Assembly (NCBI GenBank): GCA_965216565.1
Contig: OZ244170.1
Span: forward strand, 4,800,001-4,864,000
Source: Bythopirellula sp.
GTDB lineage: Bacteria; Planctomycetota; Planctomycetia; Pirellulales; Lacipirellulaceae
Reading direction: 5' to 3'
Length of the DNA: 64,000 nt
The notes beneath the pieces were generated by a model. That model worked only from the letters and a program-made list of their open reading frames with translations, ran no database searches and was not told the DNA's origin. The number at the start of each line of letters is the position of its first letter. The stretch's first letter is position 1. Below, piece by piece: positions 1 through 64,000 of this stretch. The translations under genes were made by a program, and so were the position numbers.

Positions 1-130
1 AAGCAGAGAGGCCCTTAACTCTATAAATGACAACAACATCTGACGACTATTCCCTCCCCATTAGTCGCTTTATGTCGCTGTCAAAAGGGTCTAAGCCACG
101 CAGGCGAGTCAGGGTGCTAGACGGAGAACC

Positions 131-147
131 TTGGCTCGCCTGTTGCT
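131..147 (+). promoter_or_regulatory. Putative sigma-54 (-24/-12) promoter upstream of the DUF1549-DUF1501 operon
   Basis: TTGGCTCGCCTGTTGCT matches TGGCACG-N4-TTGC with one mismatch and exact GG-N10-GC spacing, about 260 bp upstream of the probable start codon. Confidence 0.5.
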
Positions 148-404
148 TTTGAAGTGTATTAGAATCACGCAGGTGTTCGATTCCGATACAGTCAGTTCTG
201 CCCAGGCGTCAATTTGGCACGCTGGATGGGAGGCTCTAAAAAAAATTCTGGCTCCAAAGCTCGCGGCGTTCTGCTGTGAAAATAGGTTGGATTCCCACCT
301 AAAATCGTGCAACTACTCTCGTGATGAGTGGTTTAATAAAATGTGCGAGCATCGCGATCCCTCAGGTCCTTCACCCTCCATTATTTCTAGGGCATCCTAA
401 AAGC

Positions 405-2228
405 ATGGCTAGACCGGCATTTGAAACTCGCGGTATTCGGCCCTGGTTGGTGATTCCTTTCAATTGGGCCTTGTTCGCTGTTTTTACGTCCGGCTTCCAA
501 TCGTCCATTGCAGCGGAACCACAAACTTCCGGTCAAAGTAACGATCACACATACGAGCAGATCATCGAGCGAATTGATCAGCTCATCGAGCAAGGTTGGC
601 TAGACAACGACCTCAGGCCTTCTAAAGAAGCCAGCGATGCCGAGTGGTGTCGGCGAGTTTATCTTGATGTCATAGGGCGGGTACCAACAGTCAAAGAACT
701 GCGCACCTACGTTTCGCAACGAGGGCTCGATAAACGACGCGCATTGGTCGATCGGTTGCTGGGTAGCCAGTACAGCGAGGAATACGTTCGCCATTGGACT
801 AGCTATTGGACCAATGCATTAATTGGACGGACCGGTGGTCGCGAGCGTCGCTCGATCACCAATCGCCCGTCGATGGAAAGCTATCTCAGTGAATCACTCG
901 CCGAGAACAAGCCTTACGACGTCCTCGTCGAGGAACTGCTGACCGCCACTGGCGGGGCCTACCCCGAAGCAGAGGACTTCAACGGAGCAGTTAACTTCTT
1001 GGTCGAAAAGATGGACGAGAACGGCGTCCAAGCCACGGCCAAGACGGCAGAAATTTTTCTCGGCACCGCAGTGCAGTGTACCCAGTGCCACAATCATCCG
1101 TTTAACGAGTACCGTCAGAATCAGTTTTGGGAACTCAATGCTTTCTTCCGTCAAACGCGCGTAGCACGCGAGCGGGACGATGACGATAACCGCCGACTTG
1201 GCAGCTTGGTGAATGTCAATTTTGCAGGCGAAGGACGAAGTTCCATATCCGACGATCGCCGCGAGATCTTCTTGGAGATGCGAAACGGCAAGCTAGTCGA
1301 TTCCGAGCAGGCCGCTCAACTCGAAGCCCCCCTTTACTACGAACTCCGTAATGGCCAGGTGCGTGTCGCTTATCCCGTGTTTGTCGACGGCACCACTCTC
1401 AAAGAAGTGCTTGAAGAGCGAGATTCCCCCTACGGCAACAGTGGCGTGCTGGATCACGTCGACCGTCGAGCGGAGCTGGCCAGGCTGGTTGTTTCCGATC
1501 GGCAATTCGATCGAGCATTGGTCAACCGCTTGTGGGCCTACTTTTTTGGGCATGGGTTTACCAAACCCTTCGACGACATGGGTCCTCACAACCCCGAGTC
1601 GCATCCCGAGTTGATCGAGGAATTGGGTTTAGCGTTTCGCAATTCAGCCTTCGACCTGAAATCCGCTATTCGCTGGATCGTACTGAGCCGCCCTTATGCT
1701 TTGACGAGCCGCTATTCCCGTGGCAACCAAGCCGACGAACCTACCGAGGGCGTTACGCCACAGTTCAGTCGCTTTTATGTACGACAGATGCAGCCCGAGC
1801 AGCTTTATGAATCGTTACTGGTGGCAACAGCTGCGGAAGCCACGGTCGATGCGGAGCGTCGCGAGGGGATGAAGGATCGCTGGTTGCGGCAGTTCTCGAC
1901 TGCATTCGGAACAGACGACAATTCTGAGTCGTCCAGTTTCAATGGCTCGATTACCCAAGTCCTAACGATGATGAATGGCGACTTGATCGAACGGGCCTGC
2001 AGCACCGGAAACGGAAGTTTTTTAGATCGCGTTGCCAATGACAGTAGCCTTTCGAATCGAGAGAAGATTCAACACTTGTACCAGGCCGGACTGTCTCGGT
2101 TGCCTTCCAAAGAAGAGACAAATCTTTGCAATCAGCTCTTGGTCTCACGTCGTGGCGACGTGGTAGGCAGTTTGCAAGACATTTGGTGGGCGGTGCTTAA
2201 TAGTAACGAGTTTATTTTGATCCATTGA
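405..2228 (+). CDS. DUF1549/DUF1553 (PSD1-type) planctomycete exported protein with a CxxCH motif
   Basis: RRVYLDVIGRVP, QCTQCHNHP, VNRLWAYFFGHG and C-terminal DIWWAVLNSNEF motifs; hydrophobic signal-like N-terminus. ATG 405 preferred over the ORF-track start at 321. Confidence 0.9.
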   Translation: MARPAFETRGIRPWLVIPFNWALFAVFTSGFQSSIAAEPQTSGQSNDHTYEQIIERIDQLIEQGWLDNDLRPSKEASDAEWCRRVYLDVIGRVPTVKELRTYVSQRGLDKRRALVDRLLGSQYSEEYVRHWTSYWTNALIGRTGGRERRSITNRPSMESYLSESLAENKPYDVLVEELLTATGGAYPEAEDFNGAVNFLVEKMDENGVQATAKTAEIFLGTAVQCTQCHNHPFNEYRQNQFWELNAFFRQTRVARERDDDDNRRLGSLVNVNFAGEGRSSISDDRREIFLEMRNGKLVDSEQAAQLEAPLYYELRNGQVRVAYPVFVDGTTLKEVLEERDSPYGNSGVLDHVDRRAELARLVVSDRQFDRALVNRLWAYFFGHGFTKPFDDMGPHNPESHPELIEELGLAFRNSAFDLKSAIRWIVLSRPYALTSRYSRGNQADEPTEGVTPQFSRFYVRQMQPEQLYESLLVATAAEATVDAERREGMKDRWLRQFSTAFGTDDNSESSSFNGSITQVLTMMNGDLIERACSTGNGSFLDRVANDSSLSNREKIQHLYQAGLSRLPSKEETNLCNQLLVSRRGDVVGSLQDIWWAVLNSNEFILIH

Positions 2229-2300
2229 GTGGGTGTTCTTTGTCAGTTGTTAGTTGATCGTTGTCAGCCGTGCTGCTACGCAGCACAAGGATCCCGAGCC

Positions 2301-3566
2301 ATGAATAGTCTTATCACCCCCCGCGGCATGAACCGCCGACACTTCATTTCGCACCTGGCAGGATCAGCAGCCTTGGCATTGCCGGCGTTTAGCTTGACGC
2401 GTGCCCTCACGGCCAACGCTGCGACTCTCAAGGGCAATCATAAGTCGTGCATCTTGCTGTGGATGGGTGGCGGTCCGCCTTCGATCGACATGTGGGATAT
2501 GAAACCGGGTGCAGCGACGGGCGGGCCGTTCAAGGCCATTGGCACCACCGGCGAGGGGCAGATCAACGAGCAACTCCCCAAGGTTGCCGAGCAGATGAAG
2601 CACCTATCCATCGTCCGATCAATGAGCACCCGCGAGGCAGATCACGAGCGCGGTCGCTATTACATGCACACGGGCTATGTGCCCAATCCCAATGTGGAAC
2701 ACCCCAGCTATGGCTCGGTGGTGTCTCACGAACTGGAACATCAACTCGGCAATTTAGAGATTCCCCCCTTCGTGTCGATTGGCGGACCGAGCGAAGGGCC
2801 CGGCTTTCTCGGAATGGCTTACGCGCCATTCCAAGTTGATTCGAACGGTCGCGTTCGAGATGCCAAGGCGACCGTCTCCCAGGGCCGGATGAAGGATCGT
2901 ATGAAGGTGCTCGAAGTACTCGAAAAGCGTTTCATCCGGGAAGATCGAGGACCCGCGGCTGCGGAGCATGCAAAAGTGCTCGACAACACGCTTGCCATGA
3001 TGACGAGCCAACAAATGGCGGCCTTCAATGTGCAGCAGGAGGACCAAGGGGCGAAAGAACGATATGGCGAGAATAACTTTGGTCGTAGCTGCTTGATGGC
3101 TCGGCGACTCGTGGAAACCGGAGTTCCCTTCGTCGAAGTCAATTTCGGGGGATGGGATCTGCACCAGAATTGTTTCGATCAGCTCGGCACCAAGCTGCCA
3201 CAGCTAGACACGGCGATGAGCGCATTGGTCGATGATTTGAATCAACGGGGTCTCTTGGACGATACCATCGTGCTGTGGATGGGTGAGTTTGGCCGAACTC
3301 CCCGAATCAATGCCAATGCCGGGCGCGATCATTGGGCGCGAAGCTGGAGTGTGGTGGTTGGTGGAGGCGGCATCGCCGGTGGTCGGGTTGTGGGAGCAAC
3401 CAACGAAGACGGCACCCGAGTAACAACCGAGCCCTACAGCTCGGAGGACCTTATGGCCACGGTTTGCCAGGCAATGGGCATCTCGCTGCAGACGAACTTT
3501 ACCGCTTCCAATGGCCGTCCCATGAAAATTGCCGGCGGTGGTAAGGTGATTGCTGATTTGCTGTGA
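2301..3566 (+). CDS. DUF1501 family protein, Tat-exported
   Basis: NRRHFI twin-arginine signal; LWMGGGPPSIDMWD, GWDLH, GEFGRTP and GRDHW motifs. ATG 2301 follows an AAGG. Confidence 0.92.
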   Translation: MNSLITPRGMNRRHFISHLAGSAALALPAFSLTRALTANAATLKGNHKSCILLWMGGGPPSIDMWDMKPGAATGGPFKAIGTTGEGQINEQLPKVAEQMKHLSIVRSMSTREADHERGRYYMHTGYVPNPNVEHPSYGSVVSHELEHQLGNLEIPPFVSIGGPSEGPGFLGMAYAPFQVDSNGRVRDAKATVSQGRMKDRMKVLEVLEKRFIREDRGPAAAEHAKVLDNTLAMMTSQQMAAFNVQQEDQGAKERYGENNFGRSCLMARRLVETGVPFVEVNFGGWDLHQNCFDQLGTKLPQLDTAMSALVDDLNQRGLLDDTIVLWMGEFGRTPRINANAGRDHWARSWSVVVGGGGIAGGRVVGATNEDGTRVTTEPYSSEDLMATVCQAMGISLQTNFTASNGRPMKIAGGGKVIADLL

Positions 3567-3767
3567 TAAGCGGATTGGCTCCTATTTCAAAGTGGTTCAC
3601 ATTTACTTCGAAGTAATAGGGGCAGGCACGAGTAAACAGCGGGAGCTGAGGTTCCGTCCGTTGCCGCGCGTCGAGCCAGTGGCTACTTCTTCGACTCGTG
3701 AGATAGCGCAGTGGCCTATCTTCGTCTGATCCCTGGGTATTGAATCTCTCGTTTCCCTCATCCCGAC

Positions 3768-4424
3768 TCAATAAGAGAACATCTCTTCCATCGCCTGCGC
3801 GATGAGTTGTGGGTTTCCGAGCATGTGCGAGAGTGTGATGCTCATCAAGATGATGGCAATCAGAACAATACCGAGCGCGCGGGGATTGGAATGGACACGG
3901 AGTGGCATCAATCCGCGATTGAGTTCGCCGGCCAATTGTCTCCAGCCAGCCAAGTTCTGCTGACTCCCACTGGCTACCAGCGAGACGTTGCGCATGATTT
4001 CGAAAGTTTCGACATGGAGTTGCACCCCCAGCGTGGGGAGCGAAAGATTGTCTCCCGCCCAGCGAGCCTGAGGATCCATGGAACGGGCCGTTTCGGACAG
4101 GATGGGTCGCAACTCTTCGCCGCTGATATTGTAGATCACTAGTCGTGGGCGGCCCAACATGATCGTCAACCACAAGCTTAGCCAGTAGAGCACCAGCAGC
4201 ATGAGCAGCACATAGTTGCCAAATTCAGTAGTGGCCCGTTCGGGACGGAACAATTCGATTGGTCCGACGAGCACAAGGCCCGTGAGGGCCACGCCCAAGG
4301 CGGCTAGGTCGGCACCTCCGGTTGTGAGAAATGGTCGACGACGTGCATTGAGAATTCCCAACACCAGGCAGTAAGCCACCAGAGGTACTAAAGCAATTGC
4401 TAGGCGTAGGGGGTCGGGCACCAT
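3768..4424 (-). CDS. Hypothetical integral membrane protein (about 4 TM)
   Basis: 218-aa ORF with several hydrophobic helices, co-oriented with the two upstream genes. Confidence 0.8.
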   Translation of the reverse strand: MVPDPLRLAIALVPLVAYCLVLGILNARRRPFLTTGGADLAALGVALTGLVLVGPIELFRPERATTEFGNYVLLMLLVLYWLSLWLTIMLGRPRLVIYNISGEELRPILSETARSMDPQARWAGDNLSLPTLGVQLHVETFEIMRNVSLVASGSQQNLAGWRQLAGELNRGLMPLRVHSNPRALGIVLIAIILMSITLSHMLGNPQLIAQAMEEMFSY

Positions 4425-4466
4425 ATGGCTTTGTCTCTCGATCTCTGCTCACGAAAAGGTCGTGAG

Positions 4467-4850
4467 CTAAAAATCTCTTTCCTCGGCAGTGAGTTTTTCG
4501 GCAATTGGCGATTTCTGCAGTTGCATTGCCAACTGTTCGAGCTGCAATTCTTCGTGAAATTGTCGGGAAGCACGCCAGTCGGCAAAGCCGAGCAGCATAA
4601 TCCACGCAGTGGTAAAAACCAAGCAAAGCAAATAGGCAGTGATCGCGATTGGCGTGCGAGGCACTGCGTCGAACATCATCAGTGCCACACCCACAAATCC
4701 AACGAGCCCGTTGGCCACGAGCCGCCGCCACTTTTTTCGGATCGCGAATTGTCTTTGATACTTCGAGGAGCTAATGCGCAGCGATTGAGACTCGGAAGCA
4801 AACCAAGAGGCAAACAAGATTGCCGAAATCGAGACCAAAACGATGCCCAT
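4467..4850 (-). CDS. Hypothetical membrane protein (about 3 TM)
   Basis: 127-aa hydrophobic ORF starting 2 bp after the stop of the M28 gene. Confidence 0.75.
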   Translation of the reverse strand: MGIVLVSISAILFASWFASESQSLRISSSKYQRQFAIRKKWRRLVANGLVGFVGVALMMFDAVPRTPIAITAYLLCLVFTTAWIMLLGFADWRASRQFHEELQLEQLAMQLQKSPIAEKLTAEERDF

Positions 4851-4852
4851 GA

Positions 4853-5851
4853 CTATTGCTTACTCCGCAACCATTCTTGAATCACCCAACCCACCTTGCC
4901 GAGTGATTCTGCAGAGCAGCGGTTTACGGTGTCCCCAGTTGTATGCCAAAGCGAATTGGTGTGGTCCGGATAATGAAAATCGATGATATCACAAGTAGGG
5001 ATCCCGGCAATATTCCGCAGAGCCAGGTGATCGTCCCTAATGGGGCTGCTGTATCGGTCGCGAGCAATGAACTCCTCCACTCCCAAGCGTGCTGCCGTCC
5101 CCCAGATTTCTTTGACCAAGGGTCGGGTATCAGTCCAACCGATACTGTACTTTTCTAAATAGATGCTCAAATTGCGGTCACCGACCATGTCGAGCAATAC
5201 TCCAGCCTGGTATTGGTAGGGGGGCCGATTGTTGATGTAGTCGTGTGCGAAGTATTCGCTGCCGATGAAATACTTGCCGGTTCGCCCAAAGACGAATTCC
5301 TCAGCATCGAAGAATACGAAGTCCAGCCCGAAGTCGTCCGGAAGGCCTTCCACGTGGTGGGCCAGTTCCATTAGCACAGCCACGCCACTACCGCCATCGT
5401 TGGCACCGATGAAGGTGCCACGACGGAGACGAGGGTTACGTTCCTGATCGGGGTACGGTCGCGTATCGTAATGCGCACATAACAGCAGTCGCTGCTTGGC
5501 TTCGGGGCGGCACTGCACAATCAGATTGGCCACCTCAACTAATTCTCCCTTCAGAGGATGTCGCAGTGGCGGTACCGTTTGCAGATCGGCTTTCAGCTTG
5601 AGTTTTTTGAAATGCTCAAGGAGCAGTTGTTGCTGGTCGAGCATTCCTTGGGAACCGGTCATGCGGGGGCCGATCGCGCAGATTTGCTTTAGATAGTCGT
5701 AGCTGCGCTTGCCATCGAAGCGCTCAGCCTCGGGTAGCGGCTCAAGTTTCTTGGCTGCTAGGAGCGGGCTGCCGTAACCGAGTGCGAATGCTATCACTGC
5801 CAGCGTGGACAGATTTCGAGTTAGTTGGCGACAGAAGATTTTCATAAGCAA
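4853..5851 (-). CDS. M28 family zinc enzyme, glutaminyl-cyclase-like, with signal peptide
   Basis: AHYDTR, GANDGGSG, FFDAEE, LLDMVG, DDH and WHT motifs. Confidence 0.85.
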   Translation of the reverse strand: MLMKIFCRQLTRNLSTLAVIAFALGYGSPLLAAKKLEPLPEAERFDGKRSYDYLKQICAIGPRMTGSQGMLDQQQLLLEHFKKLKLKADLQTVPPLRHPLKGELVEVANLIVQCRPEAKQRLLLCAHYDTRPYPDQERNPRLRRGTFIGANDGGSGVAVLMELAHHVEGLPDDFGLDFVFFDAEEFVFGRTGKYFIGSEYFAHDYINNRPPYQYQAGVLLDMVGDRNLSIYLEKYSIGWTDTRPLVKEIWGTAARLGVEEFIARDRYSSPIRDDHLALRNIAGIPTCDIIDFHYPDHTNSLWHTTGDTVNRCSAESLGKVGWVIQEWLRSKQ

Positions 5852-6079
5852 TCTATTCTACGAAAATCATCGCCCCCGGGCGAGTACAGCCCGGAAATGG
5901 GCCTCTCTGCTGATTGCGTGTTATATCATGCTAGCGCGGTCGGGCTTGCTATCGCAGTCGGGTTCGGCACTTGCAGTTCAGGCCAAAGATATCTTGTGGA
6001 CATGACTGATACGACCTAGAATTCGCCGCCCCACCGTTGCCCCCGTATCACAAGACCCCAAATATCCAAGGATGGACCC

Positions 6080-6706
6080 ATGTCTTCTGATAGCTCGCTG
6101 CTACCAGTCAGTTTTGTTGCCGACATCAATCAACTGCACCACGACACCGTGGCCCGTTGGCACATGCAAGAACCAGACAATACGTACGAAGGCATCTTCG
6201 CCAAGATTTGTCAGCAGCACCAATTCAATTATCTTCTCTGGCACGAAGAGGATATCGCCCGGAGCCCCGATGTTGGCGATACGCGTATCGCCGAAGTGAA
6301 ACGTGCCATTGATGGCTACAACCAACAGCGCAACGATTGGATTGAGCAAGTCGACGAAGGGTTAATCGAGATGCTCGGTTCCCTGGGAGTCAAACCGGCT
6401 GACAATGCCCGGGTGAATACCGAAACTCCCGGTAGTGCCATCGATCGACTTTCGATTATGTCGCTCCGCGTTTATCACTTGACAGAACACTTGGATCGCG
6501 TCGACGTTGACCAAGAACATCTCGAAAAAGTGCGGCAGAAACTGGCTCGTTGCCGAGAGCAACAACGTGATTTGTCTCAATCTCTAGTAGAGTTGCTCGA
6601 CGATTTGCTCTCGGGACGCAATGTTCTGAAAGTTTATCGTCAGATGAAAATGTACAACGATCCTACGATGAATCCCTATCTCTACAAGACACCACAGGCT
6701 GCTTAG
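6080..6706 (+). CDS. DUF4254 family protein
   Basis: LWHEEDIAR, KRAIDGYNQQRND, NTETPGSAIDRLSI and YRQMKMYNDP motifs. Confidence 0.85.
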   Translation: MSSDSSLLPVSFVADINQLHHDTVARWHMQEPDNTYEGIFAKICQQHQFNYLLWHEEDIARSPDVGDTRIAEVKRAIDGYNQQRNDWIEQVDEGLIEMLGSLGVKPADNARVNTETPGSAIDRLSIMSLRVYHLTEHLDRVDVDQEHLEKVRQKLARCREQQRDLSQSLVELLDDLLSGRNVLKVYRQMKMYNDPTMNPYLYKTPQAA

Positions 6707-6755
6707 CCTTGAGCGTGGTTGAGCCGTGTTGTAGCGATTGATGTGAGCTTAGTGT

Positions 6756-6811
6756 TAGCCGGAGGCACACTTGCCTCCTTCGTCCCGCCGGACCGCGTGG
6801 CGGTCCGGCTA
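6756..6811. repeat. REP-like palindromic element (TAGCCGGA...TCCGGCTA family), two hairpins
   Basis: GGAGGCA/TGCCTCC stem and GCCGGACCGC/GCGGTCCGGC stem between convergent genes; the left part nearly matches 28550-28572. Confidence 0.65.
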
Positions 6812-6857
6812 TTGGCGATTTCCACTGAATAGCACTTAGCGATTCGCTCCATTTGCA

Positions 6858-7904
6858 CTACGCGGAGCGGGCTTGCCTAGGCGTACTGAGCAGATCGTTG
6901 CAGGCGTCCACCACATGATCGATCGTGATGGCACGCATCGCCGAGTCGTCGTCCATGCGTCGCTTGCCGGGCGAATTGTCGTAGCGAACTTGGATGCTGC
7001 GATTCGTGGGGCCGTACGCACTTGTCTGAGCGGCCAGCGAAGTGCCATGCAGACTAACGCTCGGAGTTCCCACAGCCACTGATAAGTGTAAGGGCCCCGT
7101 GTCGGAGCCCACGAATAGCCGGGCTCGTTTGGACAACGCAGCCAGTTGGGTCATCGTGGTCGCGGGAGCTATCCGCACACAATTGCCGCCCTCGGCAGCT
7201 ATTAGTTCGGCGAGGGGCTGTTCTTCCGGTCCACCCCAGACGGCCAATGTTTGCAGACCTTTGGCGTCCGCCACCTGACGTGCCAGTTGGCCATAGCGCT
7301 CGGCTGGCCAGCGCTTGGAAGCCCAGCCAGCACCTGGATTGACGATCATAAAATCGCCCGTTGTCAGACCTAGCTCGTTGATTGTTTGCTTTGCAAATGC
7401 GGCGTCGGCGTCCGTTTCTGGGAGGTTCCAACTGGCGACTGGATTTTCAATTCCCAAGGGACGGAGGATTTTCAGATAGCGATCGATCACATGCTCGGCC
7501 GTCCCGTCGACTAATTCATTGTGTAACCAACGGCTAATCTCGCGGCCCAGCGCGCCTGCATAGCCGATTCTTCGTCGCGCACCGCTGAGCCAAGCCGCAA
7601 CGGCACTTTTCGAGAGGCATTGCAGATCGAGAGTAGTATCAAATTTCAAAGCGCGCAGCTCGTGGCGTAGCTCTCGCACCGCTTGAGGAGACTTCCACCA
7701 ATGGCGAGGAACCCGTACCAGGTGATCCAAATCGGGATGCCCGGTGAGTAGATCGGCATTGCGACCCTCGGCAACCCATCCCAACGTCGCCTGGGGCAAC
7801 GCCTGGCGCAGCGCGCATAGCACGGGGATGCCATGGATAAGATCGCCCATTGCCGAGAGCCTGACAATTAAGATGCGGGGAGAATCGAGTTCAGCGGGTG
7901 CCAT
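6858..7904 (-). CDS. GT9 glycosyltransferase, LPS heptosyltransferase (WaaC/WaaF-like)
   Basis: ILIVRLSAMGDLIH, NPGAGWASKRWP and VGSDTGPLHL motifs. Confidence 0.9.
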   Translation of the reverse strand: MAPAELDSPRILIVRLSAMGDLIHGIPVLCALRQALPQATLGWVAEGRNADLLTGHPDLDHLVRVPRHWWKSPQAVRELRHELRALKFDTTLDLQCLSKSAVAAWLSGARRRIGYAGALGREISRWLHNELVDGTAEHVIDRYLKILRPLGIENPVASWNLPETDADAAFAKQTINELGLTTGDFMIVNPGAGWASKRWPAERYGQLARQVADAKGLQTLAVWGGPEEQPLAELIAAEGGNCVRIAPATTMTQLAALSKRARLFVGSDTGPLHLSVAVGTPSVSLHGTSLAAQTSAYGPTNRSIQVRYDNSPGKRRMDDDSAMRAITIDHVVDACNDLLSTPRQARSA

Positions 7905-8112
7905 CGCACATCCTTGAAAGCAATCTTGTCTTACGGGGGTGTGGTGAAGCCGATAAGCTATCAGCGAAGCAAAAACCGAGCAATGTCACAACTACCGGTA
8001 GTGCCTGGACGCTTTCTGTAGAGTGCCTATCAAATTGTCGTTGTGCGGATCTTCGACAATGGCGATGATAGCACTGTCGTCCATCGAACTTTTTTAATCT
8101 GGGTCTAGAGAA

Positions 8113-9261
8113 ATGTCGTTTCGCATTGCCATCTTTATGGGCACGCGACCCGAGGCTATCAAAATGGCCCCCGTCGTTGCTGCTTTTCGACAGGCTGAGG
8201 GCTTCGAGCCAGTTGTGATCAATTCCGGGCAGCATCGCGAGATGATCCAGCAGGTGATCGATCTGTTTGGGATTTCGGTCGACGCGGAGCTGGATGCAAT
8301 GCAGCCCAATCAGACATTGGCGGGGCTCACCTCCCGATTGATCGAACGGATCGACAAGGTGCTAGAGGATACTAGTCCCGACCTGGTGTTAACGCAGGGC
8401 GATACGACGACCGTCTTATGTGCAACGCTGGCAAGTTTTTATCGCAAGATTCCAATCGGCCATGTTGAGGCAGGATTGCGAACGGGAAACATGCAGTCGC
8501 CATTTCCAGAGGAAGCCAATCGGCGACTTGTCAGCCCGCTCGTCTCCTTGCATTTTGCCCCGACAGAGACGGCTCGAGAGGCATTGCTTAAGGAGTGCTA
8601 CCAGGATGAACAGATCACGGTCACCGGCAACACCGTAATTGATGCCCTATTGATAGAAATCGAACGACAATCGGCCGAAGACGTCAAAGCGGCACTGCAC
8701 AAAGAACTGGTCGAAGCGATTGGTTCCGATTGGCTCGAGCGAGATTCGATTTTAGTTACTGGACATCGTCGCGAAAACTTTGGTCAAGGATTCGAGCAAA
8801 TCTGTGAGGCGCTCGACGAGCTAGCCAATCGTTTTGCGGAGATGCTGATTATTTATCCTGTACATCTGAATCCCAAGGTGCAGCAGGTTGTGCAAGAGCG
8901 GCTCGGCGATCGAGAGAACATCCGTTTGATCATGCCACAACCTTACTCGCAATTTGTGGCATTAGCGCGGCGCTGCCGATTGATTCTTACCGACTCGGGA
9001 GGCGTCCAAGAAGAAGCCCCCACATTGGGCAAGCCTGTGCTCGTGATGCGCGACACAACCGAGCGACCCGAAGGCGTGGAGGCAGGGACCGTGAAACTCG
9101 TGGGTGCCAACAAGGATTCTATTGTCGACGAGGCGACGACTCTGCTTACGGACCCTGGGGAGTATGGGCAGATGGCGAGCGTGGCTAACCCTTATGGGGA
9201 TGGGCAGGCCGCGGAGCGAATTGTCGAGGCGGTTCGGTCTTTCCTGAATAACCGGGAATAA
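8113..9261 (+). CDS. wecB: UDP-N-acetylglucosamine 2-epimerase (non-hydrolysing)
   Basis: GTRPEAIKMAP, GQHRE, QGDTTT, HVEAGLRT, PFPEE, HRREN, TDSGGVQEEAP and NPYGDG motifs. Confidence 0.96.
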   Translation: MSFRIAIFMGTRPEAIKMAPVVAAFRQAEGFEPVVINSGQHREMIQQVIDLFGISVDAELDAMQPNQTLAGLTSRLIERIDKVLEDTSPDLVLTQGDTTTVLCATLASFYRKIPIGHVEAGLRTGNMQSPFPEEANRRLVSPLVSLHFAPTETAREALLKECYQDEQITVTGNTVIDALLIEIERQSAEDVKAALHKELVEAIGSDWLERDSILVTGHRRENFGQGFEQICEALDELANRFAEMLIIYPVHLNPKVQQVVQERLGDRENIRLIMPQPYSQFVALARRCRLILTDSGGVQEEAPTLGKPVLVMRDTTERPEGVEAGTVKLVGANKDSIVDEATTLLTDPGEYGQMASVANPYGDGQAAERIVEAVRSFLNNRE

Positions 9262-9900
9262 CAGTCAAAACATGGCTTTTGTCTGCTATCAGCCAATGAG
9301 TGCCGTTTGCAACGGGGGGTGAGGGGCTGTGGAACATTTGCAACATAGCCGGGCAGTCGATCGGTTTTTTTGTTTGACAGTCACCCGAAGATTCGTAAGT
9401 ATTACGTCTGTGGGGCACCGGTAATTGATCGCGTTTTTCGACGCAATTGGCTGCCATTTCTAGGGATAGGAACAAACCTGCGACAAGTCTGCGTGCAGGA
9501 AGCCGTCGCTACGATTCGCGATTACGAATCATTCGGTCCGAAATTTGCATTCTTGGACGGGAGATTCGAGTCGATACGGCTCAAAGCGAAAATGTTGCGT
9601 TGATGCGGTTTATAACGGCAATGATGCTTGGGATAGCTCGACTATTGATCGGGTTATTCCGGATTCGTCAAAAACCATTCTCGTGGAACAGTGGTTGCGG
9701 GACCTTACTTTAGGCAGGCCCCAAGCGGAGAATGGAAGGATGGCTTGTCGTCCCGATGCAGTGAACGTTTCGGGAAGAATGTAAAGAATTTGATTGTGAA
9801 AGATAGCAAGCAGTTTCTTCACGAATTTTTGTTGGATTGATCCCAACACGGAACAGGTCTGGGCAAAGTTGCGTAGGCAGTTTGAGGAGCCTCCACTCGT

Positions 9901-11427
9901 ATGGATTACTTTTATCTCTTAGCAGTGTCTTGCATTGCAGCCGTAGTCAGTTACCCACTCACAAATTTTGTGGGGCTGATGGCGCGTAGCTGGGGGTTTG
10001 TGGATAAGCCTGACGGCCACCACAAAAGCCACAAACGAGAAGTCGCCCTGGGTGGCGGCTTGGCTGTGTTCTTAGCGGCAACCGTCACTTTCGGCGTGGA
10101 ATTTCTCTCGTCTTCCCCCCTGCAATCGGTACTTCAGCAAGAAGCCTCTTACCTGACGGGACTGCTGTTAGCGTGTGCCTGGATTGTGAGTGTCGGTCTG
10201 TACGACGACCGTTTCGGGATGCGTGGTATCTGGAAAATGGCAGGGCAGGCGATTGCTGCTCTTATCGTGATCAAATCAGGGTTGGTAATCGAAAAGTTCG
10301 CCGTCTTTGGATATATCATTCCGCTGGGCTATTTGGCGATTCCCTTCACAGCATTTTGGCTCATTGGTGCGATGAACTCGCTAAATCTGTTGGATGGAAT
10401 CGACGGCCTGGCGACGACCATAGGCATTATTCTGTGTGCCACAATCACTGCGATGGCAGTAGTATTCGACCAAGGTGCTGTGGCTGTAGTCGGAGCCGTA
10501 TTCACGGGTAGTCTGCTCGGGTTTCTTAGATTTAACTTCCCGCCGGCTAGGATCTTCTTAGGCGATGCCGGCAGCATGTTGATTGGCTTGGTGGTAGGTA
10601 CTTTGGCCATTGGTGGGTCATTCAAAGGTCCAGCGACGGTGGCTTTGGCCGCTCCGCTTGCTATTTGGGCGTTGCCAATTTTCGATTCCGTGGCAGCGAT
10701 CATGCGACGCAAACTCACCGGACGTAGTATCTACGCCACCGATCGCGGTCATCTCCATCATCGGCTGATGACGCTTTTTGGAAACAACACGCGGGTGCTG
10801 GGCGTTGTGGCAATTTGTTGTGCGGTGACCTGTGCTGGTGCTTTGATTAGCACGCTGATGGGCAGCGACGTGGCAGCCCTGATTGCGATTGTCGCCGTGC
10901 TGGGCATGTTGGTTGCCACACAAGCATTTGGCCACGTTGAATTCTTGATGTTCCTCACACGCGTGAAAACTTTTGTGATGTCCATGCTATTCCGCAGTAG
11001 TCCTCGACAATATCTCTTCCGTCTGCAAGGTTCCCGAGACTGGGATATCATGTGGCAATCGGTGATTGAATTCGCTGAGAAGCTAAACCTTGTCGAAGTG
11101 CGGTTGGATATTAACCTAGCCGCTAAGCAGGAAGGCTTTCACGCCAAATGGCATGGCACCAGCTCTTGTGAAAAACGCGAGCGCTGGGGTGCCGACATTC
11201 CGCTTTTTGCCGGTGAGCACTTGATCGGTAAACTGCAAGTCACTGGTAACAAGCCGAGCGGGATTACTTCGTGCGAGATGATGAACCAGTTTATGGACAT
11301 GATTGAACCACTGGAATCTGAGATCGTTGCTCTGGCTATGGAGAGTTCTTTAGAAGAACCCCAGCCCGTCTCAACCGACTCGCCTCCGGTTCCGCCCACC
11401 ACGACTCACGCTACCCCCGTAAGCTGA
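9901..11427 (+). CDS. wecA: WecA/MraY-family polyprenyl-phosphate HexNAc-1-phosphate transferase with C-terminal extension
   Basis: GLYDD, NSLNLLDGIDGL, FLGDAGS and DRGHLHH motifs; about 11 TM; GAGGAG RBS. Confidence 0.88.
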   Translation: MDYFYLLAVSCIAAVVSYPLTNFVGLMARSWGFVDKPDGHHKSHKREVALGGGLAVFLAATVTFGVEFLSSSPLQSVLQQEASYLTGLLLACAWIVSVGLYDDRFGMRGIWKMAGQAIAALIVIKSGLVIEKFAVFGYIIPLGYLAIPFTAFWLIGAMNSLNLLDGIDGLATTIGIILCATITAMAVVFDQGAVAVVGAVFTGSLLGFLRFNFPPARIFLGDAGSMLIGLVVGTLAIGGSFKGPATVALAAPLAIWALPIFDSVAAIMRRKLTGRSIYATDRGHLHHRLMTLFGNNTRVLGVVAICCAVTCAGALISTLMGSDVAALIAIVAVLGMLVATQAFGHVEFLMFLTRVKTFVMSMLFRSSPRQYLFRLQGSRDWDIMWQSVIEFAEKLNLVEVRLDINLAAKQEGFHAKWHGTSSCEKRERWGADIPLFAGEHLIGKLQVTGNKPSGITSCEMMNQFMDMIEPLESEIVALAMESSLEEPQPVSTDSPPVPPTTTHATPVS

Positions 11428-11574
11428 GTGAAGCTGAGAGGAACCTTTTGCTTTAGTTTGTTCTCTAAAGCTAAGTGCCTCTAGCTAAACCTTCCCGCAG
11501 AAGTATGCTTCTCCTGCCACGGCTGAGAAGCGACTGTCCCTTGTCCATGGCCATTTCGAGAGTATCTTTGCCCG

Positions 11575-13176
11575 ATGGCAAACAAATCGCCGCAAACGGA
11601 AGGTTCGGATTCCTCTGACCCAAGCGTGCGCTCCGACTCGGAGCATGCTGCGGATCAGGTGAAATCGCTCGGCAGAGCCACAGGGTCGGGCTTCTCTTGG
11701 CTGACATTGAGTTTGCTGATTGGTAAGGCCTGTATTTTTCTAGCCCAAGTTGTGCTGGGTTGGATTCTTACCGCCGAAGATTTCGGTGTGTTTGCCATTG
11801 CAGCTTCAGTGATTGGCTTCATTAAAGTCTTTCACGATGGCGGAGTCCCCCAGGTACTTGTTCAACGCGGAGAAGAAGAATTCAAGCGTTTGCAGGGAGC
11901 CGCCTTCTGGATTGCAATGACGATCAGCCTGATGGCTGGAATTGTTCTGGCATTTCTCGCACCTTGGATCGCAAGCATCTATGGAGATAGTCGTCTAACT
12001 TCGGTCCTTTGGGTGTTGGCTGTCTCATTGCCGCTGGGGGCCCCGGCCAACGTGCTACGTGCGCGTCTTCAGCTCGATTTGCGGTTTCGAATCATCTCGA
12101 TGATTTCCGCAGGCAGATTTATAATTCGCAGCGTGGCAATGGTGATTCTCGCCTTGCTTGGCTACGGGGTGATGAGTTTTGTCCTACCGCTGCTGATCGT
12201 GGCAGTTTTTGAAAACACTACTGCCTATTTGGCGACACGTTCCAAACCTTGGAAGAGTCCGGTGCTGTGGAAAGAATGGCCTGGATTGCTGGGCGATTCT
12301 TACTGGGTGGTGTTCGCAACCGTCTGCCGCGGTCTCGCCCGATACGGGGGATACCTTGTGTTGGGCCTGCTAATCGCGCAAGGACTGCTGGGCCAATACT
12401 TCTTTGGATTCCAATTAACGATTCAAATCACTTATCTGGTTGCGCTTAACCTAAGGCATGTCTTGTTCCCTGTGATGACGAAGCTGGCAGACCAGCCCGA
12501 GCGTCAGTCGCGGGCCATCCTGCGGACTATTAGCGTGCTGATGTTGGTCGCAGCTCCGACCAGCATGATTTTTGCCTCGATCGTTGAGCCACTCGAGCAA
12601 TTCGTCTGGCATGGCAAATGGGCCTCGGCGGTACCGTTGATGCAGATCTTTGCCATCCTTGCCCCGCTGATGATTATCTCGGACATCTTGCAGGCAGCAC
12701 TAAACTCTCGGGGTCAGTTTCGATTGGCCGGATATCTAACATTCTTGGAAGGTTGTTGGTTGATGTTGTCCTCTTGGATTGCTGTCTCGCTGGCTGGAGA
12801 CACCAACATCACAGGAGTTGCCGCTTGGTCAGCAGGGTTGCAGGTTATTTATATCTTGATTGTGAGTTGCTTCATGCTGAAAGGCTTTGGCATTGAACCC
12901 GCAGAATTTATAAGGGGATTTCTCAAGCCTTGGAGTGTTGCGGCCGCTAGTGTGGTAATCGCTTTAGTTACTGCCATCTACTTGCCAGCGTCGATGATGG
13001 AACTGCTTAAGATACCGCTGTTGGCAATAATTTATTTCATTAGCTTTTCGATACTGGCACAGGTGTTGTTACGCACGGACGTGCAGCACTTAGCCAATGT
13101 AGCTCCCCGCAAAATAGCCAGCGTCGTAAGAGTGTTGTTTCTCTTGCCGGCAAAAGAAGGGTCAACTGGTGGGTAA
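11575..13176 (+). CDS. wzx: Oligosaccharide flippase (Wzx/WzxC-like, MOP superfamily)
   Basis: Polytopic protein with about 12-14 TM; LTAEDFGVFA N-terminal motif; position in the glycan cluster. Confidence 0.85.
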   Translation: MANKSPQTEGSDSSDPSVRSDSEHAADQVKSLGRATGSGFSWLTLSLLIGKACIFLAQVVLGWILTAEDFGVFAIAASVIGFIKVFHDGGVPQVLVQRGEEEFKRLQGAAFWIAMTISLMAGIVLAFLAPWIASIYGDSRLTSVLWVLAVSLPLGAPANVLRARLQLDLRFRIISMISAGRFIIRSVAMVILALLGYGVMSFVLPLLIVAVFENTTAYLATRSKPWKSPVLWKEWPGLLGDSYWVVFATVCRGLARYGGYLVLGLLIAQGLLGQYFFGFQLTIQITYLVALNLRHVLFPVMTKLADQPERQSRAILRTISVLMLVAAPTSMIFASIVEPLEQFVWHGKWASAVPLMQIFAILAPLMIISDILQAALNSRGQFRLAGYLTFLEGCWLMLSSWIAVSLAGDTNITGVAAWSAGLQVIYILIVSCFMLKGFGIEPAEFIRGFLKPWSVAAASVVIALVTAIYLPASMMELLKIPLLAIIYFISFSILAQVLLRTDVQHLANVAPRKIASVVRVLFLLPAKEGSTGG

Positions 13177-13992
13177 GTCTTCCAGCCAACGGCGATCAGG
13201 CTCGTAGCCTGCCGCAATAAGTGCGTCGCCACAGTGTCGGTCGAATACCTCGCCCGCTTCGCGTGTGAAATGGTTTTTCCAATCGCCCGCGATCCCTTTG
13301 CGGAGAAATTTGGATTTGTCTTCACTGTTTGGTTTGCGACCGGATCGACGTGAGAAAGAGAAATCGTTTAGTATGAATTCGATCCGTTCGGAACTAGGTT
13401 CTTTGCCGTCGAGTTTGGGCATTTCGGATGATAGCGCCTGCAGGCCATCGCTGAGTAATTCTTCGTATTTGAGACAAGGCACTTTCGAGTGATCGCGGTC
13501 GAGATAGGAATTAACGTGTTCACCCCAACTACACCTGCAACCCAAGGTTCGATTGATTTGAGTCTCCAAAAACCGAGGGAAATTCTGGCGAACGGTTTGG
13601 GGGTCATCCGCGTCCAAATAGATGCTGCGCTGGTCGGCAGGCAACCAACGCTGCTCGCCACCTTTGAGAATGCGTTGGATATGATAGTACATCGAAACCA
13701 TCACATCGCGGCCATCGCGCATAACGTAAACTGAATGAGGGTACTTGTCATCGAGCAACTCATGGCCGTGGACGACCGCGGGAAATCCGACGGGTAAGAT
13801 CGAACTTTTCGGAAACGGCAATTGTAGATAGGCCGCTGTGAGCTGGCACGCCCAGGTGGTTCCGCTCTTCGGGTAGCCAACGACATACACCAGTGGAATC
13901 GCCTTGGGAAACCACATCCCAAGCCGCCATGTGACAAGATGAGAGACCGCCACGAGTCGACGGCTTAAGCCCTTGCGGTTCACCGAGAGCAT
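13162..13992 (-). CDS. Sulfotransferase (Sulfotransfer_1 type)
   Basis: PAPS 5'-PSB loop GYPKSGTTW, 3'-PB motif RDGRDVMVS, C-terminal RKGIAGDWKNHF. Confidence 0.92.
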   Translation of the reverse strand: MLSVNRKGLSRRLVAVSHLVTWRLGMWFPKAIPLVYVVGYPKSGTTWACQLTAAYLQLPFPKSSILPVGFPAVVHGHELLDDKYPHSVYVMRDGRDVMVSMYYHIQRILKGGEQRWLPADQRSIYLDADDPQTVRQNFPRFLETQINRTLGCRCSWGEHVNSYLDRDHSKVPCLKYEELLSDGLQALSSEMPKLDGKEPSSERIEFILNDFSFSRRSGRKPNSEDKSKFLRKGIAGDWKNHFTREAGEVFDRHCGDALIAAGYEPDRRWLEDLPTS

Positions 13993-14161
13993 GAATGTGC
14001 CTTATTTGAGTCGAGGGGCCTGGAAACCAAGATCGGGGCAAACGACAAAAGTGCTAGATTTGGTAGGATAGAATATTATTTCCTCCCCAGACGCCTGGAT
14101 CCAATAACTTCACCGAGCACCCGTACTCTCAGCAAGCACCATATAGCTGCGAGATCTAACC

Positions 14162-14845
14162 ATGAGCTTAACGAAAGACGAAAATAACGAAAGCTCCGGG
14201 CTTGCAGATTCTCCAGGATCAATGGTCGGTACCGAGATGTGTCGTGTTGATGAAATCGAGATTGCAGAACCCGTGACATTTCGGGGCATCCTGCCCGACT
14301 TGCTAATCCACTCTCCTCCCCGGCATGGTAGATCCTGGCCATACTACGTTCTCCGGCTGTTCACGACGGCCTTGATATCGTCTGGCTTTCACATGATGCT
14401 TGTCTACCGAATTGGTGCTTATCTGCATCGCTTGCGTCTGTTACCACTGAGCCTCCTTGCTGAGAAAATCATCTATCACTGGTATCATTGTGTGATTCCA
14501 TGTAGCGTACGCATGGGTCCCGGAGTTTGGGTCCCCCATCCCCTGGGGATCGTGCTGAATAGCAGGGCTCGGCTTGGAGCAGGCGTGTGGTTGCGTCAAT
14601 TCACAGAGATTGTCCATGTCTGGGAAGAAGACAAAGATCGATCTGGAATTGTCGGCGATCGAGCCCAACTTAATAGTGGTGCGATTATCTTGCGCGGCGG
14701 GCTAGTGGGCCACGATTCGATTGTCGCAGCCCGGGCTGTTGTGACGAAGCCGGTTCCACCCAAGAATCTCGCGAAGGGAATTCCGGCCAGTTCTAGTCCA
14801 CTGAGGATCGAACAATTACCAGAGAAAACCCCTCGCTGGATATAG
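14162..14845 (+). CDS. CysE/WcaB-like hexapeptide-repeat acetyltransferase
   Basis: PHPLGIVLN motif and left-handed beta-helix repeats ending ARAVVTKPVP...GIPA; start uncertain. Confidence 0.75.
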   Translation: MSLTKDENNESSGLADSPGSMVGTEMCRVDEIEIAEPVTFRGILPDLLIHSPPRHGRSWPYYVLRLFTTALISSGFHMMLVYRIGAYLHRLRLLPLSLLAEKIIYHWYHCVIPCSVRMGPGVWVPHPLGIVLNSRARLGAGVWLRQFTEIVHVWEEDKDRSGIVGDRAQLNSGAIILRGGLVGHDSIVAARAVVTKPVPPKNLAKGIPASSSPLRIEQLPEKTPRWI

Positions 14846-14873
14846 TTTTTTTCAATCAGGCTGCGTCGATTCT

Positions 14874-15761
14874 ATGAATTTCCCGAACCTTCTCATCATT
14901 GGTGCCATGAAAGCGGGCACCACGAGCTTATACATGGACCTCACCTCCCATCCCCGGGTCTATCGTGCGGAGGATAAAGAACCACACGCGCTCTGCAGTG
15001 ATGCAGTGCTCACAGAGAGTGGCCGCGCTGCCTATGGAAATTCCTATGCCAATCTCAGCAGTCAGACGATCGTACCGGACGCCTCGACAGGGTATTCGAA
15101 ACGACCTGATCAGGAGGGTGTTGTCGATCGAGCGGTGAAGACATTGCCCGATGGATTTCGAGTGATCTACGTTGTCCGGCATCCAATTGACAGGATCATT
15201 AGCCAGCATCATCACGAATACACGGCAGGTACCGCGAGTGCAGATTTCAACGCCGAAGTCCGCAACGAATCTAAGTACTTAAACTACAGCCGCTACGCCT
15301 ATCAACTGACACCGTGGCTAGATGCCCTAGGCAGGGATCGCGTCTTAGTGTTGAAGTTTGAGGACTACATTGAGTCTCGATCAGAAACTATGGAAAAAGT
15401 CCGTCAATTTCTAGATCTCGACGACCAAGTCATACCTGAAGATCAGACGCAGGTTTACAATAAAACGGCCGGTAAACCAGTTAGAAATCGATTCTGGGAT
15501 TTAGTTTTCCATAGTCGTGCTTATCGCCTTATGGTTCGACGAGTCCTTTCACCAAGAGTCCGATTAACTCTGATGCAATGGTTTTTACCGAAAGGATCCT
15601 TACAACCGGAAGCCCCTTCGCCTGAAACCATTTCGTGGCTACGCGAACAGCTGCAACCGGACCTTACAGAATTGCAGGAAATGCTGGAATTGGGGGTGCC
15701 ACTTTGGGAAGACCTCTGCACCGATGTCCAAAATCCAACCAGTTCCGTAGCTACAACCTAG
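14874..15761 (+). CDS. Sulfotransferase (heparan-sulfate sulfotransferase-like bacterial family)
   Basis: PNLLIIGAMKAGTTSL, KEPH and RHPIDRIISQ motifs. Confidence 0.9.
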   Translation: MNFPNLLIIGAMKAGTTSLYMDLTSHPRVYRAEDKEPHALCSDAVLTESGRAAYGNSYANLSSQTIVPDASTGYSKRPDQEGVVDRAVKTLPDGFRVIYVVRHPIDRIISQHHHEYTAGTASADFNAEVRNESKYLNYSRYAYQLTPWLDALGRDRVLVLKFEDYIESRSETMEKVRQFLDLDDQVIPEDQTQVYNKTAGKPVRNRFWDLVFHSRAYRLMVRRVLSPRVRLTLMQWFLPKGSLQPEAPSPETISWLREQLQPDLTELQEMLELGVPLWEDLCTDVQNPTSSVATT

Positions 15762-15847
15762 TATTAATTGTCTATCTACCCCGCGAACAATAGGTCTTCC
15801 AAACCTAGACGAGCGTGGTATGTACCGAATATAGAGATTGAAGATTC

Positions 15848-17179
15848 ATGCAAAGCATAGTTGTCATGCTGCTGGCCTTATTGGCCTTCCTACTCACTCT
15901 GATGATGTTGATGCAGGGGCTGAGTCGCAAGGTCGATCTATTCAGCGTGCGCAACTTGTATTTATTCAGCTTTCTTGTCTATCAAATCATCAGTCCAGCC
16001 TATGTGCTTTATGCTGATTACTACCCGATGTTCAAGATTAATACTCCTGAGCATGATGCGCAAACGTTCTTGGTTTATTGCTACGCTTATGTTTTTATCT
16101 TGTTGCTTAGTTACCATCGGGTAAAAATCTCTTCCTGGTTCGCCAGTAAATTATCTGGCCCACCTCGTACAATCGACGACTCCTTTTTTCTGGGGTTGGC
16201 GGTCATGCTGGTCTTCATCGCGGTTCCATTGCGGTTCTTAGGGCCCAGTGTTCCTCTGCTTTCGAAGGCGTCCGTCCAGATCTCTATTGCCATGGCTGCT
16301 GTAGCTAGCGCGATTGCTGGATGGGTTTGGGGTGGCAGAAGGTTTAACCCGATGGTGATCGCGATGATGGTATTCATCGTGGGATCCAGCTTAGGCATCG
16401 GCATGTATGGTGCTTTCGGCCGTAGACCCCTGCTCAGTATTCTTTTAGGCATGGCATGGGGCTTCTACCATCGAAGGGCTAGAGATATTAAGCCGATTCG
16501 ATTGATTTTGGGTCTGTTGCCAATCGTGCTATTTGTCGCTTTGGCTGTGAGTGCTTTCACGGCAATCCGCAACAATCGCGATACGGCTCAGTCTCAGGTC
16601 ACCGATACAGTCTCGCAGATGTCCCAGGCAAACGTCGGATCCGGAGCACAGAACATTATCACGGGACAAACTTGTGGCGCTGCCAGCTTCTGGTGCATCG
16701 AGAATTACCCCACACCGATTGAACCTCGCTATCTCTATAGCATGAAGGTCCTAGTCTGCTGGTACATTCCTTCGATCTATTGGGAAGATAAGCCGGTTCC
16801 GCTGGGCAACCATATCGCTAAATTGGCTAGAATTCCTCGTGTTAACCAGGACAAACTGACTCTACCGCCCGGTGTGATTGGGTATGCAGCTGCCGAGGGA
16901 GGATGGATTGCGATTATCGTCTATGCTCTCTTCTACGGACAGTTCTTGCGATTCTTCGATGAATTGGTGCGGCTCAATCCAAAGAACGCTTTCATCTTGC
17001 TGCCTGTTGGTTGTGCCACGGGCCAAGTATTGGGTCTGGCTCGTGGGTGCATTGCGATTTTTGCCAATCTAATGATTATGGGTTTCATTGCCACTTATGT
17101 GTTTCTCTTTGTGGCAAATAAATTCTTTGGTCGCGATTCACAGCCCAACTATTGGTACCCGTGGCCTCAGCCTCGCTAA
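15848..17179 (+). CDS. Putative Wzy-type polysaccharide polymerase
   Basis: About 10-11 TM with a large loop after an 'FTAIR' Arg; the only polymerase candidate in a WecA/Wzx cluster (call rests on context). Confidence 0.6.
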   Translation: MQSIVVMLLALLAFLLTLMMLMQGLSRKVDLFSVRNLYLFSFLVYQIISPAYVLYADYYPMFKINTPEHDAQTFLVYCYAYVFILLLSYHRVKISSWFASKLSGPPRTIDDSFFLGLAVMLVFIAVPLRFLGPSVPLLSKASVQISIAMAAVASAIAGWVWGGRRFNPMVIAMMVFIVGSSLGIGMYGAFGRRPLLSILLGMAWGFYHRRARDIKPIRLILGLLPIVLFVALAVSAFTAIRNNRDTAQSQVTDTVSQMSQANVGSGAQNIITGQTCGAASFWCIENYPTPIEPRYLYSMKVLVCWYIPSIYWEDKPVPLGNHIAKLARIPRVNQDKLTLPPGVIGYAAAEGGWIAIIVYALFYGQFLRFFDELVRLNPKNAFILLPVGCATGQVLGLARGCIAIFANLMIMGFIATYVFLFVANKFFGRDSQPNYWYPWPQPR

Positions 17180-17209
17180 GTAAACCATTTAGAAACTCGT
17201 CCACAACCT

Positions 17210-18388
17210 ATGGCTAACCGTCTTTCAGTGTTGCACTTTATAAGACGGGTCCGCGCGGAGGACGGCGGGGTTGTGCAAACCGTTCTGGATTTGTGCCAAA
17301 CCATCGCTGCCGCGGGACATAACGTAACCTTAGCCACCACCGACGCCACCGACGTACCGCAGCAGTGGCGTGACCATGGCGCCGAGACCCCCCAGGTACT
17401 TGAGCTTGGCCCCACGACATTCGCGAATCGACTTAGCCGACATTCACTCGGCTTGATTGAGTCGAAGTTGGGTGAAATCGAGGTGGCCCACCTGCATACG
17501 CCCTGGGAATTGGCCAACGTGCAACTCGCTGACGCGTTTCGCAAGGCTAGTATTCCTTACGTTGTTACTGCCCATGGGATGTTGGACGACTGGTGCATGA
17601 TCCAGAAGCCGCTCAAAAAGAAGATTTACCTGAGTCTGTTTGCCAAGCGGCTATTTGGGAAAGCATCCGTAGTCCACTTTACCGCAGAGGCAGAGCGTGA
17701 TCAGGCACTGAAGTACGTGCCTGCCGGAGGCGGCCCCGCGATTCAAGCCTGTGCGATGGATCTTTCACCTTACGAGAATCTTCCGGGCAGGCAGCCCGCC
17801 TTGGACGCCTTTCCGCAGATCAATTCGGAGCGGCAGTCTATTCTGTTTCTAAGCCGTATCCATCCCAAGAAGGGAATTGAGATCCTGCTCCGTGCCGGCG
17901 CCGAATTGAAAGCCAGAGGCATGCCAACCCAAATACTGATTGCTGGGCCTGGCGAAGAATCCTATATCAATGAGCTCAAGTCGCTGGGCCAAGAACTCGG
18001 ACTGGAAAGAGATGTGCACTTTCTTGGCATGGTGCGAGGAGAAACCAAACTCTCCTTGTATCAGTTGGCCGACGTGTTTGTGCTGCCGACTTACCAAGAG
18101 AATTTCGGCTTAGTCTTACCCGAGGCCATGGCAAGCGGCACGGCTGTGGTGACAACGCGCGGGACCGACATCTGGCGAGAACTAGAACAAGCGGGTGCCA
18201 AAATCGTGGGGAACGAACCGAGTGACATTGCTGGTGCGATCCAGGAGTTCCTAACAGATGAAGAGCATCGCAAGGCGTCGGCAGAGCGCGGCCAACAATC
18301 TGTTGCCGAATGGCTCGGAGCGGACAACGTAGCCACGGGTTATGAAAACCTCTATCACACTGCCCTTGAGCGAGGTCCAATATCCTAG
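17210..18388 (+). CDS. GT4 (GT-B) glycosyltransferase
   Basis: DGGV, HGML, FLSRIHPKKG and ENFGLVLPEAMA (EX7E) motifs. Confidence 0.92.
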   Translation: MANRLSVLHFIRRVRAEDGGVVQTVLDLCQTIAAAGHNVTLATTDATDVPQQWRDHGAETPQVLELGPTTFANRLSRHSLGLIESKLGEIEVAHLHTPWELANVQLADAFRKASIPYVVTAHGMLDDWCMIQKPLKKKIYLSLFAKRLFGKASVVHFTAEAERDQALKYVPAGGGPAIQACAMDLSPYENLPGRQPALDAFPQINSERQSILFLSRIHPKKGIEILLRAGAELKARGMPTQILIAGPGEESYINELKSLGQELGLERDVHFLGMVRGETKLSLYQLADVFVLPTYQENFGLVLPEAMASGTAVVTTRGTDIWRELEQAGAKIVGNEPSDIAGAIQEFLTDEEHRKASAERGQQSVAEWLGADNVATGYENLYHTALERGPIS

Positions 18389-18984
18389 TGAGCAATCAAC
18401 CAGCACAAGATGCCACTCCCCTCGAACAACATGTCGATGCCAAGGCGTTTCTCGACCTGAGCTCATTCAGTTCCAAGGGCTACTCCTCGGGACGTAGCAA
18501 AGTTGTTGAGTTACTCTGGTACTACTGCAGCCTGTTCGTCATGGAGAGTGGATTTTTTCCCTTCTACAAGATCAAGGTCTGGCTACTGCGACAGTTCGGT
18601 GCCCAGATTGGGACCGGGGTCGTCATCAAACCTAACGTTCGGATCAAGTATCCGTGGCGGTTGGTAGTAGGCGATCACTGTTGGATTGGGCAAGGGAGTT
18701 GGATTGATAACATCGAAGACGTGACCGTCGGCGACCATGTTTGCATTTCGCAACTTGTCTATTTCTGTACCGGCAGTCATGACCATCGGATTTCCTCCTT
18801 CGATCTCACAGCCAAGCCGATCGTAGTGCAGAATGGAGCGTGGGTGGGAGCTGGTGCCTTGGTGTTGGGTGGAATCACGGTCGAAGCGAACGCCATTGTG
18901 GCTGCCGGGAGTATCGTCACCAAAGACCCCCAGGCAGGATCGATTGTCGGTGGCAATCCGGCAAAGGTTATCGGTAAAAGGTAG
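18388..18984 (+). CDS. wcaF: WcaF-like extracellular polysaccharide acetyltransferase
   Basis: LLRQFGAQIG, IKYPWRL, CISQ and CTGSHD motifs; hexapeptide repeats. Confidence 0.88.
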   Translation: MSNQPAQDATPLEQHVDAKAFLDLSSFSSKGYSSGRSKVVELLWYYCSLFVMESGFFPFYKIKVWLLRQFGAQIGTGVVIKPNVRIKYPWRLVVGDHCWIGQGSWIDNIEDVTVGDHVCISQLVYFCTGSHDHRISSFDLTAKPIVVQNGAWVGAGALVLGGITVEANAIVAAGSIVTKDPQAGSIVGGNPAKVIGKR

Positions 18985-19011
18985 AGATGAGACTAGAATC
19001 AACTCGTTCGA

Positions 19012-19020
19012 TGTTATAAT
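19012..19020 (+). promoter_or_regulatory. Extended -10 promoter internal to the glycan cluster
   Basis: Perfect TGnTATAAT (TGTTATAAT) 48 bp upstream of ATG 19069 in an AT-rich spacer. Confidence 0.6.
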
Positions 19021-19068
19021 AATTGTTCTTATTGGCCATCATTCAACAGCAAGTTAGTAGTTCCTAAA

Positions 19069-19836
19069 ATGCCATTCGACAAGATCATCAAGAGACTGAA
19101 ATACCCCCACAAGAAGACGGCCCTGAACTATTTCATGGACGATCCTCGACTGGTGTTTGGAATTCCATCGACTCCCAACAAGACGCATGTTGGCAGTTTT
19201 ATCGAACGGGCCATGGGAAAGAATATTGTGGAATCACTCCACTACTTTCTCCCCCGCGAACTAACTGACTGCCTCGATCAACATGGTGTGTGGGATACAC
19301 AGGGCTATCGGTTGATGTTGTACCTGCTGGTACGAAAACACCGGCCCGAGATCGTTGTTGAGACGGGTGTCGCACGTGGAACATCGAGCTCCTATATTCT
19401 GCAAGCCATGCGCGAAAACGGCACGGGGCATCTGTATTCCATCGACTTGCCCGCCGAAACGGTTGCCGTCGACGACGAACCCGATCGCGAAAGTCATCGC
19501 TTTACACTGGCCGATGGCCAAACACACCAGCAATACGAAGTTGGCTACATTGTGCCCGATTTTCTACGCGACCGTTGGACGCTGACCTTAGAAGATTCAC
19601 GCACTGCATTGCCGGCACTCATGGAGAAGCTGGGCACGATCGACTTTTTCTATCACGATAGTTTGCATAGCTACGACCACATGAAGTTTGAATTCGAAAC
19701 CTCATGGCCACACATCAAAGACGGCGGGCTCTTGCTATCCGACGATGTGCTGTGGAACAACGCCTTTCATGAAGTCTGCAAAGCACAGAACAGAAAGCCC
19801 TCCATCTATCGCAGCTTTGGGATGATTCAAAAATAG
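19069..19836 (+). CDS. Class I SAM-dependent methyltransferase (Methyltransf_24-like)
   Basis: VVETGVARGTSS, LYSID, DFFYHDSLH and GGLLLSDD motifs. Confidence 0.88.
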   Translation: MPFDKIIKRLKYPHKKTALNYFMDDPRLVFGIPSTPNKTHVGSFIERAMGKNIVESLHYFLPRELTDCLDQHGVWDTQGYRLMLYLLVRKHRPEIVVETGVARGTSSSYILQAMRENGTGHLYSIDLPAETVAVDDEPDRESHRFTLADGQTHQQYEVGYIVPDFLRDRWTLTLEDSRTALPALMEKLGTIDFFYHDSLHSYDHMKFEFETSWPHIKDGGLLLSDDVLWNNAFHEVCKAQNRKPSIYRSFGMIQK

Positions 19837-19982
19837 GTCCGCGGGAAACAGCGAATGTAGCGGTTATCCGATGCCCGGGCTGTTACGATCGGAACAAAGC
19901 TTTTCAGTGTTTTTCCAGGCTATGCCTCTAGCCCCGGTGGTTGTGGCTGGTTGGCTTGGGGGATGGTATTCTGAAGTAGATA

Positions 19983-20876
19983 ATGAGTGAACTCGATTAC
20001 CCCCAACTCCTGAAACCCATTGTTGTCATCGGCTCTCCCCGATCTGGCACGACCCTGCTTGGGAACTTGCTTGGCGCTCATCCAGCATTGGCTCACCTCG
20101 TAGAACCGCGGCTGACATGGAAATTCGGGAACGACTCGAAGTCGGATATGTTGCGGGTCGAGGACGCACGCGAAGATGTGTGCCGACACATTCGACAGAC
20201 GTTTGCTCAAAGCGTTGTCGAGCAAGGACGCGAGCGTTTGTTGGAAAAAACCCCCAGCAATTCGCTGCGAATGGAGTTTGTCGATCGAGTGTTACCTGGC
20301 TGTCAATTCGTACATATCATCCGTGACGGGGTCGAGTCGGTACTTTCAATCCGAAAATTTTGGCAAGGGCATGCCCGCGGTATTCAAAAAGGAAAAATAG
20401 GCGAACGGCTTCGCGAGATTAATTTCCGCAGAGCACCCCACTACGCAAAGGAACTCATGCGGCGGGTATTACCGGAGAGTTTCTCCGGGGTGGTTGGCCA
20501 CGCAGTGTGGGGCCCCCGTTTGCCTGGCATCGATGGTTTGTTGAAGGACCTGAGTGTCTTGGAAGTCTGCTGCTTGCAATGGCGGATGAGTGTGGAAAGT
20601 GCCTGCTACTTTGGTCGCAGCCTACCCCGAGAACGCTATATGGAATGCCGACTGGAGGACATGTCGCCTGAGCTTCTAGAGTCGGTTCTCGAGTTTTGTA
20701 ACTTGCAAGTCACCGACGAAGTCGGGGCCCGATTTCAATCGCACTTTGATTCAAAGCTTACCACCAGACGACAAGTTGAGGCTGATCCCGAGGACTTAGC
20801 GGTCATTGAGCGCTGGATTGGCCCGACACGTGCCTGGCTTGTCCAGACATCTCACGCTGAGCACTGCACCACCTAA
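19983..20876 (+). CDS. Sulfotransferase (Sulfotransfer_3 type)
   Basis: VIGSPRSGTTLL, EKTP and HIIRDG motifs. Confidence 0.9.
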   Translation: MSELDYPQLLKPIVVIGSPRSGTTLLGNLLGAHPALAHLVEPRLTWKFGNDSKSDMLRVEDAREDVCRHIRQTFAQSVVEQGRERLLEKTPSNSLRMEFVDRVLPGCQFVHIIRDGVESVLSIRKFWQGHARGIQKGKIGERLREINFRRAPHYAKELMRRVLPESFSGVVGHAVWGPRLPGIDGLLKDLSVLEVCCLQWRMSVESACYFGRSLPRERYMECRLEDMSPELLESVLEFCNLQVTDEVGARFQSHFDSKLTTRRQVEADPEDLAVIERWIGPTRAWLVQTSHAEHCTT

Positions 20877-20942
20877 TCATCTATCCCAGACTCCTCATTG
20901 GATCTGCCGACAATTTTTTTCCATTAATCTTTCGACATTCAC

Positions 20943-22199
20943 ATGCCTTCCAAATCCAAACCAGTTTTTTTGGTCATCTCCCAAGTCTTTCCACCCGACC
21001 CGATAGCGGTTGGTCAGCATATGCGCGATGCGGCACGGGGACTTGCTGAGCGGGGGTTTGAGGTTCGGGTGCTTACTTCCGGGCGTGGCTATGACGATCC
21101 CACGGCGAAGTATCCACCCCGCGAGACGATGGACGGCGTCGATGTGATCCGACTGCCTTTGTCTTCGCTGGGTAAGAAAACGATGGCCCATCGATTAGTG
21201 GGGCAGTCTCTGTTCTTGTTGCAGACAATTTTCCGAGGTCTCTTCACTCCCCGCCTAGCTGGCATTCTAGTGAGCACCTCGCCACCCATGGCCTCAATTG
21301 CCGCCTTGATAATTCGTTTGTTCCGTAGTGCGCGTATCAAGTTTTGGGTAATGGATCTTAATCCCGACCAATTGATCGAAACGGGACGCATTAAAGAAAC
21401 GTCTCTGCCGGCTCGAATTTTTAATGCGCTCAATAGAATGATTCTCCGTGCCTCCGACGACGTGGTGGCACTCGATCGGTTTATGGCGGAACGTCTGCTT
21501 AGGAAGGTGAACGTCAAAGACAAGATATCTATCCAGCCCCCCTGGCCGCATTCCGATCACCTGGAAACAGTTGAGCATGCCGAGAATCCGTTCCGCAAAG
21601 AACACGATCTCGAAGACAAGTTTGTGGTGATGTATAGTGGCAATCACGGTCAAACGACGCCGGTCACAACCGTGCTCGACGCCGCGGTTCGCATGCAAGA
21701 TCGCAAGAGGCTTGTGTTCATGTTTATCGGCGGTGGTGTGGGCAAACGTGATGTCGAGGCCACCATTGCCAAGCACAACCCGACGAACATTATCGATCTG
21801 CCCTACCAGCCGATCGATCGCATCAAATACAGCCTTTCGGCCGCGGATGTCCATTTGGTTACCATGGAAGAATGCGTGGTGGGCGTGATTCATCCTTGCA
21901 AAATCTACGGAGCCATGGAAATCGGCAGGCCCATTCTTTCCGTGGGTCCCGAGGAATATCATGTCTCAGACGTCATGCAGGGAAGAGACATCGGTTGGCA
22001 CGTTCCTCATGGAGATGTCGACAAACTGATAGAAACGTTGGACATGATTCTTGCCCTGCCGCAGGAGAAACTCCGCGAAATGGGTAATCGGGCGGCTAAA
22101 ATTGTGCAAGAGAACTACCAACAACAAGCCATGATCGAAGAGTTCACCGACATCATGGTGCGCAACGTGCCTGGTGCTCCTATAGAAAGTAACGAGTGA
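20943..22199 (+). CDS. GT4 glycosyltransferase (WcaI/WbuB-like)
   Basis: SQVFPPD, STSPP, MDLNPD, YSGNHG and PCKIYGAM motifs. Confidence 0.9.
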   Translation: MPSKSKPVFLVISQVFPPDPIAVGQHMRDAARGLAERGFEVRVLTSGRGYDDPTAKYPPRETMDGVDVIRLPLSSLGKKTMAHRLVGQSLFLLQTIFRGLFTPRLAGILVSTSPPMASIAALIIRLFRSARIKFWVMDLNPDQLIETGRIKETSLPARIFNALNRMILRASDDVVALDRFMAERLLRKVNVKDKISIQPPWPHSDHLETVEHAENPFRKEHDLEDKFVVMYSGNHGQTTPVTTVLDAAVRMQDRKRLVFMFIGGGVGKRDVEATIAKHNPTNIIDLPYQPIDRIKYSLSAADVHLVTMEECVVGVIHPCKIYGAMEIGRPILSVGPEEYHVSDVMQGRDIGWHVPHGDVDKLIETLDMILALPQEKLREMGNRAAKIVQENYQQQAMIEEFTDIMVRNVPGAPIESNE

Positions 22200-22624
22200 A
22201 CATGCCGAAGTTTCGTGTTGATCATATTGGCGTCGCTGTTCGCGATATGGACCAGGCCCTAGCGTTATACACCGATACGTTCGGGTACAAGTTGGTACGT
22301 GGCCCCTTCGATGATCCGGAGCAACAAGCTCAAGTCGCATTCATCGAAACTGCCGCACCGGACGATCCTGCGTTGGAATTGGTAGCTCCGCTGGCCGAGG
22401 GATCCCAAGTCGAGCGTGTGCTCGCCAAGGGGCTCAGCCTATACCATATTTGCTATGAAGTCCCAGACATTGAGCTAGCCATCGAGCACCTGCGAGCTCA
22501 GAAATGCCTCCTGGTTAGCGGTCCTACGCCGGCAGTGGCCTACGACGGCCGACCGATTGCCTGGCTCTATACACCCAACCGACAGCTTACTGAGTTAGTA
22601 GAAGCCCCCCCAGAATCGTCATGA
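22196..22624 (+). CDS. VOC family protein, methylmalonyl-CoA epimerase-like
   Basis: DHIGVAV, LELVAP, LYHICYEV and ELVE metal-ligand pattern; GTGA overlap with the upstream stop. Confidence 0.85.
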   Translation: MNMPKFRVDHIGVAVRDMDQALALYTDTFGYKLVRGPFDDPEQQAQVAFIETAAPDDPALELVAPLAEGSQVERVLAKGLSLYHICYEVPDIELAIEHLRAQKCLLVSGPTPAVAYDGRPIAWLYTPNRQLTELVEAPPESS

Positions 22625-24510
22625 GTTTGCCCGCCGAAAAGCGCAAAGAAATCGACCAGGCCATTGCAGATTCGCAAGTGGGCCGAGCACTGGCGTTGCT
22701 CAAGGGGCTGTGGCGAACGGAGCCATCGCTGGCCATGGCTCCCTTTATCGTGGATCGTTTTGGCAAGCTTTCCGATGCACCGCCGACCGTCTCCTGTAAT
22801 TTGTTGGTTCTACGTTCGTTTACCGTCGAGCCAGTCGTACCGCTCGCCCGGGCCGGCGCGCTCTGCTATGGCATGGATCTCTCCGTGCGAGTCGGCCAGT
22901 TCAATAGCTACGTGCAGGAAATTCTCGATCCCAACAGTACGCTGTATCAAGATCCCACCGACGTGGTGTTGCTAGCCGTTCAAACTCGTGATCTCGCGCC
23001 GGAGCTTTGGTCTAAATGGACCGATTTGGAAACTAAAGAAGCAGGGGCAATCATCGCGCGGATTATCGAGGACTATCGCACGTGGGTTGCAACGATACGC
23101 TCTCGTAGTTCCGCCCATATAGTGATTCACAATTTGGAAAAACCTCCGCTTGCTTCTGCCGGCATTCACGATGCCCAGTGTAGCAACGGTCAGCTCGCCG
23201 CCATCGAACAGATCAACGCCGGTCTTGCCACACTCTGCGGAGAGTTCACTGGTGTCCATGTGCTAGATTACGAACAACTGGTTGCCCGTCATGGCCGGGA
23301 ACGATGGCATGACGAACACAAATGGTTGACGGCGCGGCTACCAATTGCTGCCGATGCGTTGATTCACTTGGCTAATGAATGGCTGCGGTACTTGTTGCCA
23401 ATTCGTGGCAAACAGGCGAAGTGCCTGGTCTGCGATTTAGACAATACTCTCTGGGGTGGGATCATCGGCGAAGATGGCATAAACGGTATCAAGCTGGGCG
23501 GCGAGTACCCCGGAGCCGCCTACTTGCAATTACAAAGAGCCGCACGCGACCTGATCAATCGTGGTATCTTGTTGGCTGTCTGCAGCAAGAACAACGAAGC
23601 CGACGCACTGGAAGCCATCGACGAGCATCCCGAGATGCTGCTCAGGAGCAAAGACTTTTCGGCACTCAAGATCAACTGGACCGACAAAGCACAGAACTTG
23701 CGCGAGATTGCTGAGGAGCTGAATATCGGAATCGATTCCCTAGTGCTGATCGACGACAACCCCGTGGAACGCGAATTTGTTCGCGAAATGCTTCCCGAAG
23801 TAACGGTCATTGATATCGATGCCGACGCCCCCCTGGGGCATGCCACGGCTTTGCAGAGTTGCCCCTTGTTCCAGCGATTGGAGGTCTCTGCGGAAGATCG
23901 CAAACGGAGCCAGATTTATGCCGAGCAACAGGAGCGGGCCACTCTGAAATCGTCAGTCACCTCCATCGAAGACTACTACCGCTCGCTCGAGATGGTGGCG
24001 AGCTTCGGCCTGGCCGACGAGGCGAGTTGCCCTCGCGTAGCACAGTTGACACAGAAGACCAATCAACTCAATATGACAACTCGCCGATACAGCGAGCAGG
24101 ACATTCAAGCCTTCATAGCCGATCCCCAAGTGCGGGTTTATTGGGCACGTGTGGAAGATCGATTCGGCGACAATGGCATCGTCGGTGTGATGATTGTTCG
24201 CGACGAGGGCGAGCAATGGATGATCGATACGTTTCTGATGAGCTGCCGGGTCATTGGTCGCACAGTCGAAACTGCCATGTTAGGAATCCTGGCCGAACAC
24301 GCCGAGCAAAGTGGTGCACGCAAGCTATTGGGTCCCTTCGTGCCCACTGCCAAGAATGCTCCGGCTCAAGAGATCTACGCCAACAACAAATTTCAGTGTA
24401 TTGAAGAAAACGATTCAGGATCGCTGTGGGAATTGGATTTTAGCCAAGCTTCGCTAAGACCACCCGAGTGGATCGACTGCAGACAGAATAAGAGTTTAGG
24501 AGTTTCGTGA
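22621..24510 (+). CDS. FkbH-like HAD-IIIC glyceryl transferase/phosphatase
   Basis: DLDNTLWGG, CSKN, DDNPVER, QKTNQ, DRFGDNG and LMSCR motifs; ATGA overlap. Confidence 0.93.
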   Translation: MSLPAEKRKEIDQAIADSQVGRALALLKGLWRTEPSLAMAPFIVDRFGKLSDAPPTVSCNLLVLRSFTVEPVVPLARAGALCYGMDLSVRVGQFNSYVQEILDPNSTLYQDPTDVVLLAVQTRDLAPELWSKWTDLETKEAGAIIARIIEDYRTWVATIRSRSSAHIVIHNLEKPPLASAGIHDAQCSNGQLAAIEQINAGLATLCGEFTGVHVLDYEQLVARHGRERWHDEHKWLTARLPIAADALIHLANEWLRYLLPIRGKQAKCLVCDLDNTLWGGIIGEDGINGIKLGGEYPGAAYLQLQRAARDLINRGILLAVCSKNNEADALEAIDEHPEMLLRSKDFSALKINWTDKAQNLREIAEELNIGIDSLVLIDDNPVEREFVREMLPEVTVIDIDADAPLGHATALQSCPLFQRLEVSAEDRKRSQIYAEQQERATLKSSVTSIEDYYRSLEMVASFGLADEASCPRVAQLTQKTNQLNMTTRRYSEQDIQAFIADPQVRVYWARVEDRFGDNGIVGVMIVRDEGEQWMIDTFLMSCRVIGRTVETAMLGILAEHAEQSGARKLLGPFVPTAKNAPAQEIYANNKFQCIEENDSGSLWELDFSQASLRPPEWIDCRQNKSLGVS

Positions 24511-24749
24511 TGAGTGCCGAAGTAACCGACGAAGTACGACAAACGATTGCCGAAGTGTTCTTTATCGATGCCTCGGAAGTAACCGCGGAATCGACACCAG
24601 AGACGATTGCTGCCTGGGATTCGATGGGTCACTTGAACCTGATTCTGGCACTCGAGCAAAAGTTTGGTCATACCTTCGATCCCGAGCAAATCCCCCAACT
24701 CACGTCTGTCGCAGCGATCGCAGAAGCTGTCTCTGCAAAGAACGGCTGA
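24507..24749 (+). CDS. Acyl carrier protein
   Basis: 80-aa acidic protein with WDSMGHLNL phosphopantetheine site; GTGA overlap with the FkbH-like gene. Confidence 0.92.
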   Translation: MMSAEVTDEVRQTIAEVFFIDASEVTAESTPETIAAWDSMGHLNLILALEQKFGHTFDPEQIPQLTSVAAIAEAVSAKNG

Positions 24750-24768
24750 TTTACGAATTGGTTCGATT

Positions 24769-25866
24769 ATGGGTGCTGCTTCCGACGCCAAGATCATCGT
24801 ACGCGAGGCAACGCCTGCCGACCTAAAAGACGTCACTGCTCTCCTTTCGGCCCGCGACGGTATCGATCGCAGTCAGCAAGTGGTCGACGCTTATCTATGG
24901 GGACTCGACCCGAGTTGTACGCGGACTTGGCTCGCTTATGTTGGCAATGAACCGGTCGGGATCACCATGCTCTATCTTCGCCACATGCGGTGGCCCCAAG
25001 AAGACAACTCAAGCACGATGAAATTGGCGGGCTACTGGTCGCACCTGTATGTGATGCCGGAGTACCGCAAGCTGATGATTTATCCCCAGTTGGTGTTGGG
25101 AATGATCCGTGGCATGCGAACCGCAGAGATCGACCTAATCTTTACCGCTACACGTCAGGCCGATGTGGCCGAGGGACACCAAAAGCTGGGCTTCGCACTG
25201 GTCAGCAAAATGCCGCTCCGATTGCGACCGTTACGCCCTTTTAGGCTGCTCGCCAAGCACAAAGGAGCAGGGTTGCTGGCGCCATTTTGTGGCCCAAGCG
25301 ACGCGATTTACCAATTTTTGCTTGGCCGAGAACCAGCGCAGGATGTTCCGATCGAAGAGATTTCACTGGAATCGAGCGACGTCGAAGAAATAGTGGCACT
25401 ACTGAATTCGCCAGACAATGATTTAGTGCGTCAGGATTGGACTGTGGAACAGTTCCGACGACGATTCCGAACGACACTCGACGGCACCAAGTACCGTCTT
25501 ACAGCAATTCGCTCTGAGGGCAGGCTCGTTGCCGGATTGATAACGGCCTTAGTCGAACGTGGGAACAACATTCGCGCGGGCATCGTCTTAGATATTGCCG
25601 CTTTGCCGAGTGCTTCTTTGGAACAGGTCAACAGCCTTATTGCCGAGGCAGAGCAGCATGCCCACCGACACGAAGCCGAAGTGATGTTGGCATTGGAACG
25701 GTCTCTTTTCATTGATCAATGGGGCGATACCTATGGCAAGTACCTAGCGAACGATTCCGAGACTTATCACATGCTGGTGTATCCCAAGCCACTAGCCCAA
25801 GAACCGTTCGCGGCAGCCCAGCTTGAGAACTGGTACTTTTCCTATGCCGATCATGATGCGTTTTGA
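24769..25866 (+). CDS. GNAT family acyltransferase
   Basis: LYVMPEYRKLMIY motif A variant and HQKLGF motif B; ATG 24769 lies 19 bp after the ACP stop. Confidence 0.75.
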   Translation: MGAASDAKIIVREATPADLKDVTALLSARDGIDRSQQVVDAYLWGLDPSCTRTWLAYVGNEPVGITMLYLRHMRWPQEDNSSTMKLAGYWSHLYVMPEYRKLMIYPQLVLGMIRGMRTAEIDLIFTATRQADVAEGHQKLGFALVSKMPLRLRPLRPFRLLAKHKGAGLLAPFCGPSDAIYQFLLGREPAQDVPIEEISLESSDVEEIVALLNSPDNDLVRQDWTVEQFRRRFRTTLDGTKYRLTAIRSEGRLVAGLITALVERGNNIRAGIVLDIAALPSASLEQVNSLIAEAEQHAHRHEAEVMLALERSLFIDQWGDTYGKYLANDSETYHMLVYPKPLAQEPFAAAQLENWYFSYADHDAF

Positions 25867-25909
25867 AACCTCCATCCAGAATTGACGAAGAACCTTCCTA
25901 AGAGTACCG

Positions 25910-26767
25910 ATGCCTGACAGTCAACTAAAGCATGCCTTGTCGTTCGATATCGAGGACTGGTTCCATCTGGTGGGGATCGAGGCGGTTGCCGATCCGAATG
26001 AGTGGGATACGTTTCCGACTTTGGTCGAGGAATATACGCAGTGGATTGTCGATGCGCTGGGAGAGCACGACACGCGGGCGACGTTCTTTATCCTAGGTTG
26101 GGTTGCAGACCGATACCCTCAGCTAGCTCCAAAGATTGCTGCGGCCGGGCATGAGATTGCCTGCCATTCTTTTTGGCACACGCGAGTTGATCAACTGACC
26201 CCAGAAGAATTTCGCGAGGAGACATCTCGGACCAAGAATCTTCTTGAACAGCAAACAGGAAAACAGGTGGTTGGTTATCGAGCTCCAAGTTTCTCTATCA
26301 CTCCAGGAGCCGAATGGGCTCTCGACGAACTAATCGATATGGGTTTCACCTACGACGCCAGTTTTTTCCCAGCCCAACGTGCTCACGGGGGATATCCGTG
26401 CCCGCAGGAGGCCCACGATTTCTCAGGGACCCCCTCCGGCCGAACGATCCGTGAGCTGCCGATGAGCGTCTTGAATCTGGGGCTGACCCGATTGCCGTTC
26501 AGTGGCGGAGGCTATTTGCGGCTCTTGCCCCAGTGGCTGATTCGCCATGGATTCAACAAGTTCGAAGCGAACGGTATCCCGGTGGTCACGTACTTGCATC
26601 CCCGCGATTTCGCCGCAGATTGCCCCTCAGTGCCGATGTCTGCGTGGCGACGATTCAAGTCTTATACAGGATTGAAGACCACCAAAGACAAGCTGCAGAT
26701 GATGCTGGCAAACTTCTCATTCGACACCTGTGCTGCCGTGGCCACTGCCCCGGAGCCTGAGGCGTGA
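25910..26767 (+). CDS. CE4 polysaccharide deacetylase with DUF3473-like C-terminus
   Basis: SFDIEDWF, ATFFILG, HEIACHSFWH, GYRAPSFS, GGGYLRL and YLHP motifs. Confidence 0.92.
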   Translation: MPDSQLKHALSFDIEDWFHLVGIEAVADPNEWDTFPTLVEEYTQWIVDALGEHDTRATFFILGWVADRYPQLAPKIAAAGHEIACHSFWHTRVDQLTPEEFREETSRTKNLLEQQTGKQVVGYRAPSFSITPGAEWALDELIDMGFTYDASFFPAQRAHGGYPCPQEAHDFSGTPSGRTIRELPMSVLNLGLTRLPFSGGGYLRLLPQWLIRHGFNKFEANGIPVVTYLHPRDFAADCPSVPMSAWRRFKSYTGLKTTKDKLQMMLANFSFDTCAAVATAPEPEA

Positions 26768-26785
26768 GGACAGCCCGCAGAATGG

Positions 26786-26813
26786 TTTACAACCCTTTTT
26801 ACCGAGATATAAT
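26786..26813 (+). promoter_or_regulatory. Sigma-70 promoter of the epimerase gene
   Basis: TTTACA-N16-TATAAT. Confidence 0.65.
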
Positions 26814-26862
26814 ACGAGTTTCCCTACAAACACATTACGCCCCTCTGCTGATCGCCCTCGAG

Positions 26863-26893
26863 AGTGATCCCGTAGTGATCCCAAAGTGATCTC
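26863..26893 (+). repeat. Three tandem 11-bp-period direct repeats AGTGATC(C/T)C
   Basis: AGTGATCCC at 26863 and 26874, AGTGATCTC at 26885. Confidence 0.7.
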
Positions 26894-26931
26894 GACCAGG
26901 GCGGCATCCATCTTTCGAAGGAATTCCACAC

Positions 26932-27921
26932 ATGAGTAGTAGAAACGTATTGGTTGCTGGTGGAGGCGGTTTTATCGGTGGTCACTTGGTTCGTGATCTT
27001 CTCAAGGATGGCCATAAGGTACGCTGCGTCGATATTAAGCCCCAGGACCAGTGGTATCAGGTTGCTGATGAGGCGGAGAATGTTGTCGCCGACCTCAAGG
27101 ACATCGCCAACTGCAAGACGGCCTGCGAAGGTATGGACGATGTGTACAATCTGGCAGCTGACATGGGCGGCATGGGCTTTATTGAAAACAACAAAGCCCT
27201 CTGCATGCTCTCGGTTCTGATCAATACCCACTTGCTCCAAGCATCGCAGCAATCGGACGTAGAGCGATTCTTCTACGCCTCGAGCGCTTGTGTTTACAAC
27301 GCTGACAAGCAAGTCAGCGAAGATGTTGTGCCCTTGAAGGAAGAAGACGCTTATCCCGCGATGCCGGAAGATGGCTACGGTTGGGAGAAGCTGTTCAGTG
27401 AACGCATGTGCCGCCACTTTCGCGAAGATTACGGACTCCGCACACGGGTCGCCCGCTTCCACAACGTTTATGGACCCTATGGCACCTGGGAAGGCGGACG
27501 AGAAAAAGCCCCTGCTGCGATCTGCCGCAAGGTGATCATCGCCAAGGACAAAGATGCCAAAGAAATCGAGATTTGGGGCGACGGCAAACAGACCCGTAGC
27601 TTTATGTACATTGACGACTGCGTCAAAGGCATCCGCATGATTATGGATAGCGATATTCTAGAGCCGATCAACTTGGGTTCAGACGAACTGACCACAATCG
27701 TCGGTTTGGCGGAGATGGTCGAAGAGATCGCTGGCGTTGATCTCAAACACGATCACAACCTGTCGGCCCCTAAGGGAGTGAACGGTCGCAATAGCGACAA
27801 CACGCTCATCCAAAAGCATCTCGGTTGGGCACCTGGCATTAAGCTCCGCGACGGCATGGAGCGGACCTACAATTGGATCAACGAAGAATACCAGAAGAAG
27901 TACGCTGGCCAACCAGCTTAG
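26932..27921 (+). CDS. GDP-mannose 3,5-epimerase-like extended SDR
   Basis: GGGGFIG, LAADMGGMGFI, YASSAC, YGWEK, GGREKAPAA and GRNSDN, all characteristic of GME. Confidence 0.88.
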   Translation: MSSRNVLVAGGGGFIGGHLVRDLLKDGHKVRCVDIKPQDQWYQVADEAENVVADLKDIANCKTACEGMDDVYNLAADMGGMGFIENNKALCMLSVLINTHLLQASQQSDVERFFYASSACVYNADKQVSEDVVPLKEEDAYPAMPEDGYGWEKLFSERMCRHFREDYGLRTRVARFHNVYGPYGTWEGGREKAPAAICRKVIIAKDKDAKEIEIWGDGKQTRSFMYIDDCVKGIRMIMDSDILEPINLGSDELTTIVGLAEMVEEIAGVDLKHDHNLSAPKGVNGRNSDNTLIQKHLGWAPGIKLRDGMERTYNWINEEYQKKYAGQPA

Positions 27922-28424
27922 ACACTGGTTGCCTCGGACGTAGGGCGCGAGTTGGCAAAGATCCCCAACATCGTCTCCTGGCGGTAAGTGAAAATCTTGA
28001 TCAGATCTCGCCGGACGAAGAGTCCGTGCAGCAAGGCCCCGCCGGGCACGCCGTAGTGGACGATATCGATCACACGTGTGCCATCCTCGCAGTCCTCGAA
28101 CAAGTGTTCGTGATGCCAATGCGAGTAGGGCCCTCGCAGTTGTTGATCTACAAACCGTGTGTGGGGCTCCCAGACGCTAATCTCCGATGTCCAGCGAATT
28201 GGAATGCCGCGGACTCGGAGGCGGTAATCGATCGTGCGGCCAGCCTCCATTTCGATCGGTTCTGGCGTCAGCACATGAAAGTTTAAAATGGGCGGCGTGA
28301 TGCGTTCTAACTGCATCGCATCGGAGAAGAAGTCAAAAACCTCTTCCCGAGGTCGGGGAACAGTACATTCTGCCCGCATCAAATAGCCACGGCGGGTGGT
28401 CGCCTTCTCGATAGTGGTCGCCAT
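27918..28424 (-). CDS. SRPBCC family protein
   Basis: VFDFFSDAMQLERITPP and FVDQQLRGPYSHWHHEH motifs. Confidence 0.88.
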   Translation of the reverse strand: MATTIEKATTRRGYLMRAECTVPRPREEVFDFFSDAMQLERITPPILNFHVLTPEPIEMEAGRTIDYRLRVRGIPIRWTSEISVWEPHTRFVDQQLRGPYSHWHHEHLFEDCEDGTRVIDIVHYGVPGGALLHGLFVRRDLIKIFTYRQETMLGIFANSRPTSEATSV

Positions 28425-28548
28425 GAGTATCCGGAATTCCTCTGCACTTGTGGGTGTCTGACCACGGTTAAGACAGAACCGGATGCCTCTGAATCAGTTA
28501 ACTACTACGAAGAACTAGTGTCCGCCAACAAGAACTAGGGTCCAACAT

Positions 28549-28578
28549 ATAGCCGGAGGCACACCTGCCTCCGGCTAT
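28549..28578. repeat. REP-like perfect hairpin (TAGCCGGA family); possible terminator or mRNA stabiliser
   Basis: ATAGCCGGAGGCA-CACC-TGCCTCCGGCTAT, 13-bp stem. Confidence 0.7.
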
Positions 28579-28624
28579 TTAGCTAACCGAGTCCTTAGCT
28601 GCTGGAACGTACTAGGGAATAAGC

Positions 28625-29200
28625 TTACGAAGAGGCAGGAGCCGAAGATTCTTTCTCTTTGGACTCCTCCGCAGTTTTCTTCTCATCTTTCTTTGGTACT
28701 GGCTTTGGAGCCTTCGTTTTTTCGTCTGGCTCAAACTTGCCGGCAGGCCCCTCGAGCATCACGGGTTGGAATCCGGCCTTCTGCGAAGCGGACCAGAGGG
28801 ACTTAGTCTTCAGCTGCTTCTTCTTCTGCGGAGTTACGATTGCGACGTCGGCTTTGACATCGGTCCGTACTTTGACGACACCCTTCACTGTATAAAGCTT
28901 GCTGGCGATCTTCTTGGCACAATGCTTACAGTGCATGTTGCCCACGGTAATGACGGTATCGTCTTTGCCAATCTTCAGCTTGGTTTTCGGTCTCTTCTTA
29001 TCTTTGGACTTCTTGTCATCTTTCGCATGATCATGGTCGTGATCACTGTGATCATCGTGGTCAGCTGACTCCTTGCTCGACGTGTCCGACTTCTCTTGTT
29101 TGTCAGTGGCAACTTGTTCGGCTGTTATAGTACCTGTGTTGGCAAGGGCAAAACAGAATAGGAGCGAGAGTGTGAATAGAAGTTTGCTGTTAGCGATCAT
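28625..29200 (-). CDS. Exported heavy-metal-associated (HMA) domain protein
   Basis: Signal peptide, DHDDHSDHDHDH tract and GNMHCKHC metal-binding motif. Confidence 0.85.
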   Translation of the reverse strand: MIANSKLLFTLSLLFCFALANTGTITAEQVATDKQEKSDTSSKESADHDDHSDHDHDHAKDDKKSKDKKRPKTKLKIGKDDTVITVGNMHCKHCAKKIASKLYTVKGVVKVRTDVKADVAIVTPQKKKQLKTKSLWSASQKAGFQPVMLEGPAGKFEPDEKTKAPKPVPKKDEKKTAEESKEKESSAPASS

Positions 29201-29264
29201 CGAATAGGTCCTTTGAAAAAATCTATTAGAAATGATTTAGTTAGTCTTTGAATTATTGGATCAA

Positions 29265-30056
29265 TCAATTCCGCAGATAGATGCCGTCGGCGTCGATCAC
29301 CATCATACCACCCTCAATGATGCGAGCGGTACCCTTGACGACGACCGTGTCTTGCGGTTCTACGTCCACGAGTTGTTTGACTTCCAGCGGAAGTACCTTG
29401 CCGCCGTCGCCCAGGAAGCGGACCATCGCCAGCATCTCTGAGGTCTCGGCAGCATGAGCAGCACAAAAGGCACACTCTTCGCCGGGAGCATGAACGTGGC
29501 CACTGGCCTCGCGCATTGCCACGGCACCGGGGTCCGCTAGGAAAAACATTGCCTCGTTTTTCGCAAATGGATAGTCGGGCTGGGTACTCTCCCAGGGATT
29601 TGTCAGGCCACCGATTTGCCCAACAACGATCACTTCCATTGCTCCGATCGCCTCGGCACCGTGACCGTGTTCTGCATGGTCGCCGTGGTCGTGCCCGGAG
29701 TGATCGTCGTGGTCGTGGCCAGCGTGGTCCTCACCGTTCCCATTGTGGCCGTCGCCGTCGTGCCCCTCGCCTTCCTGGTGTTCACCATGGTGTTCGCCAT
29801 GGTCCGTTGCTTCGCCCTCAGCGTCTTCATCGCCGTGGTCGTGGACGTGCACAGCCTCTTCGGTGCCCAGCAGAGCGTGACGGACGTCGACGACCGTCTG
29901 CAGGCCATCCTCGGGCTCCTCCAGCATGACGAAGCGGGTTTTGTGCTTCTTAATCGTCTCGGGAGAGACGCTAGCCCCCGGTTTAGTGCAACCTGTGGCG
30001 AGTAACATCACGCAGGCCGCCGAAATTGCTGTAATTAGTGCTGTGAAACGTAACAC
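29265..30056 (-). CDS. His-rich putative lipoprotein, likely metal-binding
   Basis: AAGGAGG RBS before GTG 30056; LATGC lipobox; long His/Gly/Asp tract; HVH...CAFC motif. Confidence 0.75.
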   Translation of the reverse strand: MLRFTALITAISAACVMLLATGCTKPGASVSPETIKKHKTRFVMLEEPEDGLQTVVDVRHALLGTEEAVHVHDHGDEDAEGEATDHGEHHGEHQEGEGHDGDGHNGNGEDHAGHDHDDHSGHDHGDHAEHGHGAEAIGAMEVIVVGQIGGLTNPWESTQPDYPFAKNEAMFFLADPGAVAMREASGHVHAPGEECAFCAAHAAETSEMLAMVRFLGDGGKVLPLEVKQLVDVEPQDTVVVKGTARIIEGGMMVIDADGIYLRN

Positions 30057-30393
30057 GAACCCCTCCTTAGAGGTAAAAAACCTGTAGAACACTGGGACAG
30101 TGGACTTCTTATCGCTTAAGCAGAGCTATTTTCCCGAGCTTGGTCAACATCGACCCGTTTCGGCTACGTAGTATCGGGCACTTCGGTTCGCATCTCCTCG
30201 CAAAAATCAGGACATCGGACGAAATCCATCAATTTTGGTTTTTTCTCTTCAGATCCCCAAGAAGTTCTAGGCGACCGCGAAGAACTCCTTGTAGGGATCA
30301 ATTCATCGGCATCCCAGTTTGCAAGAAAGCATTGAAATTTTCTTCCCGGCTCCTGCCCGGGGCCCAAGTTTACTGCCTGAGGAGGGCAAAACC

Positions 30394-31209
30394 ATGATTA
30401 AGAAACTAGTTGTTAGCGTCGCCGCCGTAACGATTCTGTCCATGTTGGTCTTCGGATCTAGTGCGACCAGTTACATGAGCACTTCTGCAGAGCGTGTCTC
30501 GCAGGCAGTCGAAGATAGTGTCCCCATCGAATTCCAGATCGATCGGGCTCGGAAAATGGTGCGTGATCTGGAACCAGAGATTCGTCGCTCAATGCACGTG
30601 ATCGCTAAAGAAGAAGTTGAAGTAGCGAATCTTGACGAGCGGATTAAGAAGTCTGAGACGAAAAAGAGCAAAGAGAAGTCGGACATTATCCGTTTGCAAT
30701 CCGACCTGCAAACTGGCAAGAGTGTCTTCCGCTATGCGGGCCACCAGTATACAGCAGGCGAAGTGAAGCAAGATTTGTCGCGACGCTTTGCTCGTTTCAA
30801 GACGTCCGATGCCACTCTGGGTAGCTTGAGCGACATGCGTGATGCGCGTCAACGCAATCTTGATGCGGCCCGCCAGAAGCTGGCGACCATGATGAGCTCG
30901 CAACGACAGCTGCTGGTCGAAGTAGAAAACCTGCAGGCCAAGTTAAAGCTTGTTGAAGTGGCTCAGGCTTCCAGTGATCTGCAACTTGACGATAGCCAGT
31001 TGGCACGAGCCAAGGGTCTGATCGTCGATATTCGTGCCCGTTTGGATGTGGCCGCGAAGTTGGCGGATGCGGACACCAACTTCCAGGATGAAATCCAGCT
31101 GGAAGGCCCTTCTGCTGAGGACATCACGGAGCAGGTAGCCGATTACTTTCAACTCGACGTTGATAGCGACTCGAAGATTGCCGTAGCTAGCTACGTCGAC
31201 GAGAAGTAG
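30394..31209 (+). CDS. Signal-peptide/anchor-bearing coiled-coil protein, PspA/IM30-like architecture
   Basis: GAGGAGG RBS; MIKK followed by a hydrophobic helix; all-helical heptad pattern. The ORF is solid, the PspA relationship is inference. Confidence 0.7.
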   Translation: MIKKLVVSVAAVTILSMLVFGSSATSYMSTSAERVSQAVEDSVPIEFQIDRARKMVRDLEPEIRRSMHVIAKEEVEVANLDERIKKSETKKSKEKSDIIRLQSDLQTGKSVFRYAGHQYTAGEVKQDLSRRFARFKTSDATLGSLSDMRDARQRNLDAARQKLATMMSSQRQLLVEVENLQAKLKLVEVAQASSDLQLDDSQLARAKGLIVDIRARLDVAAKLADADTNFQDEIQLEGPSAEDITEQVADYFQLDVDSDSKIAVASYVDEK

Positions 31210-31221
31210 TGAGACGAATGC

Positions 31222-31260
31222 CCCCCTCATCTGTCCCCTCCCCCGAAGACGGGGGAGGGG
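31222..31260. repeat. GC-rich palindromic element (CCCTCnCCC/GGGnGAGGG family)
   Basis: CCCCTCCCCCG-AAGA-CGGGGGAGGGG 11-bp stem preceded by CCCCTCA; resembles 45636-45659. Confidence 0.6.
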
Positions 31261-31358
31261 GATATTGGGGCTACCGTTTTCTTCAATAACGTTCCCTTCT
31301 CGGGCCCTTCTCGGGAAAATTAGAACTCTGGCCACCCTTTGTCTTTCGCAGGTGCACT

Positions 31359-32777
31359 ATGTTCCCATCTTGGAGAATGAAAATCTGGGACGCACGTCGA
31401 GCCTTGAAAGCTGGACGTTGGGACGAAGCAACTGCCCTATTGCAACAAGAATCTGTGCGTGATTTTCTTCCCGCCAAGCGACTCTCTCAAGAGGTAGCTA
31501 CACTTCTTGCGGAGCGTGCCCAGCAGCGGATCGAGGCCAACGAAAGTTCAGCCGGTTGGCAGGACATGCGTCTCGCTGCTCAACTAGGGGGAAGTGAACA
31601 GCAGCTAGGCGAGATTCGCCAGGCCTATGCCGAACGTTGCCTCCAGCGTGTGAGACACTACCTTGCCTGTGGAGAAACAACGATGGCCAGCGAGCAAATC
31701 AACAAGCTCCAACGACGTCACCTGGGCGGTCAAGAACGACGAGCCTGGAAGCTGATCATCGGGCTAATTTCTCGATCCAAGCAACTCGCCCGCCATGGCA
31801 AAGTGCGTGCTGCCGACGAAAACCTGCAGCGAGCCAAGCTACTATTGCCCGACCCAGAAGATTCCCTCGCCGACGAAATCTCGCAACGTCAGGAACGATT
31901 GCGAGCCGATGGCGATCGAATCTCCCAAATCAACACCGCCCTGCACGAGGCCCTCGGAGAAGAGAACTGGACTACGGTTCTCACCCTAGCCGAGTCGCTG
32001 ATAGAATTAGCACCCGAACACGAGGCCGCACGGCAGGCACGTCGCCTGGCTTGGCAGTCTGTGGGGATGGACGCCACGCGTGTGAACCATAAAGCTCCAA
32101 ATGCAAGGGTGCGACCAGCGAAGTTGCGTCACTTCAAGTCAACTCGCAACGGTGCCGCGGCCAAAGAAGATACCATGACAGCGAACAACGAACCTGGCAA
32201 ACGGTTAGTCTCGTGGATTGACGGTGTCGGCGGATACCTGATTTGCCTGGGCGACGATGTGATGATTGGCCAACCGGCCTCACCCGCCCAAGTCGATATC
32301 CCAATTTTTGCCGATCTTTCGCGACGACACGCTTCGCTGAAACGCGACGGCGAATCTTATGTGCTTACGCCCGTGCATAACGTGAGCGTCAATGGCCAAA
32401 AGCTGGCGGGTCCCATGGTGTTGGGTAACGAAGCGCTAATCGAACTTGGCGAATCCGTGAAGATAAGATTCCGCAAGCCCCACGCGCTCAGTGCCACGGC
32501 CATCCTCACGCTCGAATCGCCCCACAAACTGGAACCCGCGGTCGACGGCATCATTTTGATGGCCGATAGCTGCATTCTCGGCTCTCAATCGCATAGCCAT
32601 ATTCGGTGCCGCGATTGGGAGAAGGATTTAGTGCTCTTCCGCCGGGGCCAAGAAATTTTTGCTCGCAGTGCCGATCCGCTGGAAATCGACGGCGAACCGG
32701 CCGACATAGGGGCCCCACTCCCCGCGAATTGCCGTTTGGAGGCAGAAAACCTGGCTCTCAGCTTCGAAGACATATGA
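31359..32777 (+). CDS. Helical-repeat (TPR-like) protein with C-terminal FHA-like domain(s)
   Basis: N-terminal helical repeats; VMIGQ...DLSRRHASL...VSVNG...IELG FHA-type pattern. Confidence 0.75.
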   Translation: MFPSWRMKIWDARRALKAGRWDEATALLQQESVRDFLPAKRLSQEVATLLAERAQQRIEANESSAGWQDMRLAAQLGGSEQQLGEIRQAYAERCLQRVRHYLACGETTMASEQINKLQRRHLGGQERRAWKLIIGLISRSKQLARHGKVRAADENLQRAKLLLPDPEDSLADEISQRQERLRADGDRISQINTALHEALGEENWTTVLTLAESLIELAPEHEAARQARRLAWQSVGMDATRVNHKAPNARVRPAKLRHFKSTRNGAAAKEDTMTANNEPGKRLVSWIDGVGGYLICLGDDVMIGQPASPAQVDIPIFADLSRRHASLKRDGESYVLTPVHNVSVNGQKLAGPMVLGNEALIELGESVKIRFRKPHALSATAILTLESPHKLEPAVDGIILMADSCILGSQSHSHIRCRDWEKDLVLFRRGQEIFARSADPLEIDGEPADIGAPLPANCRLEAENLALSFEDI

Positions 32778-32836
32778 ATTGGCCTTTGAAATCAAGGTTT
32801 TAGACAAGATACAATTAACATTGGCGAATACCAATC

Positions 32837-34828
32837 GTGCTTACCCAACCCGTCACAGAACCGATGAACGTTAAGCCTCTGGAATCTGAGCCCGACGAAC
32901 AGCCCAAAGCGGCTGCTCGCTATACCTATGCCAGCGGTTCAAGTCCGTTGGAAGGGTATACCATCAAGCGTGGTGTAGGGCGCGGTGGTTTTGGAGAAGT
33001 CTATTTCGCGCTTTCCGATGCCGGCAAAGAAGTGGCGTTGAAACTTATCCGCCGCAACCTGGACATCGAGCTTCGCGGCGTCACGCACTGTTTGAATCTC
33101 AAACATCCAAACCTGATTGCCCTCTATGATATCCGCAGCGACGACTTAGACGATCGCTGGGTTGTGATGGAATATGTCGCAGGCGAATCGTTGGAAGAGG
33201 CCATTGAGAGGCACCCCCATGGCATGCCTTTAGATTTGGCAATGCACTGGTTCACTGGCATGGCCGCCGGTGTTGCGCACCTCCACGACCATGGCATTGT
33301 GCATCGCGACCTGAAGCCGGCCAACATCTTTATGGATCAAGGCACCGTCAAGATCGGTGACTATGGTCTCTCGAAGTTTATCTCTTGCAGCCGTCGTAGT
33401 GGCCAAACCGAGAGTGTCGGCACGGTGCACTACATGGCCCCCGAGATCGCTAACGGTCGCTACGGCAAAGAAATCGATACCTACGCCCTGGGCATCATCC
33501 TTTACGAAATGCTTACCGGCCACGTTCCCTTCGAAGGCGAGAGCGTCGGCGAAGTATTGATGAAACATCTGACTGCCGAACCCGATTTGGAATCGCTCGA
33601 CGAGCCGTTCCGAACATTGGTGCAAAGCGCCATGGCGAAAGATCCCGACGCCCGCTTCAGCAGTATCGCTGCGATGACCAAACAATTGCCGGTTGGCAAC
33701 TTTGCTGAGGGTTACGTTCCCGTGACCGTGGTAGAAACCAGCCAGGCGGCAAACGGAGCCAGTGAAGAAGAACCCATTCTGGCCGGAATTAAGAAAGGAC
33801 TTCACGAAGCGGAATCGAGTATTCGCAACAGCGACATGCATCCGCTGCTGAAGAGTGTTATCGGCGTGGTCGTTGTGATTGGTTTAGTTGCAACGAGTGC
33901 GGAGTGGCTCGGCCTGTTCATGATCCTGGGGTTCTGCTACTTGATTTATCGAGCGGTACGACTCCTGGTGGACAACCCTCACCATTCCTCTTCGTCGATC
34001 TCTCCGTCGATGTCCCCCGATCATCCGATCCAGGGGATGCCGGTCGCGAACCGGAGCCCGGGGGCAGCAGGAAGGCCAACCGAAAAGCAGAACAGAGCTT
34101 CAAAAAAAAAGCGCCGTAAGAGCTGGCAGCAACACTTGCAAAACCACCTCGCCCAGCGAACCACGCGGGAGCGAGTGACGGACTTGGTAGGCAGCATGCT
34201 CCTCTCAGCCGTGGTGGCTGTGGTGGCCGCGATGCTAATCAGTTCGCTCTTATTAGGATCCCTAGGCCAAGGCATAGAGCAATGGCTGACGCTGACGATC
34301 ATGCTCTCCAGTTGGGCTGTGATGATCCCCGGCAAGTTGACCGAGGGACGAGTCGAAGACCAGGCACCCCTACGTTTCACCATGCTGGTACTCGGCGCGT
34401 TAGTGGGTGTTGTGTCGTGGAGCATTGCCGATCAAATGATGCTGATGCTCCCTGCCTCGCAACAACTTGGAATCGCCCCGGAGGGAACTCTAACGGCAAA
34501 CATCTTAGAAAACCCTATTGGCCCGACGTTGGCTGAGGGCTACCAGGCTGGACTTGTAACAGTACCGATGCAAGTTTTTGTCGGCTACTTTGCGATCCTG
34601 TTTGTCACGCTCGCTTGGTGGCGTCAGAGTGACTATTCTCGCAGCAGTCGTGTAGGTCTTTGGAGAATCGTCTGGTGCGGACTGGTAGCGTGGATGTTGC
34701 ATTTTGTGTGGTGGTTCCCCCAGCCAGTCGGCATGCTTACCGCTGCCGCCACGGCGCTGGCCGTACAACTATCTAGTCCGTGGATGCCTCCCAGTCGGAG
34801 ACGCGCACTCTCTGAGATGGAGGTTTAA
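32837..34828 (+). CDS. Hanks-type Ser/Thr protein kinase with polytopic membrane C-terminus
   Basis: [24 protein letters not shown] and GTVHYMAPE motifs; multiple TM helices after residue ~340. Confidence 0.95.
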
Positions 34829-34830
34829 TT

Positions 34831-35808
34831 ATGTCCGTGGCAATCTGTGTCCTGATCTTGATTCCCCTACTGCTATTGCTTCTTGCGGTCATGATCTTTC
34901 GCGCATGCAGAGGGCAATGGTGGCCGCTAGGGGTGCTCATCGGCCTGCCGCTATTCTTGTGGTTTTTGACTGCCAAGTATGAACACCAACAAGCAGATCA
35001 GATTGGGGCGGAAGCAAGGGCAGAAGCAGTCAAAGTACAAGCAATTGCTAACGAGCGGGTAAAAGCAAAGCTAACCAACGCCGAAAGCCCATCTTCAGCC
35101 ACTACTCCAGCGCTTACGATCAGTCGCCCTGAGCGTCCCACCGCGGAGCTCTGGGAGGAACTGACCAAGAGCCGCATCGATCTCGATGGCGAAGCAGAAA
35201 AATCCCCGGTGGTTCGTCAAGCGGCGAAAGCTGCTGAGCAGGCCGAAGAGGATTCCGAAGAATTGATCGCTCTCGATCCGCCCGATTGGGTGACGAATAA
35301 GCCCAAGCCGGTTGGCAATGTCTATCGAGTTGTTGTCCAATCCGATCCGTTCTACAGCGAGGATGAGTGCTTTGATCAGCTCGAAGAGAAATTCGAGGAA
35401 GAAGTTCGCGAGCGGCTGACGAAGATCCTACCTGCCACCCAGAAAGCGGATATCCGTGGGGCATCACTGGCGGAGCTTGGCATTCCGCTTAGTTTCGTGA
35501 TGAAGGAGATTTGTCGCGAGAGCCATACCACCCTGGTCGATTCTTCGGTTGGAACCATGAAGACAGTGCATGTTTTGATGGAGTTTGACGGCAGTGTCGA
35601 ACAAGAGCTGCGCAGCGACTGGATTGCCTACCAACGTCGGCAGGGACGAGGCATGGTTTCGAGGATCGCTGCGATGGTGCTGAGTGGGCTCGCCATTTGC
35701 TATTCTCTGCTGCAGGTGGATACGTGGACCCGCGGCTACTATACGAAGCGGTTGCTAGTTGGCCTGCCAGTGGCGATAATCGCTGTTGCTCTGTTGGTTT
35801 TTGCTTGA
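34831..35808 (+). CDS. Hypothetical membrane protein (TM pairs at both ends, soluble central domain)
   Basis: Starts 2 bp after the kinase stop; hydrophobic N- and C-termini. Confidence 0.8.
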   Translation: MSVAICVLILIPLLLLLLAVMIFRACRGQWWPLGVLIGLPLFLWFLTAKYEHQQADQIGAEARAEAVKVQAIANERVKAKLTNAESPSSATTPALTISRPERPTAELWEELTKSRIDLDGEAEKSPVVRQAAKAAEQAEEDSEELIALDPPDWVTNKPKPVGNVYRVVVQSDPFYSEDECFDQLEEKFEEEVRERLTKILPATQKADIRGASLAELGIPLSFVMKEICRESHTTLVDSSVGTMKTVHVLMEFDGSVEQELRSDWIAYQRRQGRGMVSRIAAMVLSGLAICYSLLQVDTWTRGYYTKRLLVGLPVAIIAVALLVFA

Positions 35809-35855
35809 GCGTGCAGAATACCAGCGAGACGTGCCTTAAGCCGCAATTAAAGAAT

Positions 35856-35944
35856 GGTCCTCTCCCCCCTGGGTAGAGGCTAGGTGAGGGCGAGCTGCCC
35901 ACAAGCTCAATCCCCCCTACCCCTTCCTGAATGGGAGCAGGACC
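35856..35944. repeat. Degenerate copy of the CCCTCTCCC/GGGAGAGGG palindromic element
   Basis: GGTCCTCTCCCC...GGGTAGAGGCTAGGTGAGGG...GGGAGCAGGACC; similar to 45825-45848. Confidence 0.5.
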
Positions 35945-35956
35945 AATAACTGGCTG

Positions 35957-36631
35957 GTGCACATTGATTCCACAATCGTCCGTTGCCGGGGAAACCAAGA
36001 TTTGTCCAATCCCGATGTACTTCTGGTGCAGGAAATCCGTCAGGGGAAGCCTGATGCATGGGATAAACTCATCGCGCAATACGAGGGGCGTTTGCTCTCG
36101 TTCGTCGAGAGTCGCCTGCATCGTCGGGCGGCCAGCGAAGATGTGGTGCAGGAAACCTTTATCGGATTCCTCCGCAGCTTGCCCAATTACGACACTTCCA
36201 GGCCATTGGAAAGTTGGCTCTTCTCCATTGCCGCCCACAAGCTGACCGATTACTTGCGTCGAGAGGGCCGCCGTCCTGCCGTACCGCTCTCCACCGGAGA
36301 CGATTCCAGTGGCAATTGGGAACCTGTGGGCAAGGCCCGTGTGGCAAGTAGTATTGCCCGCAGTGGCGAACGTCGCGGCATGGAAGAAGATGCCATTGCC
36401 GATGCCATGCGAGAACAACTCGAGCGGTGGCAAGATCAACAAGATTGGAAGAAAATCCAATGCATGGAGCTCCTGTTTGTTGTCGGTTTAGGTAACAAGC
36501 AGGTTGCCGAGTCGATTGATCTCTCGGAACAGCAGGTGGCGAATTTTAAGTACGACTTTCTCGAACGACTGCGCAAAGTAGTTCGTGGATCGAGACTCAA
36601 CGAGGACGTGTTTCCAGAATTACATGAGTAA
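35957..36631 (+). CDS. ECF RNA polymerase sigma factor
   Basis: Sigma2 region ASEDVVQETF...WLFSIAAHKLTDYLRR and sigma4 HTH GLGNKQVAESIDLS; true start may be TTG 36002. Confidence 0.92.
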   Translation: MHIDSTIVRCRGNQDLSNPDVLLVQEIRQGKPDAWDKLIAQYEGRLLSFVESRLHRRAASEDVVQETFIGFLRSLPNYDTSRPLESWLFSIAAHKLTDYLRREGRRPAVPLSTGDDSSGNWEPVGKARVASSIARSGERRGMEEDAIADAMREQLERWQDQQDWKKIQCMELLFVVGLGNKQVAESIDLSEQQVANFKYDFLERLRKVVRGSRLNEDVFPELHE

Positions 36632-37037
36632 TCAATTCACCAAAGCTCAGCTTGAAGCCTTTCTCGACGAGTCGTTGCCGCCCGAGCAAATGACTGCCGT
36701 CGAAAGTCTGCTGCGCGAGGACGATGGTTTGAGCGAGCAATTGGCGCAGCTCGTGGGTGAGCGCGACGCGGGTGTGCATTCGCTCGGTGCCATTTGGCGA
36801 CGCCATCGACTTAGTTGTCCAGATCGTGCGCTCTTGGGTAGCTACTTGCTGGAAGTGCTCGATCCAGAACACAGCAGCTATGTGAACTTTCATGTAGAAG
36901 CTGTTGGCTGTCGGCTATGCAACGCCAGCCTGGCAGACCTGCGCAAACAGCACGAAGAGACCGAGTTGGAGGATAGCTGGCAACGTCGGCAGAAGTATTT
37001 CCAATCGAGTGCCGGCTATTTGGCACCGGAAGATTGA
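36624..37037 (+). CDS. Soluble zinc-finger anti-sigma-like (ZAS) protein
   Basis: ATG overlaps the end of the sigma gene; LEAFLDESL anti-sigma-domain helix; C-x24-H-x5-C-x2-C. Confidence 0.7.
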   Translation: MSNQFTKAQLEAFLDESLPPEQMTAVESLLREDDGLSEQLAQLVGERDAGVHSLGAIWRRHRLSCPDRALLGSYLLEVLDPEHSSYVNFHVEAVGCRLCNASLADLRKQHEETELEDSWQRRQKYFQSSAGYLAPED

Positions 37038-37083
37038 GCCCCAAAAAGTTAAGCAGCTGGCGTGTTGCTTCGGCTGCCTGCGT

Positions 37084-38472
37084 CTACAGCCTTAGTTGTT
37101 CCAGCGGCGACTGCCAAAGCAGCTTCGGACTAAACAAAGCTGCCAACGTGCCGAGAGTTTCCGGCTGCTGGACGATCAGCGGCTCCTGGCCGTCGGCCTC
37201 AGAAAACCTGCGATTACTCAAGAGCAGATTCTGGAAGGCATGCCAACTGCACCGAACGGTTGGATCAGGAGAAGCAGTCGGCTCAAGTCGGGCACTGCGT
37301 CGAGTGAGGACGAATTGCTGAGAGTGTTCTTCCATGCAAAACTCAATCTGCTGCGAAGTGCTGATGCCTGCCTCGCGCGTCCGCTGATGAAAGATTGGAT
37401 ACATGCGTTCCACCCAGCGTTGGGGCGCAAGTAGCTTCATCATGCCGACGCCACCGTTAGCCTCTGAATCCGAATTCCAGCTCCCCCCGGCCGTAACGAG
37501 TAATTCGTGCATTGGATCGGCTGCTGGGGTGTGCAGTGATAGAAAACGATGATCGCGATCAATGGCATCCCGGCACGCGCGTGCCACCAATTGCGATGCG
37601 GCCGCAGGATATCCGGGCAGCGTGAACATTTCGACGATGGCTGCGTCGCGAGTAATTGCATAACCTACAATGTGCGGAGCTTGGCCTGCATGGGGCGCGG
37701 TAGGAGCCTTTCCGCTTCGTTTGACGGCAATCAGGATCTGGTCGTGAGCTTTACGACCGAGTAGCCATTGCCAGGTTTGCTCGCTGCGTTGCAAACTTCC
37801 CCACATGTTCGGGCAAAGCTGGTGGTACAGGCTTCGCAGGCTGTCGGCTTCAAAATGGCGCCAGGAGCGCACTTCCAACGACGAGCGCTTGCGACGCGGG
37901 ATAGCCCATTGGGCATCGAAATGCGAGAGGATGCTATGGGTGCTGGCTTGCGTATGACCTTGCCCTCGACAAACACTCCAGCCCTGCCGCCGGAACCAGT
38001 CGGGTTGGTCCGTTCGCACAAAGCCTACTATGGCACCTTCCCGAGCGGCGGTTTCTTCGGAGACCTTAAGCAAGGACCGGTCGTAGTTTGAACCGCGATA
38101 TTCTGGGAGCGTCACAAAGTCTTGGAACTTAGCAACCGCACAACGTTGCTGTTGGAACCATCCGATGTGTTTCGAGATTTGGACGTGACCAATCAAATCT
38201 CCCGATCGCACCAGCAAGACCCGGTCGCTGGGCTCGTATCCAGGGTCGTCCAGCCGACTTTGAAAATCCTCACCGACGTCCGATTGGTAGGCTTGGATCA
38301 ATAGCTGCAATACTAGCGCATGATCACCTGCATTGCCTGCGACCAGTTGCACACCGTCTCCGAGATCTTGGAGAAGTGTTGAACGTTGCCCCAATAACGC
38401 TGACTCTTTGCCAACGCGCAAGGGTAGGGCGGATGGACGATCAGATTTCCTGATATCCTGCATAGCGGCCAT
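37084..38472 (-). CDS. Eis-like tandem GNAT acetyltransferase
   Basis: FVTLPEYRGSNY motif A, FRRQGW, RSEQTWQW; length and layout resemble Eis (GNAT-GNAT-SCP2). Confidence 0.7.
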   Translation of the reverse strand: MAAMQDIRKSDRPSALPLRVGKESALLGQRSTLLQDLGDGVQLVAGNAGDHALVLQLLIQAYQSDVGEDFQSRLDDPGYEPSDRVLLVRSGDLIGHVQISKHIGWFQQQRCAVAKFQDFVTLPEYRGSNYDRSLLKVSEETAAREGAIVGFVRTDQPDWFRRQGWSVCRGQGHTQASTHSILSHFDAQWAIPRRKRSSLEVRSWRHFEADSLRSLYHQLCPNMWGSLQRSEQTWQWLLGRKAHDQILIAVKRSGKAPTAPHAGQAPHIVGYAITRDAAIVEMFTLPGYPAAASQLVARACRDAIDRDHRFLSLHTPAADPMHELLVTAGGSWNSDSEANGGVGMMKLLAPQRWVERMYPIFHQRTREAGISTSQQIEFCMEEHSQQFVLTRRSARLEPTASPDPTVRCSWHAFQNLLLSNRRFSEADGQEPLIVQQPETLGTLAALFSPKLLWQSPLEQLRL

Positions 38473-38617
38473 CCTTTCCCGCGGCGGGACTTTCAGCAGG
38501 GTTGCTCAAAGTTCCGCTGCCTCTGTTGTGCCGAACTTGCAAACTCATGACCTGACGAAACCGTGCTTATCAATTGCGTGCCAAGCAATGTTGAATCGCA
38601 TTCGTCTGCAGTTGAGG

Positions 38618-40234
38618 TTAAGGGATGGAGGCCGTGAAATCCAGAAGAAAATCTTGAATGGTCAATTGCGGAAATAGGCAAAAGGGATACTCTCGCGACT
38701 CTAACAACCGATCTGCACGTATTCGGTGATCTAATTCTGCCAATTCCTTGACAATTTCTTCACGACGACTGACCGCCAAATCATTCAACTGGCGATTTAT
38801 TTGCTCAATGGCTTTGTGCCTTTGCTCACAATTCTCAGGCGTCTTATCAAGTGTTATCCATTTGCGTTTTTCTGCGGACAATTTGTCAAATTGTCTTTGC
38901 TGGGCTTCGCTGAGTTGGTCGCGGTCAATGGTTACTTCTGGGTGATAGCGTAAGTTGCGCAGTTCCTGTCGCGTCTCGCGGTAGTACCCCGGACTCGCTT
39001 TGGAATGGGCAATTGGCAAACGCAACGTGCCCGTAATCGTCGCGTGCGTCGGGGGACGAATGCCAAAAAATTCTGAACAGATTTCGTCCGTTACCTGATC
39101 GTACTTTGCGCCGCCAATCCCATGAATGAAGATATCGGACAAGAATAGACGAGCAAACATCGTCGTCGTCAGGGCCCGTGTACGGAGCTTGATTCCTTCG
39201 TTTTCTAGAGCCTGGAGTTGATGGAGTCCCTTCTCTGTAGATCCAGTTAGAATATTCTCTAGCCTTGTGTGAAAATCTGCTCGGTCGGTCAGTTTCAATC
39301 CGCCGTCACTCTGAGAAACATACAGGGGCCGCCGCGTGGGAGATTCACTCGACCAGACCCACAAAGGCGATTCGATCCACCCCTCTTCTTCACTGAGATC
39401 GGGCACCGGCTGTGCCTGATTGCGCAGACGGTGCTCGTTTCGATACTCGGCGAGAGCTCGATTGTAGATCGTGCGAAAGGCTTCCGCATTGCTGAGTAAG
39501 TGAAGCACAAATCGATGGAAAGTCTCCGAGCGACAGACGTGGCTGTAGGGGACTTCCCAGGTTTCGTTGCCCCACGAAAGCTCCAGCAAATGACGAGCCT
39601 GCGAAAGCGTTTCGCCTAGGTTACGGTTTACACCGAGCCGAAGTACTTCGGGCCACCACTCCTGTAACAGTGGGCTGGAAATTAGCGGAGCGATCGTTCT
39701 AGTAGCAGCTTTGCCAAAAGAGTTCCACGTCTCCGGATTGTTGATGAGCCGTTCTTCGTAGGGCACTGTGCGACTAGATTTGTCCCAAGGGACATTGACC
39801 AGACGCGGGTCGTCCGCCGTGCCTGTAGGCACAGGCATGGCAGTGGCACGGCACAAATCGCTATCGATAACGATATTGATGGCAGACCCAGCGACTCGCT
39901 TGGCAAGCCTTCCAGCGGCAAAATTCTTGAGCCAGACGCCCGGATGATGCAATCCAGGCTGATGCCCGGTAACAACTAGCGGACCTGCAAGAGCTCGCTG
40001 CTGCGATGTATCAGAGTAAGTGCCTGTGTAAGTCTTGGCAGCGGAGACCAAGAACTTTCGTGCCTCTTCCCGCATTGCCGCCAAAGACTTACCGCCAATT
40101 GATAAATCACAATCAGCCAGCTCAGAACGGTTCTGTTCAATTTGTTGGGGGAGCGAATTCCAAGAAGGGTCGCAGAGCACTTGGCCATCGCCTGCGGGAG
40201 CACGATACCGGCGATACCGGATCGATTTGTTCAT
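38618..40234 (-). CDS. Hypothetical protein resembling BshC-type ligases
   Basis: VVTGHQPGL..PG...K, FIHGIGGAKYD, C-terminal coiled coil and SRE motif; 538 aa; ATGA-coupled to the GT2 gene. Confidence 0.6.
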   Translation of the reverse strand: MNKSIRYRRYRAPAGDGQVLCDPSWNSLPQQIEQNRSELADCDLSIGGKSLAAMREEARKFLVSAAKTYTGTYSDTSQQRALAGPLVVTGHQPGLHHPGVWLKNFAAGRLAKRVAGSAINIVIDSDLCRATAMPVPTGTADDPRLVNVPWDKSSRTVPYEERLINNPETWNSFGKAATRTIAPLISSPLLQEWWPEVLRLGVNRNLGETLSQARHLLELSWGNETWEVPYSHVCRSETFHRFVLHLLSNAEAFRTIYNRALAEYRNEHRLRNQAQPVPDLSEEEGWIESPLWVWSSESPTRRPLYVSQSDGGLKLTDRADFHTRLENILTGSTEKGLHQLQALENEGIKLRTRALTTTMFARLFLSDIFIHGIGGAKYDQVTDEICSEFFGIRPPTHATITGTLRLPIAHSKASPGYYRETRQELRNLRYHPEVTIDRDQLSEAQQRQFDKLSAEKRKWITLDKTPENCEQRHKAIEQINRQLNDLAVSRREEIVKELAELDHRIRADRLLESREYPFCLFPQLTIQDFLLDFTASIP

Positions 40235-41028
40235 GAAGTAGATCCCAACTCGCTACCGCACAATGGTTCCGGCAGGTCTTCTACCTCGGCGAGGTCTGCG
40301 ACAGCAATGGCGCGATCGATGACGTCTCGATAATAATTCAGCCGAATATCAGCAGCATCCAGAGTGCCACCGAAGCTGCGATCTTCATCCAAGTAGATTA
40401 GTGGCACAGCCGCTTCTTCGACGCAGAGCCCGTGCTTGGCAGCTTGGACCCACAGCTCAAGCGGCATGGCATAGCCAGTCTCTTGCAATTCCAGCTTGGC
40501 CAGTGCGCTGGTGCGATAGGCCTTAAGCCCACAGAAGGCGTCCGTTAAATTCATTCCCAATCGTCGATTGAGCTGCTCGGTAACCATCTGATTGATGCGT
40601 CGTCGATCGGCTGGCACTTTTCCTTCGCGATCTTCAAACTTGTTCAAATAGCGGCTGCCAGAGACAATATCCGCCTCGTTGCATCTCATTGCCAGTTTTG
40701 AGATCAGCTGAGGTTCGTGCTGGCCATCGCAATCGATCGTGACCAACACATCGTAGCGATGCACAATTGCAAAATCGAAAGCAGTTTGCAGGGCCGCTCC
40801 ATAGCCTCGGTTTTCTGGGTGGACGACGATGTTCAGATCATCTCGACCCGCCAGATATTCGCGAGTGCAGTCCGTAGACCCATCGTCCACAACCAGCACA
40901 TCGGTCGCATACTTCACGACTTCGTCGAGAACCTCGGTGACATGGTTACATTCGTTAAAAACGGGGAGAGCCGTTAGATAACGGGGAATCTCCATGTCCA
41001 AAGACGGGTCACGATTCGAAGAATTCAT
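40231..41028 (-). CDS. GT2 glycosyltransferase (DPM/PPM-synthase-like)
   Basis: LPVFNE, VVDDGSTD, NRGYG, IDCDGQH, GSRY and TDAFCG motifs. Confidence 0.92.
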   Translation of the reverse strand: MNSSNRDPSLDMEIPRYLTALPVFNECNHVTEVLDEVVKYATDVLVVDDGSTDCTREYLAGRDDLNIVVHPENRGYGAALQTAFDFAIVHRYDVLVTIDCDGQHEPQLISKLAMRCNEADIVSGSRYLNKFEDREGKVPADRRRINQMVTEQLNRRLGMNLTDAFCGLKAYRTSALAKLELQETGYAMPLELWVQAAKHGLCVEEAAVPLIYLDEDRSFGGTLDAADIRLNYYRDVIDRAIAVADLAEVEDLPEPLCGSELGSTS

Positions 41029-41141
41029 CTCGTTCCTACGTTAAACTCATGTAACAATCACAATACGTCATCGTGCAACACCCCATTTTAGATCGCCCCC
41101 CCTAAGGGTCAACTCAGCCTAATAAGGCAGCGTGGAACTGC

Positions 41142-41933
41142 TTAGATGGTTCGCAGAGGGTCTTTTTCTTGCTGACTGGCCCAAGCTTCGATGCCTGGAA
41201 CTTGCTCGCAGAGGTAGTCGGCCAGAGAGAGAAGTGCGAAACGTTCGCTAGCAAAATGGCCAGGTAAGACTAGCCCTACGCCGCGGGCTTCAGCTTCTAG
41301 ACACCCATGGAAAGTGATCTCTCCCGTCACCAGACAGTCACAATCACGATCGATGGCTGATTGTAGAAAACTTCCACCGCTACCACAGGCAATGGCCACT
41401 GAATCGACGATTTGATCGTCGCTACCAACAACTCGCACTACATCGATGTCTAGGAATGACTTGACTCGCTCGGCCAATTCTAACAACGTCACTCCGCCTG
41501 TTGATCCAATGCGTCCCGAGCCAACGTCTAGTTCTTCGCTGGAAGGCAAGGGCACCAACGGTTCGATTTGCTGCAGGCCGAAACCGATGGCCAAGTGTTG
41601 ATTGATCCCAGCTTGTGCCGAGTCGAATGCCGTGTGCGGACTATACACGGCAATCTTTGCAGAGATCAAATCCAGCAGTAATCCACCAGCGGTAGTTTCG
41701 GGGGTGATGGACTTCAGGGGTTGAAAGGGCAGGGGATGATGCGACACGATCATGTCGGCGCGTTTTTCAATCGCTTCGGCCACAGTAGTAGGCGTGATGG
41801 TCAAACACGTTAGGACCTTCTCGACACTCCACTTTCCGCTCCCAACGAGCAAGCCAACATTGTCCCATTCCTCAGCAAGCGCCGCAGGGGCGAAGCTTTG
41901 CATACTTTCAACGATATTTGAGACGGTTGCCAT
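41142..41933 (-). CDS. Nif3/DUF34 dinuclear metal-centre protein
   Basis: AEEWDNVGL, SHHP, HTAFD, ACGSG, TGE and GHFASE motifs. Confidence 0.93.
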   Translation of the reverse strand: MATVSNIVESMQSFAPAALAEEWDNVGLLVGSGKWSVEKVLTCLTITPTTVAEAIEKRADMIVSHHPLPFQPLKSITPETTAGGLLLDLISAKIAVYSPHTAFDSAQAGINQHLAIGFGLQQIEPLVPLPSSEELDVGSGRIGSTGGVTLLELAERVKSFLDIDVVRVVGSDDQIVDSVAIACGSGGSFLQSAIDRDCDCLVTGEITFHGCLEAEARGVGLVLPGHFASERFALLSLADYLCEQVPGIEAWASQQEKDPLRTI

Positions 41934-42110
41934 TGAGGAGTTTTCTACCGCGAGAGTCACTTATGGGAATCGAATCCATCATCCTAACGGCTGACATTTC
42001 TTACGACAAGAACCGCTAGAAGTGAGCGGCTGATGGGGGTTCCATTACAAATCGCGTATTCACGGCTAGTCGCGTTTGCCTACATTCGGCCTTAGAACTT
42101 CTCACGTGCC

Positions 42111-44741
42111 CTATTGTTCGACAATTGTCCGATAGTTGAGCACGCGATTGCCGCCCTGTTCTTCGACGCGGAGCCAGAGCTCTTGTCCAACTAAACTCTG
42201 AGCATCCGGATACCGGTAGGTCTTGATATCGACACTACTCGTCAGGCGAAAAACGTGCATCCGCTGACGCCGACGGCCCGATGCATACAGCAGGCACTTG
42301 AAGTCGACAGGCTCGGCGCCGTGATTGACCATCCGCTGCTCCACGACCAAACCTCCGTTTTCTTCCATTCGCGTATGTAACTCGAGTTCGATGTTCCTAT
42401 CGCCCACAGTGACTTCGCGATAGACGCTAAACTTGTATTGGCGATCGGCTGCCAATTCGAAATCTGCCCGTAGCGGAGCAATGCCGCTTACCGCATTGAA
42501 AGGCAACATGATTTGAAACGGACGCTTGGCTTTTTCCCCAGCACCTAATTTGAAATCAACTTTAGTGGGGAGTATCTGCCAGCCCTCAGGGCCAACAATT
42601 CGCACGTTGCCACCCGCACCTTGTGGGTAGGTATTAGTGATTTCAAGATCATTCGGATGACTGGAACCGAAAACGCTAGGAATGTTTGGATTGAGGATGT
42701 GGGCTGCCATTCGCCAACGTGCCACGTGGGAATTCAGCCCAACAATAAATTGGGGCAAGTTGGCTACCTGGATGACTTGGCGGTGTCCTTCTTGGCGAAG
42801 CTCTCGCTTGCGGCCCCAAACGTCGACAAGTTCCACATCGTCGCCAAGGTAGATCTTTTCGGTGGTCGCCGATCGATTCCATAAAGCCATGATCACTTGA
42901 CCATCGTCCGATTCAAAGATGCGATTTTCGCTCCCCGCGGGCATTCGAACTTGCCCAAGGTAACGAGCGCCGCTCAAAAGAGCTGAGGTGGTCCGCCAGG
43001 GCAGCAGCAATTCACCGGGAGTTCCTTCGTCGGTCATGATCCCGCGAAGGTCATCAAACGGTCTGTCAATGAAGATGCCTTCGGCGCCATGAATCTTGGC
43101 AGCAATCATCTGCTCCACTAAATCCCGGGTCCGCGTTTCGAGCGTGTAATGATCTCGATCTAGTGGATCGACCAAGATCCACCGTGCCAGATTCCTGCGA
43201 CGTGGCATTCGCATGTAGTTCTCGATCTCGGCACCCGTGAAGGAGGGGCTCACCGAGTATTGTTGGAATTCCCAGGAGGGACGTGCCTCCGAGGTAGTGT
43301 ATTTGGTCCAAGGCCAACCAATACCCAAGCTGATATCCTGCCCAAACCGGAACATATATCCGCGTAGCTTTTCGATTTCTGCCTCAAGCTCGGGAAAATC
43401 GGAGAAGCTGGTATCGTCGTCCACGCCCAATTGCCACCAGCGGACGCGTAGGGACAGCCTGGTTAACACCTCGTCGAGCGAAGGCAACCAAGTAGAGGGA
43501 TCTTCGCCCGTTAGCAAATCTGCGATTGTGATATCCGCGGGAAGCTCCCGCCCAAAATCTATATCTTCCGGAGGTCGGTCCAAAACGCCGACCACATCGA
43601 TATCCTTAGCAGCCAACTTTTCGGTGAACTCAACCAATTGTTCGCCACGCTCGGGCTCCGACTCGCCATACCACACCGGTAGCTTCACCCAATTAACGGC
43701 AACGCGGGGCAGCAGCTTTTCTAGGTTGTTAAACGATATGGGAAGCTCGTCCCCGGCTAGCGACCAACCGAATTCGCCCTGGCTCTTGTGAGCCAGCGGA
43801 GGAACGACGGCGATCGAAATCACGTGGGCCTTCAGCGTGCCTCGCGCCGTTTGCATGGAAACACGCACGCGGTAGAACCCAGATCCCTTGATAGGTGGTC
43901 GCCAATGAGTACTACCAGCGTATCCCTTAGGGCGTTCTTTCGATTCGTTGATAATGTCGGAAGCTTTACTCAATCGTTCGGTGATTAACCGCCCGTCGAG
44001 TTGCACGGTATCGTCGTCGAGTCGTCCGCTACTGGCATCGAGTAGTTCGAAGCGAATATCTGGATCTTGCTCTAGAATGCCTGACAGATCGCAAGTGACC
44101 ACCACATGTTTGGGGTCGGTATAAACATTGAACGGACTATTGGTTCGAACGGCCATACGTGGCAAGCGGGCAAACCAGATATCGTCCAACGAGACTTTGC
44201 CCGTCAAGTCAACTTCTTCGCCCTCTTCCACAACGAGTGCAATCTGCGCCAGACGCACGCCTGGTTTCGTGATGCTGACTGGGCCGATCCGCAGGTTGGT
44301 CCATTTGCCTGTATTGCCATACCAATCGCTCTTGTACGACTGCAGGACATTCCGCTCTGGGCTATCGTCGCAAAAGTCTATCCGCAACTGGGCCCGACTG
44401 CCGTTGAGATTTTCGGTCTTGAGCCGAGCATCGACCACGTAGCTAAACTTGTCGGTGACCCCCACCGTCGGGCTTGTGAGGAGTGCCCCGCCGCCATTCA
44501 GGTCGACTCTTAAGCATCGACCTTCGACGGCTTGGTGATCGTCGACCAGTTGCACTTCCACATAGTGGGGCTTGCCAGGACCAATTTCCCGACGCCATTG
44601 GTCGGGCCAGAGATCGTAATTGACGTCCCGCTCCGGACCAAAGCTGTAACTAAAGATCTCGACAGCATCGACATGCCGATTCTCACTGGCGGGAGCCGCC
44701 AGAACAGATAGAATCATCAGCAACGAGGGCAGGGAGATCAT
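42111..44741 (-). CDS. Large exported multidomain hypothetical protein (CBM-like N-terminus, possible GH-like barrel, Ig/NEW3-like C-terminus)
   Basis: 876-aa ORF with signal peptide; beta-rich termini; PEGWQILP motif. Domain calls are tentative. Confidence 0.6.
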   Translation of the reverse strand: MISLPSLLMILSVLAAPASENRHVDAVEIFSYSFGPERDVNYDLWPDQWRREIGPGKPHYVEVQLVDDHQAVEGRCLRVDLNGGGALLTSPTVGVTDKFSYVVDARLKTENLNGSRAQLRIDFCDDSPERNVLQSYKSDWYGNTGKWTNLRIGPVSITKPGVRLAQIALVVEEGEEVDLTGKVSLDDIWFARLPRMAVRTNSPFNVYTDPKHVVVTCDLSGILEQDPDIRFELLDASSGRLDDDTVQLDGRLITERLSKASDIINESKERPKGYAGSTHWRPPIKGSGFYRVRVSMQTARGTLKAHVISIAVVPPLAHKSQGEFGWSLAGDELPISFNNLEKLLPRVAVNWVKLPVWYGESEPERGEQLVEFTEKLAAKDIDVVGVLDRPPEDIDFGRELPADITIADLLTGEDPSTWLPSLDEVLTRLSLRVRWWQLGVDDDTSFSDFPELEAEIEKLRGYMFRFGQDISLGIGWPWTKYTTSEARPSWEFQQYSVSPSFTGAEIENYMRMPRRRNLARWILVDPLDRDHYTLETRTRDLVEQMIAAKIHGAEGIFIDRPFDDLRGIMTDEGTPGELLLPWRTTSALLSGARYLGQVRMPAGSENRIFESDDGQVIMALWNRSATTEKIYLGDDVELVDVWGRKRELRQEGHRQVIQVANLPQFIVGLNSHVARWRMAAHILNPNIPSVFGSSHPNDLEITNTYPQGAGGNVRIVGPEGWQILPTKVDFKLGAGEKAKRPFQIMLPFNAVSGIAPLRADFELAADRQYKFSVYREVTVGDRNIELELHTRMEENGGLVVEQRMVNHGAEPVDFKCLLYASGRRRQRMHVFRLTSSVDIKTYRYPDAQSLVGQELWLRVEEQGGNRVLNYRTIVEQ

Positions 44742-44811
44742 TGAGCTTTAGGCGAGGGAATGGCTGCAGGGAACGCTATTCCTAGCAGCATTGGGAAGGG
44801 GAATTTAGTTC

Positions 44812-45594
44812 GTGGTAGGATTTCGGATCGCGGCGCAGTTAACAGGCTTTGCGCAACCCTTCAAGAAAGCATTGCACACCGTCGCGCAAGTGGGGTGCGA
44901 TGGGGTGCAAATTGATGCCCGAACAGACCTGCGTCCGGCGGAGTTATCGGAAACTGGGCTTCGACAACTGCGGAAGATGCTGGATGATCTGAATATGCGG
45001 GTTGGATCCGTGGCCTTCCTCACCCGCCGTGGACTCTCTAGCAGCGAGCAACTCCAAGAGCGGGTGGACGCCACCATCGGTGCGATGCGCTTCGCTTCAG
45101 ACCTGGGAGCCCGCATTCTTGTCTGCACCCTGGGTTCGCTCCCTGAATCTGAAGCCGCCTCAGAACGTATCGTCTTGGACGACGTGCTGCAAACTCTAGC
45201 TAGCCATTCGCATCGGCTAGGGGTTCGGTTGGCAGCCCAAGCGGCAAGTGTTTCCCCTAGCGTGTTGCGCGACTTTGTCGATTCGCTTCCGGAAGGAACT
45301 CTGGGGCTCGATCTACACCCTGGTCAGCTCCTAGCGCACGGAAACTCGCCGCGTGAGTTTGTCGAAGTGGCGGGCAAATACATTAGTCATCTGCATGCGG
45401 TCGATGCGGTGCGTGACTTATCGACTGGCTCCAGCGACGAAGTTCAACTCGGACGAGGAACGGTCGACTTTCCCGAGATACTAGGCATGCTTGAAGAACA
45501 TGGCTATCGCGAATGGCTCACGCTCGAACGCCGCCACGCCACGCAGCCGGTCGAAGAAATGCAGTGTGCGGTGCAGTATCTACGATCGCTGTAA
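44812..45594 (+). CDS. Sugar phosphate isomerase/epimerase (AP_endonuc_2 TIM barrel)
   Basis: GCDGVQID, HLHAVD, LGRGTVDF and WLTLER motifs. Confidence 0.88.
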   Translation: MVGFRIAAQLTGFAQPFKKALHTVAQVGCDGVQIDARTDLRPAELSETGLRQLRKMLDDLNMRVGSVAFLTRRGLSSSEQLQERVDATIGAMRFASDLGARILVCTLGSLPESEAASERIVLDDVLQTLASHSHRLGVRLAAQAASVSPSVLRDFVDSLPEGTLGLDLHPGQLLAHGNSPREFVEVAGKYISHLHAVDAVRDLSTGSSDEVQLGRGTVDFPEILGMLEEHGYREWLTLERRHATQPVEEMQCAVQYLRSL

Positions 45595-45635
45595 GAGTTC
45601 CGCGGGCGAGGACGCCGCGGCTCTCGCTGAGAAAC

Positions 45636-45848
45636 CCCCTCACCCCAGCCCTCTCCCCTGTCGACGATGGGTTTCGAGTAGATTCGGTGGGGAAAGTTCA
45701 ATCGAAGTTCGGGGGAGAGGGGGCAACGTGCGCTTCACTTGTAAGCAAGCGAAGCGCCCAAGGCTCCCTCTCCCCGACCCAAGTACAAACAAGTTTTCAT
45801 TTAAAGCGTTACTAAGTATTCCCTAGGGGAGAGGGCTGGGGTGAGGGG
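45636..45848. repeat. 213-bp nested palindromic element with perfect 24-bp terminal inverted repeats (MITE/REP-like)
   Basis: CCCCTCACCCCAGCCCTCTCCCCT (45636-45659) is the exact reverse complement of 45825-45848; inner stems 45709-45724/45763-45777 and 45730-45741/45746-45757. Confidence 0.85.
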
Positions 45849-45906
45849 ATTTCAAAATTAGCCAGAGTTTCGGCTGCGAACAAATATTGCTTCAGCGTAC
45901 CTACGC

Positions 45907-48111
45907 CTATTCTGTCTCCAGACTGCTTTGGAGTTGACGATATTCCCCCGACAGCCAACGCTCCAGGTCGGTGCGATACCAGCGCGAGAAACGGCTTTCG
46001 CTGGCTCCGCCGGGCAGGTTGGTCCAGGCTTCGTCCTTCGCCATGTCGGTAACAAAGTGATAACTCGGGGCGAAGCTTGATTCCCGAGTTGCCGTGGTTA
46101 ATAGATGCCCTTGGAACGGAGTTGCTTGGCAGCCGGGCATGCCTTTCTTTGACGAATGAAATCCTAAGAGTCGTCCTACTCCAGCTTTCTCAAAAAACCG
46201 GTTGGCGAAGTGAAAGGAATTTGTCTCGCCCCAAGGTACCGATTCCTCCTCGGCGGCGCGCTCCGCTGCCTTGTGTATCATCTCTCCCTTGTTACGTTCT
46301 TGCCACCAACCTGACTCGTCTTTCAGCAACAACCGATCGAGGGCTTCGAGGACCATCGATGAGTATCCCAAGCGGGTACAAAGGTAAAACATTCGCCGCC
46401 AGCCAATACCTTCCTTATGCCCAAACACTTCCAGCAGTACGTGTTTATAAAGCTGCTGAAACATTGTGGCGGCGTGGCTATCGACCGTGTAGCGACAATC
46501 CCACTCCGAGAGCAAGTCGCGCAACGCTCCCTCAGGCATATGAGGGAGAAAAACGGGTAGCAGCAGTCGCGCCTGGATACTGGTAACGTCGTATTGTAGG
46601 CCCTGCATGTCCTCGACAGTGGCCTGGTGCATTTCGTGCAAGCGCTCGGCGATCCGCCATTTGCGATAGCCTGGTAGTCCGTGGCAATGGATAAGCTGCT
46701 CGTCGGCTCGATCGAGACTTTCGTTAGCGCTGCATAGATAGCCCTCTGGGGGATCGTAAAGGCTCGGCAAGCTTTCCGAAGGCTGCCTGCCCTGCCAATG
46801 ATAGTCCATCTCCCAAGCAGGTGTTGGCAATAGGCCCGACTCGTTTTCGGCGCGTCGAGGCAACCACCCACTGGCCTGTCGACCGATGTGTCCTTGGTCG
46901 TCGGCAAACACCCACACTAGCGTCGGATGAGGGTTGTCGCGCACTACATCCATCGCTTCCCGCGTGCTTTGGCTCTTGATTACGTCGAGCCAACAGCCCA
47001 GTGATCGGCCGGCACCTTCATCGCTGCCAATCCATTTTGCCGAGAGGTACTTGCCCGGTTCGTGACCTGTGAGGTCCGTCCGCATGGTGCCTTGTGGATT
47101 CTCGTACACGTGCATTACTTCCGACTTGGCTGATTTGCAGAGAATTTCTTCTTCTCGCACTTCAAAGTCATGCCACTCAGAGCCGCGCCGATATTGCCAG
47201 GAACCCTCCTCCGCCCTTCGGCAATCCTCAACAAAGTAATCGCTTGTGTCTGCATGGAGGTAGGTAACACCCCAAGAGAGTTTCGCCGTGCGACCGACTG
47301 CCAGCAGCGGGCAACCTGGGAGTGTAGCGCCCATGGCATACTTGCCTTCACCCCAGTTCAGCACCACCTCGTACCAAATCGCAGGAAGTCGGTTGACCTC
47401 CAAATGCGGATCGGACGCCAACAGCGGTTGTCCGCTGGCGCTACGACGTGGACCGACTGCCCACGCATTGCTGCCAGCCAAACGTGGTAGGTCCGCCAGC
47501 ATTTCTAATGCATCGTCGGAGAGTTGCCGTTCGAAGTTAATTTCTCGCAGCGGTGCAAAATCGATATCGTCCAAGTACGGCGTCATCAATTCTCGCAACA
47601 ACTCGTCGCGGACACTGCTTTGTACCAACTCGAGCATGATGCGTTCGTTTTCTTGGGCCGCCACCGCCAAGCCGGCAAAACTCAGTAGATTTCCGATTGA
47701 AAGAACAGCTTCGGGGTTCCAAGGTCGCGGGTGAAATCCGGTGACCCACATCGTGAGCGAACGACCAGCAGCTTGAAGTCCATCGTTAACGCCTTCGCAG
47801 TAGTGCTCGAGTTGCTTGCGTGTGCTCTCGCGCAAATTGCCAACTTCGTGTTCTAGATTCTGGTGCAAACCCGCGCGGCGGAAAAATCGGTCAGTCTCGA
47901 CCAATTCGGGTTTGTTGGCTATCCGCTCCGCAGCCTGTCCCATAGCGACCGTCCTGGCGAAGAAGATCTGGGTCGGTCGATCTAGGGCGTGCAAGTAACC
48001 TAGGGCATACAGAGCGTCTTCCCAGCAGTCGGCAGATACATGGGGCGTCCCTCCCGCATCGCGTACCGCCTGAAAATTCACCGGCGCACTGCTCGTATCG
48101 ATTGATTCCAT
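45907..48111 (-). CDS. Penicillin acylase family (Ntn hydrolase, S45)
   Basis: RDAGGTPHV, GYLHALDR, GSNAWAV nucleophile site, ASDPHL and SAN motifs; ATG 48111 follows an AGGAAG. Confidence 0.92.
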   Translation of the reverse strand: MESIDTSSAPVNFQAVRDAGGTPHVSADCWEDALYALGYLHALDRPTQIFFARTVAMGQAAERIANKPELVETDRFFRRAGLHQNLEHEVGNLRESTRKQLEHYCEGVNDGLQAAGRSLTMWVTGFHPRPWNPEAVLSIGNLLSFAGLAVAAQENERIMLELVQSSVRDELLRELMTPYLDDIDFAPLREINFERQLSDDALEMLADLPRLAGSNAWAVGPRRSASGQPLLASDPHLEVNRLPAIWYEVVLNWGEGKYAMGATLPGCPLLAVGRTAKLSWGVTYLHADTSDYFVEDCRRAEEGSWQYRRGSEWHDFEVREEEILCKSAKSEVMHVYENPQGTMRTDLTGHEPGKYLSAKWIGSDEGAGRSLGCWLDVIKSQSTREAMDVVRDNPHPTLVWVFADDQGHIGRQASGWLPRRAENESGLLPTPAWEMDYHWQGRQPSESLPSLYDPPEGYLCSANESLDRADEQLIHCHGLPGYRKWRIAERLHEMHQATVEDMQGLQYDVTSIQARLLLPVFLPHMPEGALRDLLSEWDCRYTVDSHAATMFQQLYKHVLLEVFGHKEGIGWRRMFYLCTRLGYSSMVLEALDRLLLKDESGWWQERNKGEMIHKAAERAAEEESVPWGETNSFHFANRFFEKAGVGRLLGFHSSKKGMPGCQATPFQGHLLTTATRESSFAPSYHFVTDMAKDEAWTNLPGGASESRFSRWYRTDLERWLSGEYRQLQSSLETE

Positions 48112-48186
48112 CTTCCTGAGTGTAGGCAACTGGCCGTCATGTGCAACGTGCAATTCAAGTCTACAGGCGGCGCAAGAAACTGAGCT

Positions 48187-48195
48187 TGCTACAAT
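48187..48195 (+). promoter_or_regulatory. Extended -10 promoter candidate for the ABC operon
   Basis: TGCTACAAT (TGn-TACAAT) about 45 bp upstream of the permease gene. Confidence 0.45.
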
Positions 48196-48238
48196 AATCT
48201 CGCACTTCGCTGTCATTGTCCTCCACACAAAAGCCGAG

Positions 48239-49198
48239 TTGCCGGTGAGTCGATCCCATATTGCCCTGCGACAAACCCCATTGGGAACCGGGTTGTTGAT
48301 GATCGCGCCCTGGCTAGTCGGCTTTTCGGTGCTGGTGGTCTATCCCTTTGCTGCCTCGCTGTATTGGAGTTTCTGTCGCTACGATTTGCTCGGCGAGCCA
48401 CGCTGGGTGGGACTGGCCAACTATCGACGGCTGGCGAGCGAAATCGTCGATGGCGGGCCCTTCGCCTGGGCGTTAGGAAATACACTGTACTATGCACTGC
48501 TGAGCGTTGGGCTCTCCGTCGTGCTCGGGATTACTCTAGCCGTGATCCTCTCTTGGGAGGTTCGCGGTCGGAGCGTATTCCGGACGCTTTGCTTTCTACC
48601 CTCAATCGTCCCTACCGTGGCCGCGGCTGTATTGTGGATGTGGCTCCTGGATCCGCAGCAGGGTCTTGTGAACGGGGTGTTCGAATCGCTGAACTTACCC
48701 GGCCAAGGATGGTTCCAGAGCACCAGCGCTGCGATTTGGCTTCCTGAATGGCCTGCCGACCATGCAGGGCGCATCTTCGGTTCGAAGGATGGTCTGGTGC
48801 TGATGAGTCTGTGGGGGATCGGCAACCTGCTTATCATCTATCTCGCCGCGATCGGCGACATCCCTCATCAACTTTATGAGGCTGCCGAAATCGATGGTGC
48901 GCGGCGCTTCAGACAATTTTGGCACGTGACGCTGCCAATGTTGACTCCGGTGATCTTCTTCAATGTGGTCATGGGGCTCATTCAGTCGGTGCAGGCCTTC
49001 ACTCAAATCTATCTAGTCAGCGATGGCCAGGGTGATCCTGCTGGTTCGACGTTGACGTTGTCGTTGCATTTATTCCTCGCCGCGTTCAAAGACTTGGAGA
49101 TGGGCTACACCTCGGCGATGGCCTGGGTGTTGTTCGTCCTGGTGATGTTGGTAACTATTTGGTTATTCCGCACCTCAAAACACTGGGTGCATCAGTAA
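48239..49198 (+). CDS. Carbohydrate ABC transporter permease
   Basis: WVGLANY and EAA loop LYEAAEIDGA...FWHVTLP. Confidence 0.93.
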   Translation: MPVSRSHIALRQTPLGTGLLMIAPWLVGFSVLVVYPFAASLYWSFCRYDLLGEPRWVGLANYRRLASEIVDGGPFAWALGNTLYYALLSVGLSVVLGITLAVILSWEVRGRSVFRTLCFLPSIVPTVAAAVLWMWLLDPQQGLVNGVFESLNLPGQGWFQSTSAAIWLPEWPADHAGRIFGSKDGLVLMSLWGIGNLLIIYLAAIGDIPHQLYEAAEIDGARRFRQFWHVTLPMLTPVIFFNVVMGLIQSVQAFTQIYLVSDGQGDPAGSTLTLSLHLFLAAFKDLEMGYTSAMAWVLFVLVMLVTIWLFRTSKHWVHQ

Positions 49199-50635
49199 AT
49201 GAAGACTGACAGTGGAAAAACTCCTGAGCCGACGGCGCTAGCCGCGGGTCCTTTAGTGTCAGGATTGTCACCGATACAACCTGCGGCTAGAGCCGTCGGT
49301 TCAATACTCAAGGCCAATGTTCTTCCCACGATTGTTCTCATGCTATTCGTTTTCAGTGCAGGTTGCGGACAGCAAGCCGTTAACGAGCGAGAAGAGGTTC
49401 TGTTCTGGCACTTCTGGGGTGGCCGCGATCGGCCGATTGTGGAGCGAATCGTCGATGACTTCAATTCGTCGCAAGACAAGTATGTGGTCCGTGCGATTGC
49501 CATGCCAGGATCGAATCTTGATTTGAAATTCTTCCTCAGCGTCGCTGGTGGTGATCCACCCGACTTACTGAATCACGATGATCCAGTGGTCGCCGACTGG
49601 GCCCATCGCGGTGTACTGACGCCATTGGACGAAATCGCAAACAAAGCTGACATTGCTGAGCTTGAAGAATGGCTTTACCCAGCGGCGCGTGAACTGGGAA
49701 CCTACGAGGGACGGCTCTACGCACTATGCAACGGGCTCGATATTCGAGCACTTTACTGCAATCAGACATTGCTCGATGAGCACGGCTTGAGTTTGCCGGA
49801 GAGTACCGAAGACTTGGATCGCATCGCCGAGACAATTGCGCCGGCCGATGGTACGACAAATCGCAAGCGGATGGGTTATCTGCCCGATCCGAGGCGAATT
49901 TGGGCCTGGGCTATTGTCTTCGGCGGAGGCTTTGCCGATCTTGATTCCAAGGATCCTCAGGCGATGGTAACTGCCGAGCATGACAAAAACGTAGCGGCGC
50001 TGGAGTGGATGGCGAGCTACAGCGAACGCTACGGGCCGAGCGAACTGGCGGCGTTTCGCTCCGGCGAACAAGCACTCACGGGATCGCGATTTCCGCTTTT
50101 AGCGGACCGCCGTTACGCGGTAGTGATGGACGGTCAGTGGCGTGTGCGAGACATAGCGGCAGCGGCCGATGAAGACTCGGACCAGTTTGCGGTCGTTCCG
50201 CTGCCACCGCCGCCTGGGGGCCTTGAGAACGCCGGCTGGGTGAATGGCAACTTCTTTGTGGTCCCCCGGCAAGCTCGTCAGAAACAAGGGGCCTGGGAAT
50301 TTATGAAGTTCTGGACAGGTTTTCAAGCGGGCGAGGCGCGTGCCGCCGAAGCCTGTGCGGAAGGAGGTTGGATCCCGGCTTCCAAGAACGTCGTTGAGCA
50401 TGATGCTTATCAACAGGCAATTAAGAAATGGCCCCTGCTTGAGACGTTTGTCGAACTTGCTGAGAGCACAAACCAAAAACCGGTGCCATCGCTGCCAGTG
50501 GCTTCGCTCTATTATCAAGAGGTGATTGATGCTGCACAGTCAGTCATGTATCGCGGGGCGGATGCCCAGGAATCGCTATCACGAGCGGCAGCTCGCACCC
50601 GCGCTCGATTGCGGGAGGTACTAGATGAGCCGTAA
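49199..50635 (+). CDS. ABC transporter sugar-binding lipoprotein (SBP_bac_1/8)
   Basis: FSAGC lipobox, AGGDPPD, LYCN, MDGQW and AWEFMKF motifs; real start probably further downstream. Confidence 0.88.
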   Translation: MKTDSGKTPEPTALAAGPLVSGLSPIQPAARAVGSILKANVLPTIVLMLFVFSAGCGQQAVNEREEVLFWHFWGGRDRPIVERIVDDFNSSQDKYVVRAIAMPGSNLDLKFFLSVAGGDPPDLLNHDDPVVADWAHRGVLTPLDEIANKADIAELEEWLYPAARELGTYEGRLYALCNGLDIRALYCNQTLLDEHGLSLPESTEDLDRIAETIAPADGTTNRKRMGYLPDPRRIWAWAIVFGGGFADLDSKDPQAMVTAEHDKNVAALEWMASYSERYGPSELAAFRSGEQALTGSRFPLLADRRYAVVMDGQWRVRDIAAAADEDSDQFAVVPLPPPPGGLENAGWVNGNFFVVPRQARQKQGAWEFMKFWTGFQAGEARAAEACAEGGWIPASKNVVEHDAYQQAIKKWPLLETFVELAESTNQKPVPSLPVASLYYQEVIDAAQSVMYRGADAQESLSRAAARTRARLREVLDEP

Positions 50636-51449
50636 GCTGCCTCCGCAAACCGCGTACGTATGGCTGACCCTGACAGCGGGGCTGATGATCGTTCCGCTGC
50701 TCTGGATGGTGCTCACATCGCTCAAAAGCAGTCAGCAAATCGCTGCGGAACCGTTCGCTTGGTGGCCCGAGCCTTGGCAGTGGCAAAACTATGTACGGGC
50801 CACGACGGAGATTCCGTTTCTGCGCTACTTAGGAAATTCACTTCTACTGTGTGCGGGAAGTGTCGTTGGGACAGTGGTGTCCTGCTCGCTGGTGGCTTAC
50901 GGTTTCGCCCAACTGAGATGGCCGGGGCGCGATCTGTTGTTTGCTGTGCTAATTGCCACGATGCTATTGCCCTGGCAAGTAACGATGGTGCCGCGGTTTC
51001 TAATTATTCGTGAACTTGGTTTGTACGACTCTTTGTGGGCATTGATTTTGCCGAAGTTTCTCGGAGAAGCATTTTACATTTTCCTGCTCCGCCAGTTCTT
51101 TTTGACGATTCCAAAAGAGATGATCGATGCCGCACGGGTCGACGGGTGTTCGGAACTGGGGGTCTTAGTCCGAGTGGTGCTGCCACTAGCCCGCCCTGCC
51201 CTGGCCACGGTTGCACTCATTGAATTTATCGCAGCCTGGAATGACTACGGCGGGCCCCTGCTTTACCTGAACGATCCCGAGAGATTCCCGCTGGCCTATG
51301 GCCTGGAACAGTTTGTGAGTTCTCACTCAAGCGAGATGAATCTCCTGCTGGCGGCGGCGACGTTGTTCACACTACCTGTCGTAGTGCTGTTCTTTTTAGC
51401 GCAACGAACGTTTGTGCGCGGAATCGCTACGACGGGGCTCAAGGGATGA
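50625..51449 (+). CDS. Carbohydrate ABC transporter permease
   Basis: FLLRQFF, IDAARVDG EAA loop, WNDY, and C-terminal TTGLKG. Confidence 0.93.
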   Translation: MSRKLPPQTAYVWLTLTAGLMIVPLLWMVLTSLKSSQQIAAEPFAWWPEPWQWQNYVRATTEIPFLRYLGNSLLLCAGSVVGTVVSCSLVAYGFAQLRWPGRDLLFAVLIATMLLPWQVTMVPRFLIIRELGLYDSLWALILPKFLGEAFYIFLLRQFFLTIPKEMIDAARVDGCSELGVLVRVVLPLARPALATVALIEFIAAWNDYGGPLLYLNDPERFPLAYGLEQFVSSHSSEMNLLLAAATLFTLPVVVLFFLAQRTFVRGIATTGLKG

Positions 51450-51620
51450 ATATGAGACCGCACAGCGCACCCAACCTCTGGTTAGAAAGCGCGAGGAGCG
51501 AAAGAGAGAGACTAGCGAAAAGACGCTTACTTCTTGCGATGACGAATTTTGGCACGCATGCGGCGCTTTTTGCGTCCCACTTTGCGGCGACCTTTACCTG
51601 TTTTCTTAGTACCCAATTGT

Positions 51621-51848
51621 TACTCCAAATGTGTTATAGAACCAGCGCTGCCCACGTCCACTAGGCCAGGGGCGAGAATCAGATGTAGCCCTATAGTTTA
51701 CCAGTTAATGGCCATATGTCGCAAGCGGTTATAGGGCCGAACTTTAGGGAGATCCTGGCCTGTGAGCTCATTTTTGGAGTATGGCGACACGATGACAAAG
51801 TGACGTCCCCGTCTGGCTATTGCTTGTATCAAACGGCGGGTGTCGCCA
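51621..51848. ncRNA. Candidate structured non-coding RNA or leader (unassigned)
   Basis: Three nested perfect 8-9-bp inverted repeats plus an adjacent 9-bp stem in a 490-bp intergenic region. Confidence 0.3.
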
Positions 51849-51942
51849 GGACGATTGCTTGTGCTTATTATTTGCTTATGGAAAAGCCTGATACCTCAGA
51901 GAGCCAACCTCGAACTGTAAACGGGAGTGAGACAAACAACCG

Positions 51943-53337
51943 ATGAGTAGCCGCTGGTCTAGACGCGAATTCTTACAAGGCTCGGTTTCTGTTGCTGCCA
52001 GTTTCTGTGCTCTGCAGCAATCCATGAACCGTGGAGCACTGGCACATAGTGCGGCCCCACAGAGTTCAAAATACGGCTCCTTGGTCGCGGACCCCAAAGG
52101 TATTCTTGATCTGCCGAAGGGATTCTCTTACCGGATCATTGCCAAAGGCGGAGAGGCGATGGACGACGGTTATCAGATACCCGGGAAACCAGATGGTATG
52201 GCCACCTTCGCAGGCCCCGATGGCACAACCTTGATTGTCATGAATCACGAAATGTTGCCTATCCAGGAGCCTGGGCCTTTCGGCGACGATCACTGTCTAT
52301 TGAAGAACGAAGACAAATCGAAATTGTACGACCAGGGACCCGTCCCTCATCGGGGTGGCACGACGACCCTAGTTTACGACACCAAACAACAGAAAAAACT
52401 CCGGCACTACCTCAGCCTGGCAGGTACAACACGCAACTGCGCGGGGGGGCCAACACCCTGGAACTCTTGGATCACTTGCGAAGAGACTGTCATCACCACA
52501 GGCAACAAGGTCGACTACAACACAGGCAAGAAGTATTCCTGCCAGCAGGATCATGGTTTCAACTTCGAGGTTCCTGCTCAGGCTGAGCCCGAACTGTTCG
52601 AAGCCGTTCCATTGAAGGACATGGGCCGATTCAATCACGAAGCTGTAGCCGTCGACCCGCGGACGGGGATTGTCTATCAAACCGAAGATCGCGACAACGG
52701 GCTCATCTATCGGTTCATCCCCAATACGCCCGGCAAATTGGTCGAAGGCGGTCGGTTGCAAGCTCTGTGTGTAGCCGAGATGAAGCCGATCGACACACGC
52801 AATTGGAGTAAACAACATTTTGCTGTTGGTGAGTCGCATGGGGTCGAGTGGATGGACATGCAAGATGTCCTTTCGCCGAACGACGACTTGCGACTTCGGG
52901 GATTTAAAGCGGGGGCCGCGAAATTTGCCCGTGGTGAGGGTATGTGGTACAGCGAGGGACAAATTTTCTTCGCTTGCACCAACGGAGGGAAAAACAAGAC
53001 AGGCCAAATCTGGCGTTATGTGCCGGACGAAAAAGATAACAATTCCGGGCAGCTTGAACTTTTTATCGAACCCAACGATTCGGCACTGCTGGAAGCGGCA
53101 GATAATCTGACGATGGCCCCTTGGGGTGATTTGATCACATGCGAAGATCGCAGTGGCGAAGTCGTTCGCCTCATTGGCGTCACCATGGACGGCCAGCTTT
53201 ACACTTTTGCCGCCAACCACGTAGGGGGGGAATTTGCAGGAGTGACCTTTTCGCCGGATGGATCGACCTTGTTCGTAAACTTGCAGCACCGAAACTTGTC
53301 GGTCGCCATCACGGGTCCCTGGCTCAAGTCGGCCTAG
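51943..53337 (+). CDS. phoX: PhoX (DUF839) alkaline phosphatase, Tat-exported
   Basis: SRREFL Tat signal; PDGM, NHE, RNCAGG.TPW..W.TCEE, GRFNHEA, TED, RGEG, DN, CED and EFAG motifs. Confidence 0.9.
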   Translation: MSSRWSRREFLQGSVSVAASFCALQQSMNRGALAHSAAPQSSKYGSLVADPKGILDLPKGFSYRIIAKGGEAMDDGYQIPGKPDGMATFAGPDGTTLIVMNHEMLPIQEPGPFGDDHCLLKNEDKSKLYDQGPVPHRGGTTTLVYDTKQQKKLRHYLSLAGTTRNCAGGPTPWNSWITCEETVITTGNKVDYNTGKKYSCQQDHGFNFEVPAQAEPELFEAVPLKDMGRFNHEAVAVDPRTGIVYQTEDRDNGLIYRFIPNTPGKLVEGGRLQALCVAEMKPIDTRNWSKQHFAVGESHGVEWMDMQDVLSPNDDLRLRGFKAGAAKFARGEGMWYSEGQIFFACTNGGKNKTGQIWRYVPDEKDNNSGQLELFIEPNDSALLEAADNLTMAPWGDLITCEDRSGEVVRLIGVTMDGQLYTFAANHVGGEFAGVTFSPDGSTLFVNLQHRNLSVAITGPWLKSA

Positions 53338-53447
53338 GCCGAATTCTCGCTGATATTTATCTGGTTCGTATTCCCGCGTACATTCTACAATGACGTGCGC
53401 GCGTATCATTCTCGCTTTCAGCATCACAGCCATCATCAGCAAGGGGA

Positions 53448-54200
53448 ATGGGTATGAGTCTCAACGAGCAACAAGAACAGATGTGCAGTGAAAGCAAATG
53501 GGATTTTTCTGATCTCAGCGCTTTGTTTCTGAATTGCACGCTTAAGAAGTCGCCAGAAACTTCACATACCCGCGGGCTAATCGATATCGCTCAAGCGATT
53601 ATGGAAAAGAACTCGGTAGCGGTCGAAGTTATACGACCCGTTGATCACAAGATTGCCTTCGGTGTTTATCCGGACATGACGGAGCAGGGCTGGGACACAG
53701 ACGAATGGCCCGCGATTTACGAAAAAGTCAAAGCGGCGGATATACTGATCATTACTTCACCGATTTGGCTGGGTGAGAAGTCCTCGGTTTGCACCCAGGT
53801 CATCGAGCGGCTCTACTCCAGTTCAGGCGATCTAAATGACCAGGGGCAGTATGCCTATTATGGTCGCGTGGGTGGCTGCTTGATTACGGGCAACGAGGAC
53901 GGGGCGAAGCATTGCTCGATGAACATCTTGTATTCGCTGCAACATTTGGGCTACGTGATTCCACCCCAGGCCGATGCGGCTTGGCTGGGCGAAGCGGGGC
54001 CTGGCCCATCGTATTTGGACCCGGGCTCCGGTGGTCCGGAAAATGAGTTCACCAATCGCAACACGACGTTCATGACTTGGAACTTGATGCACCTGGCACG
54101 CATGATCAAAGACGCCGGCGGCATCCCTGCCCACGGCAATCAACGTTCTGCGTGGGAAGCGGGTTGCCGGTTCGATTATCCTAATCCTGAGTATCGCTGA
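53448..54200 (+). CDS. Flavodoxin-fold protein (NADPH-dependent FMN reductase family)
   Basis: NCTLK...SHT, SPIWLG and TGNEDG motifs. Confidence 0.85.
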   Translation: MGMSLNEQQEQMCSESKWDFSDLSALFLNCTLKKSPETSHTRGLIDIAQAIMEKNSVAVEVIRPVDHKIAFGVYPDMTEQGWDTDEWPAIYEKVKAADILIITSPIWLGEKSSVCTQVIERLYSSSGDLNDQGQYAYYGRVGGCLITGNEDGAKHCSMNILYSLQHLGYVIPPQADAAWLGEAGPGPSYLDPGSGGPENEFTNRNTTFMTWNLMHLARMIKDAGGIPAHGNQRSAWEAGCRFDYPNPEYR

Positions 54201-54348
54201 GCTCATTTATCGTTGCCTGTCAAACAGGACTGCCAGCGTTGCTAGCTACAGAAATCGAGCATGAAGCAACGTCGAATCTAAAGTACTAGCCAATCACTGG
54301 CCGATTCCGAAAGAGGTACCTTTCTATTTCTCACCCTTATAACCGACC

Positions 54349-54918
54349 ATGTGGCATGAATTGATGGCCGACGCGATTCCTAGAAAGCGCAACGCACGTC
54401 GTCATACCATGGACCGCGTCAGCGGTGGGTTGGTGAATGCCATTCTTGGGGCTCTCATTCTGTGGGTCGGCCAAACCACGTTTCGCCACGCCGGGCAGCT
54501 TGCTAGTGTCAATCAGCAGTTCGACGGAGTGGGGCATCAGATCGAGGCGGTCGACAAACGCCATGAATCGTTACGATTGCAGGTAGAGGGAATCGTTGGC
54601 CATGTCTCCGAAAAGACTCGCTCTCGATTCACTCGCGAAGATGGCGACAAAATCGAGAACGAAGTCAAGGAAATCGGTACGTCACTCACTATCTTCGAGC
54701 GTCAAATGCTCGAACGGCTTACCAGCGTGCAATTGAAGATTATTGCGTTGGAAACTCGCGACACGAGTTCCCAGGAAGTAGCCATGTTGCGGTCGGAGGT
54801 CGATCGCCTGCGTGCCTATTTGGCCAGTCGGCAAGAGGTCGATACGCGATACGCTCAGCCATTGAACTCAAGTGCGTCGGCAATTCCTGTGCATTTGCCG
54901 CCGACGACTTATAAGTGA
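54349..54918 (+). CDS. Hypothetical single-TM coiled-coil protein
   Basis: 189-aa ORF filling the gap; one hydrophobic helix followed by heptad repeats; start uncertain. Confidence 0.65.
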   Translation: MWHELMADAIPRKRNARRHTMDRVSGGLVNAILGALILWVGQTTFRHAGQLASVNQQFDGVGHQIEAVDKRHESLRLQVEGIVGHVSEKTRSRFTREDGDKIENEVKEIGTSLTIFERQMLERLTSVQLKIIALETRDTSSQEVAMLRSEVDRLRAYLASRQEVDTRYAQPLNSSASAIPVHLPPTTYK

Positions 54919-54927
54919 GATTCTTGG

Positions 54928-55518
54928 CTATCCCTCTCTGGTCATCTTTATGAGAGTTTTTGCTAGGTTCTCGCCTAGTGCTTCGACCTGCTCTCGCGTT
55001 TTCTCATCTTTCAATTGACCTTCATCATCAAACGCTTCGTGTGCTTTCGAGAGTGCGTGTTGTTGGGGAAGCACCATCACGCCGATGTTCTGAAGAATCG
55101 CCCGCAGGTGCACCAGCCCGCGAAGTCCGCCCAAACCGCCAGGGGACGCAGCCATGAGCGCGGCGAGCTTGTTTTGATAGGCGGCCAATCTGCCTTCGCC
55201 CTCGGCGGGGCGCGAGACCCAGTCGATCGTATTCTTCAACAGCGGTGTGATCGAACTGTTGTACTCTGGCGAGGCGATAAGCAAGCCGTCGTGATCGAGG
55301 AATACCTGCTTCAACTCCAACACTTTCTCTGGCAGGCCTTCGTCTTCTTCCAGATCGCCATTGTAGAGCGGTAGGGGATAGTCGGCTAAATCAAGCAGAG
55401 TTACCTCGGCACCCGCACGCTCTGCGGCCGACGCTGCAACATGGATCATTTTTTTGTTCACCGAGTCTCTGCGAGTACTTCCCGAGAAGGCGAGAATACG
55501 TGGTTTTCCGTCAGACAT
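54928..55518 (-). CDS. NAD(P)H-dependent FMN reductase (ChrR/SsuE-like)
   Basis: FSGSTRRDSVN, SPEYN, LKNTIDW and SPGGLGG motifs. Confidence 0.93.
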   Translation of the reverse strand: MSDGKPRILAFSGSTRRDSVNKKMIHVAASAAERAGAEVTLLDLADYPLPLYNGDLEEDEGLPEKVLELKQVFLDHDGLLIASPEYNSSITPLLKNTIDWVSRPAEGEGRLAAYQNKLAALMAASPGGLGGLRGLVHLRAILQNIGVMVLPQQHALSKAHEAFDDEGQLKDEKTREQVEALGENLAKTLIKMTREG

Positions 55519-55541
55519 AACTGATTTACCTCAATTGACCT

Positions 55542-57065
55542 TTAACGATTGTTTACCGTGAGCCCTGGCCATTCGTCAGTACGGAATGGTGTGAGCGGCA
55601 GGCCCACTTGGTCGTACATATTGCAACGCGGGTTGTCGGCCCAAGCGTAACGTATAGCCACAGGCTCGGAAACCTTGTCGCTTGAGACGGCGATGCGGTT
55701 GTCCTCTAGGATCTCGGCATCAGCCCAAACGAACTTTTTGTCTTCGCCAGCAATGGCAAAGCCGATTGGCTTCTGAACGTCAAATGGCCGCCAGCCTTGG
55801 TGCACGTGCTTGAAACTGAGTATGGCCTTGCCCTCTTCGACTGACATCGATTCAAACCGGGGACTCTGATACGCAATATCGACCCCGTATTCATTAGCCA
55901 AGGCCCAGCGTGCGAGCCGTTGGCCAACGATCAATTTGTTCCGCGGATGGATGTCTTTGCCTTCGCCAACGTCGATAATCACCGCCTCGCCCGTATTGGG
56001 CAGGCGATCCATCGTCATAGTTTGCGCTTCGCGCAGTTCGGCCCAACCGCTTTCGCTGGGCTGGGGCTTCTCTTGTCCAAAGTCAGCCAACTGCACCCAA
56101 TAAAAAGGAAATTTGCCTTGCTGCCATTTATCACGCCAATTCTGTATCAACATCGGGAACAAGTCGCGATACTGATAAGCTCGTCCGGCATTGGTTTCGC
56201 CCTGATACCAAATGGCTCCTTTAATTCCATAGCCCAGGTGCGAGAGGAGTACTCCATTGTAAATATTGGCAGGCCGATGCTGTCCCTTCATCAGCTTCGT
56301 GAGCTCCTTTAGCTCGCCGCGCTCTTGGTCGCTGAGGTCTGTCTTTTCTGATAATTCGGCGAATCGACTTTCCTTGGTCTTCCAACCCGCCAGCGTTTTT
56401 TCGTACCTCGAATCATTCGCGAGCAATTCGCGGTCGATCCAAGCATCGGCTGCCGAACCGCCCCAGGCGTTGTTCACTAGCCCAATTGGTACATCTAGAG
56501 TCTGGTGGAGTTGACGCCCAAAAAAGTAGCCCACGGCAGAGAACCATTCGACCGAGTTTGGGGAACAAGGCATCCAGTTGGCCTTATCGTGAGTCCAGAT
56601 TGGCTGCTGGCTTCCGACGTTGGGGAAATTGATCATGCGGATCTGAGGATAGTTGGCTGCCGCGATCACGAGGTCGGCATCGTTGACGTTGCTTACGGAC
56701 CATTGCATGTTCGATTGGCCGGAGCATATCCAGACCTCCCCGACAAGCACGTCTTGAATACTTATCTCGTTACTGTCTGATTGAATAAGAATTTCGTGAG
56801 GGCCACCGGCTGGCAAAGCGGCGAGCATCACGTGCCAGTTACCTGCGTCATCGGCAGTCGCTTTCTGAGACTGGTCTTGGATCTTTACAGTGACTTTTTC
56901 ACCTGGTTCTGCCCGACCCCAGACTTTGTTTTCCTGGTCTCGTTGCAAGACCATGTGGTCGCTGAAGATATTGGGAACCGAAACCGCTGCCTGGGAGTCC
57001 AAACCTAGGCAAAAAAAGAGCATTCCTCCGGAAATTGTCGCGATGAGCAGGTCTCTAAACTTCAT
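55542..57065 (-). CDS. Sialate O-acetylesterase (SGNH/SASA), exported
   Basis: FSDHMVLQR, GEVWICSGQSNM, WYQGE, DIHP and RYAW motifs; AGGAG RBS. Confidence 0.93.
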   Translation of the reverse strand: MKFRDLLIATISGGMLFFCLGLDSQAAVSVPNIFSDHMVLQRDQENKVWGRAEPGEKVTVKIQDQSQKATADDAGNWHVMLAALPAGGPHEILIQSDSNEISIQDVLVGEVWICSGQSNMQWSVSNVNDADLVIAAANYPQIRMINFPNVGSQQPIWTHDKANWMPCSPNSVEWFSAVGYFFGRQLHQTLDVPIGLVNNAWGGSAADAWIDRELLANDSRYEKTLAGWKTKESRFAELSEKTDLSDQERGELKELTKLMKGQHRPANIYNGVLLSHLGYGIKGAIWYQGETNAGRAYQYRDLFPMLIQNWRDKWQQGKFPFYWVQLADFGQEKPQPSESGWAELREAQTMTMDRLPNTGEAVIIDVGEGKDIHPRNKLIVGQRLARWALANEYGVDIAYQSPRFESMSVEEGKAILSFKHVHQGWRPFDVQKPIGFAIAGEDKKFVWADAEILEDNRIAVSSDKVSEPVAIRYAWADNPRCNMYDQVGLPLTPFRTDEWPGLTVNNR

Positions 57066-57286
57066 CTATTTACTCCTGTATCCCTTAGAGGCTGATGGCA
57101 ATTATCATTCGTGAGGTACGAGGTTGCGGCCTATCCTACCAATCGCGGCCTAAGACTCCCAGATGCGGTAGAAACAGTTACGGGAGAAAAATCGAAACTT
57201 GGCCCTACGCTAAGGGTTAGAATCATAGGATAAGACATTCCGATCGGACTTCGGTTGATGGGTTTAGAAACTGGATAATTGACTTC

Positions 57287-58906
57287 ATGCGATTTGCAAT
57301 ACTGATACTAACGGCATTCATGACTTCAGCAGTTGGTGCCTACGCGCAGACGAGTTCCAGCTATGTCTCCCAACCGCAGGAAGTAGCTCAGCGGCTAGAT
57401 GCCTCGCTAGCGGGTGAAGTCTTTGAAGAAGAGACCCAACTCGCACCAATCAGCAGCGATGAGGAATTCCTGCGTCGCATCTGGTTAGACATCGCTGGCG
57501 ATATCCCTGCGCCCGAGGAAGCGATCTCCTTTTTGCTCGATCCTTCCCCCAATAAACGCCACGACTTGATCACGAAACTATTGGCGAGCCGTGCCTACGG
57601 TCAGAATTGGGCGCGTTACTGGAAGGACGTCGTTTTCTATCGTGCAGTCGATGATCGTGCACGCATTGCCTCGCTAGCGATGGAAGCCGAACTCACGCGG
57701 CGATTCAACGACAACGAGCCCTGGGATAAGATCGCGTCCCGATTTATCAATACTCGGGGGGACGTTCTGGAAAATGGGACTACCGCGATTGTCATGGCCC
57801 AGGATGCCAGGACTGAAGAGACGGCGGCCGAGGTATCGCGGATTTTCTTAGGAATCCAAATCCAATGCGCTCAGTGCCACGATCATCCGTACGATCGGTG
57901 GCAGCGGGAACAGTTTCACGAGCTGGCGGCCTTCTTTCCGCGAGTTGGTGTGAGGCAAGTTCGCGAAGTCACCCGTCGCAGTTTTCTGGTCTACGCCAAC
58001 GACAAGCCAAGCCGCAAACGTCCGAAAGACAACAATAACCGACCTCAGTCGGAACATTTTATGCCCGATCTGGAGGATCCCTCCGCAAAAGGCAAGAAGA
58101 TGCAACCACGCTTCTTTCTTACCGGAGCCAAAGTACCGCTGGGTACGCGCGATTCACGGCGGCGTGGTCAACTCGCCACGTGGCTGACATCGAATGAGTG
58201 GTTCAGCATTGCCTTGGTGAATCGGATGTGGGCAGAGTTAGTGGGAGAAGGGTTCTACGAATCGGTCGACGACATTGGCCCCGATCGCATTGCTTCGGCC
58301 CCGGGGACGATTGGCATTTTATCGAATGAGTTTCGCCGCAACGGGCACAATTTGAAGTGGCTGATAGAAACCATTTGCCTTACCGATGCTTATCAACGCC
58401 AAGCCAGGCCCCGGCGTGGCCCAACAGACACGCCTTTCACGGCGAATGTCCCTCAACGTCTGCGGAGCGATCAGCTGCTCAACTCGATTTATACCGCTTT
58501 GGAAGAGACTGAAAACGATGCTGAGGGTACCTCTTCCGCATATGGTCAAAACCGCCTATTCCGCACGCGCCGCGAGTTTGCAGACGTATTTGGTTACGAT
58601 CCAAGCATCTCGCGGGAAGAAGTCGGTACCTCAATTCCACAAATCTTGGCTCTGATGAATTCCTCGCGATTGGAAAGATTAGTTGGCTCAGGAAAATCGA
58701 GTTCATTGAAGAAGTTACTTGGCTCTATTCCAGACGACGAGCAGTTGACAGTGGACATCTACCTCCGGTGGCTAAGTCGGCAACCTAGTAACGAGGAACT
58801 ACAGAGTGTACTTGCCTATCGTAAAAAGGTTGACAAGCGCGAAGCCGCGTTCGTCGATTTGCAGTGGGCAATTTTGAATTCCGCGGAATTCCAACATCGG
58901 CCTTAA
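57287..58906 (+). CDS. DUF1549/DUF1553 planctomycete exported protein with a CxxCH motif
   Basis: Signal peptide; FLRRIWLD, QCAQCHDHP, VNRMWAEL and DLQWAILNSAEF motifs. Confidence 0.9.
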   Translation: MRFAILILTAFMTSAVGAYAQTSSSYVSQPQEVAQRLDASLAGEVFEEETQLAPISSDEEFLRRIWLDIAGDIPAPEEAISFLLDPSPNKRHDLITKLLASRAYGQNWARYWKDVVFYRAVDDRARIASLAMEAELTRRFNDNEPWDKIASRFINTRGDVLENGTTAIVMAQDARTEETAAEVSRIFLGIQIQCAQCHDHPYDRWQREQFHELAAFFPRVGVRQVREVTRRSFLVYANDKPSRKRPKDNNNRPQSEHFMPDLEDPSAKGKKMQPRFFLTGAKVPLGTRDSRRRGQLATWLTSNEWFSIALVNRMWAELVGEGFYESVDDIGPDRIASAPGTIGILSNEFRRNGHNLKWLIETICLTDAYQRQARPRRGPTDTPFTANVPQRLRSDQLLNSIYTALEETENDAEGTSSAYGQNRLFRTRREFADVFGYDPSISREEVGTSIPQILALMNSSRLERLVGSGKSSSLKKLLGSIPDDEQLTVDIYLRWLSRQPSNEELQSVLAYRKKVDKREAAFVDLQWAILNSAEFQHRP

Positions 58907-58964
58907 AAACAACTGTTCGCATAGAAGAAAATTCTACGGCAATTCGCACCTGCGAGAAGTAGCT

Positions 58965-60266
58965 ATGACAGAGAAACTACGACATCACACCTCACTATCA
59001 CTGCAGCGTGGCCAGTTGGTAGGCAGACGCGACTTTCTTCGCAGCGTCTCTGCGGCAGGATTGGCCGCGGGGTGTTTGAACTGGACCGATGTAATCAGCG
59101 CTTCGGCCGACGAGCTGCGAGATCGCGGCATGGCTTGCATTTTACTTTGGATGCAGGGCGGACCGTCGCAGTTTGAAACGTTCAGCCCCCTGCCCGACCA
59201 CGCCAATGGTGGAGAGACAAAAGCGATTTCTACGAGCGTGCCTGGCATACAAATTGCCGAACATCTGCCGCATTGTGCCAAGGTAGCGGACGAGATGGCA
59301 ATCATCCGTTCGATGACAAGTAAGGAAGGCAACCATCAACGCGCCACCTACTTTTTGCATCACGGATATTTGCCGATGGGAGGCGTCCAGTTCCCTACGC
59401 TTGGTGCGAATGTAGCACAACAAATTGGTGATGCGACTGCTGAGTTGCCCAGTTACGTGCGGATTGGAGGACGCTTGGCCAACGCGGGTGGTGGTGGGTT
59501 CCTGGGTGTGGAATTCGATCCACTGGAGTTGCGAAACGCGAATCGTCCTCCAGAAAACTCCCAACTCCGCACAGGCCGCAGTCGCTACGATCGCCGGCTA
59601 AAGCTACTCGGCAAACTCGACAAAGGCTATTCAAAAAGGGCCGGGGCCCAAGTGGTCGAGGACCAACAACAGCTCATGAAGCAGGCTTCGAATATGATTC
59701 TGAGCCCTCAGATGGATACATTTGATTTGAAAAAGGAATCACCAGCCGCTAAGGCTGCTTACGGCAAAGGCAATTTCGCGTCAGGATGTTTGCTGGCCCG
59801 GCGACTGGTCGAGCAAGGCGTTACTTTTGTCGAAGTCGTGTCGAACGGTTGGGATACGCATCAAGATAATTTCGAGCGCACCGCCAACTTGGGCGGACAG
59901 GTCGATCAACCTACAGCGGCACTGATCGAGGATCTCAAGCAGCGAGGGATGCTCGACAAGACGCTTGTGGTGTGGATGGGCGAGTTTGGCCGCACGCCTA
60001 GAATCAATCCTCGCGCCGGTCGCGATCATTTCCCGAGAGCTTTTAATGCAATGCTGGCGGGCGGCGGTGTACGGGGTGGACAGGTAATCGGCCAGACAGA
60101 TCCTACCGGCACCAAGGTCGTCGAGCGTCCGGTGACTGTCCACGACTTGTTCCGCACCATTTACCATACTCTGGGAATTGATGCCGACGTGGAAAACTAT
60201 AGCCGGATCGGTCGACCTATCAAATTGGTTGATGGCGGCGAAGTTGTGCACGAGATACTAGGATAA
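58965..60266 (+). CDS. DUF1501 family protein, Tat-exported
   Basis: GRRDFL signal; LWMQGGPSQFETF, GWDTH, GEFGRTP and GRDH motifs. Confidence 0.92.
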   Translation: MTEKLRHHTSLSLQRGQLVGRRDFLRSVSAAGLAAGCLNWTDVISASADELRDRGMACILLWMQGGPSQFETFSPLPDHANGGETKAISTSVPGIQIAEHLPHCAKVADEMAIIRSMTSKEGNHQRATYFLHHGYLPMGGVQFPTLGANVAQQIGDATAELPSYVRIGGRLANAGGGGFLGVEFDPLELRNANRPPENSQLRTGRSRYDRRLKLLGKLDKGYSKRAGAQVVEDQQQLMKQASNMILSPQMDTFDLKKESPAAKAAYGKGNFASGCLLARRLVEQGVTFVEVVSNGWDTHQDNFERTANLGGQVDQPTAALIEDLKQRGMLDKTLVVWMGEFGRTPRINPRAGRDHFPRAFNAMLAGGGVRGGQVIGQTDPTGTKVVERPVTVHDLFRTIYHTLGIDADVENYSRIGRPIKLVDGGEVVHEILG

Positions 60267-60316
60267 ATCAGGCACACCGCTTGAGTTTGTCTGCCTCGAG
60301 TCGGAAGGAGTTCGCT

Positions 60317-60970
60317 ATGGATCGTGACCTCGCGCGACGTCAGTTTCTTAGAAGCGCAGCCCTTTGTGCAACATCGTGGACTGTGCCCGGTGCGTTTGCT
60401 GAGGAGTTGGCACGAACCGTCCAGCAAACGGAAGGTCCTTTCTACCCGGATCACTTGCCGCTAGACACCGATAACGATCTGCTCGTGATTAACGATAAGA
60501 TCACACCGGCGGTGGGAGAGATTACGCATCTATCCGGGCGGGTACTTAGTCTAAGCGGCGAACCGCTGCGCAATGCAGTGGTGGAGATTTGGCAGGTGGA
60601 TAACCAAGGTTCTTATTTGCATAGCGAGAGCGCACGTCGCGGCAACTACGACACAAACTTCCAAGGATTTGGGCGATTCCTGACCAACGCCAAAGGCGAG
60701 TATTATTTCCGTACGATCAAACCGGTGGCCTATGGCGGACGGACGCCACACATACATTTTGCTGTGAATCGAGGCAGCAAGCGAATTCTCACGACCCAGT
60801 GTTACGTGAAGGGCGAAAAGCAAAACGCGCGAGATGGTATCCTGAATCGTATTCGCGACAAACGGTTGCGTGATACAGTGATTGTCGAGTTTGCGCCAGT
60901 TCCTAAATCGCGAAACAAGGAACTATCCGCAACCTTCAATCTAGTCGTGGGCCGTACACCAGCGGCTTAG
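60317..60970 (+). CDS. Intradiol ring-cleavage dioxygenase-like protein, Tat-exported
   Basis: ARRQFL signal; TEGPFYP, VEIWQ, GSY, FRTIKPVAY and RTPHIH (Tyr/Tyr/His/His Fe ligands); AAGGAG RBS. Confidence 0.9.
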   Translation: MDRDLARRQFLRSAALCATSWTVPGAFAEELARTVQQTEGPFYPDHLPLDTDNDLLVINDKITPAVGEITHLSGRVLSLSGEPLRNAVVEIWQVDNQGSYLHSESARRGNYDTNFQGFGRFLTNAKGEYYFRTIKPVAYGGRTPHIHFAVNRGSKRILTTQCYVKGEKQNARDGILNRIRDKRLRDTVIVEFAPVPKSRNKELSATFNLVVGRTPAA

Positions 60971-61034
60971 ACTTCGGATGAGATCGATTAAGTTTCTATC
61001 GCCCCAGCTCAAGCGATGCGGTCTTCACAGGTAA

Positions 61035-61063
61035 TTGCCAGTCGAAGAGCCTGTTACTAGAAT
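61035..61063 (+). promoter_or_regulatory. Sigma-70 promoter of the sulfatase gene
   Basis: TTGCCA-N17-TAGAAT. Confidence 0.65.
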
Positions 61064-61146
61064 AAGCCGTCACACTTTGAATTCATGAGGACCGTCTTTC
61101 AGCGACGCGCCTATTCATTTGTCACTCTCTGACGAAGGCTCTCAAA

Positions 61147-62715
61147 ATGACTCGCAGTCTCCAAACCGCAACTCTTCTGCAAGCGGTTGCATTAATCTGG
61201 TTGGCACCAAATTCTTCACTCGCCAGCAGAGGCCAACCGAACATTTTGTTTATTTTCACTGACGACCATGCCTATCAAGCCGTGGGCGCATACGACTCGA
61301 AACTCAACGAAACTCCTAATATCGATCGTATTGCAAAAAACGGGGTGCGGTTCGATCGATGTTATGTCACTAACTCGATCTGCGGTCCGAGCCGGGCTTG
61401 TATTCTGACGGGAAAATATAGTCACAAGAATGGCTTTTACGAAAACAGCCAAACGTTTGATAACACGCAACTCACTTTTCCCCCACTCATGCAACAGGCC
61501 GGATATCAAACGGCCCTCATTGGAAAGTGGCATCTGGGACGAACAAGCGACCCGCCCGGTTTTGACCATTGGAACATCTTAATGAGCCAAGGCTACTACT
61601 ATCAGCCGAAGTTTCGTTCCCCTTTAGGACAGGTACAGTACTTGGGTTACGCCACAGAACTAATCACGCAGCTTACGCTCGATTGGCTGGAAAAGGGACG
61701 CGACCAGTCGAAACCCTTCATGTTGATGATGCAACACAAAGCACCTCATCGACCCTGGGACCCGGCGCCGGATCGACTTAACGACTACGTCAACAAGAAG
61801 TTCCCCGAGCCCGACACCTTATTTGACGATTACTCCAATCGATCGAAGGCTGCCAAGTTGGCAACCATGCGGATCTCAAATGACATGAATACTACCGGTC
61901 CCGACCTGAAGGCCTGGGACAAATCCGTTGGCGACCAGCCCATCGATAACGGTGCCCGCAATTGGTTCTACAGGAAGATGACTCAGGGACAGCTTAAGGC
62001 TTGGAAGGCTGCCTATTTGGACAAGAATGCGGAATATTACCAGGGCGACCTCGAAGGCAAGGAGCTAGTGCGTTGGAAGTACCAACGCTACCTTCAAGAC
62101 TATCTGAGCTGCGTTGCTTCGGTCGACGACAGCGTGGGGCAGGTCCTCGATTATTTGCAAGAAGCTGGCTTGGCTGAAAATACTATCGTGATCTACAGTT
62201 CCGACCAGGGGTTCTATCTGGGCGAACACGGCTGGTTTGACAAGCGGTTTATGTATGAAGAATCGCTCCGTACTCCGCTCTTAGTCAGTTGGCCGGGAGT
62301 CACGACGGAGAGCACCGTCGACGAGCATATCGTCTCGAATCTCGATTTCGCAGAAACATTCCTGGAAATGGCAGGAGTCGATGTCCCGACTGAGATGCAG
62401 GGACAAAGCCTTGTACCTTTACTGCAAGGCAAGGAGCCCGCGGATTGGCGGGACTCGTTCTATTACCATTACTACGAAGGCTACGACCGGGGCCATAGTG
62501 TTTGCGAACACTATGGAGTCACCAATGGTAGACATAAGCTGATCCACTACTACAAAATCGATGAGTGGGAGTTGTTCGATCTAGAACGCGATCCGCAGGA
62601 AATGACCAGTGTGTACGGGCAGTCGGAGTATGCGGACATTCAGAGCACGATGGAAACGGAATTGAGTCGCTTGCGCGAAGAGCTAGAAGTGACGAGCAAC
62701 GATCCCGTGGAGTGA
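61147..62715 (+). CDS. Formylglycine-dependent (S1) sulfatase, exported
   Basis: PNILFIFTDD, CGPSRACILTG, GKWH, KAPH, SDQG and DKR motifs. Confidence 0.95.
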   Translation: MTRSLQTATLLQAVALIWLAPNSSLASRGQPNILFIFTDDHAYQAVGAYDSKLNETPNIDRIAKNGVRFDRCYVTNSICGPSRACILTGKYSHKNGFYENSQTFDNTQLTFPPLMQQAGYQTALIGKWHLGRTSDPPGFDHWNILMSQGYYYQPKFRSPLGQVQYLGYATELITQLTLDWLEKGRDQSKPFMLMMQHKAPHRPWDPAPDRLNDYVNKKFPEPDTLFDDYSNRSKAAKLATMRISNDMNTTGPDLKAWDKSVGDQPIDNGARNWFYRKMTQGQLKAWKAAYLDKNAEYYQGDLEGKELVRWKYQRYLQDYLSCVASVDDSVGQVLDYLQEAGLAENTIVIYSSDQGFYLGEHGWFDKRFMYEESLRTPLLVSWPGVTTESTVDEHIVSNLDFAETFLEMAGVDVPTEMQGQSLVPLLQGKEPADWRDSFYYHYYEGYDRGHSVCEHYGVTNGRHKLIHYYKIDEWELFDLERDPQEMTSVYGQSEYADIQSTMETELSRLREELEVTSNDPVE

Positions 62716-62731
62716 TTGTGCAGGCTTTTTC

Positions 62732-64000
62732 TTAACGACTCGAAAGGCGTTCAAACTGGAGTCTTTCGACTGCGACTTTGGCGGCGGGATGCTCCATGAA
62801 TAGCTTCCAGATGAGGCCACTGCGAGCATTTTCGATCGCCAGCAGCATCGGACCTTCGTCAATACTTATGTAGTCGGGTGTACCTTGGTTCTCGGCACGA
62901 TCAAGGTTGAAGCTGTCGAGCAGCCCGTAGCCTCCATCGCTAGGATCACGCCACACTACGTAGTTGCCGTTGGCATCCTTTAGATTCCGGAACTCCCGCA
63001 GAGCCGCTATCGCCTGTTCTGGTATAAACATGATGGCCGACCCGGCAGCATAGGGCGTGACCGTACCGCCGCAAAAATTATCTGTCCCTTCCAAACTGGG
63101 CTTAATGGATTGCACGACGTAGCTCATCTTTCCTTCGGCATTAAGATCCGCAGCGGGACTCATGCCCCAGCGATTTTCTGCGAAGGTTTTGAATTGATCT
63201 ACGGATTCCAAACAACGTTGCCGATGGGTGACCATCGCCCGTCGGGAGTTTTCCCACCAATCGACGCGTGGCTGATTGACTTCAAAGCGCTGTGGTTCGT
63301 CGGCGCCAAAGGCTCCGTAGTCGATCCAACAATGACTAAAGAAGTAAGTGAACGCGGGGCTCGCCCAGGACACAACGAAGGGCTCTAGATTCTTGTGGCG
63401 TTTCACCGTCCGCTTAAGCTTGTAGTACATTTCGGGTGGCACCGCATGTTCCGGATTGGGCGAACCCACCGCAAGAAAATAGACAAGGCGTTCTTCATCG
63501 CTCGCGTTGTACCAAGTCCACGGCCGGAAAGCTCCTTCTGCATTCACATCTCTGCGCATATTCTCAGGACGCCATCCGAATGAAATGTAGTTATCAGGTT
63601 CGGTTTGGAAGACTTTCCAGTTGGCTTCCTCGACCAACTGCTCTGTCAGCTCAGCGGTTTGTCCGCCAAAGTAGCTAGCCACGGTCATTGCACCGGCTTG
63701 CAGAAGCGCATGATCGACGGTGCTGGCTTGCACCTGCATGCCCTCGGCATTGTGCATGCCGCCATTATTGAGATCGACGTAGTGCAGGTAGATTCCAAAC
63801 TTCTTATTGTCCGACCTGGGTACAATGGCTTGCAGAATCTCTTCGGCCCGTTGCCGCCCTAGTTCGCGACTAATCCACCCACGTTCGACGCCTATCGGAA
63901 TCGCAGAGAGTTGAAAACCAACACCAGCTAGGCTCGAAACACGATCGTCAGTTAGACGATCCATCACAAGTGGAACGGGTGAGCCCACTTCTTCCCAGAG
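62732..64000 (-). CDS. GH144-like (glucoamylase-family) glycoside hydrolase, 5' end outside the window
   Basis: SSLAGVGFQL, STVDHALL, FTYFFSHCWID, GTVTP, YGLLDSFN and SIDEGPMLLAIEN motifs; frame stays open to the window edge. Confidence 0.85.
   Translation of the reverse strand, partial: LWEEVGSPVPLVMDRLTDDRVSSLAGVGFQLSAIPIGVERGWISRELGRQRAEEILQAIVPRSDNKKFGIYLHYVDLNNGGMHNAEGMQVQASTVDHALLQAGAMTVASYFGGQTAELTEQLVEEANWKVFQTEPDNYISFGWRPENMRRDVNAEGAFRPWTWYNASDEERLVYFLAVGSPNPEHAVPPEMYYKLKRTVKRHKNLEPFVVSWASPAFTYFFSHCWIDYGAFGADEPQRFEVNQPRVDWWENSRRAMVTHRQRCLESVDQFKTFAENRWGMSPAADLNAEGKMSYVVQSIKPSLEGTDNFCGGTVTPYAAGSAIMFIPEQAIAALREFRNLKDANGNYVVWRDPSDGGYGLLDSFNLDRAENQGTPDYISIDEGPMLLAIENARSGLIWKLFMEHPAAKVAVERLQFERLSSR

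Follow-up and report, generated by a model that had tools for sequence, protein, structure and literature searches.

What do five adjacent genes, encoding a VOC metalloenzyme, an FkbH-like protein, an acyl carrier protein (ACP), a GNAT acyltransferase and a CE4 deacetylase, make together when they stand beside a surface-glycan locus? The first-pass annotation of this Bythopirellula sp. DNA (the window, the whole stretch of 64,000 nucleotides that was analysed) proposed ACP-dependent L-glyceroylation of a glycan. Our analysis suggests that the cassette probably swaps one N-acyl group for another, derived from glycerate, in an ACP-dependent manner. The full reading, in which this swap proceeds through VOC-epimerised glyceryl-ACP on an amino sugar of a surface glycan, is the one we lean towards. 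The features that bear on it are the following.

8113..20876, plus strand: host Wzx/Wzy-type glycan locus with WecB, WecA-like, Wzx, Wzy-like membrane protein (labelled from size and hydrophobicity only, with no family match) and GT4 genes, two hexapeptide-type acetyltransferases and three sulfotransferases, one of them on the minus strand
19069..19836, within the host glycan locus: methyltransferase
20943..22199, plus strand: WcaI-family GT4 glycosyltransferase (NF007640 152 bits, below the cut-off of 276), a conserved cassette neighbour
22196..22624, plus strand: FkbH-linked VOC metalloenzyme (PF13669, E=1e-19), proposed glyceryl-S-ACP C2 epimerase
22621..24510, plus strand: FkbH-like putative glyceryl-ACP loader (TIGR01686 313.9 bits, cut-off 146.65; PF21211; PDB 3SLR, E=4e-48)
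24507..24749, plus strand: dedicated ACP (PF00550 27.3 bits, cut-off 20.8; Ser39 in WDSMGH; probable start ATG 24510)
24769..25866, plus strand: tandem-GNAT N-acyltransferase (PF00583 weak, E=0.003), proposed ACP-dependent sugar-amine acyltransferase
25910..26767, plus strand: CE4 de-N-acetylase (PF01522 and PF11959 (DUF3473); TIGR03006 265.4 bits, below the cut-off of 276.2)
26932..27921, plus strand: GDP-mannose 3,5-epimerase homologue (PDB 8SG0, E=4e-100), a frequent neighbour

All five cassette ORFs are intact, with their catalytic motifs present. The chain of 4-bp overlaps described earlier stands at the GT4/VOC junction (GTGA, 22196-22199) and the VOC/FkbH junction (ATGA, 22621-22624). 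At the FkbH/ACP junction the GTGA overlap (24507-24510) may instead be a 1-bp TGATG overlap, because the ATG at 24510 has the better spacing from an AGGAG at 24498-24502. The GNAT and CE4 genes follow as closely as had been noted, the former starting 19 nt after the ACP stop and the latter 43 nt after the GNAT stop, and the GDP-mannose 3,5-epimerase homologue has its own sigma70-like site (26786-26813, 11/12 promoter match). In agreement with the first-pass annotation, no PKS, NRPS or MBOAT domain was found among the 53 window ORFs scanned; all ketosynthase and MBOAT matches in the genome lie outside the window, the nearest ketosynthase 55 kb past its end.

The FkbH-like protein is the sole copy in the genome and consists of an FkbH_N domain, a HAD domain (D272-x-D274, K323, D378-D379) and a C-terminal domain with Cys542. 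We located its motifs at DLDNT 272, K323, DD 378 and C542; presumably the DxDxT, Lys and DD are the HAD motif residues and C542 is the catalytic Cys. In the aligned cassette ACPs the W and S are invariant (28/28), and the genome encodes two PPTases (PF01648 matches).

In surveys centred on this phylum we examined well-flanked GNAT loci (n = 24, at least 2.9 kb on each side) among a total of 56 GNAT loci: ACP is present in 24/24, FkbH and CE4 in 23/24 each, and VOC in 9/24. The single locus without FkbH has an AMP-ligase, an SDR and an ACP instead. Homologues of the WcaI-family GT4 occur in 16 of the 24 loci and close homologues of the GDP-mannose 3,5-epimerase in 8/24. VOC is fused to FkbH in 8 of 12 longer matches, one of which was confirmed as a stop-free frame of 785 codons, and ACP is fused to GNAT in two proteins (P0206 and P0234). 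The grouping exceeds chance, since distant genomes carry it with the gene order shuffled and as fused proteins. The methyltransferase at 19069 had been suggested to O-methylate the acyl group; its homologues occur in 0/56 GNAT loci, and we no longer count it as a member.

Were the genes functionally unlinked, the GNAT would be an ordinary acetyl-CoA enzyme, the VOC protein a second methylmalonyl-CoA epimerase (MCE), and FkbH-ACP a supplier of a distant PKS or MBOAT. The genome does contain multi-ketosynthase ORFs and a sole MBOAT, 2.9 Mb from the window. This arrangement is nevertheless largely excluded by the ACP-GNAT and VOC-FkbH fusions, by an ACP that adjoins GNAT in all 24 loci, by a separate MCE at the mutase operon, and by the GNAT itself. 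CoA-binding GNATs carry glycines in motif A, and at these positions the cassette family has an invariant M103 and Y/F105. Context and altered motif A thus point to an acyl-ACP donor, not acyl-CoA.

The GNAT has no NCBIfam match. It belongs to an unannotated family of NMT/Eis fold (model pLDDT 93.6; Z 24.2 to NMT and about 19-23 to Eis-like proteins), in which R100 and M103 are invariant (47/47) and the C-terminus reads DHDAF or EHDAF in 63/64 homologues. No characterised ACP-dependent sugar acyltransferase is among the fold matches to the model, an absence that excludes nothing.

The CE4 protein has its catalytic motifs (D13/E15/D16, H86, H90, R124 and H230) and, by crude hydropathy, no signal peptide or membrane helix. 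The host glycan locus (8113..20876) contains no DegT aminotransferase; the amine must therefore come from deacetylation. We consider it improbable that the acyl-ACP serves O-acylation or a non-sugar amine on lipid or protein, with the CE4 acting independently as a plain glycan deacetylase. It is true that the top fold match, NMT, is a protein N-acyltransferase, that in other places an MBOAT O-acyltransferase accompanies FkbH-ACP-VOC units, as in the VOC-MBOAT-ACP-FkbH unit on Sinorhizobium meliloti pSymB, and that one locus (L078) has no CE4 within 10 kb. However, CE4 accompanies GNAT in 23/24 loci and is retained through all three donor swaps, the GNAT fold is also that of Eis-type and glucosamine N-acetyltransferases, and the scanned GNAT-cassette loci are glycan loci.

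The VOC protein had been described as an MCE-type enzyme. Its fold and metal site are MCE-like, but it scores below the cut-off of the MCE profile TIGR03081 (67.7 bits, cut-off 114.95) and lies outside a 29-sequence MCE clade (SH-aLRT 99) that contains the genome's own mutase-linked copy. This housekeeping MCE adjoins mutase-like genes and is 27% identical to the VOC protein. The classical glyoxalase I profile TIGR00068 also scores below cut-off (29.4 bits, cut-off 120). The VOC protein keeps the MCE-type single-subunit His/Glu/His/Glu metal site and both Glu residues (H10, E61, H84 and E133, invariant in 43/43 homologues), while the Gly-rich loop of true MCEs is replaced by PAVA(F/Y) in the FkbH-linked family. 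The model is closest to 3HDP/2QH0 (TM 0.84-0.85), the Clostridium acetobutylicum "glyoxalase I", which we take to be CA_C2192; this is also the best sequence match (E=2e-14; profile 104 bits compared with 69 for human MCE). Against MCE structures TM is 0.71-0.79. ESM Atlas searches returned generic MCE/VOC and GNAT clusters only, and a predicted complex of ACP with the VOC dimer, run without controls, scored 0.00 and speaks neither for nor against the pairing. A VOC match on a Sphingomonas plasmid adjoins methylmalonyl-CoA mutase, with no FkbH annotated there.

In an unlikely variant of the N-acyl swap, the group added is D-glyceroyl and the VOC protein is an accessory, either a glyoxalase-like enzyme for repair or editing (it might clear methylglyoxal adducts off the ACP thiol, for instance) or an enzyme acting on the sugar. 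The closest structure was deposited as a Ni-bound glyoxalase I, so activity of this type exists in the VOC subfamily. VOC is missing from 15 of the 24 well-flanked loci, and a search of two larger genomes whose cassette is VOC-less (G601 and G602) found none of this type. D- and L-glyceroyl both occur on glycans in the literature, with a D-glyceroyl amide in Pragia fontium 97U124 and the L form in Sphingomonas elodea. On the other hand, the topology is MCE-like (TM 0.77-0.85) and not that of the domain-swapped classical glyoxalase I of E. coli (TM about 0.37), VOC is fused to FkbH and fills the slot of an acyl-tailoring dehydratase/ketoreductase, and a Campylobacter jejuni strain without the epimerase gene is also without the glyceroyl derivative. 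Separately, we had considered VOC to be cleanly optional, with VOC-less cassettes making D-glyceroyl; this is weakened by a lone FkbH-type VOC elsewhere in 2/6 genomes whose FkbH-GNAT cassette is VOC-less. Because of these two genomes, presence or absence of VOC is not yet readable as L versus D.

The VOC enediolate could also eliminate water or phosphate from C3 to give pyruvoyl-ACP, or lactoyl if reduced by an enzyme from elsewhere, and the glycan would then bear N-pyruvoyl or N-lactoyl. With halogenated substrates, glyoxalase I is known to carry out elimination from an enediolate, and VOC is exchangeable with a MaoC-dehydratase/ketoreductase fusion. We give this route little credence, since no reductase is present in the cassette or travels with VOC, in the literature the product of the C. 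jejuni locus, which has FkbH and an epimerase, keeps its glycerate skeleton intact, and the GNAT changes when dehydratase/ketoreductase replaces VOC, as expected for different products.

This last observation is part of a broader pattern. The acyl-donor slot holds three interchangeable modules: VOC-FkbH-ACP, dehydratase/ketoreductase-FkbH-ACP, and ACP-SDR-AMP-ligase. Between a locus with the MaoC-dehydratase/ketoreductase (L008) and one with VOC (L014), FkbH is 86%, ACP 77% and CE4 88% identical, and GNAT only 41%. The ACP-SDR-AMP-ligase module lies between the WcaI-like gene and GNAT-CE4 in five genomes of the same family, in which no FkbH-type VOC was found; compared with the window, the WcaI-like protein is 49-52%, CE4 57-67% and GNAT 31-32% identical. 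The GNAT thus diverges with each donor swap and its neighbours stay conserved. All dehydratase/ketoreductase loci (n = 5) are near-duplicates of one lineage (L008 equals L084 and L009 equals L011), and since that swap also removed the WcaI-like gene, the GNAT divergence there may reflect a recombination tract. GNATs diverge fast among VOC loci too (35-48%). Trees of GNAT and FkbH, built by a quick method and with long branches, have longer GNAT branches at some donor changes; co-evolution of GNAT with its donor was not established by them.

Taken together, the gene content, motifs, folds, fusions and swaps shown here are consistent with a cytoplasmic acyl-swap module that would tailor a surface-glycan amino sugar by the following putative chemistry. 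FkbH would take 1,3-bisphosphoglycerate, remove the phosphate and load D-glycerate on the ACP phosphopantetheine; this reaction is established for FkbH and by analogy very probably occurs here. The VOC protein, which in all likelihood acts on glyceryl-ACP, would chelate the 2-hydroxy-thioester, form an enediolate and reprotonate C2 on the other face to give L-glyceryl-ACP. Of the epimerisation claimed in the first-pass annotation, action on glyceryl-ACP is thus well supported, and we incline, with some reserve, to the C2 inversion giving L-glyceroyl, which we infer. The CE4 would then remove N-acetyl from a GlcNAc- or ManNAc-derived residue, a step we think likely; its favoured acceptor, at about even odds, is the first sugar on a nucleotide or lipid carrier. 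Finally, the NMT/Eis-like GNAT is expected to move the acyl group from ACP to the free amine, with the C-terminal carboxylate probably acting as base, a role suggested by sequence conservation. The roles assigned earlier to FkbH, GNAT and CE4 are supported by co-occurrence, fusions and donor swaps. The donor genes and GNAT would form an exchangeable specificity cassette, set in an otherwise constant locus that includes CE4 and the WcaI-like transferase.

We tentatively extend this reading, short of thinking it probable, to other genomes. FkbH-linked VOCs, including the C. acetobutylicum enzyme, may be unrecognised glyceryl-ACP epimerases misannotated as MCE or glyoxalase I, and the general source of L-glyceroyl on bacterial glycans, with GNAT, AAC(3)-like or MBOAT transferases. 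GNATs ending in HDAF may be plug-in ACP-dependent amino-sugar acyltransferases; strains would vary their surface chemistry by exchanging the donor cassette (glyceroyl, lactoyl or ligase-loaded acyl). The predicted rule is that FkbH with VOC gives L-glyceroyl, FkbH alone D-glyceroyl, and FkbH with dehydratase/ketoreductase lactoyl. If true, the VOC superfamily would gain a reaction, a solved "glyoxalase I" would be re-assigned and an NMT-like bacterial family using ACP donors would be defined. It would also provide a starting point for the L-glycerate on which gellan gel texture depends; in the gellan parallel drawn earlier, however, the L-glycerate is linked as an O-ester, whereas the cassette resembles a system for N-acylation. 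Each of the chemistries taken singly comes from known families, and cassettes like this one are widespread.

Several bacterial glycans are known to bear glyceroyl groups, the genes for which are mostly unassigned: in Tannerella forsythia the gene candidate "remains elusive" (PMC6120980) and in Vibrio vulnificus the genes were left unidentified (PMC5378307). The supplements of these two papers and of PMC7099621 hold no annotation for the relevant hypothetical genes. The cassette, with five proteins that are all soluble, is a candidate gene set for such decorations. No description of an FkbH-ACP-VOC-GNAT-CE4 pathway was found in the literature searched, whose scope excluded most subscription journals; the earlier statement that no pathway of this form has been characterised needs qualifying by two systems. 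In Neisseria meningitidis, a different route to a glyceramido sugar has been genetically assigned to PglB2, an ATP-grasp enzyme. The product type is the same, an N-glyceroyl amino sugar on the first residue of a lipid-linked glycan, but the part of the source available describes no FkbH, ACP, VOC, GNAT or deacetylation step (PMC11130364). In the window, no ATP-grasp domain was found among the scanned locus ORFs.

The dimethylglyceroyl-pseudaminic acid locus of C. jejuni 11168 (cj1295-cj1302) is the other system. It has an FkbH-domain gene, an adjoining gene annotated as an epimerase, an N-acetyltransferase, and an amidase-like gene needed to replace N-acetyl by glyceroyl (available parts of PMC7099621 and PMC3068675). 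Two C. jejuni strains without cj1302 (FkbH) or the adjacent cj1301 (annotated epimerase) had no dimethylglyceroyl-pseudaminic acid (PMC7099621, in part), a correlation of two strains in which Cj1301 is likened to VOC by annotation. The phase-variable cj1295 abolishes the dimethylglyceroyl modification when lost alone, and an acetyl-for-glyceroyl swap was proposed for Cj1295, without FkbH, ACP or VOC (PMC3068675, in part); in the available portions of both papers no link of FkbH, ACP or epimerase to the modification is drawn. In the C. jejuni system, by contrast, an aminopeptidase-like deacylase stands in place of CE4, the acceptor on flagellin is a nonulosonic acid, and the acyl group is O-methylated.

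The metal ligands and the motifs YHICYE and PA-x-x-x-R-x-x-A-F are common to the VOC protein and the C. acetobutylicum "glyoxalase I" (2QH0, 3HDP), but the latter is annotated as a detoxifying glyoxalase. A glycan locus of that species contains the glyoxalase CA_C2192, DUF4910, amino-sugar acetyltransferase, ACP and HAD/acetyltransferase genes (PMC4000134). NMT and Eis-type tandem GNATs share the fold of the cassette GNAT (rmsd about 4 Å across some 290-320 residues) and, like it, are conserved at the extreme C-terminus; identity is only 7-14%, and they use acyl-CoA, whereas the cassette family is tied to ACPs. The XrtA-system polysaccharide deacetylase differs from the CE4, which scores below the TIGR03006 cut-off and has as its partner a GNAT without an NCBIfam match, not a FemAB-related protein. 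FkbH/OzmB-type systems for polyketides, tetronates and NRPS products, whose glyceryl-S-ACP chemistry is described in the available part of PMC8949500, likewise have TIGR01686 above cut-off, HAD motifs, a catalytic Cys and a dedicated ACP. They differ in that the methoxymalonyl-ACP/tetronate PKS signature (FkbK/FkbI oxidases, FabH-like enzyme, PKS) and NRPS are absent from the window, and the window FkbH carries an additional FkbH_N domain, which Bacteroides BF1531 also has. Here a GNAT would serve as transferase and a VOC as tailoring enzyme, and the putative acceptor is a sugar amine. In polyketide pathways, the FkbH/BryA-type dehydratase-ketoreductase converts glyceryl- to lactyl-ACP. The window itself has no such gene, but its sister loci carry a MaoC-dehydratase/SDR fusion beside FkbH in the place of VOC, and there the fusion sits in a glycan locus.

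We consider the cassette quite likely to be a real, conserved and exchangeable module for ACP-dependent N-acyl replacement on a glycan. All five ORFs proposed for it in the first-pass annotation are intact and their labels were upheld by family scans, the three gene overlaps are real, and the ACP probably starts at the ATG at 24510 rather than at 24507.

Cassette genes of the window, each an intact ORF whose family scan agrees with its label
22196-22624, VOC, proposed C2 epimerase of glyceryl-S-ACP
22621-24510, FkbH, predicted glyceryl-ACP loader
24507-24749, ACP
24769-25866, GNAT, proposed ACP-dependent N-acyltransferase
25910-26767, CE4 de-N-acetylase

The cassette forms the 3′ end of a Wzx/Wzy-type glycan locus that also encodes WecB, a WecA-like transferase, three sulfotransferases, two acetyltransferases and, just upstream of the VOC gene, a WcaI-like GT4. 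No PKS, NRPS or MBOAT gene lies within the window, as had been claimed, and no sugar aminotransferase was found there. The genome has one FkbH copy and two PPTases. The nearest relatives are Planctomycetota records, on which the assignment of the host to the planctomycetes is based. With three sulfotransferases (13162-13992 on the minus strand, 14874-15761 and 19983-20876) the glycan is probably sulfated; the minus-strand gene is an insertion on the opposite strand overlapping the Wzx stop. A GDP-mannose 3,5-epimerase homologue (PDB 8SG0, E=4e-100) follows CE4, within 26786-27921 together with a near-consensus sigma70 site, and co-travels with the WcaI-like GT4, a hint of L-galactose or L-gulose in the glycan. 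Farther downstream, a His-rich exported protein (29265-30092, minus strand) adjoins an HMA-domain protein (28625-29200, minus strand), possibly as a metal-handling pair. A coiled-coil protein, an unannotated 472-aa protein, a Ser/Thr kinase, an ECF sigma factor and a probable anti-sigma factor (30319-37037) make up a conserved-looking planctomycete signalling operon. One minus-strand run (37084-41028) of an Eis-like GNAT, an unannotated 538-aa ORF and a GT2 is, as far as tested, unrelated to the cassette.

Alignment to the cassette GNAT yielded 56 loci in two rounds (39 + 17), of which 24 had at least 2.9 kb on each side and served for counting; in the remaining 32 one flank was too short, and these were excluded. 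Among the 24, a redundant set (L008 = L084, L009 = L011, L013 near L008), ACP occurs in 24, FkbH and CE4 in 23 each, the WcaI-like gene in 16, VOC in nine, the GDP-mannose epimerase in eight, a MaoC-dehydratase/KR in five and an AMP-ligase in one. The methyltransferase at 19069-19836, once suggested to O-methylate the acyl group, drops out as a cassette member, with homologues in 0/24 of these loci and 0/56 overall. Gene order is shuffled, and in one locus (L038) the donor genes are divergent from the GNAT. Two proteins are ACP-GNAT fusions (P0206, P0234); by co-occurrence and fusion, the GNAT belongs with the ACP. At L018:5428-6978 the 5′ part of a GNAT is joined directly to the 3′ part of an FkbH with the VOC gone, apparently a decayed cassette.

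The GNAT model (pLDDT 93.6) matches N-myristoyltransferase (NMT; Z 24.2) and Eis-type enzymes (Z ~19-23), whose C-terminal carboxylate is the base acting on the amine, which favours N-acylation by the cassette GNAT. Its C-terminus reads DHDAF or EHDAF in 63 of 64 close homologues, and HDAF persists in 63/70 wider ones. CoA-binding GNATs carry a glycine-rich motif A; here R100 and M103 are invariant across the family and residue 105 is Y or F, consistent with ACP as the donor.

Related loci exchange their donor modules. L008 and L014 are 86% identical in FkbH, 77% in ACP and 88% in CE4 but 41% in GNAT, and between GNAT and FkbH L008 has a MaoC-dehydratase/KR fusion where L014 has the VOC, a swap drawn from one lineage in which a neighbouring transferase gene changed too. 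The GNAT is present in 8/119 other genomes of the window's own family, three of them repeats of loci already counted. In the remaining five (L153-L157, from G706, G693, G694, G613 and G614) ACP, SDR and AMP-ligase genes occupy the VOC-FkbH-ACP slot, and no FkbH-type VOC was found in these genomes; identity to the window is 49-52% for the WcaI-like gene, 57-67% for CE4 and 31-32% for GNAT. This arrangement predicts that the same GNAT family installs another N-acyl group there, perhaps a hydroxyacyl. The swaps thus indicate that CE4 and the sugar-building genes stay constant while acyl-ACP supply and GNAT vary together, although GNATs diverge fast even among VOC loci. FkbH occurs in 27/201 genomes of the order and 0/19 sampled others of the family, a patchiness expected of a mobile glycan module. 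MaoC-dehydratase/SDR fusions adjoin FkbH in several glycan loci (L008:11159-12715, L009, L010, L013, L084, L124 and L128), which suggests N-lactoyl groups made via lactyl-ACP. On a Maritalea plasmid (L128:4083-6539) an AAC(3)-like N-acyltransferase-FkbH fusion adjoins a dehydratase/KR, DUF4910 and a nonulosonate synthase: the same acyl-swap logic in a non-homologous form.

The cassette VOC scores under both the methylmalonyl-CoA epimerase (MCE) and the glyoxalase cut-offs. The genome's MCE-type gene, 27% identical to it, sits upstream of mutase-like ORFs (recognised by their N-terminal sequences). A quick tree of 57 VOC sequences places that gene in a clade of 29 (SH-aLRT 99) whose loci, mostly fetched with only 1.5 kb per side, all lack FkbH, ACP and GNAT. 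The sub-cut-off score, the separate mutase-linked gene and the tree placement rule out the cassette VOC as the housekeeping MCE. Of the other 28, the remainder of the tree rather than a demonstrated single clade, 24 have FkbH, ACP or GNAT in the locus, a count biased because most were fetched via FkbH or GNAT; two have radical-SAM genes as neighbours and two are isolated, in genomes whose sole FkbH cassette lacks a VOC. The radical-SAM/SPASM-linked copies (L093, L094) are a further subgroup that belongs neither to the MCE clade nor to the FkbH-linked set.

Eight of the 12 longer VOC matches are VOC-FkbH fusions, and another of the 12 (P0192) joins a hexapeptide-repeat acyltransferase to an FkbH-type VOC. 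That relatives fuse the VOC to FkbH, or have an acyl-tailoring dehydratase/KR in its place, points to glyceryl-ACP as its substrate. H10, E61, H84 and E133 are invariant, and PAVA(F/Y) stands in for the Gly-rich loop of MCE. The metal site of glyoxalase I enolises 2-hydroxy-thioesters and that of MCE shifts protons between the faces of C2. Two Glu are kept and there is no reductase partner, which makes epimerisation at C2 the simplest assignment; it would convert glyceryl-ACP to an L-glyceroyl donor. Elimination to a pyruvoyl product is a less likely alternative, as is an accessory glyoxalase-like role. The VOC model is nearest to two glyoxalase structures from C. acetobutylicum, 3HDP and 2QH0 (TM 0.84-0.85), which we take to be the CA_C2192 product, then to MCE structures (TM 0.71-0.79), with classical glyoxalase I at TM ~0.37. 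Both glycerate configurations are found in nature: Pragia fontium has D-glyceroyl (PMC10609480), and gellan has L-glycerate (PMC9104527). The cassette quite likely delivers a glycerate-derived group, and we lean modestly towards L-glyceroyl as its form.

Ten FkbH-containing plasmid neighbourhoods were opened outside Planctomycetota. Four combine VOC, ACP and FkbH with MBOAT or other transferases (Paludibaculum, with FkbH ~19 kb from VOC and ACP, Paroceanicella, Rhodobacteraceae SC52 and S. meliloti); two have a dehydratase/KR instead, two are FabH- or PKS-type and two have neither. On S. meliloti pSymB (L140) a VOC-MBOAT-unknown-ACP-FkbH unit lies immediately upstream of capsular export genes, and its VOC gene also has a match on the pSymB replicon of model strain 1021.

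The literature searched gave no description of an FkbH-ACP-VOC-GNAT-CE4 pathway; FkbH chemistry is described in PMC8949500, and the consulted text of bioRxiv preprint 10.64898/2025.12.14.694251 adds nothing on mechanism. A C. acetobutylicum glycan locus encodes the CA_C2192 glyoxalase, a peptidase-like DUF4910 protein, an amino-sugar acetyltransferase, an ACP and a HAD/acetyltransferase, and glyceryl-ACP is not proposed for it in the relevant passages (PMC4000134). The Neisseria glyceramido sugar is assigned to the ATP-grasp protein PglB2 (PMC11130364). C. jejuni 11168 carries dimethylglyceroyl-Pse; the modification does not appear in strain 12664, where the FkbH-domain gene cj1302 is a pseudogene, or in strain 12661, which lacks cj1301, annotated as an epimerase (PMC7099621). 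These losses match the missing group in two strains, confounded by phase-variable cj1295, a link absent from the passages of PMC7099621 that treat them. cj1295 is needed for the glyceroyl modification, with acetamido cleavage and then glyceroyl replacement proposed (PMC3068675). According to PMC5378307 and PMC6120980, the genes behind the glyceroyl group in T. forsythia are unknown. The five soluble proteins of the cassette make the unassigned origin of such glyceroyl sugars directly testable.

Follow-up and report, generated by a model that had tools for sequence, protein, structure and literature searches.

We were interested whether six neighbouring genes in the genome of a Bythopirellula sp., which an earlier note had proposed as a self-contained envelope-stress circuit, form one control unit, what their ECF sigma factor transcribes and how it is held in check.

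The gene cluster and its conservation

ORF calling within the window, a stretch of 64,000 nt, gave six real genes between 30394 and 37037, all on the + strand:

30394..31209, + strand: gene 1, 271 aa counted from ATG
31359..32777, + strand: gene 2, FHA protein, 472 aa
32837..34828, + strand: gene 3, Hanks-type Ser/Thr kinase, 663 aa; alternative start ATG at 32864
34831..35808, + strand: gene 4, membrane protein, 325 aa
35957..36631, + strand: gene 5, ECF sigma factor, 224 aa; TTG at 36002 gives 209 aa
36624..37037, + strand: gene 6, zinc protein, 137 aa
31218..31275, + strand: GC-rich intergenic hairpin with a stable fold, member of a genome repeat family

The coordinates confirm the co-orientation noted before, the gap of only 2 bp between the kinase and membrane-protein genes and the overlap (8 bp) of the sigma and zinc-protein genes. 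The remaining gaps within the cluster amount to 149, 59 and 148 bp, and the flanking neighbours lie on the opposite strand. The hairpin has 12 blastn matches in its own genome, itself counted, and a terminator scan stayed at chance level. Genes 1 and 4 matched no Pfam family above cut-off.

Among 60 loci with an orthologous sigma gene, all six genes were found in order in 28, and 11 more are truncated by a contig end but consistent with this order; in 12 the sigma gene lies apart from the genes that normally precede it, and the remaining 9 are incomplete or arranged differently. The proposed synteny check thus speaks for a conserved gene order, and the six-gene arrangement is not due to chance. 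In the class Planctomycetia gene 1 was detected in 275/301 genomes, the sigma factor in 286/301 (single-copy in 283 of these 286) and gene 6 in 147/151. Sigma factor, gene 1 and gene 6 are jointly absent from three genomes (G407, G415, G301), and these searches did not find gene 1 in nine genomes of 95-100% completeness. Linkage of the six genes, or a fusion of sigma factor and gene 6, spans distant classes; in one genome family (f3) genes 1-4 stay together as a block and sigma factor and gene 6 move apart. To call the circuit self-contained was too narrow, because the predicted regulon described below is genome-wide and the sigma and anti-sigma genes are dispersed in many genomes.

The sigma factor and its group

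Gene 5 matched Sigma70_r2 and Sigma70_ECF above the Pfam cut-offs. Translation likely starts at TTG 36002, with 209 aa being the length of most close homologues, and its relatives are named as Planctomycetota. The published group ECF61 is confined to Planctomycetes, and position -2 is usually taken by a protein kinase that has at least five transmembrane helices (Casas-Pastor et al. 2021, PMC7826278, Supplementary Text S2). Here the kinase lies at -2, the order kinase, membrane gene, sigma factor recurs in the intact loci, and hydropathy predicts six transmembrane segments for the kinase in the window. By the published description of the group, the sigma factor is therefore likely a member of ECF61; the ECF61 model accession OJW24604.1 did not appear in the accession lists of 10 clusters. 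The group reportedly goes back to Jogler et al. 2012. Its description is based on six proteins, calls the promoter not conserved and leaves anti-sigma, FHA protein, PspA-like gene and output unnamed (PMC7826278), and some neighbours may be mentioned by Jogler 2012, Wiegand 2020 and Iyer 2020. The suspicion that this is a kinase-associated planctomycete ECF group, possibly catalogued without mechanism or output, fits ECF61, whose description lists no output. Two features found here are missing from that description: an anti-sigma-like gene at +1 or fused to the sigma gene, and a conserved motif at the operon head.

Promoter-like motif and predicted regulon

Three promoter-like sites were located in and just ahead of the cluster:

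30257..30284, + strand: predicted ECF-type promoter CCAAGAA-N13-GCGAA, 109 nt ahead of the gene 1 ATG
32786-32815, + strand: sigma70-like candidate TTGAAA-18-TACAAT ahead of the kinase gene, 10/12 positions matching
32804-32831, + strand: second ECF-type site ACAAGAT-N13-GCGAA ahead of the kinase gene, 19.8 bits, overlapping the sigma70-like candidate

The first of these sites, which heads the operon and lies about 5.7 kb before the sigma gene, has the ECF-type geometry CCAAG-n16-CGA(A) with fixed spacing. This motif is present in 50/50 upstream regions of gene 1, in 49 of them with identical spacing; a strict regular expression matched 35/50 regions compared to a shuffle mean of 0.78 (maximum 4), and leave-one-out scoring gave a median of 22 bits versus 3.9 for shuffled sequences. 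Ahead of the kinase gene, ECF-type sites of at least 14 bits occur in 7/53 loci, and the sigma70-like candidate is weak because the region holds five such sites with 3.1 expected. Directly before the sigma gene or gene 6 the motif was not found, even where the sigma gene stands alone (at least 14 bits in one genome only). As a lone sigma gene has no motif in front and genes 1-4 are separate from sigma factor and gene 6 in f3, kinase and sigma factor need not be coupled.

The strict pattern yielded 175 sites in 72 Mb from 11 sigma-bearing genomes (backward control 32), compared to 13 sites in 36 Mb from nine sigma-less genomes (backward control 11), a set in which six members are small genomes of one family; six further genomes without a sigma match were excluded from this comparison, at least one of which (G350) has genes 1 and 6. 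We consider it likely that the ECF sigma factor reads the CCAAG-n16-CGAA motif.

In the own genome 31 sites exceed 18 bits, and 13 of them fall in non-coding DNA at a distance of 15-300 nt ahead of a gene, where 6% would be expected; wrong-spacer controls gave 1/12, 2/13, 1/17 and 0/9 by the same placement criterion. The genes behind these sites encode DUF697-GTPases, two SPFH proteins, YugP, LemA with an M48 peptidase, DUF4112, DUF6677, MoxR/DUF58/vWA and Yip1 proteins, and a hydrophobic segment is found in 12/18 predicted targets versus 28% genome-wide (p 8e-4). In other genomes, sites of at least 14 bits precede YuaF-like/flotillin orthologues (6/11 and 13/24, together 19/35), DUF697 (6/9) and DUF6677 orthologues (8/29) at a background of 1.2%, and conservation of YugP (2/29) and LemA (1/9) as targets is mostly unsupported. 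Strict-pattern sites in four relatives gave 60 regions, and 33 of 58 first ORFs were sent to Pfam, which returned LemA, SPFH, bPH_2, bPH_4, vWA and YidC-type matches, also many unrelated ones; many of these sites precede unrelated genes or sit in coding regions. As the motif precedes gene 1 and, elsewhere, membrane-quality-control genes, the predicted regulon takes in gene 1, in line with the earlier expectation of an envelope-stress output that includes the first gene.

This predicted output resembles that of SigW from Bacillus subtilis, whose regulon holds pspA and yuaF-floT (PMC3498285), in its YuaF-flotillin pair and, with gene 1 as the candidate, in a PspA-type protein. Both systems combine an ECF sigma factor with a ZAS-fold anti-sigma factor (here predicted); SigW is not an orthologue, and its promoter sequence differs. 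RsiW sits in the membrane and is removed by regulated proteolysis, whereas the predicted anti-sigma factor here is soluble and tandem, with a multi-pass Ser/Thr kinase as the likely input.

Gene 6, a zinc anti-sigma-like protein

Gene 6 encodes a soluble protein with two predicted anti-sigma-type domains, a zinc-free one (3-59) followed by a ZAS-like zinc domain. The zinc ligands C65, H90, C96 and C99 as well as S128 are invariant in 36/36 members, and a FQSSAGYL motif is conserved at the C-terminal end. The ligand spacing is HX5CX2C, compared to HX3CX2C with a distal Cys or His in the ZAS pattern, and zf-HC2 stays below the Pfam cut-off (15.4 versus 22.2), being weakly detected in 29/36 members at E<=0.1. 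Comparison of the structure model with 48,161 chains by VIA gave MucA (Z 6.3, rmsd 3.3, 54 aligned), RslA (Z 5.5, rmsd 5.3, 62) and RsiW (Z 5.5, rmsd 4.1, 68) as the top three, and the only Foldseek matches with a probability above 0.5 were RsiW and ChrR (rmsd 1.5-2.3 over 51-52 columns, E 3.5-5.9). These matches are weak and their scores low in absolute terms (Z 5.5-6.3), and the gene 6 profile found nothing below E 0.2 among PDB sequences. From the reading as a zinc anti-sigma factor the predicted anti-sigma-type fold is thus supported, at these low scores. Gene 6 likely binds and inhibits the sigma factor, for which natural sigma-gene 6 fusions in six genomes or loci are indirect support.

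In Mycobacterium tuberculosis, PknB is a global, unlinked, single-pass kinase, whereas the present operon itself encodes a dedicated multi-pass kinase together with an FHA protein and a membrane protein. PknB frees SigH and SigE via phosphorylation of their ZAS anti-sigma factors (PMC8999054); RshA and RseA are soluble, like the ZAS-like gene 6 product, and their release can be triggered by Ser/Thr phosphorylation.

Kinase, FHA protein and gene 4

Gene 3 matched Pkinase (E 6e-52), and the Hanks motifs GxGxxG, VAIK Lys, HRD, DFG-like and APE are present and conserved among 33 homologues. Its C-terminal multi-pass membrane domain comprises six segments by hydropathy; at least five were predicted in 18/33 kinase-homologous ORFs, several others being broken or short. 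The gene 4 product, again by hydropathy, crosses the membrane four times and has a soluble, presumably periplasmic loop of about 220 aa. It matched no Pfam or NCBIfam family, and an atlas search gave nothing credible, the best named match (0.77) being a lead only.

The FHA domain of gene 2 (303-364; 25.6 bits, cut-off 20.7) follows an N-terminal region of about 270 aa, and a second FHA-like repeat can be recognized by eye; in 14/35 homologues the ORF is shorter than 320 aa. Phosphothreonine is bound in FHA pockets by G-R, S-x-x-H and N-G residues. In the 35 homologues G-Q (21/35, with Gln in the window) prevails over G-R (6/35), so that the pThr-binding Arg is missing in 29/35; Ser and His of SxxH are kept in 30/35 and 31/35, and no Asn is conserved. 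In addition, 4/20 loci around gene 1 have no room for an FHA gene. The proposed FHA adaptor step is weak: the profile match stands, but the pocket is degenerate and the gene missing from part of the loci. RB1789/RB1790 of Rhodopirellula (FHA next to ECF; arrays in PMC2754498) show a different layout and were left aside. The source-data file of the Planctopirus limnophila essentiality study (PMC10632474) holds no FHA or sigma-24 entries.

Gene 1, a remote PspA/Vipp1-like candidate

PspA, IM30 and Vipp1 are cytoplasmic and bind membranes peripherally via an amphipathic N-terminal helix. The AF2 model of gene 1 (pLDDT 83.6) shows an N-terminal signal anchor (5-20), an amphipathic helix (23-42), a long helical hairpin (45-193) with a beta-hairpin tip and helices 202-225 and 244-251, which corresponds to the order alpha0-alpha5 with a long alpha1-alpha2/3 hairpin. 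Foldseek ranks 1-7 are all Vipp1 (202-244 columns, TM 0.26-0.42; E 5e-3 to 2e-2, thus above 1e-3 and none significant), with FtsEX-EnvC at rank 8. A colinear hhalign alignment to PspA reached a probability of 34% and beat 30/30 block shuffles and both reversals, and VIA listed PspA (4whe; Z 10.2, rmsd 2.0 over 122) at rank 20 only, among generic hairpins. PF04012 (PspA_IM30) was matched by 0/29 gene 1 members at E<=0.01 and by no protein of the own genome; a sequence-profile search of the PDB for PspA was negative, the best matches including the RipA coiled coil (E 0.01), and an atlas search returned unnamed planctomycete clusters only. The PspA homology of gene 1 fails every significance threshold; a remote PspA/Vipp1-type protein appears to us somewhat more probable than not.

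The hydrophobic N-terminal segment has a charge asymmetry with the N-side above the C-side, an N-in bias, in 116/130 sequences, and a lipoprotein was rejected because a lipobox occurs in 0/130. Gene 1 is predicted to be exported and anchored in the inner membrane with the hairpin facing the periplasm. The PspA-like effector of the earlier note has the top seven Foldseek ranks on its side; it is remote and unproven, lacks PF04012 and, unlike PspA and LiaH, is predicted to face the periplasm. Gene 1 would resemble PspA/Vipp1 of the Psp/Lia systems in the predicted succession of an amphipathic helix, Pro, a long hairpin, a hinge and two more helices, as well as in its place at the head of a membrane-sensor operon. 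It differs from PspA/Vipp1 also by the additional signal anchor and the beta-hairpin tip, and control by PspF or LiaRS would be replaced by an ECF factor and a Ser/Thr kinase. Archaeal ESCRT loci likewise carry membrane Ser/Thr kinases and FHA proteins beside an ESCRT-III-type gene (PMC10936438), an analogy only; their further partners are Vps4 and winged-helix proteins, and the sigma factor of the six-gene operon has no counterpart there.

Proposed mechanism and alternatives

With a probability of about 0.5, we read the cluster as the control centre of a membrane-stress regulon in most Planctomycetia, in which the multi-pass membrane kinase would release the ECF sigma factor from the predicted zinc anti-sigma factor gene 6, and the sigma factor would then transcribe membrane-repair genes from the conserved promoter-like motif. 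The kinase may sense damage of the bilayer or of membrane proteins via its transmembrane bundle, probably together with gene 4, and may phosphorylate gene 6 (candidate S128) or the sigma linker (S117, alignment numbering), as PknB does with RshA and RseA; by analogy we rate this step slightly better than even. The tandem FHA protein would be an optional scaffold and not an obligatory pThr reader, gene 1 an effector and possibly a feedback partner of genes 3 and 4, and the second ECF-type site before the kinase gene could provide positive feedback.

Within the same regulon the kinase might instead activate the sigma factor directly by phosphorylation, as in ECF43 and as published as a proposal for ECF59-62, leaving gene 6 as an accessory or second layer. 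EcfP/PknT and EcfK/PknS also have an ECF factor encoded near a Ser/Thr kinase and an envelope-linked stress output; ECF43 proteins, however, lack the acidic DAED residues, replaced by uncharged ones with a phosphoacceptor Thr, and have no co-encoded anti-sigma factor. Most of the 66 homologues analysed have another residue in place of the first D of DAED (A-S-E-D in region 2.2 of the gene 5 protein), 40/66 carry Ser at the next position, the linker Ser is invariant (66/66) in an A-S-S-x-x-R-S motif, and an anti-sigma is reported to be typically missing from kinase-associated groups (PMC7826278), all of which would suit direct activation. Yet E and D are invariant in 66/66, 23/66 have Ala instead of the preceding Ser, four homologues have D-A-E-D, and a predicted anti-sigma factor is encoded at +1 or fused. 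The EcfP/PknT precedent invoked earlier is thus not favoured because of the invariant acidic E-D, and we regard direct activation as quite unlikely. Unlikely, too, is that one operon holds two units, with gene 6 controlling the sigma factor through zinc/thiol-redox chemistry or proteolysis and genes 1-4 being the main output, an envelope machine whose kinase has other substrates. The block of genes 1-4 behind the conserved operon-head motif, where sigma factor and gene 6 are dispersed, and the four Cys/His ligands, invariant like those of redox-sensing ZAS proteins, would agree with this, but linkage or fusion across distant classes and the joint loss of sigma factor, gene 1 and gene 6 argue against it, and the PknB precedent on ZAS proteins permits both inputs simultaneously.

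Gene 1 could also be an EnvC/PcsB/RipA-type coiled coil that is exported, in a module for envelope growth or division instead of stress repair, as its predicted export, its near-universal presence in the class, the RipA match and FtsEX-EnvC at rank 8 would allow. We hold this to be very unlikely given the seven leading Vipp1 ranks, the shuffle-resistant colinear alignment to PspA, the nine nearly complete genomes without a gene 1 match and the membrane-quality-control genes among the predicted co-targets. That the motif is read by another sigma factor of these ECF-rich genomes, the linked ECF factor having a different output, is highly improbable: detached sigma genes have no motif in front and the own genome has 26 ECF-like matches, but motif counts are at background in genomes without the sigma orthologue though other ECFs are retained.

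Significance

Kinase-associated planctomycete ECF groups have so far been predictions without promoter, targets or mechanism. For one such group the present analysis supplies a concrete predicted promoter sequence and candidates for the regulon, the anti-sigma factor and the phosphosites, which can all be tested directly in planctomycetes amenable to genetics. The usual assumption that ECFs linked to kinases have no anti-sigma factor is put in question, and planctomycetes may have reached a SigW-like membrane-protection programme with different wiring. A bolder version, rather doubtful at present, is that in most planctomycetes a eukaryote-type kinase phosphorylates a tandem anti-sigma factor and so runs a master membrane-stress regulon, with a membrane-anchored ESCRT-III/PspA-type polymer on the periplasmic side of the inner membrane as its first and best conserved output. 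We know of no member of this superfamily at that site. If true, such a polymer could contribute to shaping or repairing the inner membrane with its invaginations and the enlarged periplasm found in the phylum, and a periplasm-facing ESCRT-III relative would extend the superfamily and provide a handle on planctomycete membrane architecture.

Gene content and conservation of the operon

All six co-oriented open reading frames that the earlier note had placed at 30394-37037 are present on the + strand, and the 2-bp gap between the kinase and membrane-protein genes and the 8-bp overlap of the sigma and anti-sigma genes were both confirmed. The order is gene 1 (candidate remote PspA/Vipp1-like protein), gene 2 (FHA protein), gene 3 (kinase), gene 4 (membrane protein), gene 5 (ECF sigma factor) and gene 6 (zinc anti-sigma-like protein). 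Pfam confirmed the FHA, kinase and ECF domains, returned a sub-threshold zf-HC2 match for gene 6 and gave no family above the cut-off for genes 1 and 4. Judged by sigma, the closest named relative is Bythopirellula polymerisocia (75% identity). Within the class Planctomycetia sigma occurs in 286/301 genomes (single copy in 283), gene 1 in 275/301 and gene 6 in 147/151, and all three are missing from genomes G407, G415 and G301; beyond the class, gene 1 was found in 39 of 187 sampled genomes of the phylum. Two gene 1 profile matches each were seen in G306, G318, G387, G391, G207, G223, G385, G413, G437, G453, G492, G535, G559 and G584. The complete six-gene order is kept in 28 of the 60 loci having an orthologous sigma, the remainder being cut but consistent (11), with sigma detached (12), or partial or other (9). 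Among 20 loci fetched around gene 1, the distance from gene 1 to the kinase match was below 300 bp in four, and the FHA gene is therefore absent there.

Two intergenic gaps of the operon (31218-31275 and 35855-35945) carry GC-rich hairpin repeats with 11 and 2 further genome matches by blastn, respectively, which may influence transcript stability. Divergent from the operon (28625-30092, - strand) lie genes for two proteins, one His-rich and hydrophobic at its N-terminus, the other with a heavy-metal-associated (HMA) domain. The convergent block at 37084-41960 (- strand) includes a tandem-GNAT-type protein and a 538-aa protein without Pfam match, which we take to resemble BshC, and presumably also a glycosyltransferase-like and a Nif3-like gene.

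Sigma factor and predicted promoter motif

The window sigma fits ECF61, to which it was matched through the published group description: a planctomycetal group with a kinase usually at -2 that has five or more transmembrane helices (Casas-Pastor 2021 supplement, PMC7826278). The covered part of that supplement calls the promoter 'not conserved' and does not mention FHA, and kinase-linked ECF groups are described as typically without anti-sigmas (PMC7826278). In region 2.2 of sigma all 66 of 66 sequences keep an acidic E-D, and the residue before it is Ser in 40/66 and Ala in 23/66. In the ECF43 mechanism, as far as covered in the two sources, a phosphate stands in for a missing charge (PMC8999054, PMC8103513); whereas ECF43 sigmas are without this charge, E-D is kept here, and such a mechanism is therefore unneeded.

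A bipartite motif, CCAA(G/T)A(T/A)-N13-GCGAA, was found upstream of gene 1 in 50/50 regions with identical spacing in 49, and its leave-one-out median was 22 bits vs 3.9 for shuffles. Its geometry, compared using the generally known spacing of ECF promoter boxes, agrees with that of ECF promoters carrying AAC and CGT boxes. These boxes are among the features described for ECF promoters (PMC8103513). The sites in the operon are:

30257, + strand: motif site upstream of gene 1
32804, + strand: second motif site, before the kinase gene

As a rule no motif precedes sigma or gene 6, which may be why the ECF61 promoter was not recognized as conserved. A further strong match (18.7 bits) lies in the window at 9529-9556 (- strand), where the gene calls gave no gene to go with it. 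In the distant relatives L071, L073 and L074 the -10 part reads GCGAC or GTGAA, not GCGAA.

Gene 1

The gene 1 family, with 2162 clusters at E<=0.001, is unnamed; its profile searches did not find PspA, and the own genome has no PF04012 gene. In the AF2 model (pLDDT 83.6) a hydrophobic and an amphipathic helix come first, then a conserved Pro and a long hairpin whose tip is a small beta structure; a hinge leads on to two further helices. The first seven Foldseek hits were all Vipp1 chains, aligned over 202-244 columns with E of 5e-3 to 2e-2 and TM of 0.26-0.42; VIA recognized no more than a generic hairpin in gene 1 and placed PspA at rank 20. When the gene 1 profile was compared with one of 22 PspA sequences, the alignment was colinear at a probability of 34%, and its score of 33.5 exceeded those of 30/30 block shuffles (28.2 at most) as well as both reversals. 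From this, the odds somewhat favour a remote homology of gene 1 to PspA. Positive charge is higher on the N side of the N-terminal segment in 116/130 sequences and lower in none, no lipobox was found there in the 130 sequences, and only 26/130 have an A-x-A-like site. As the positive-inside rule is an established guide to membrane topology, this charge distribution predicts that the gene 1 body would face the periplasm.

A separate PspA_IM30 match occurs in 7/7 sampled genomes of family f3 (L152-L154, L156-L158, L160), spanning only ~135-145 of 220 profile positions, mostly in short open frames.

Predicted regulon

Judged against rough gene calls, 13 of the 31 own-genome sites above 18 bits lay in non-coding DNA ahead of a gene (the training site among them; 6% expected), compared with 0-2 for wrong-spacer controls. 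The genes behind these sites are:

two DUF697 GTPases
two SPFH proteins
YugP
LemA with an M48 peptidase
DUF4112
DUF6677
MoxR-DUF58-vWA
Yip1
several small unknown membrane proteins

A hydrophobic segment is present in 12/18 predicted targets vs 28% genome-wide, and one SPFH gene is preceded by a small membrane gene without Pfam match, YuaF/YqiJ-like by position. Across other genomes, the search at >=14 bits (background 1.2%) placed a site upstream of the YuaF-like/flotillin pair in 19/35 (three borderline, in one genus), of DUF697 orthologues in 6/9 (one family), of DUF6677 in 8/29, of YugP in 2/29 and of LemA in 1/9; from these frequencies, the regulon would have the operon and the flotillin pair as its core and a variable periphery. 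The strict pattern was counted 175 times across the 72 Mb of 11 sigma-bearing genomes, where the backward control gave 32, and 13 times across the 36 Mb of nine genomes (control 11) whose lack of sigma was rechecked with a profile and six of which are kin. The SigW regulon of B. subtilis, in the part of the source covered, has pspA-ydjGHI, yuaF-floT-yuaI and ydbST (PMC3498285), and PspA partners listed in the covered part of a PSP survey include YqiJ/YuaF-flotillin pairs (PMC11237479).

Immediately before the predicted target gene DUF6677 there is another gene for a Ser/Thr kinase (G000:C1:4164890-4166727, own genome). A 15.3-bit site precedes a DUF4190-trypsin gene (G000:C1:4015662-4017319, L136), and the next gene combines a ubiquitin-conjugating (E2-like) domain with a zinc ribbon. 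Another of 16.1 bits lies before a four-region sigma-70 gene (G000:C1:640307-642054, L135) and would suggest a sigma cascade.

Signalling proteins and proposed mechanism

The kinase has every catalytic motif and six hydrophobic segments joined by short loops (13-14 segments in L071, L073 and L074). In gene 4 a loop of ~220 residues, which from the charged loops would be periplasmic, is flanked by two hydrophobic segments on either side. The FHA pocket is degenerate, with its Arg in 6/35 sequences and an Asn that is not conserved. In gene 6 the zinc-type ligands C65, H90, C96 and C99 as well as S128 are invariant (36/36), and in its predicted model (pLDDT 88.7) residues 3-59 match MucA and 62-137 match RslA and RsiW; these three ranked first among 48,161 chains, with low Z scores (5.5-6.3); the only Foldseek rows with probability >0.5 were RsiW and ChrR, with non-significant E. 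In six loci (L070, L071, L073, L074, L075, L077) sigma carries the zinc half as a fusion at its C-terminus, and one of these fusions was read out.

Sigma would most likely be held by gene 6, membrane damage would be sensed by the transmembrane bundle of the kinase together with gene 4, and phosphorylation of gene 6 or the sigma linker would release sigma. PknB is described in the covered part of one source as acting likewise on RshA and RseA (PMC8999054). Freed sigma would then induce gene 1, extra kinase, and the genes for flotillin and quality control. In the main rival reading, genes 1-4 would serve purely as an output, and the anti-sigma, with its zinc-type ligands, would itself sense redox or zinc; in family f3 genes 1-4 are mostly kept as a block, with gene 6 and often sigma located elsewhere. 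Of the proposed circuit, the output half, as predicted from sequence, is well supported, and the input half is what we infer.

In the parts of the literature covered by the searches, no description of the anti-sigma, promoter, regulon or PspA-like gene of this operon was found. The covered main text of the PSP survey mentions neither 'planctomycet' nor FHA (PMC11237479), and the parts covered of PMC11032199, PMC10632474 and PMC2754498 contain nothing on the operon; another source, in its covered part, describes archaeal ESCRT loci in which kinases and FHA proteins occur (PMC10936438). The operon would be of a known kind, a kinase-associated ECF system, here with a predicted SigW-like output.
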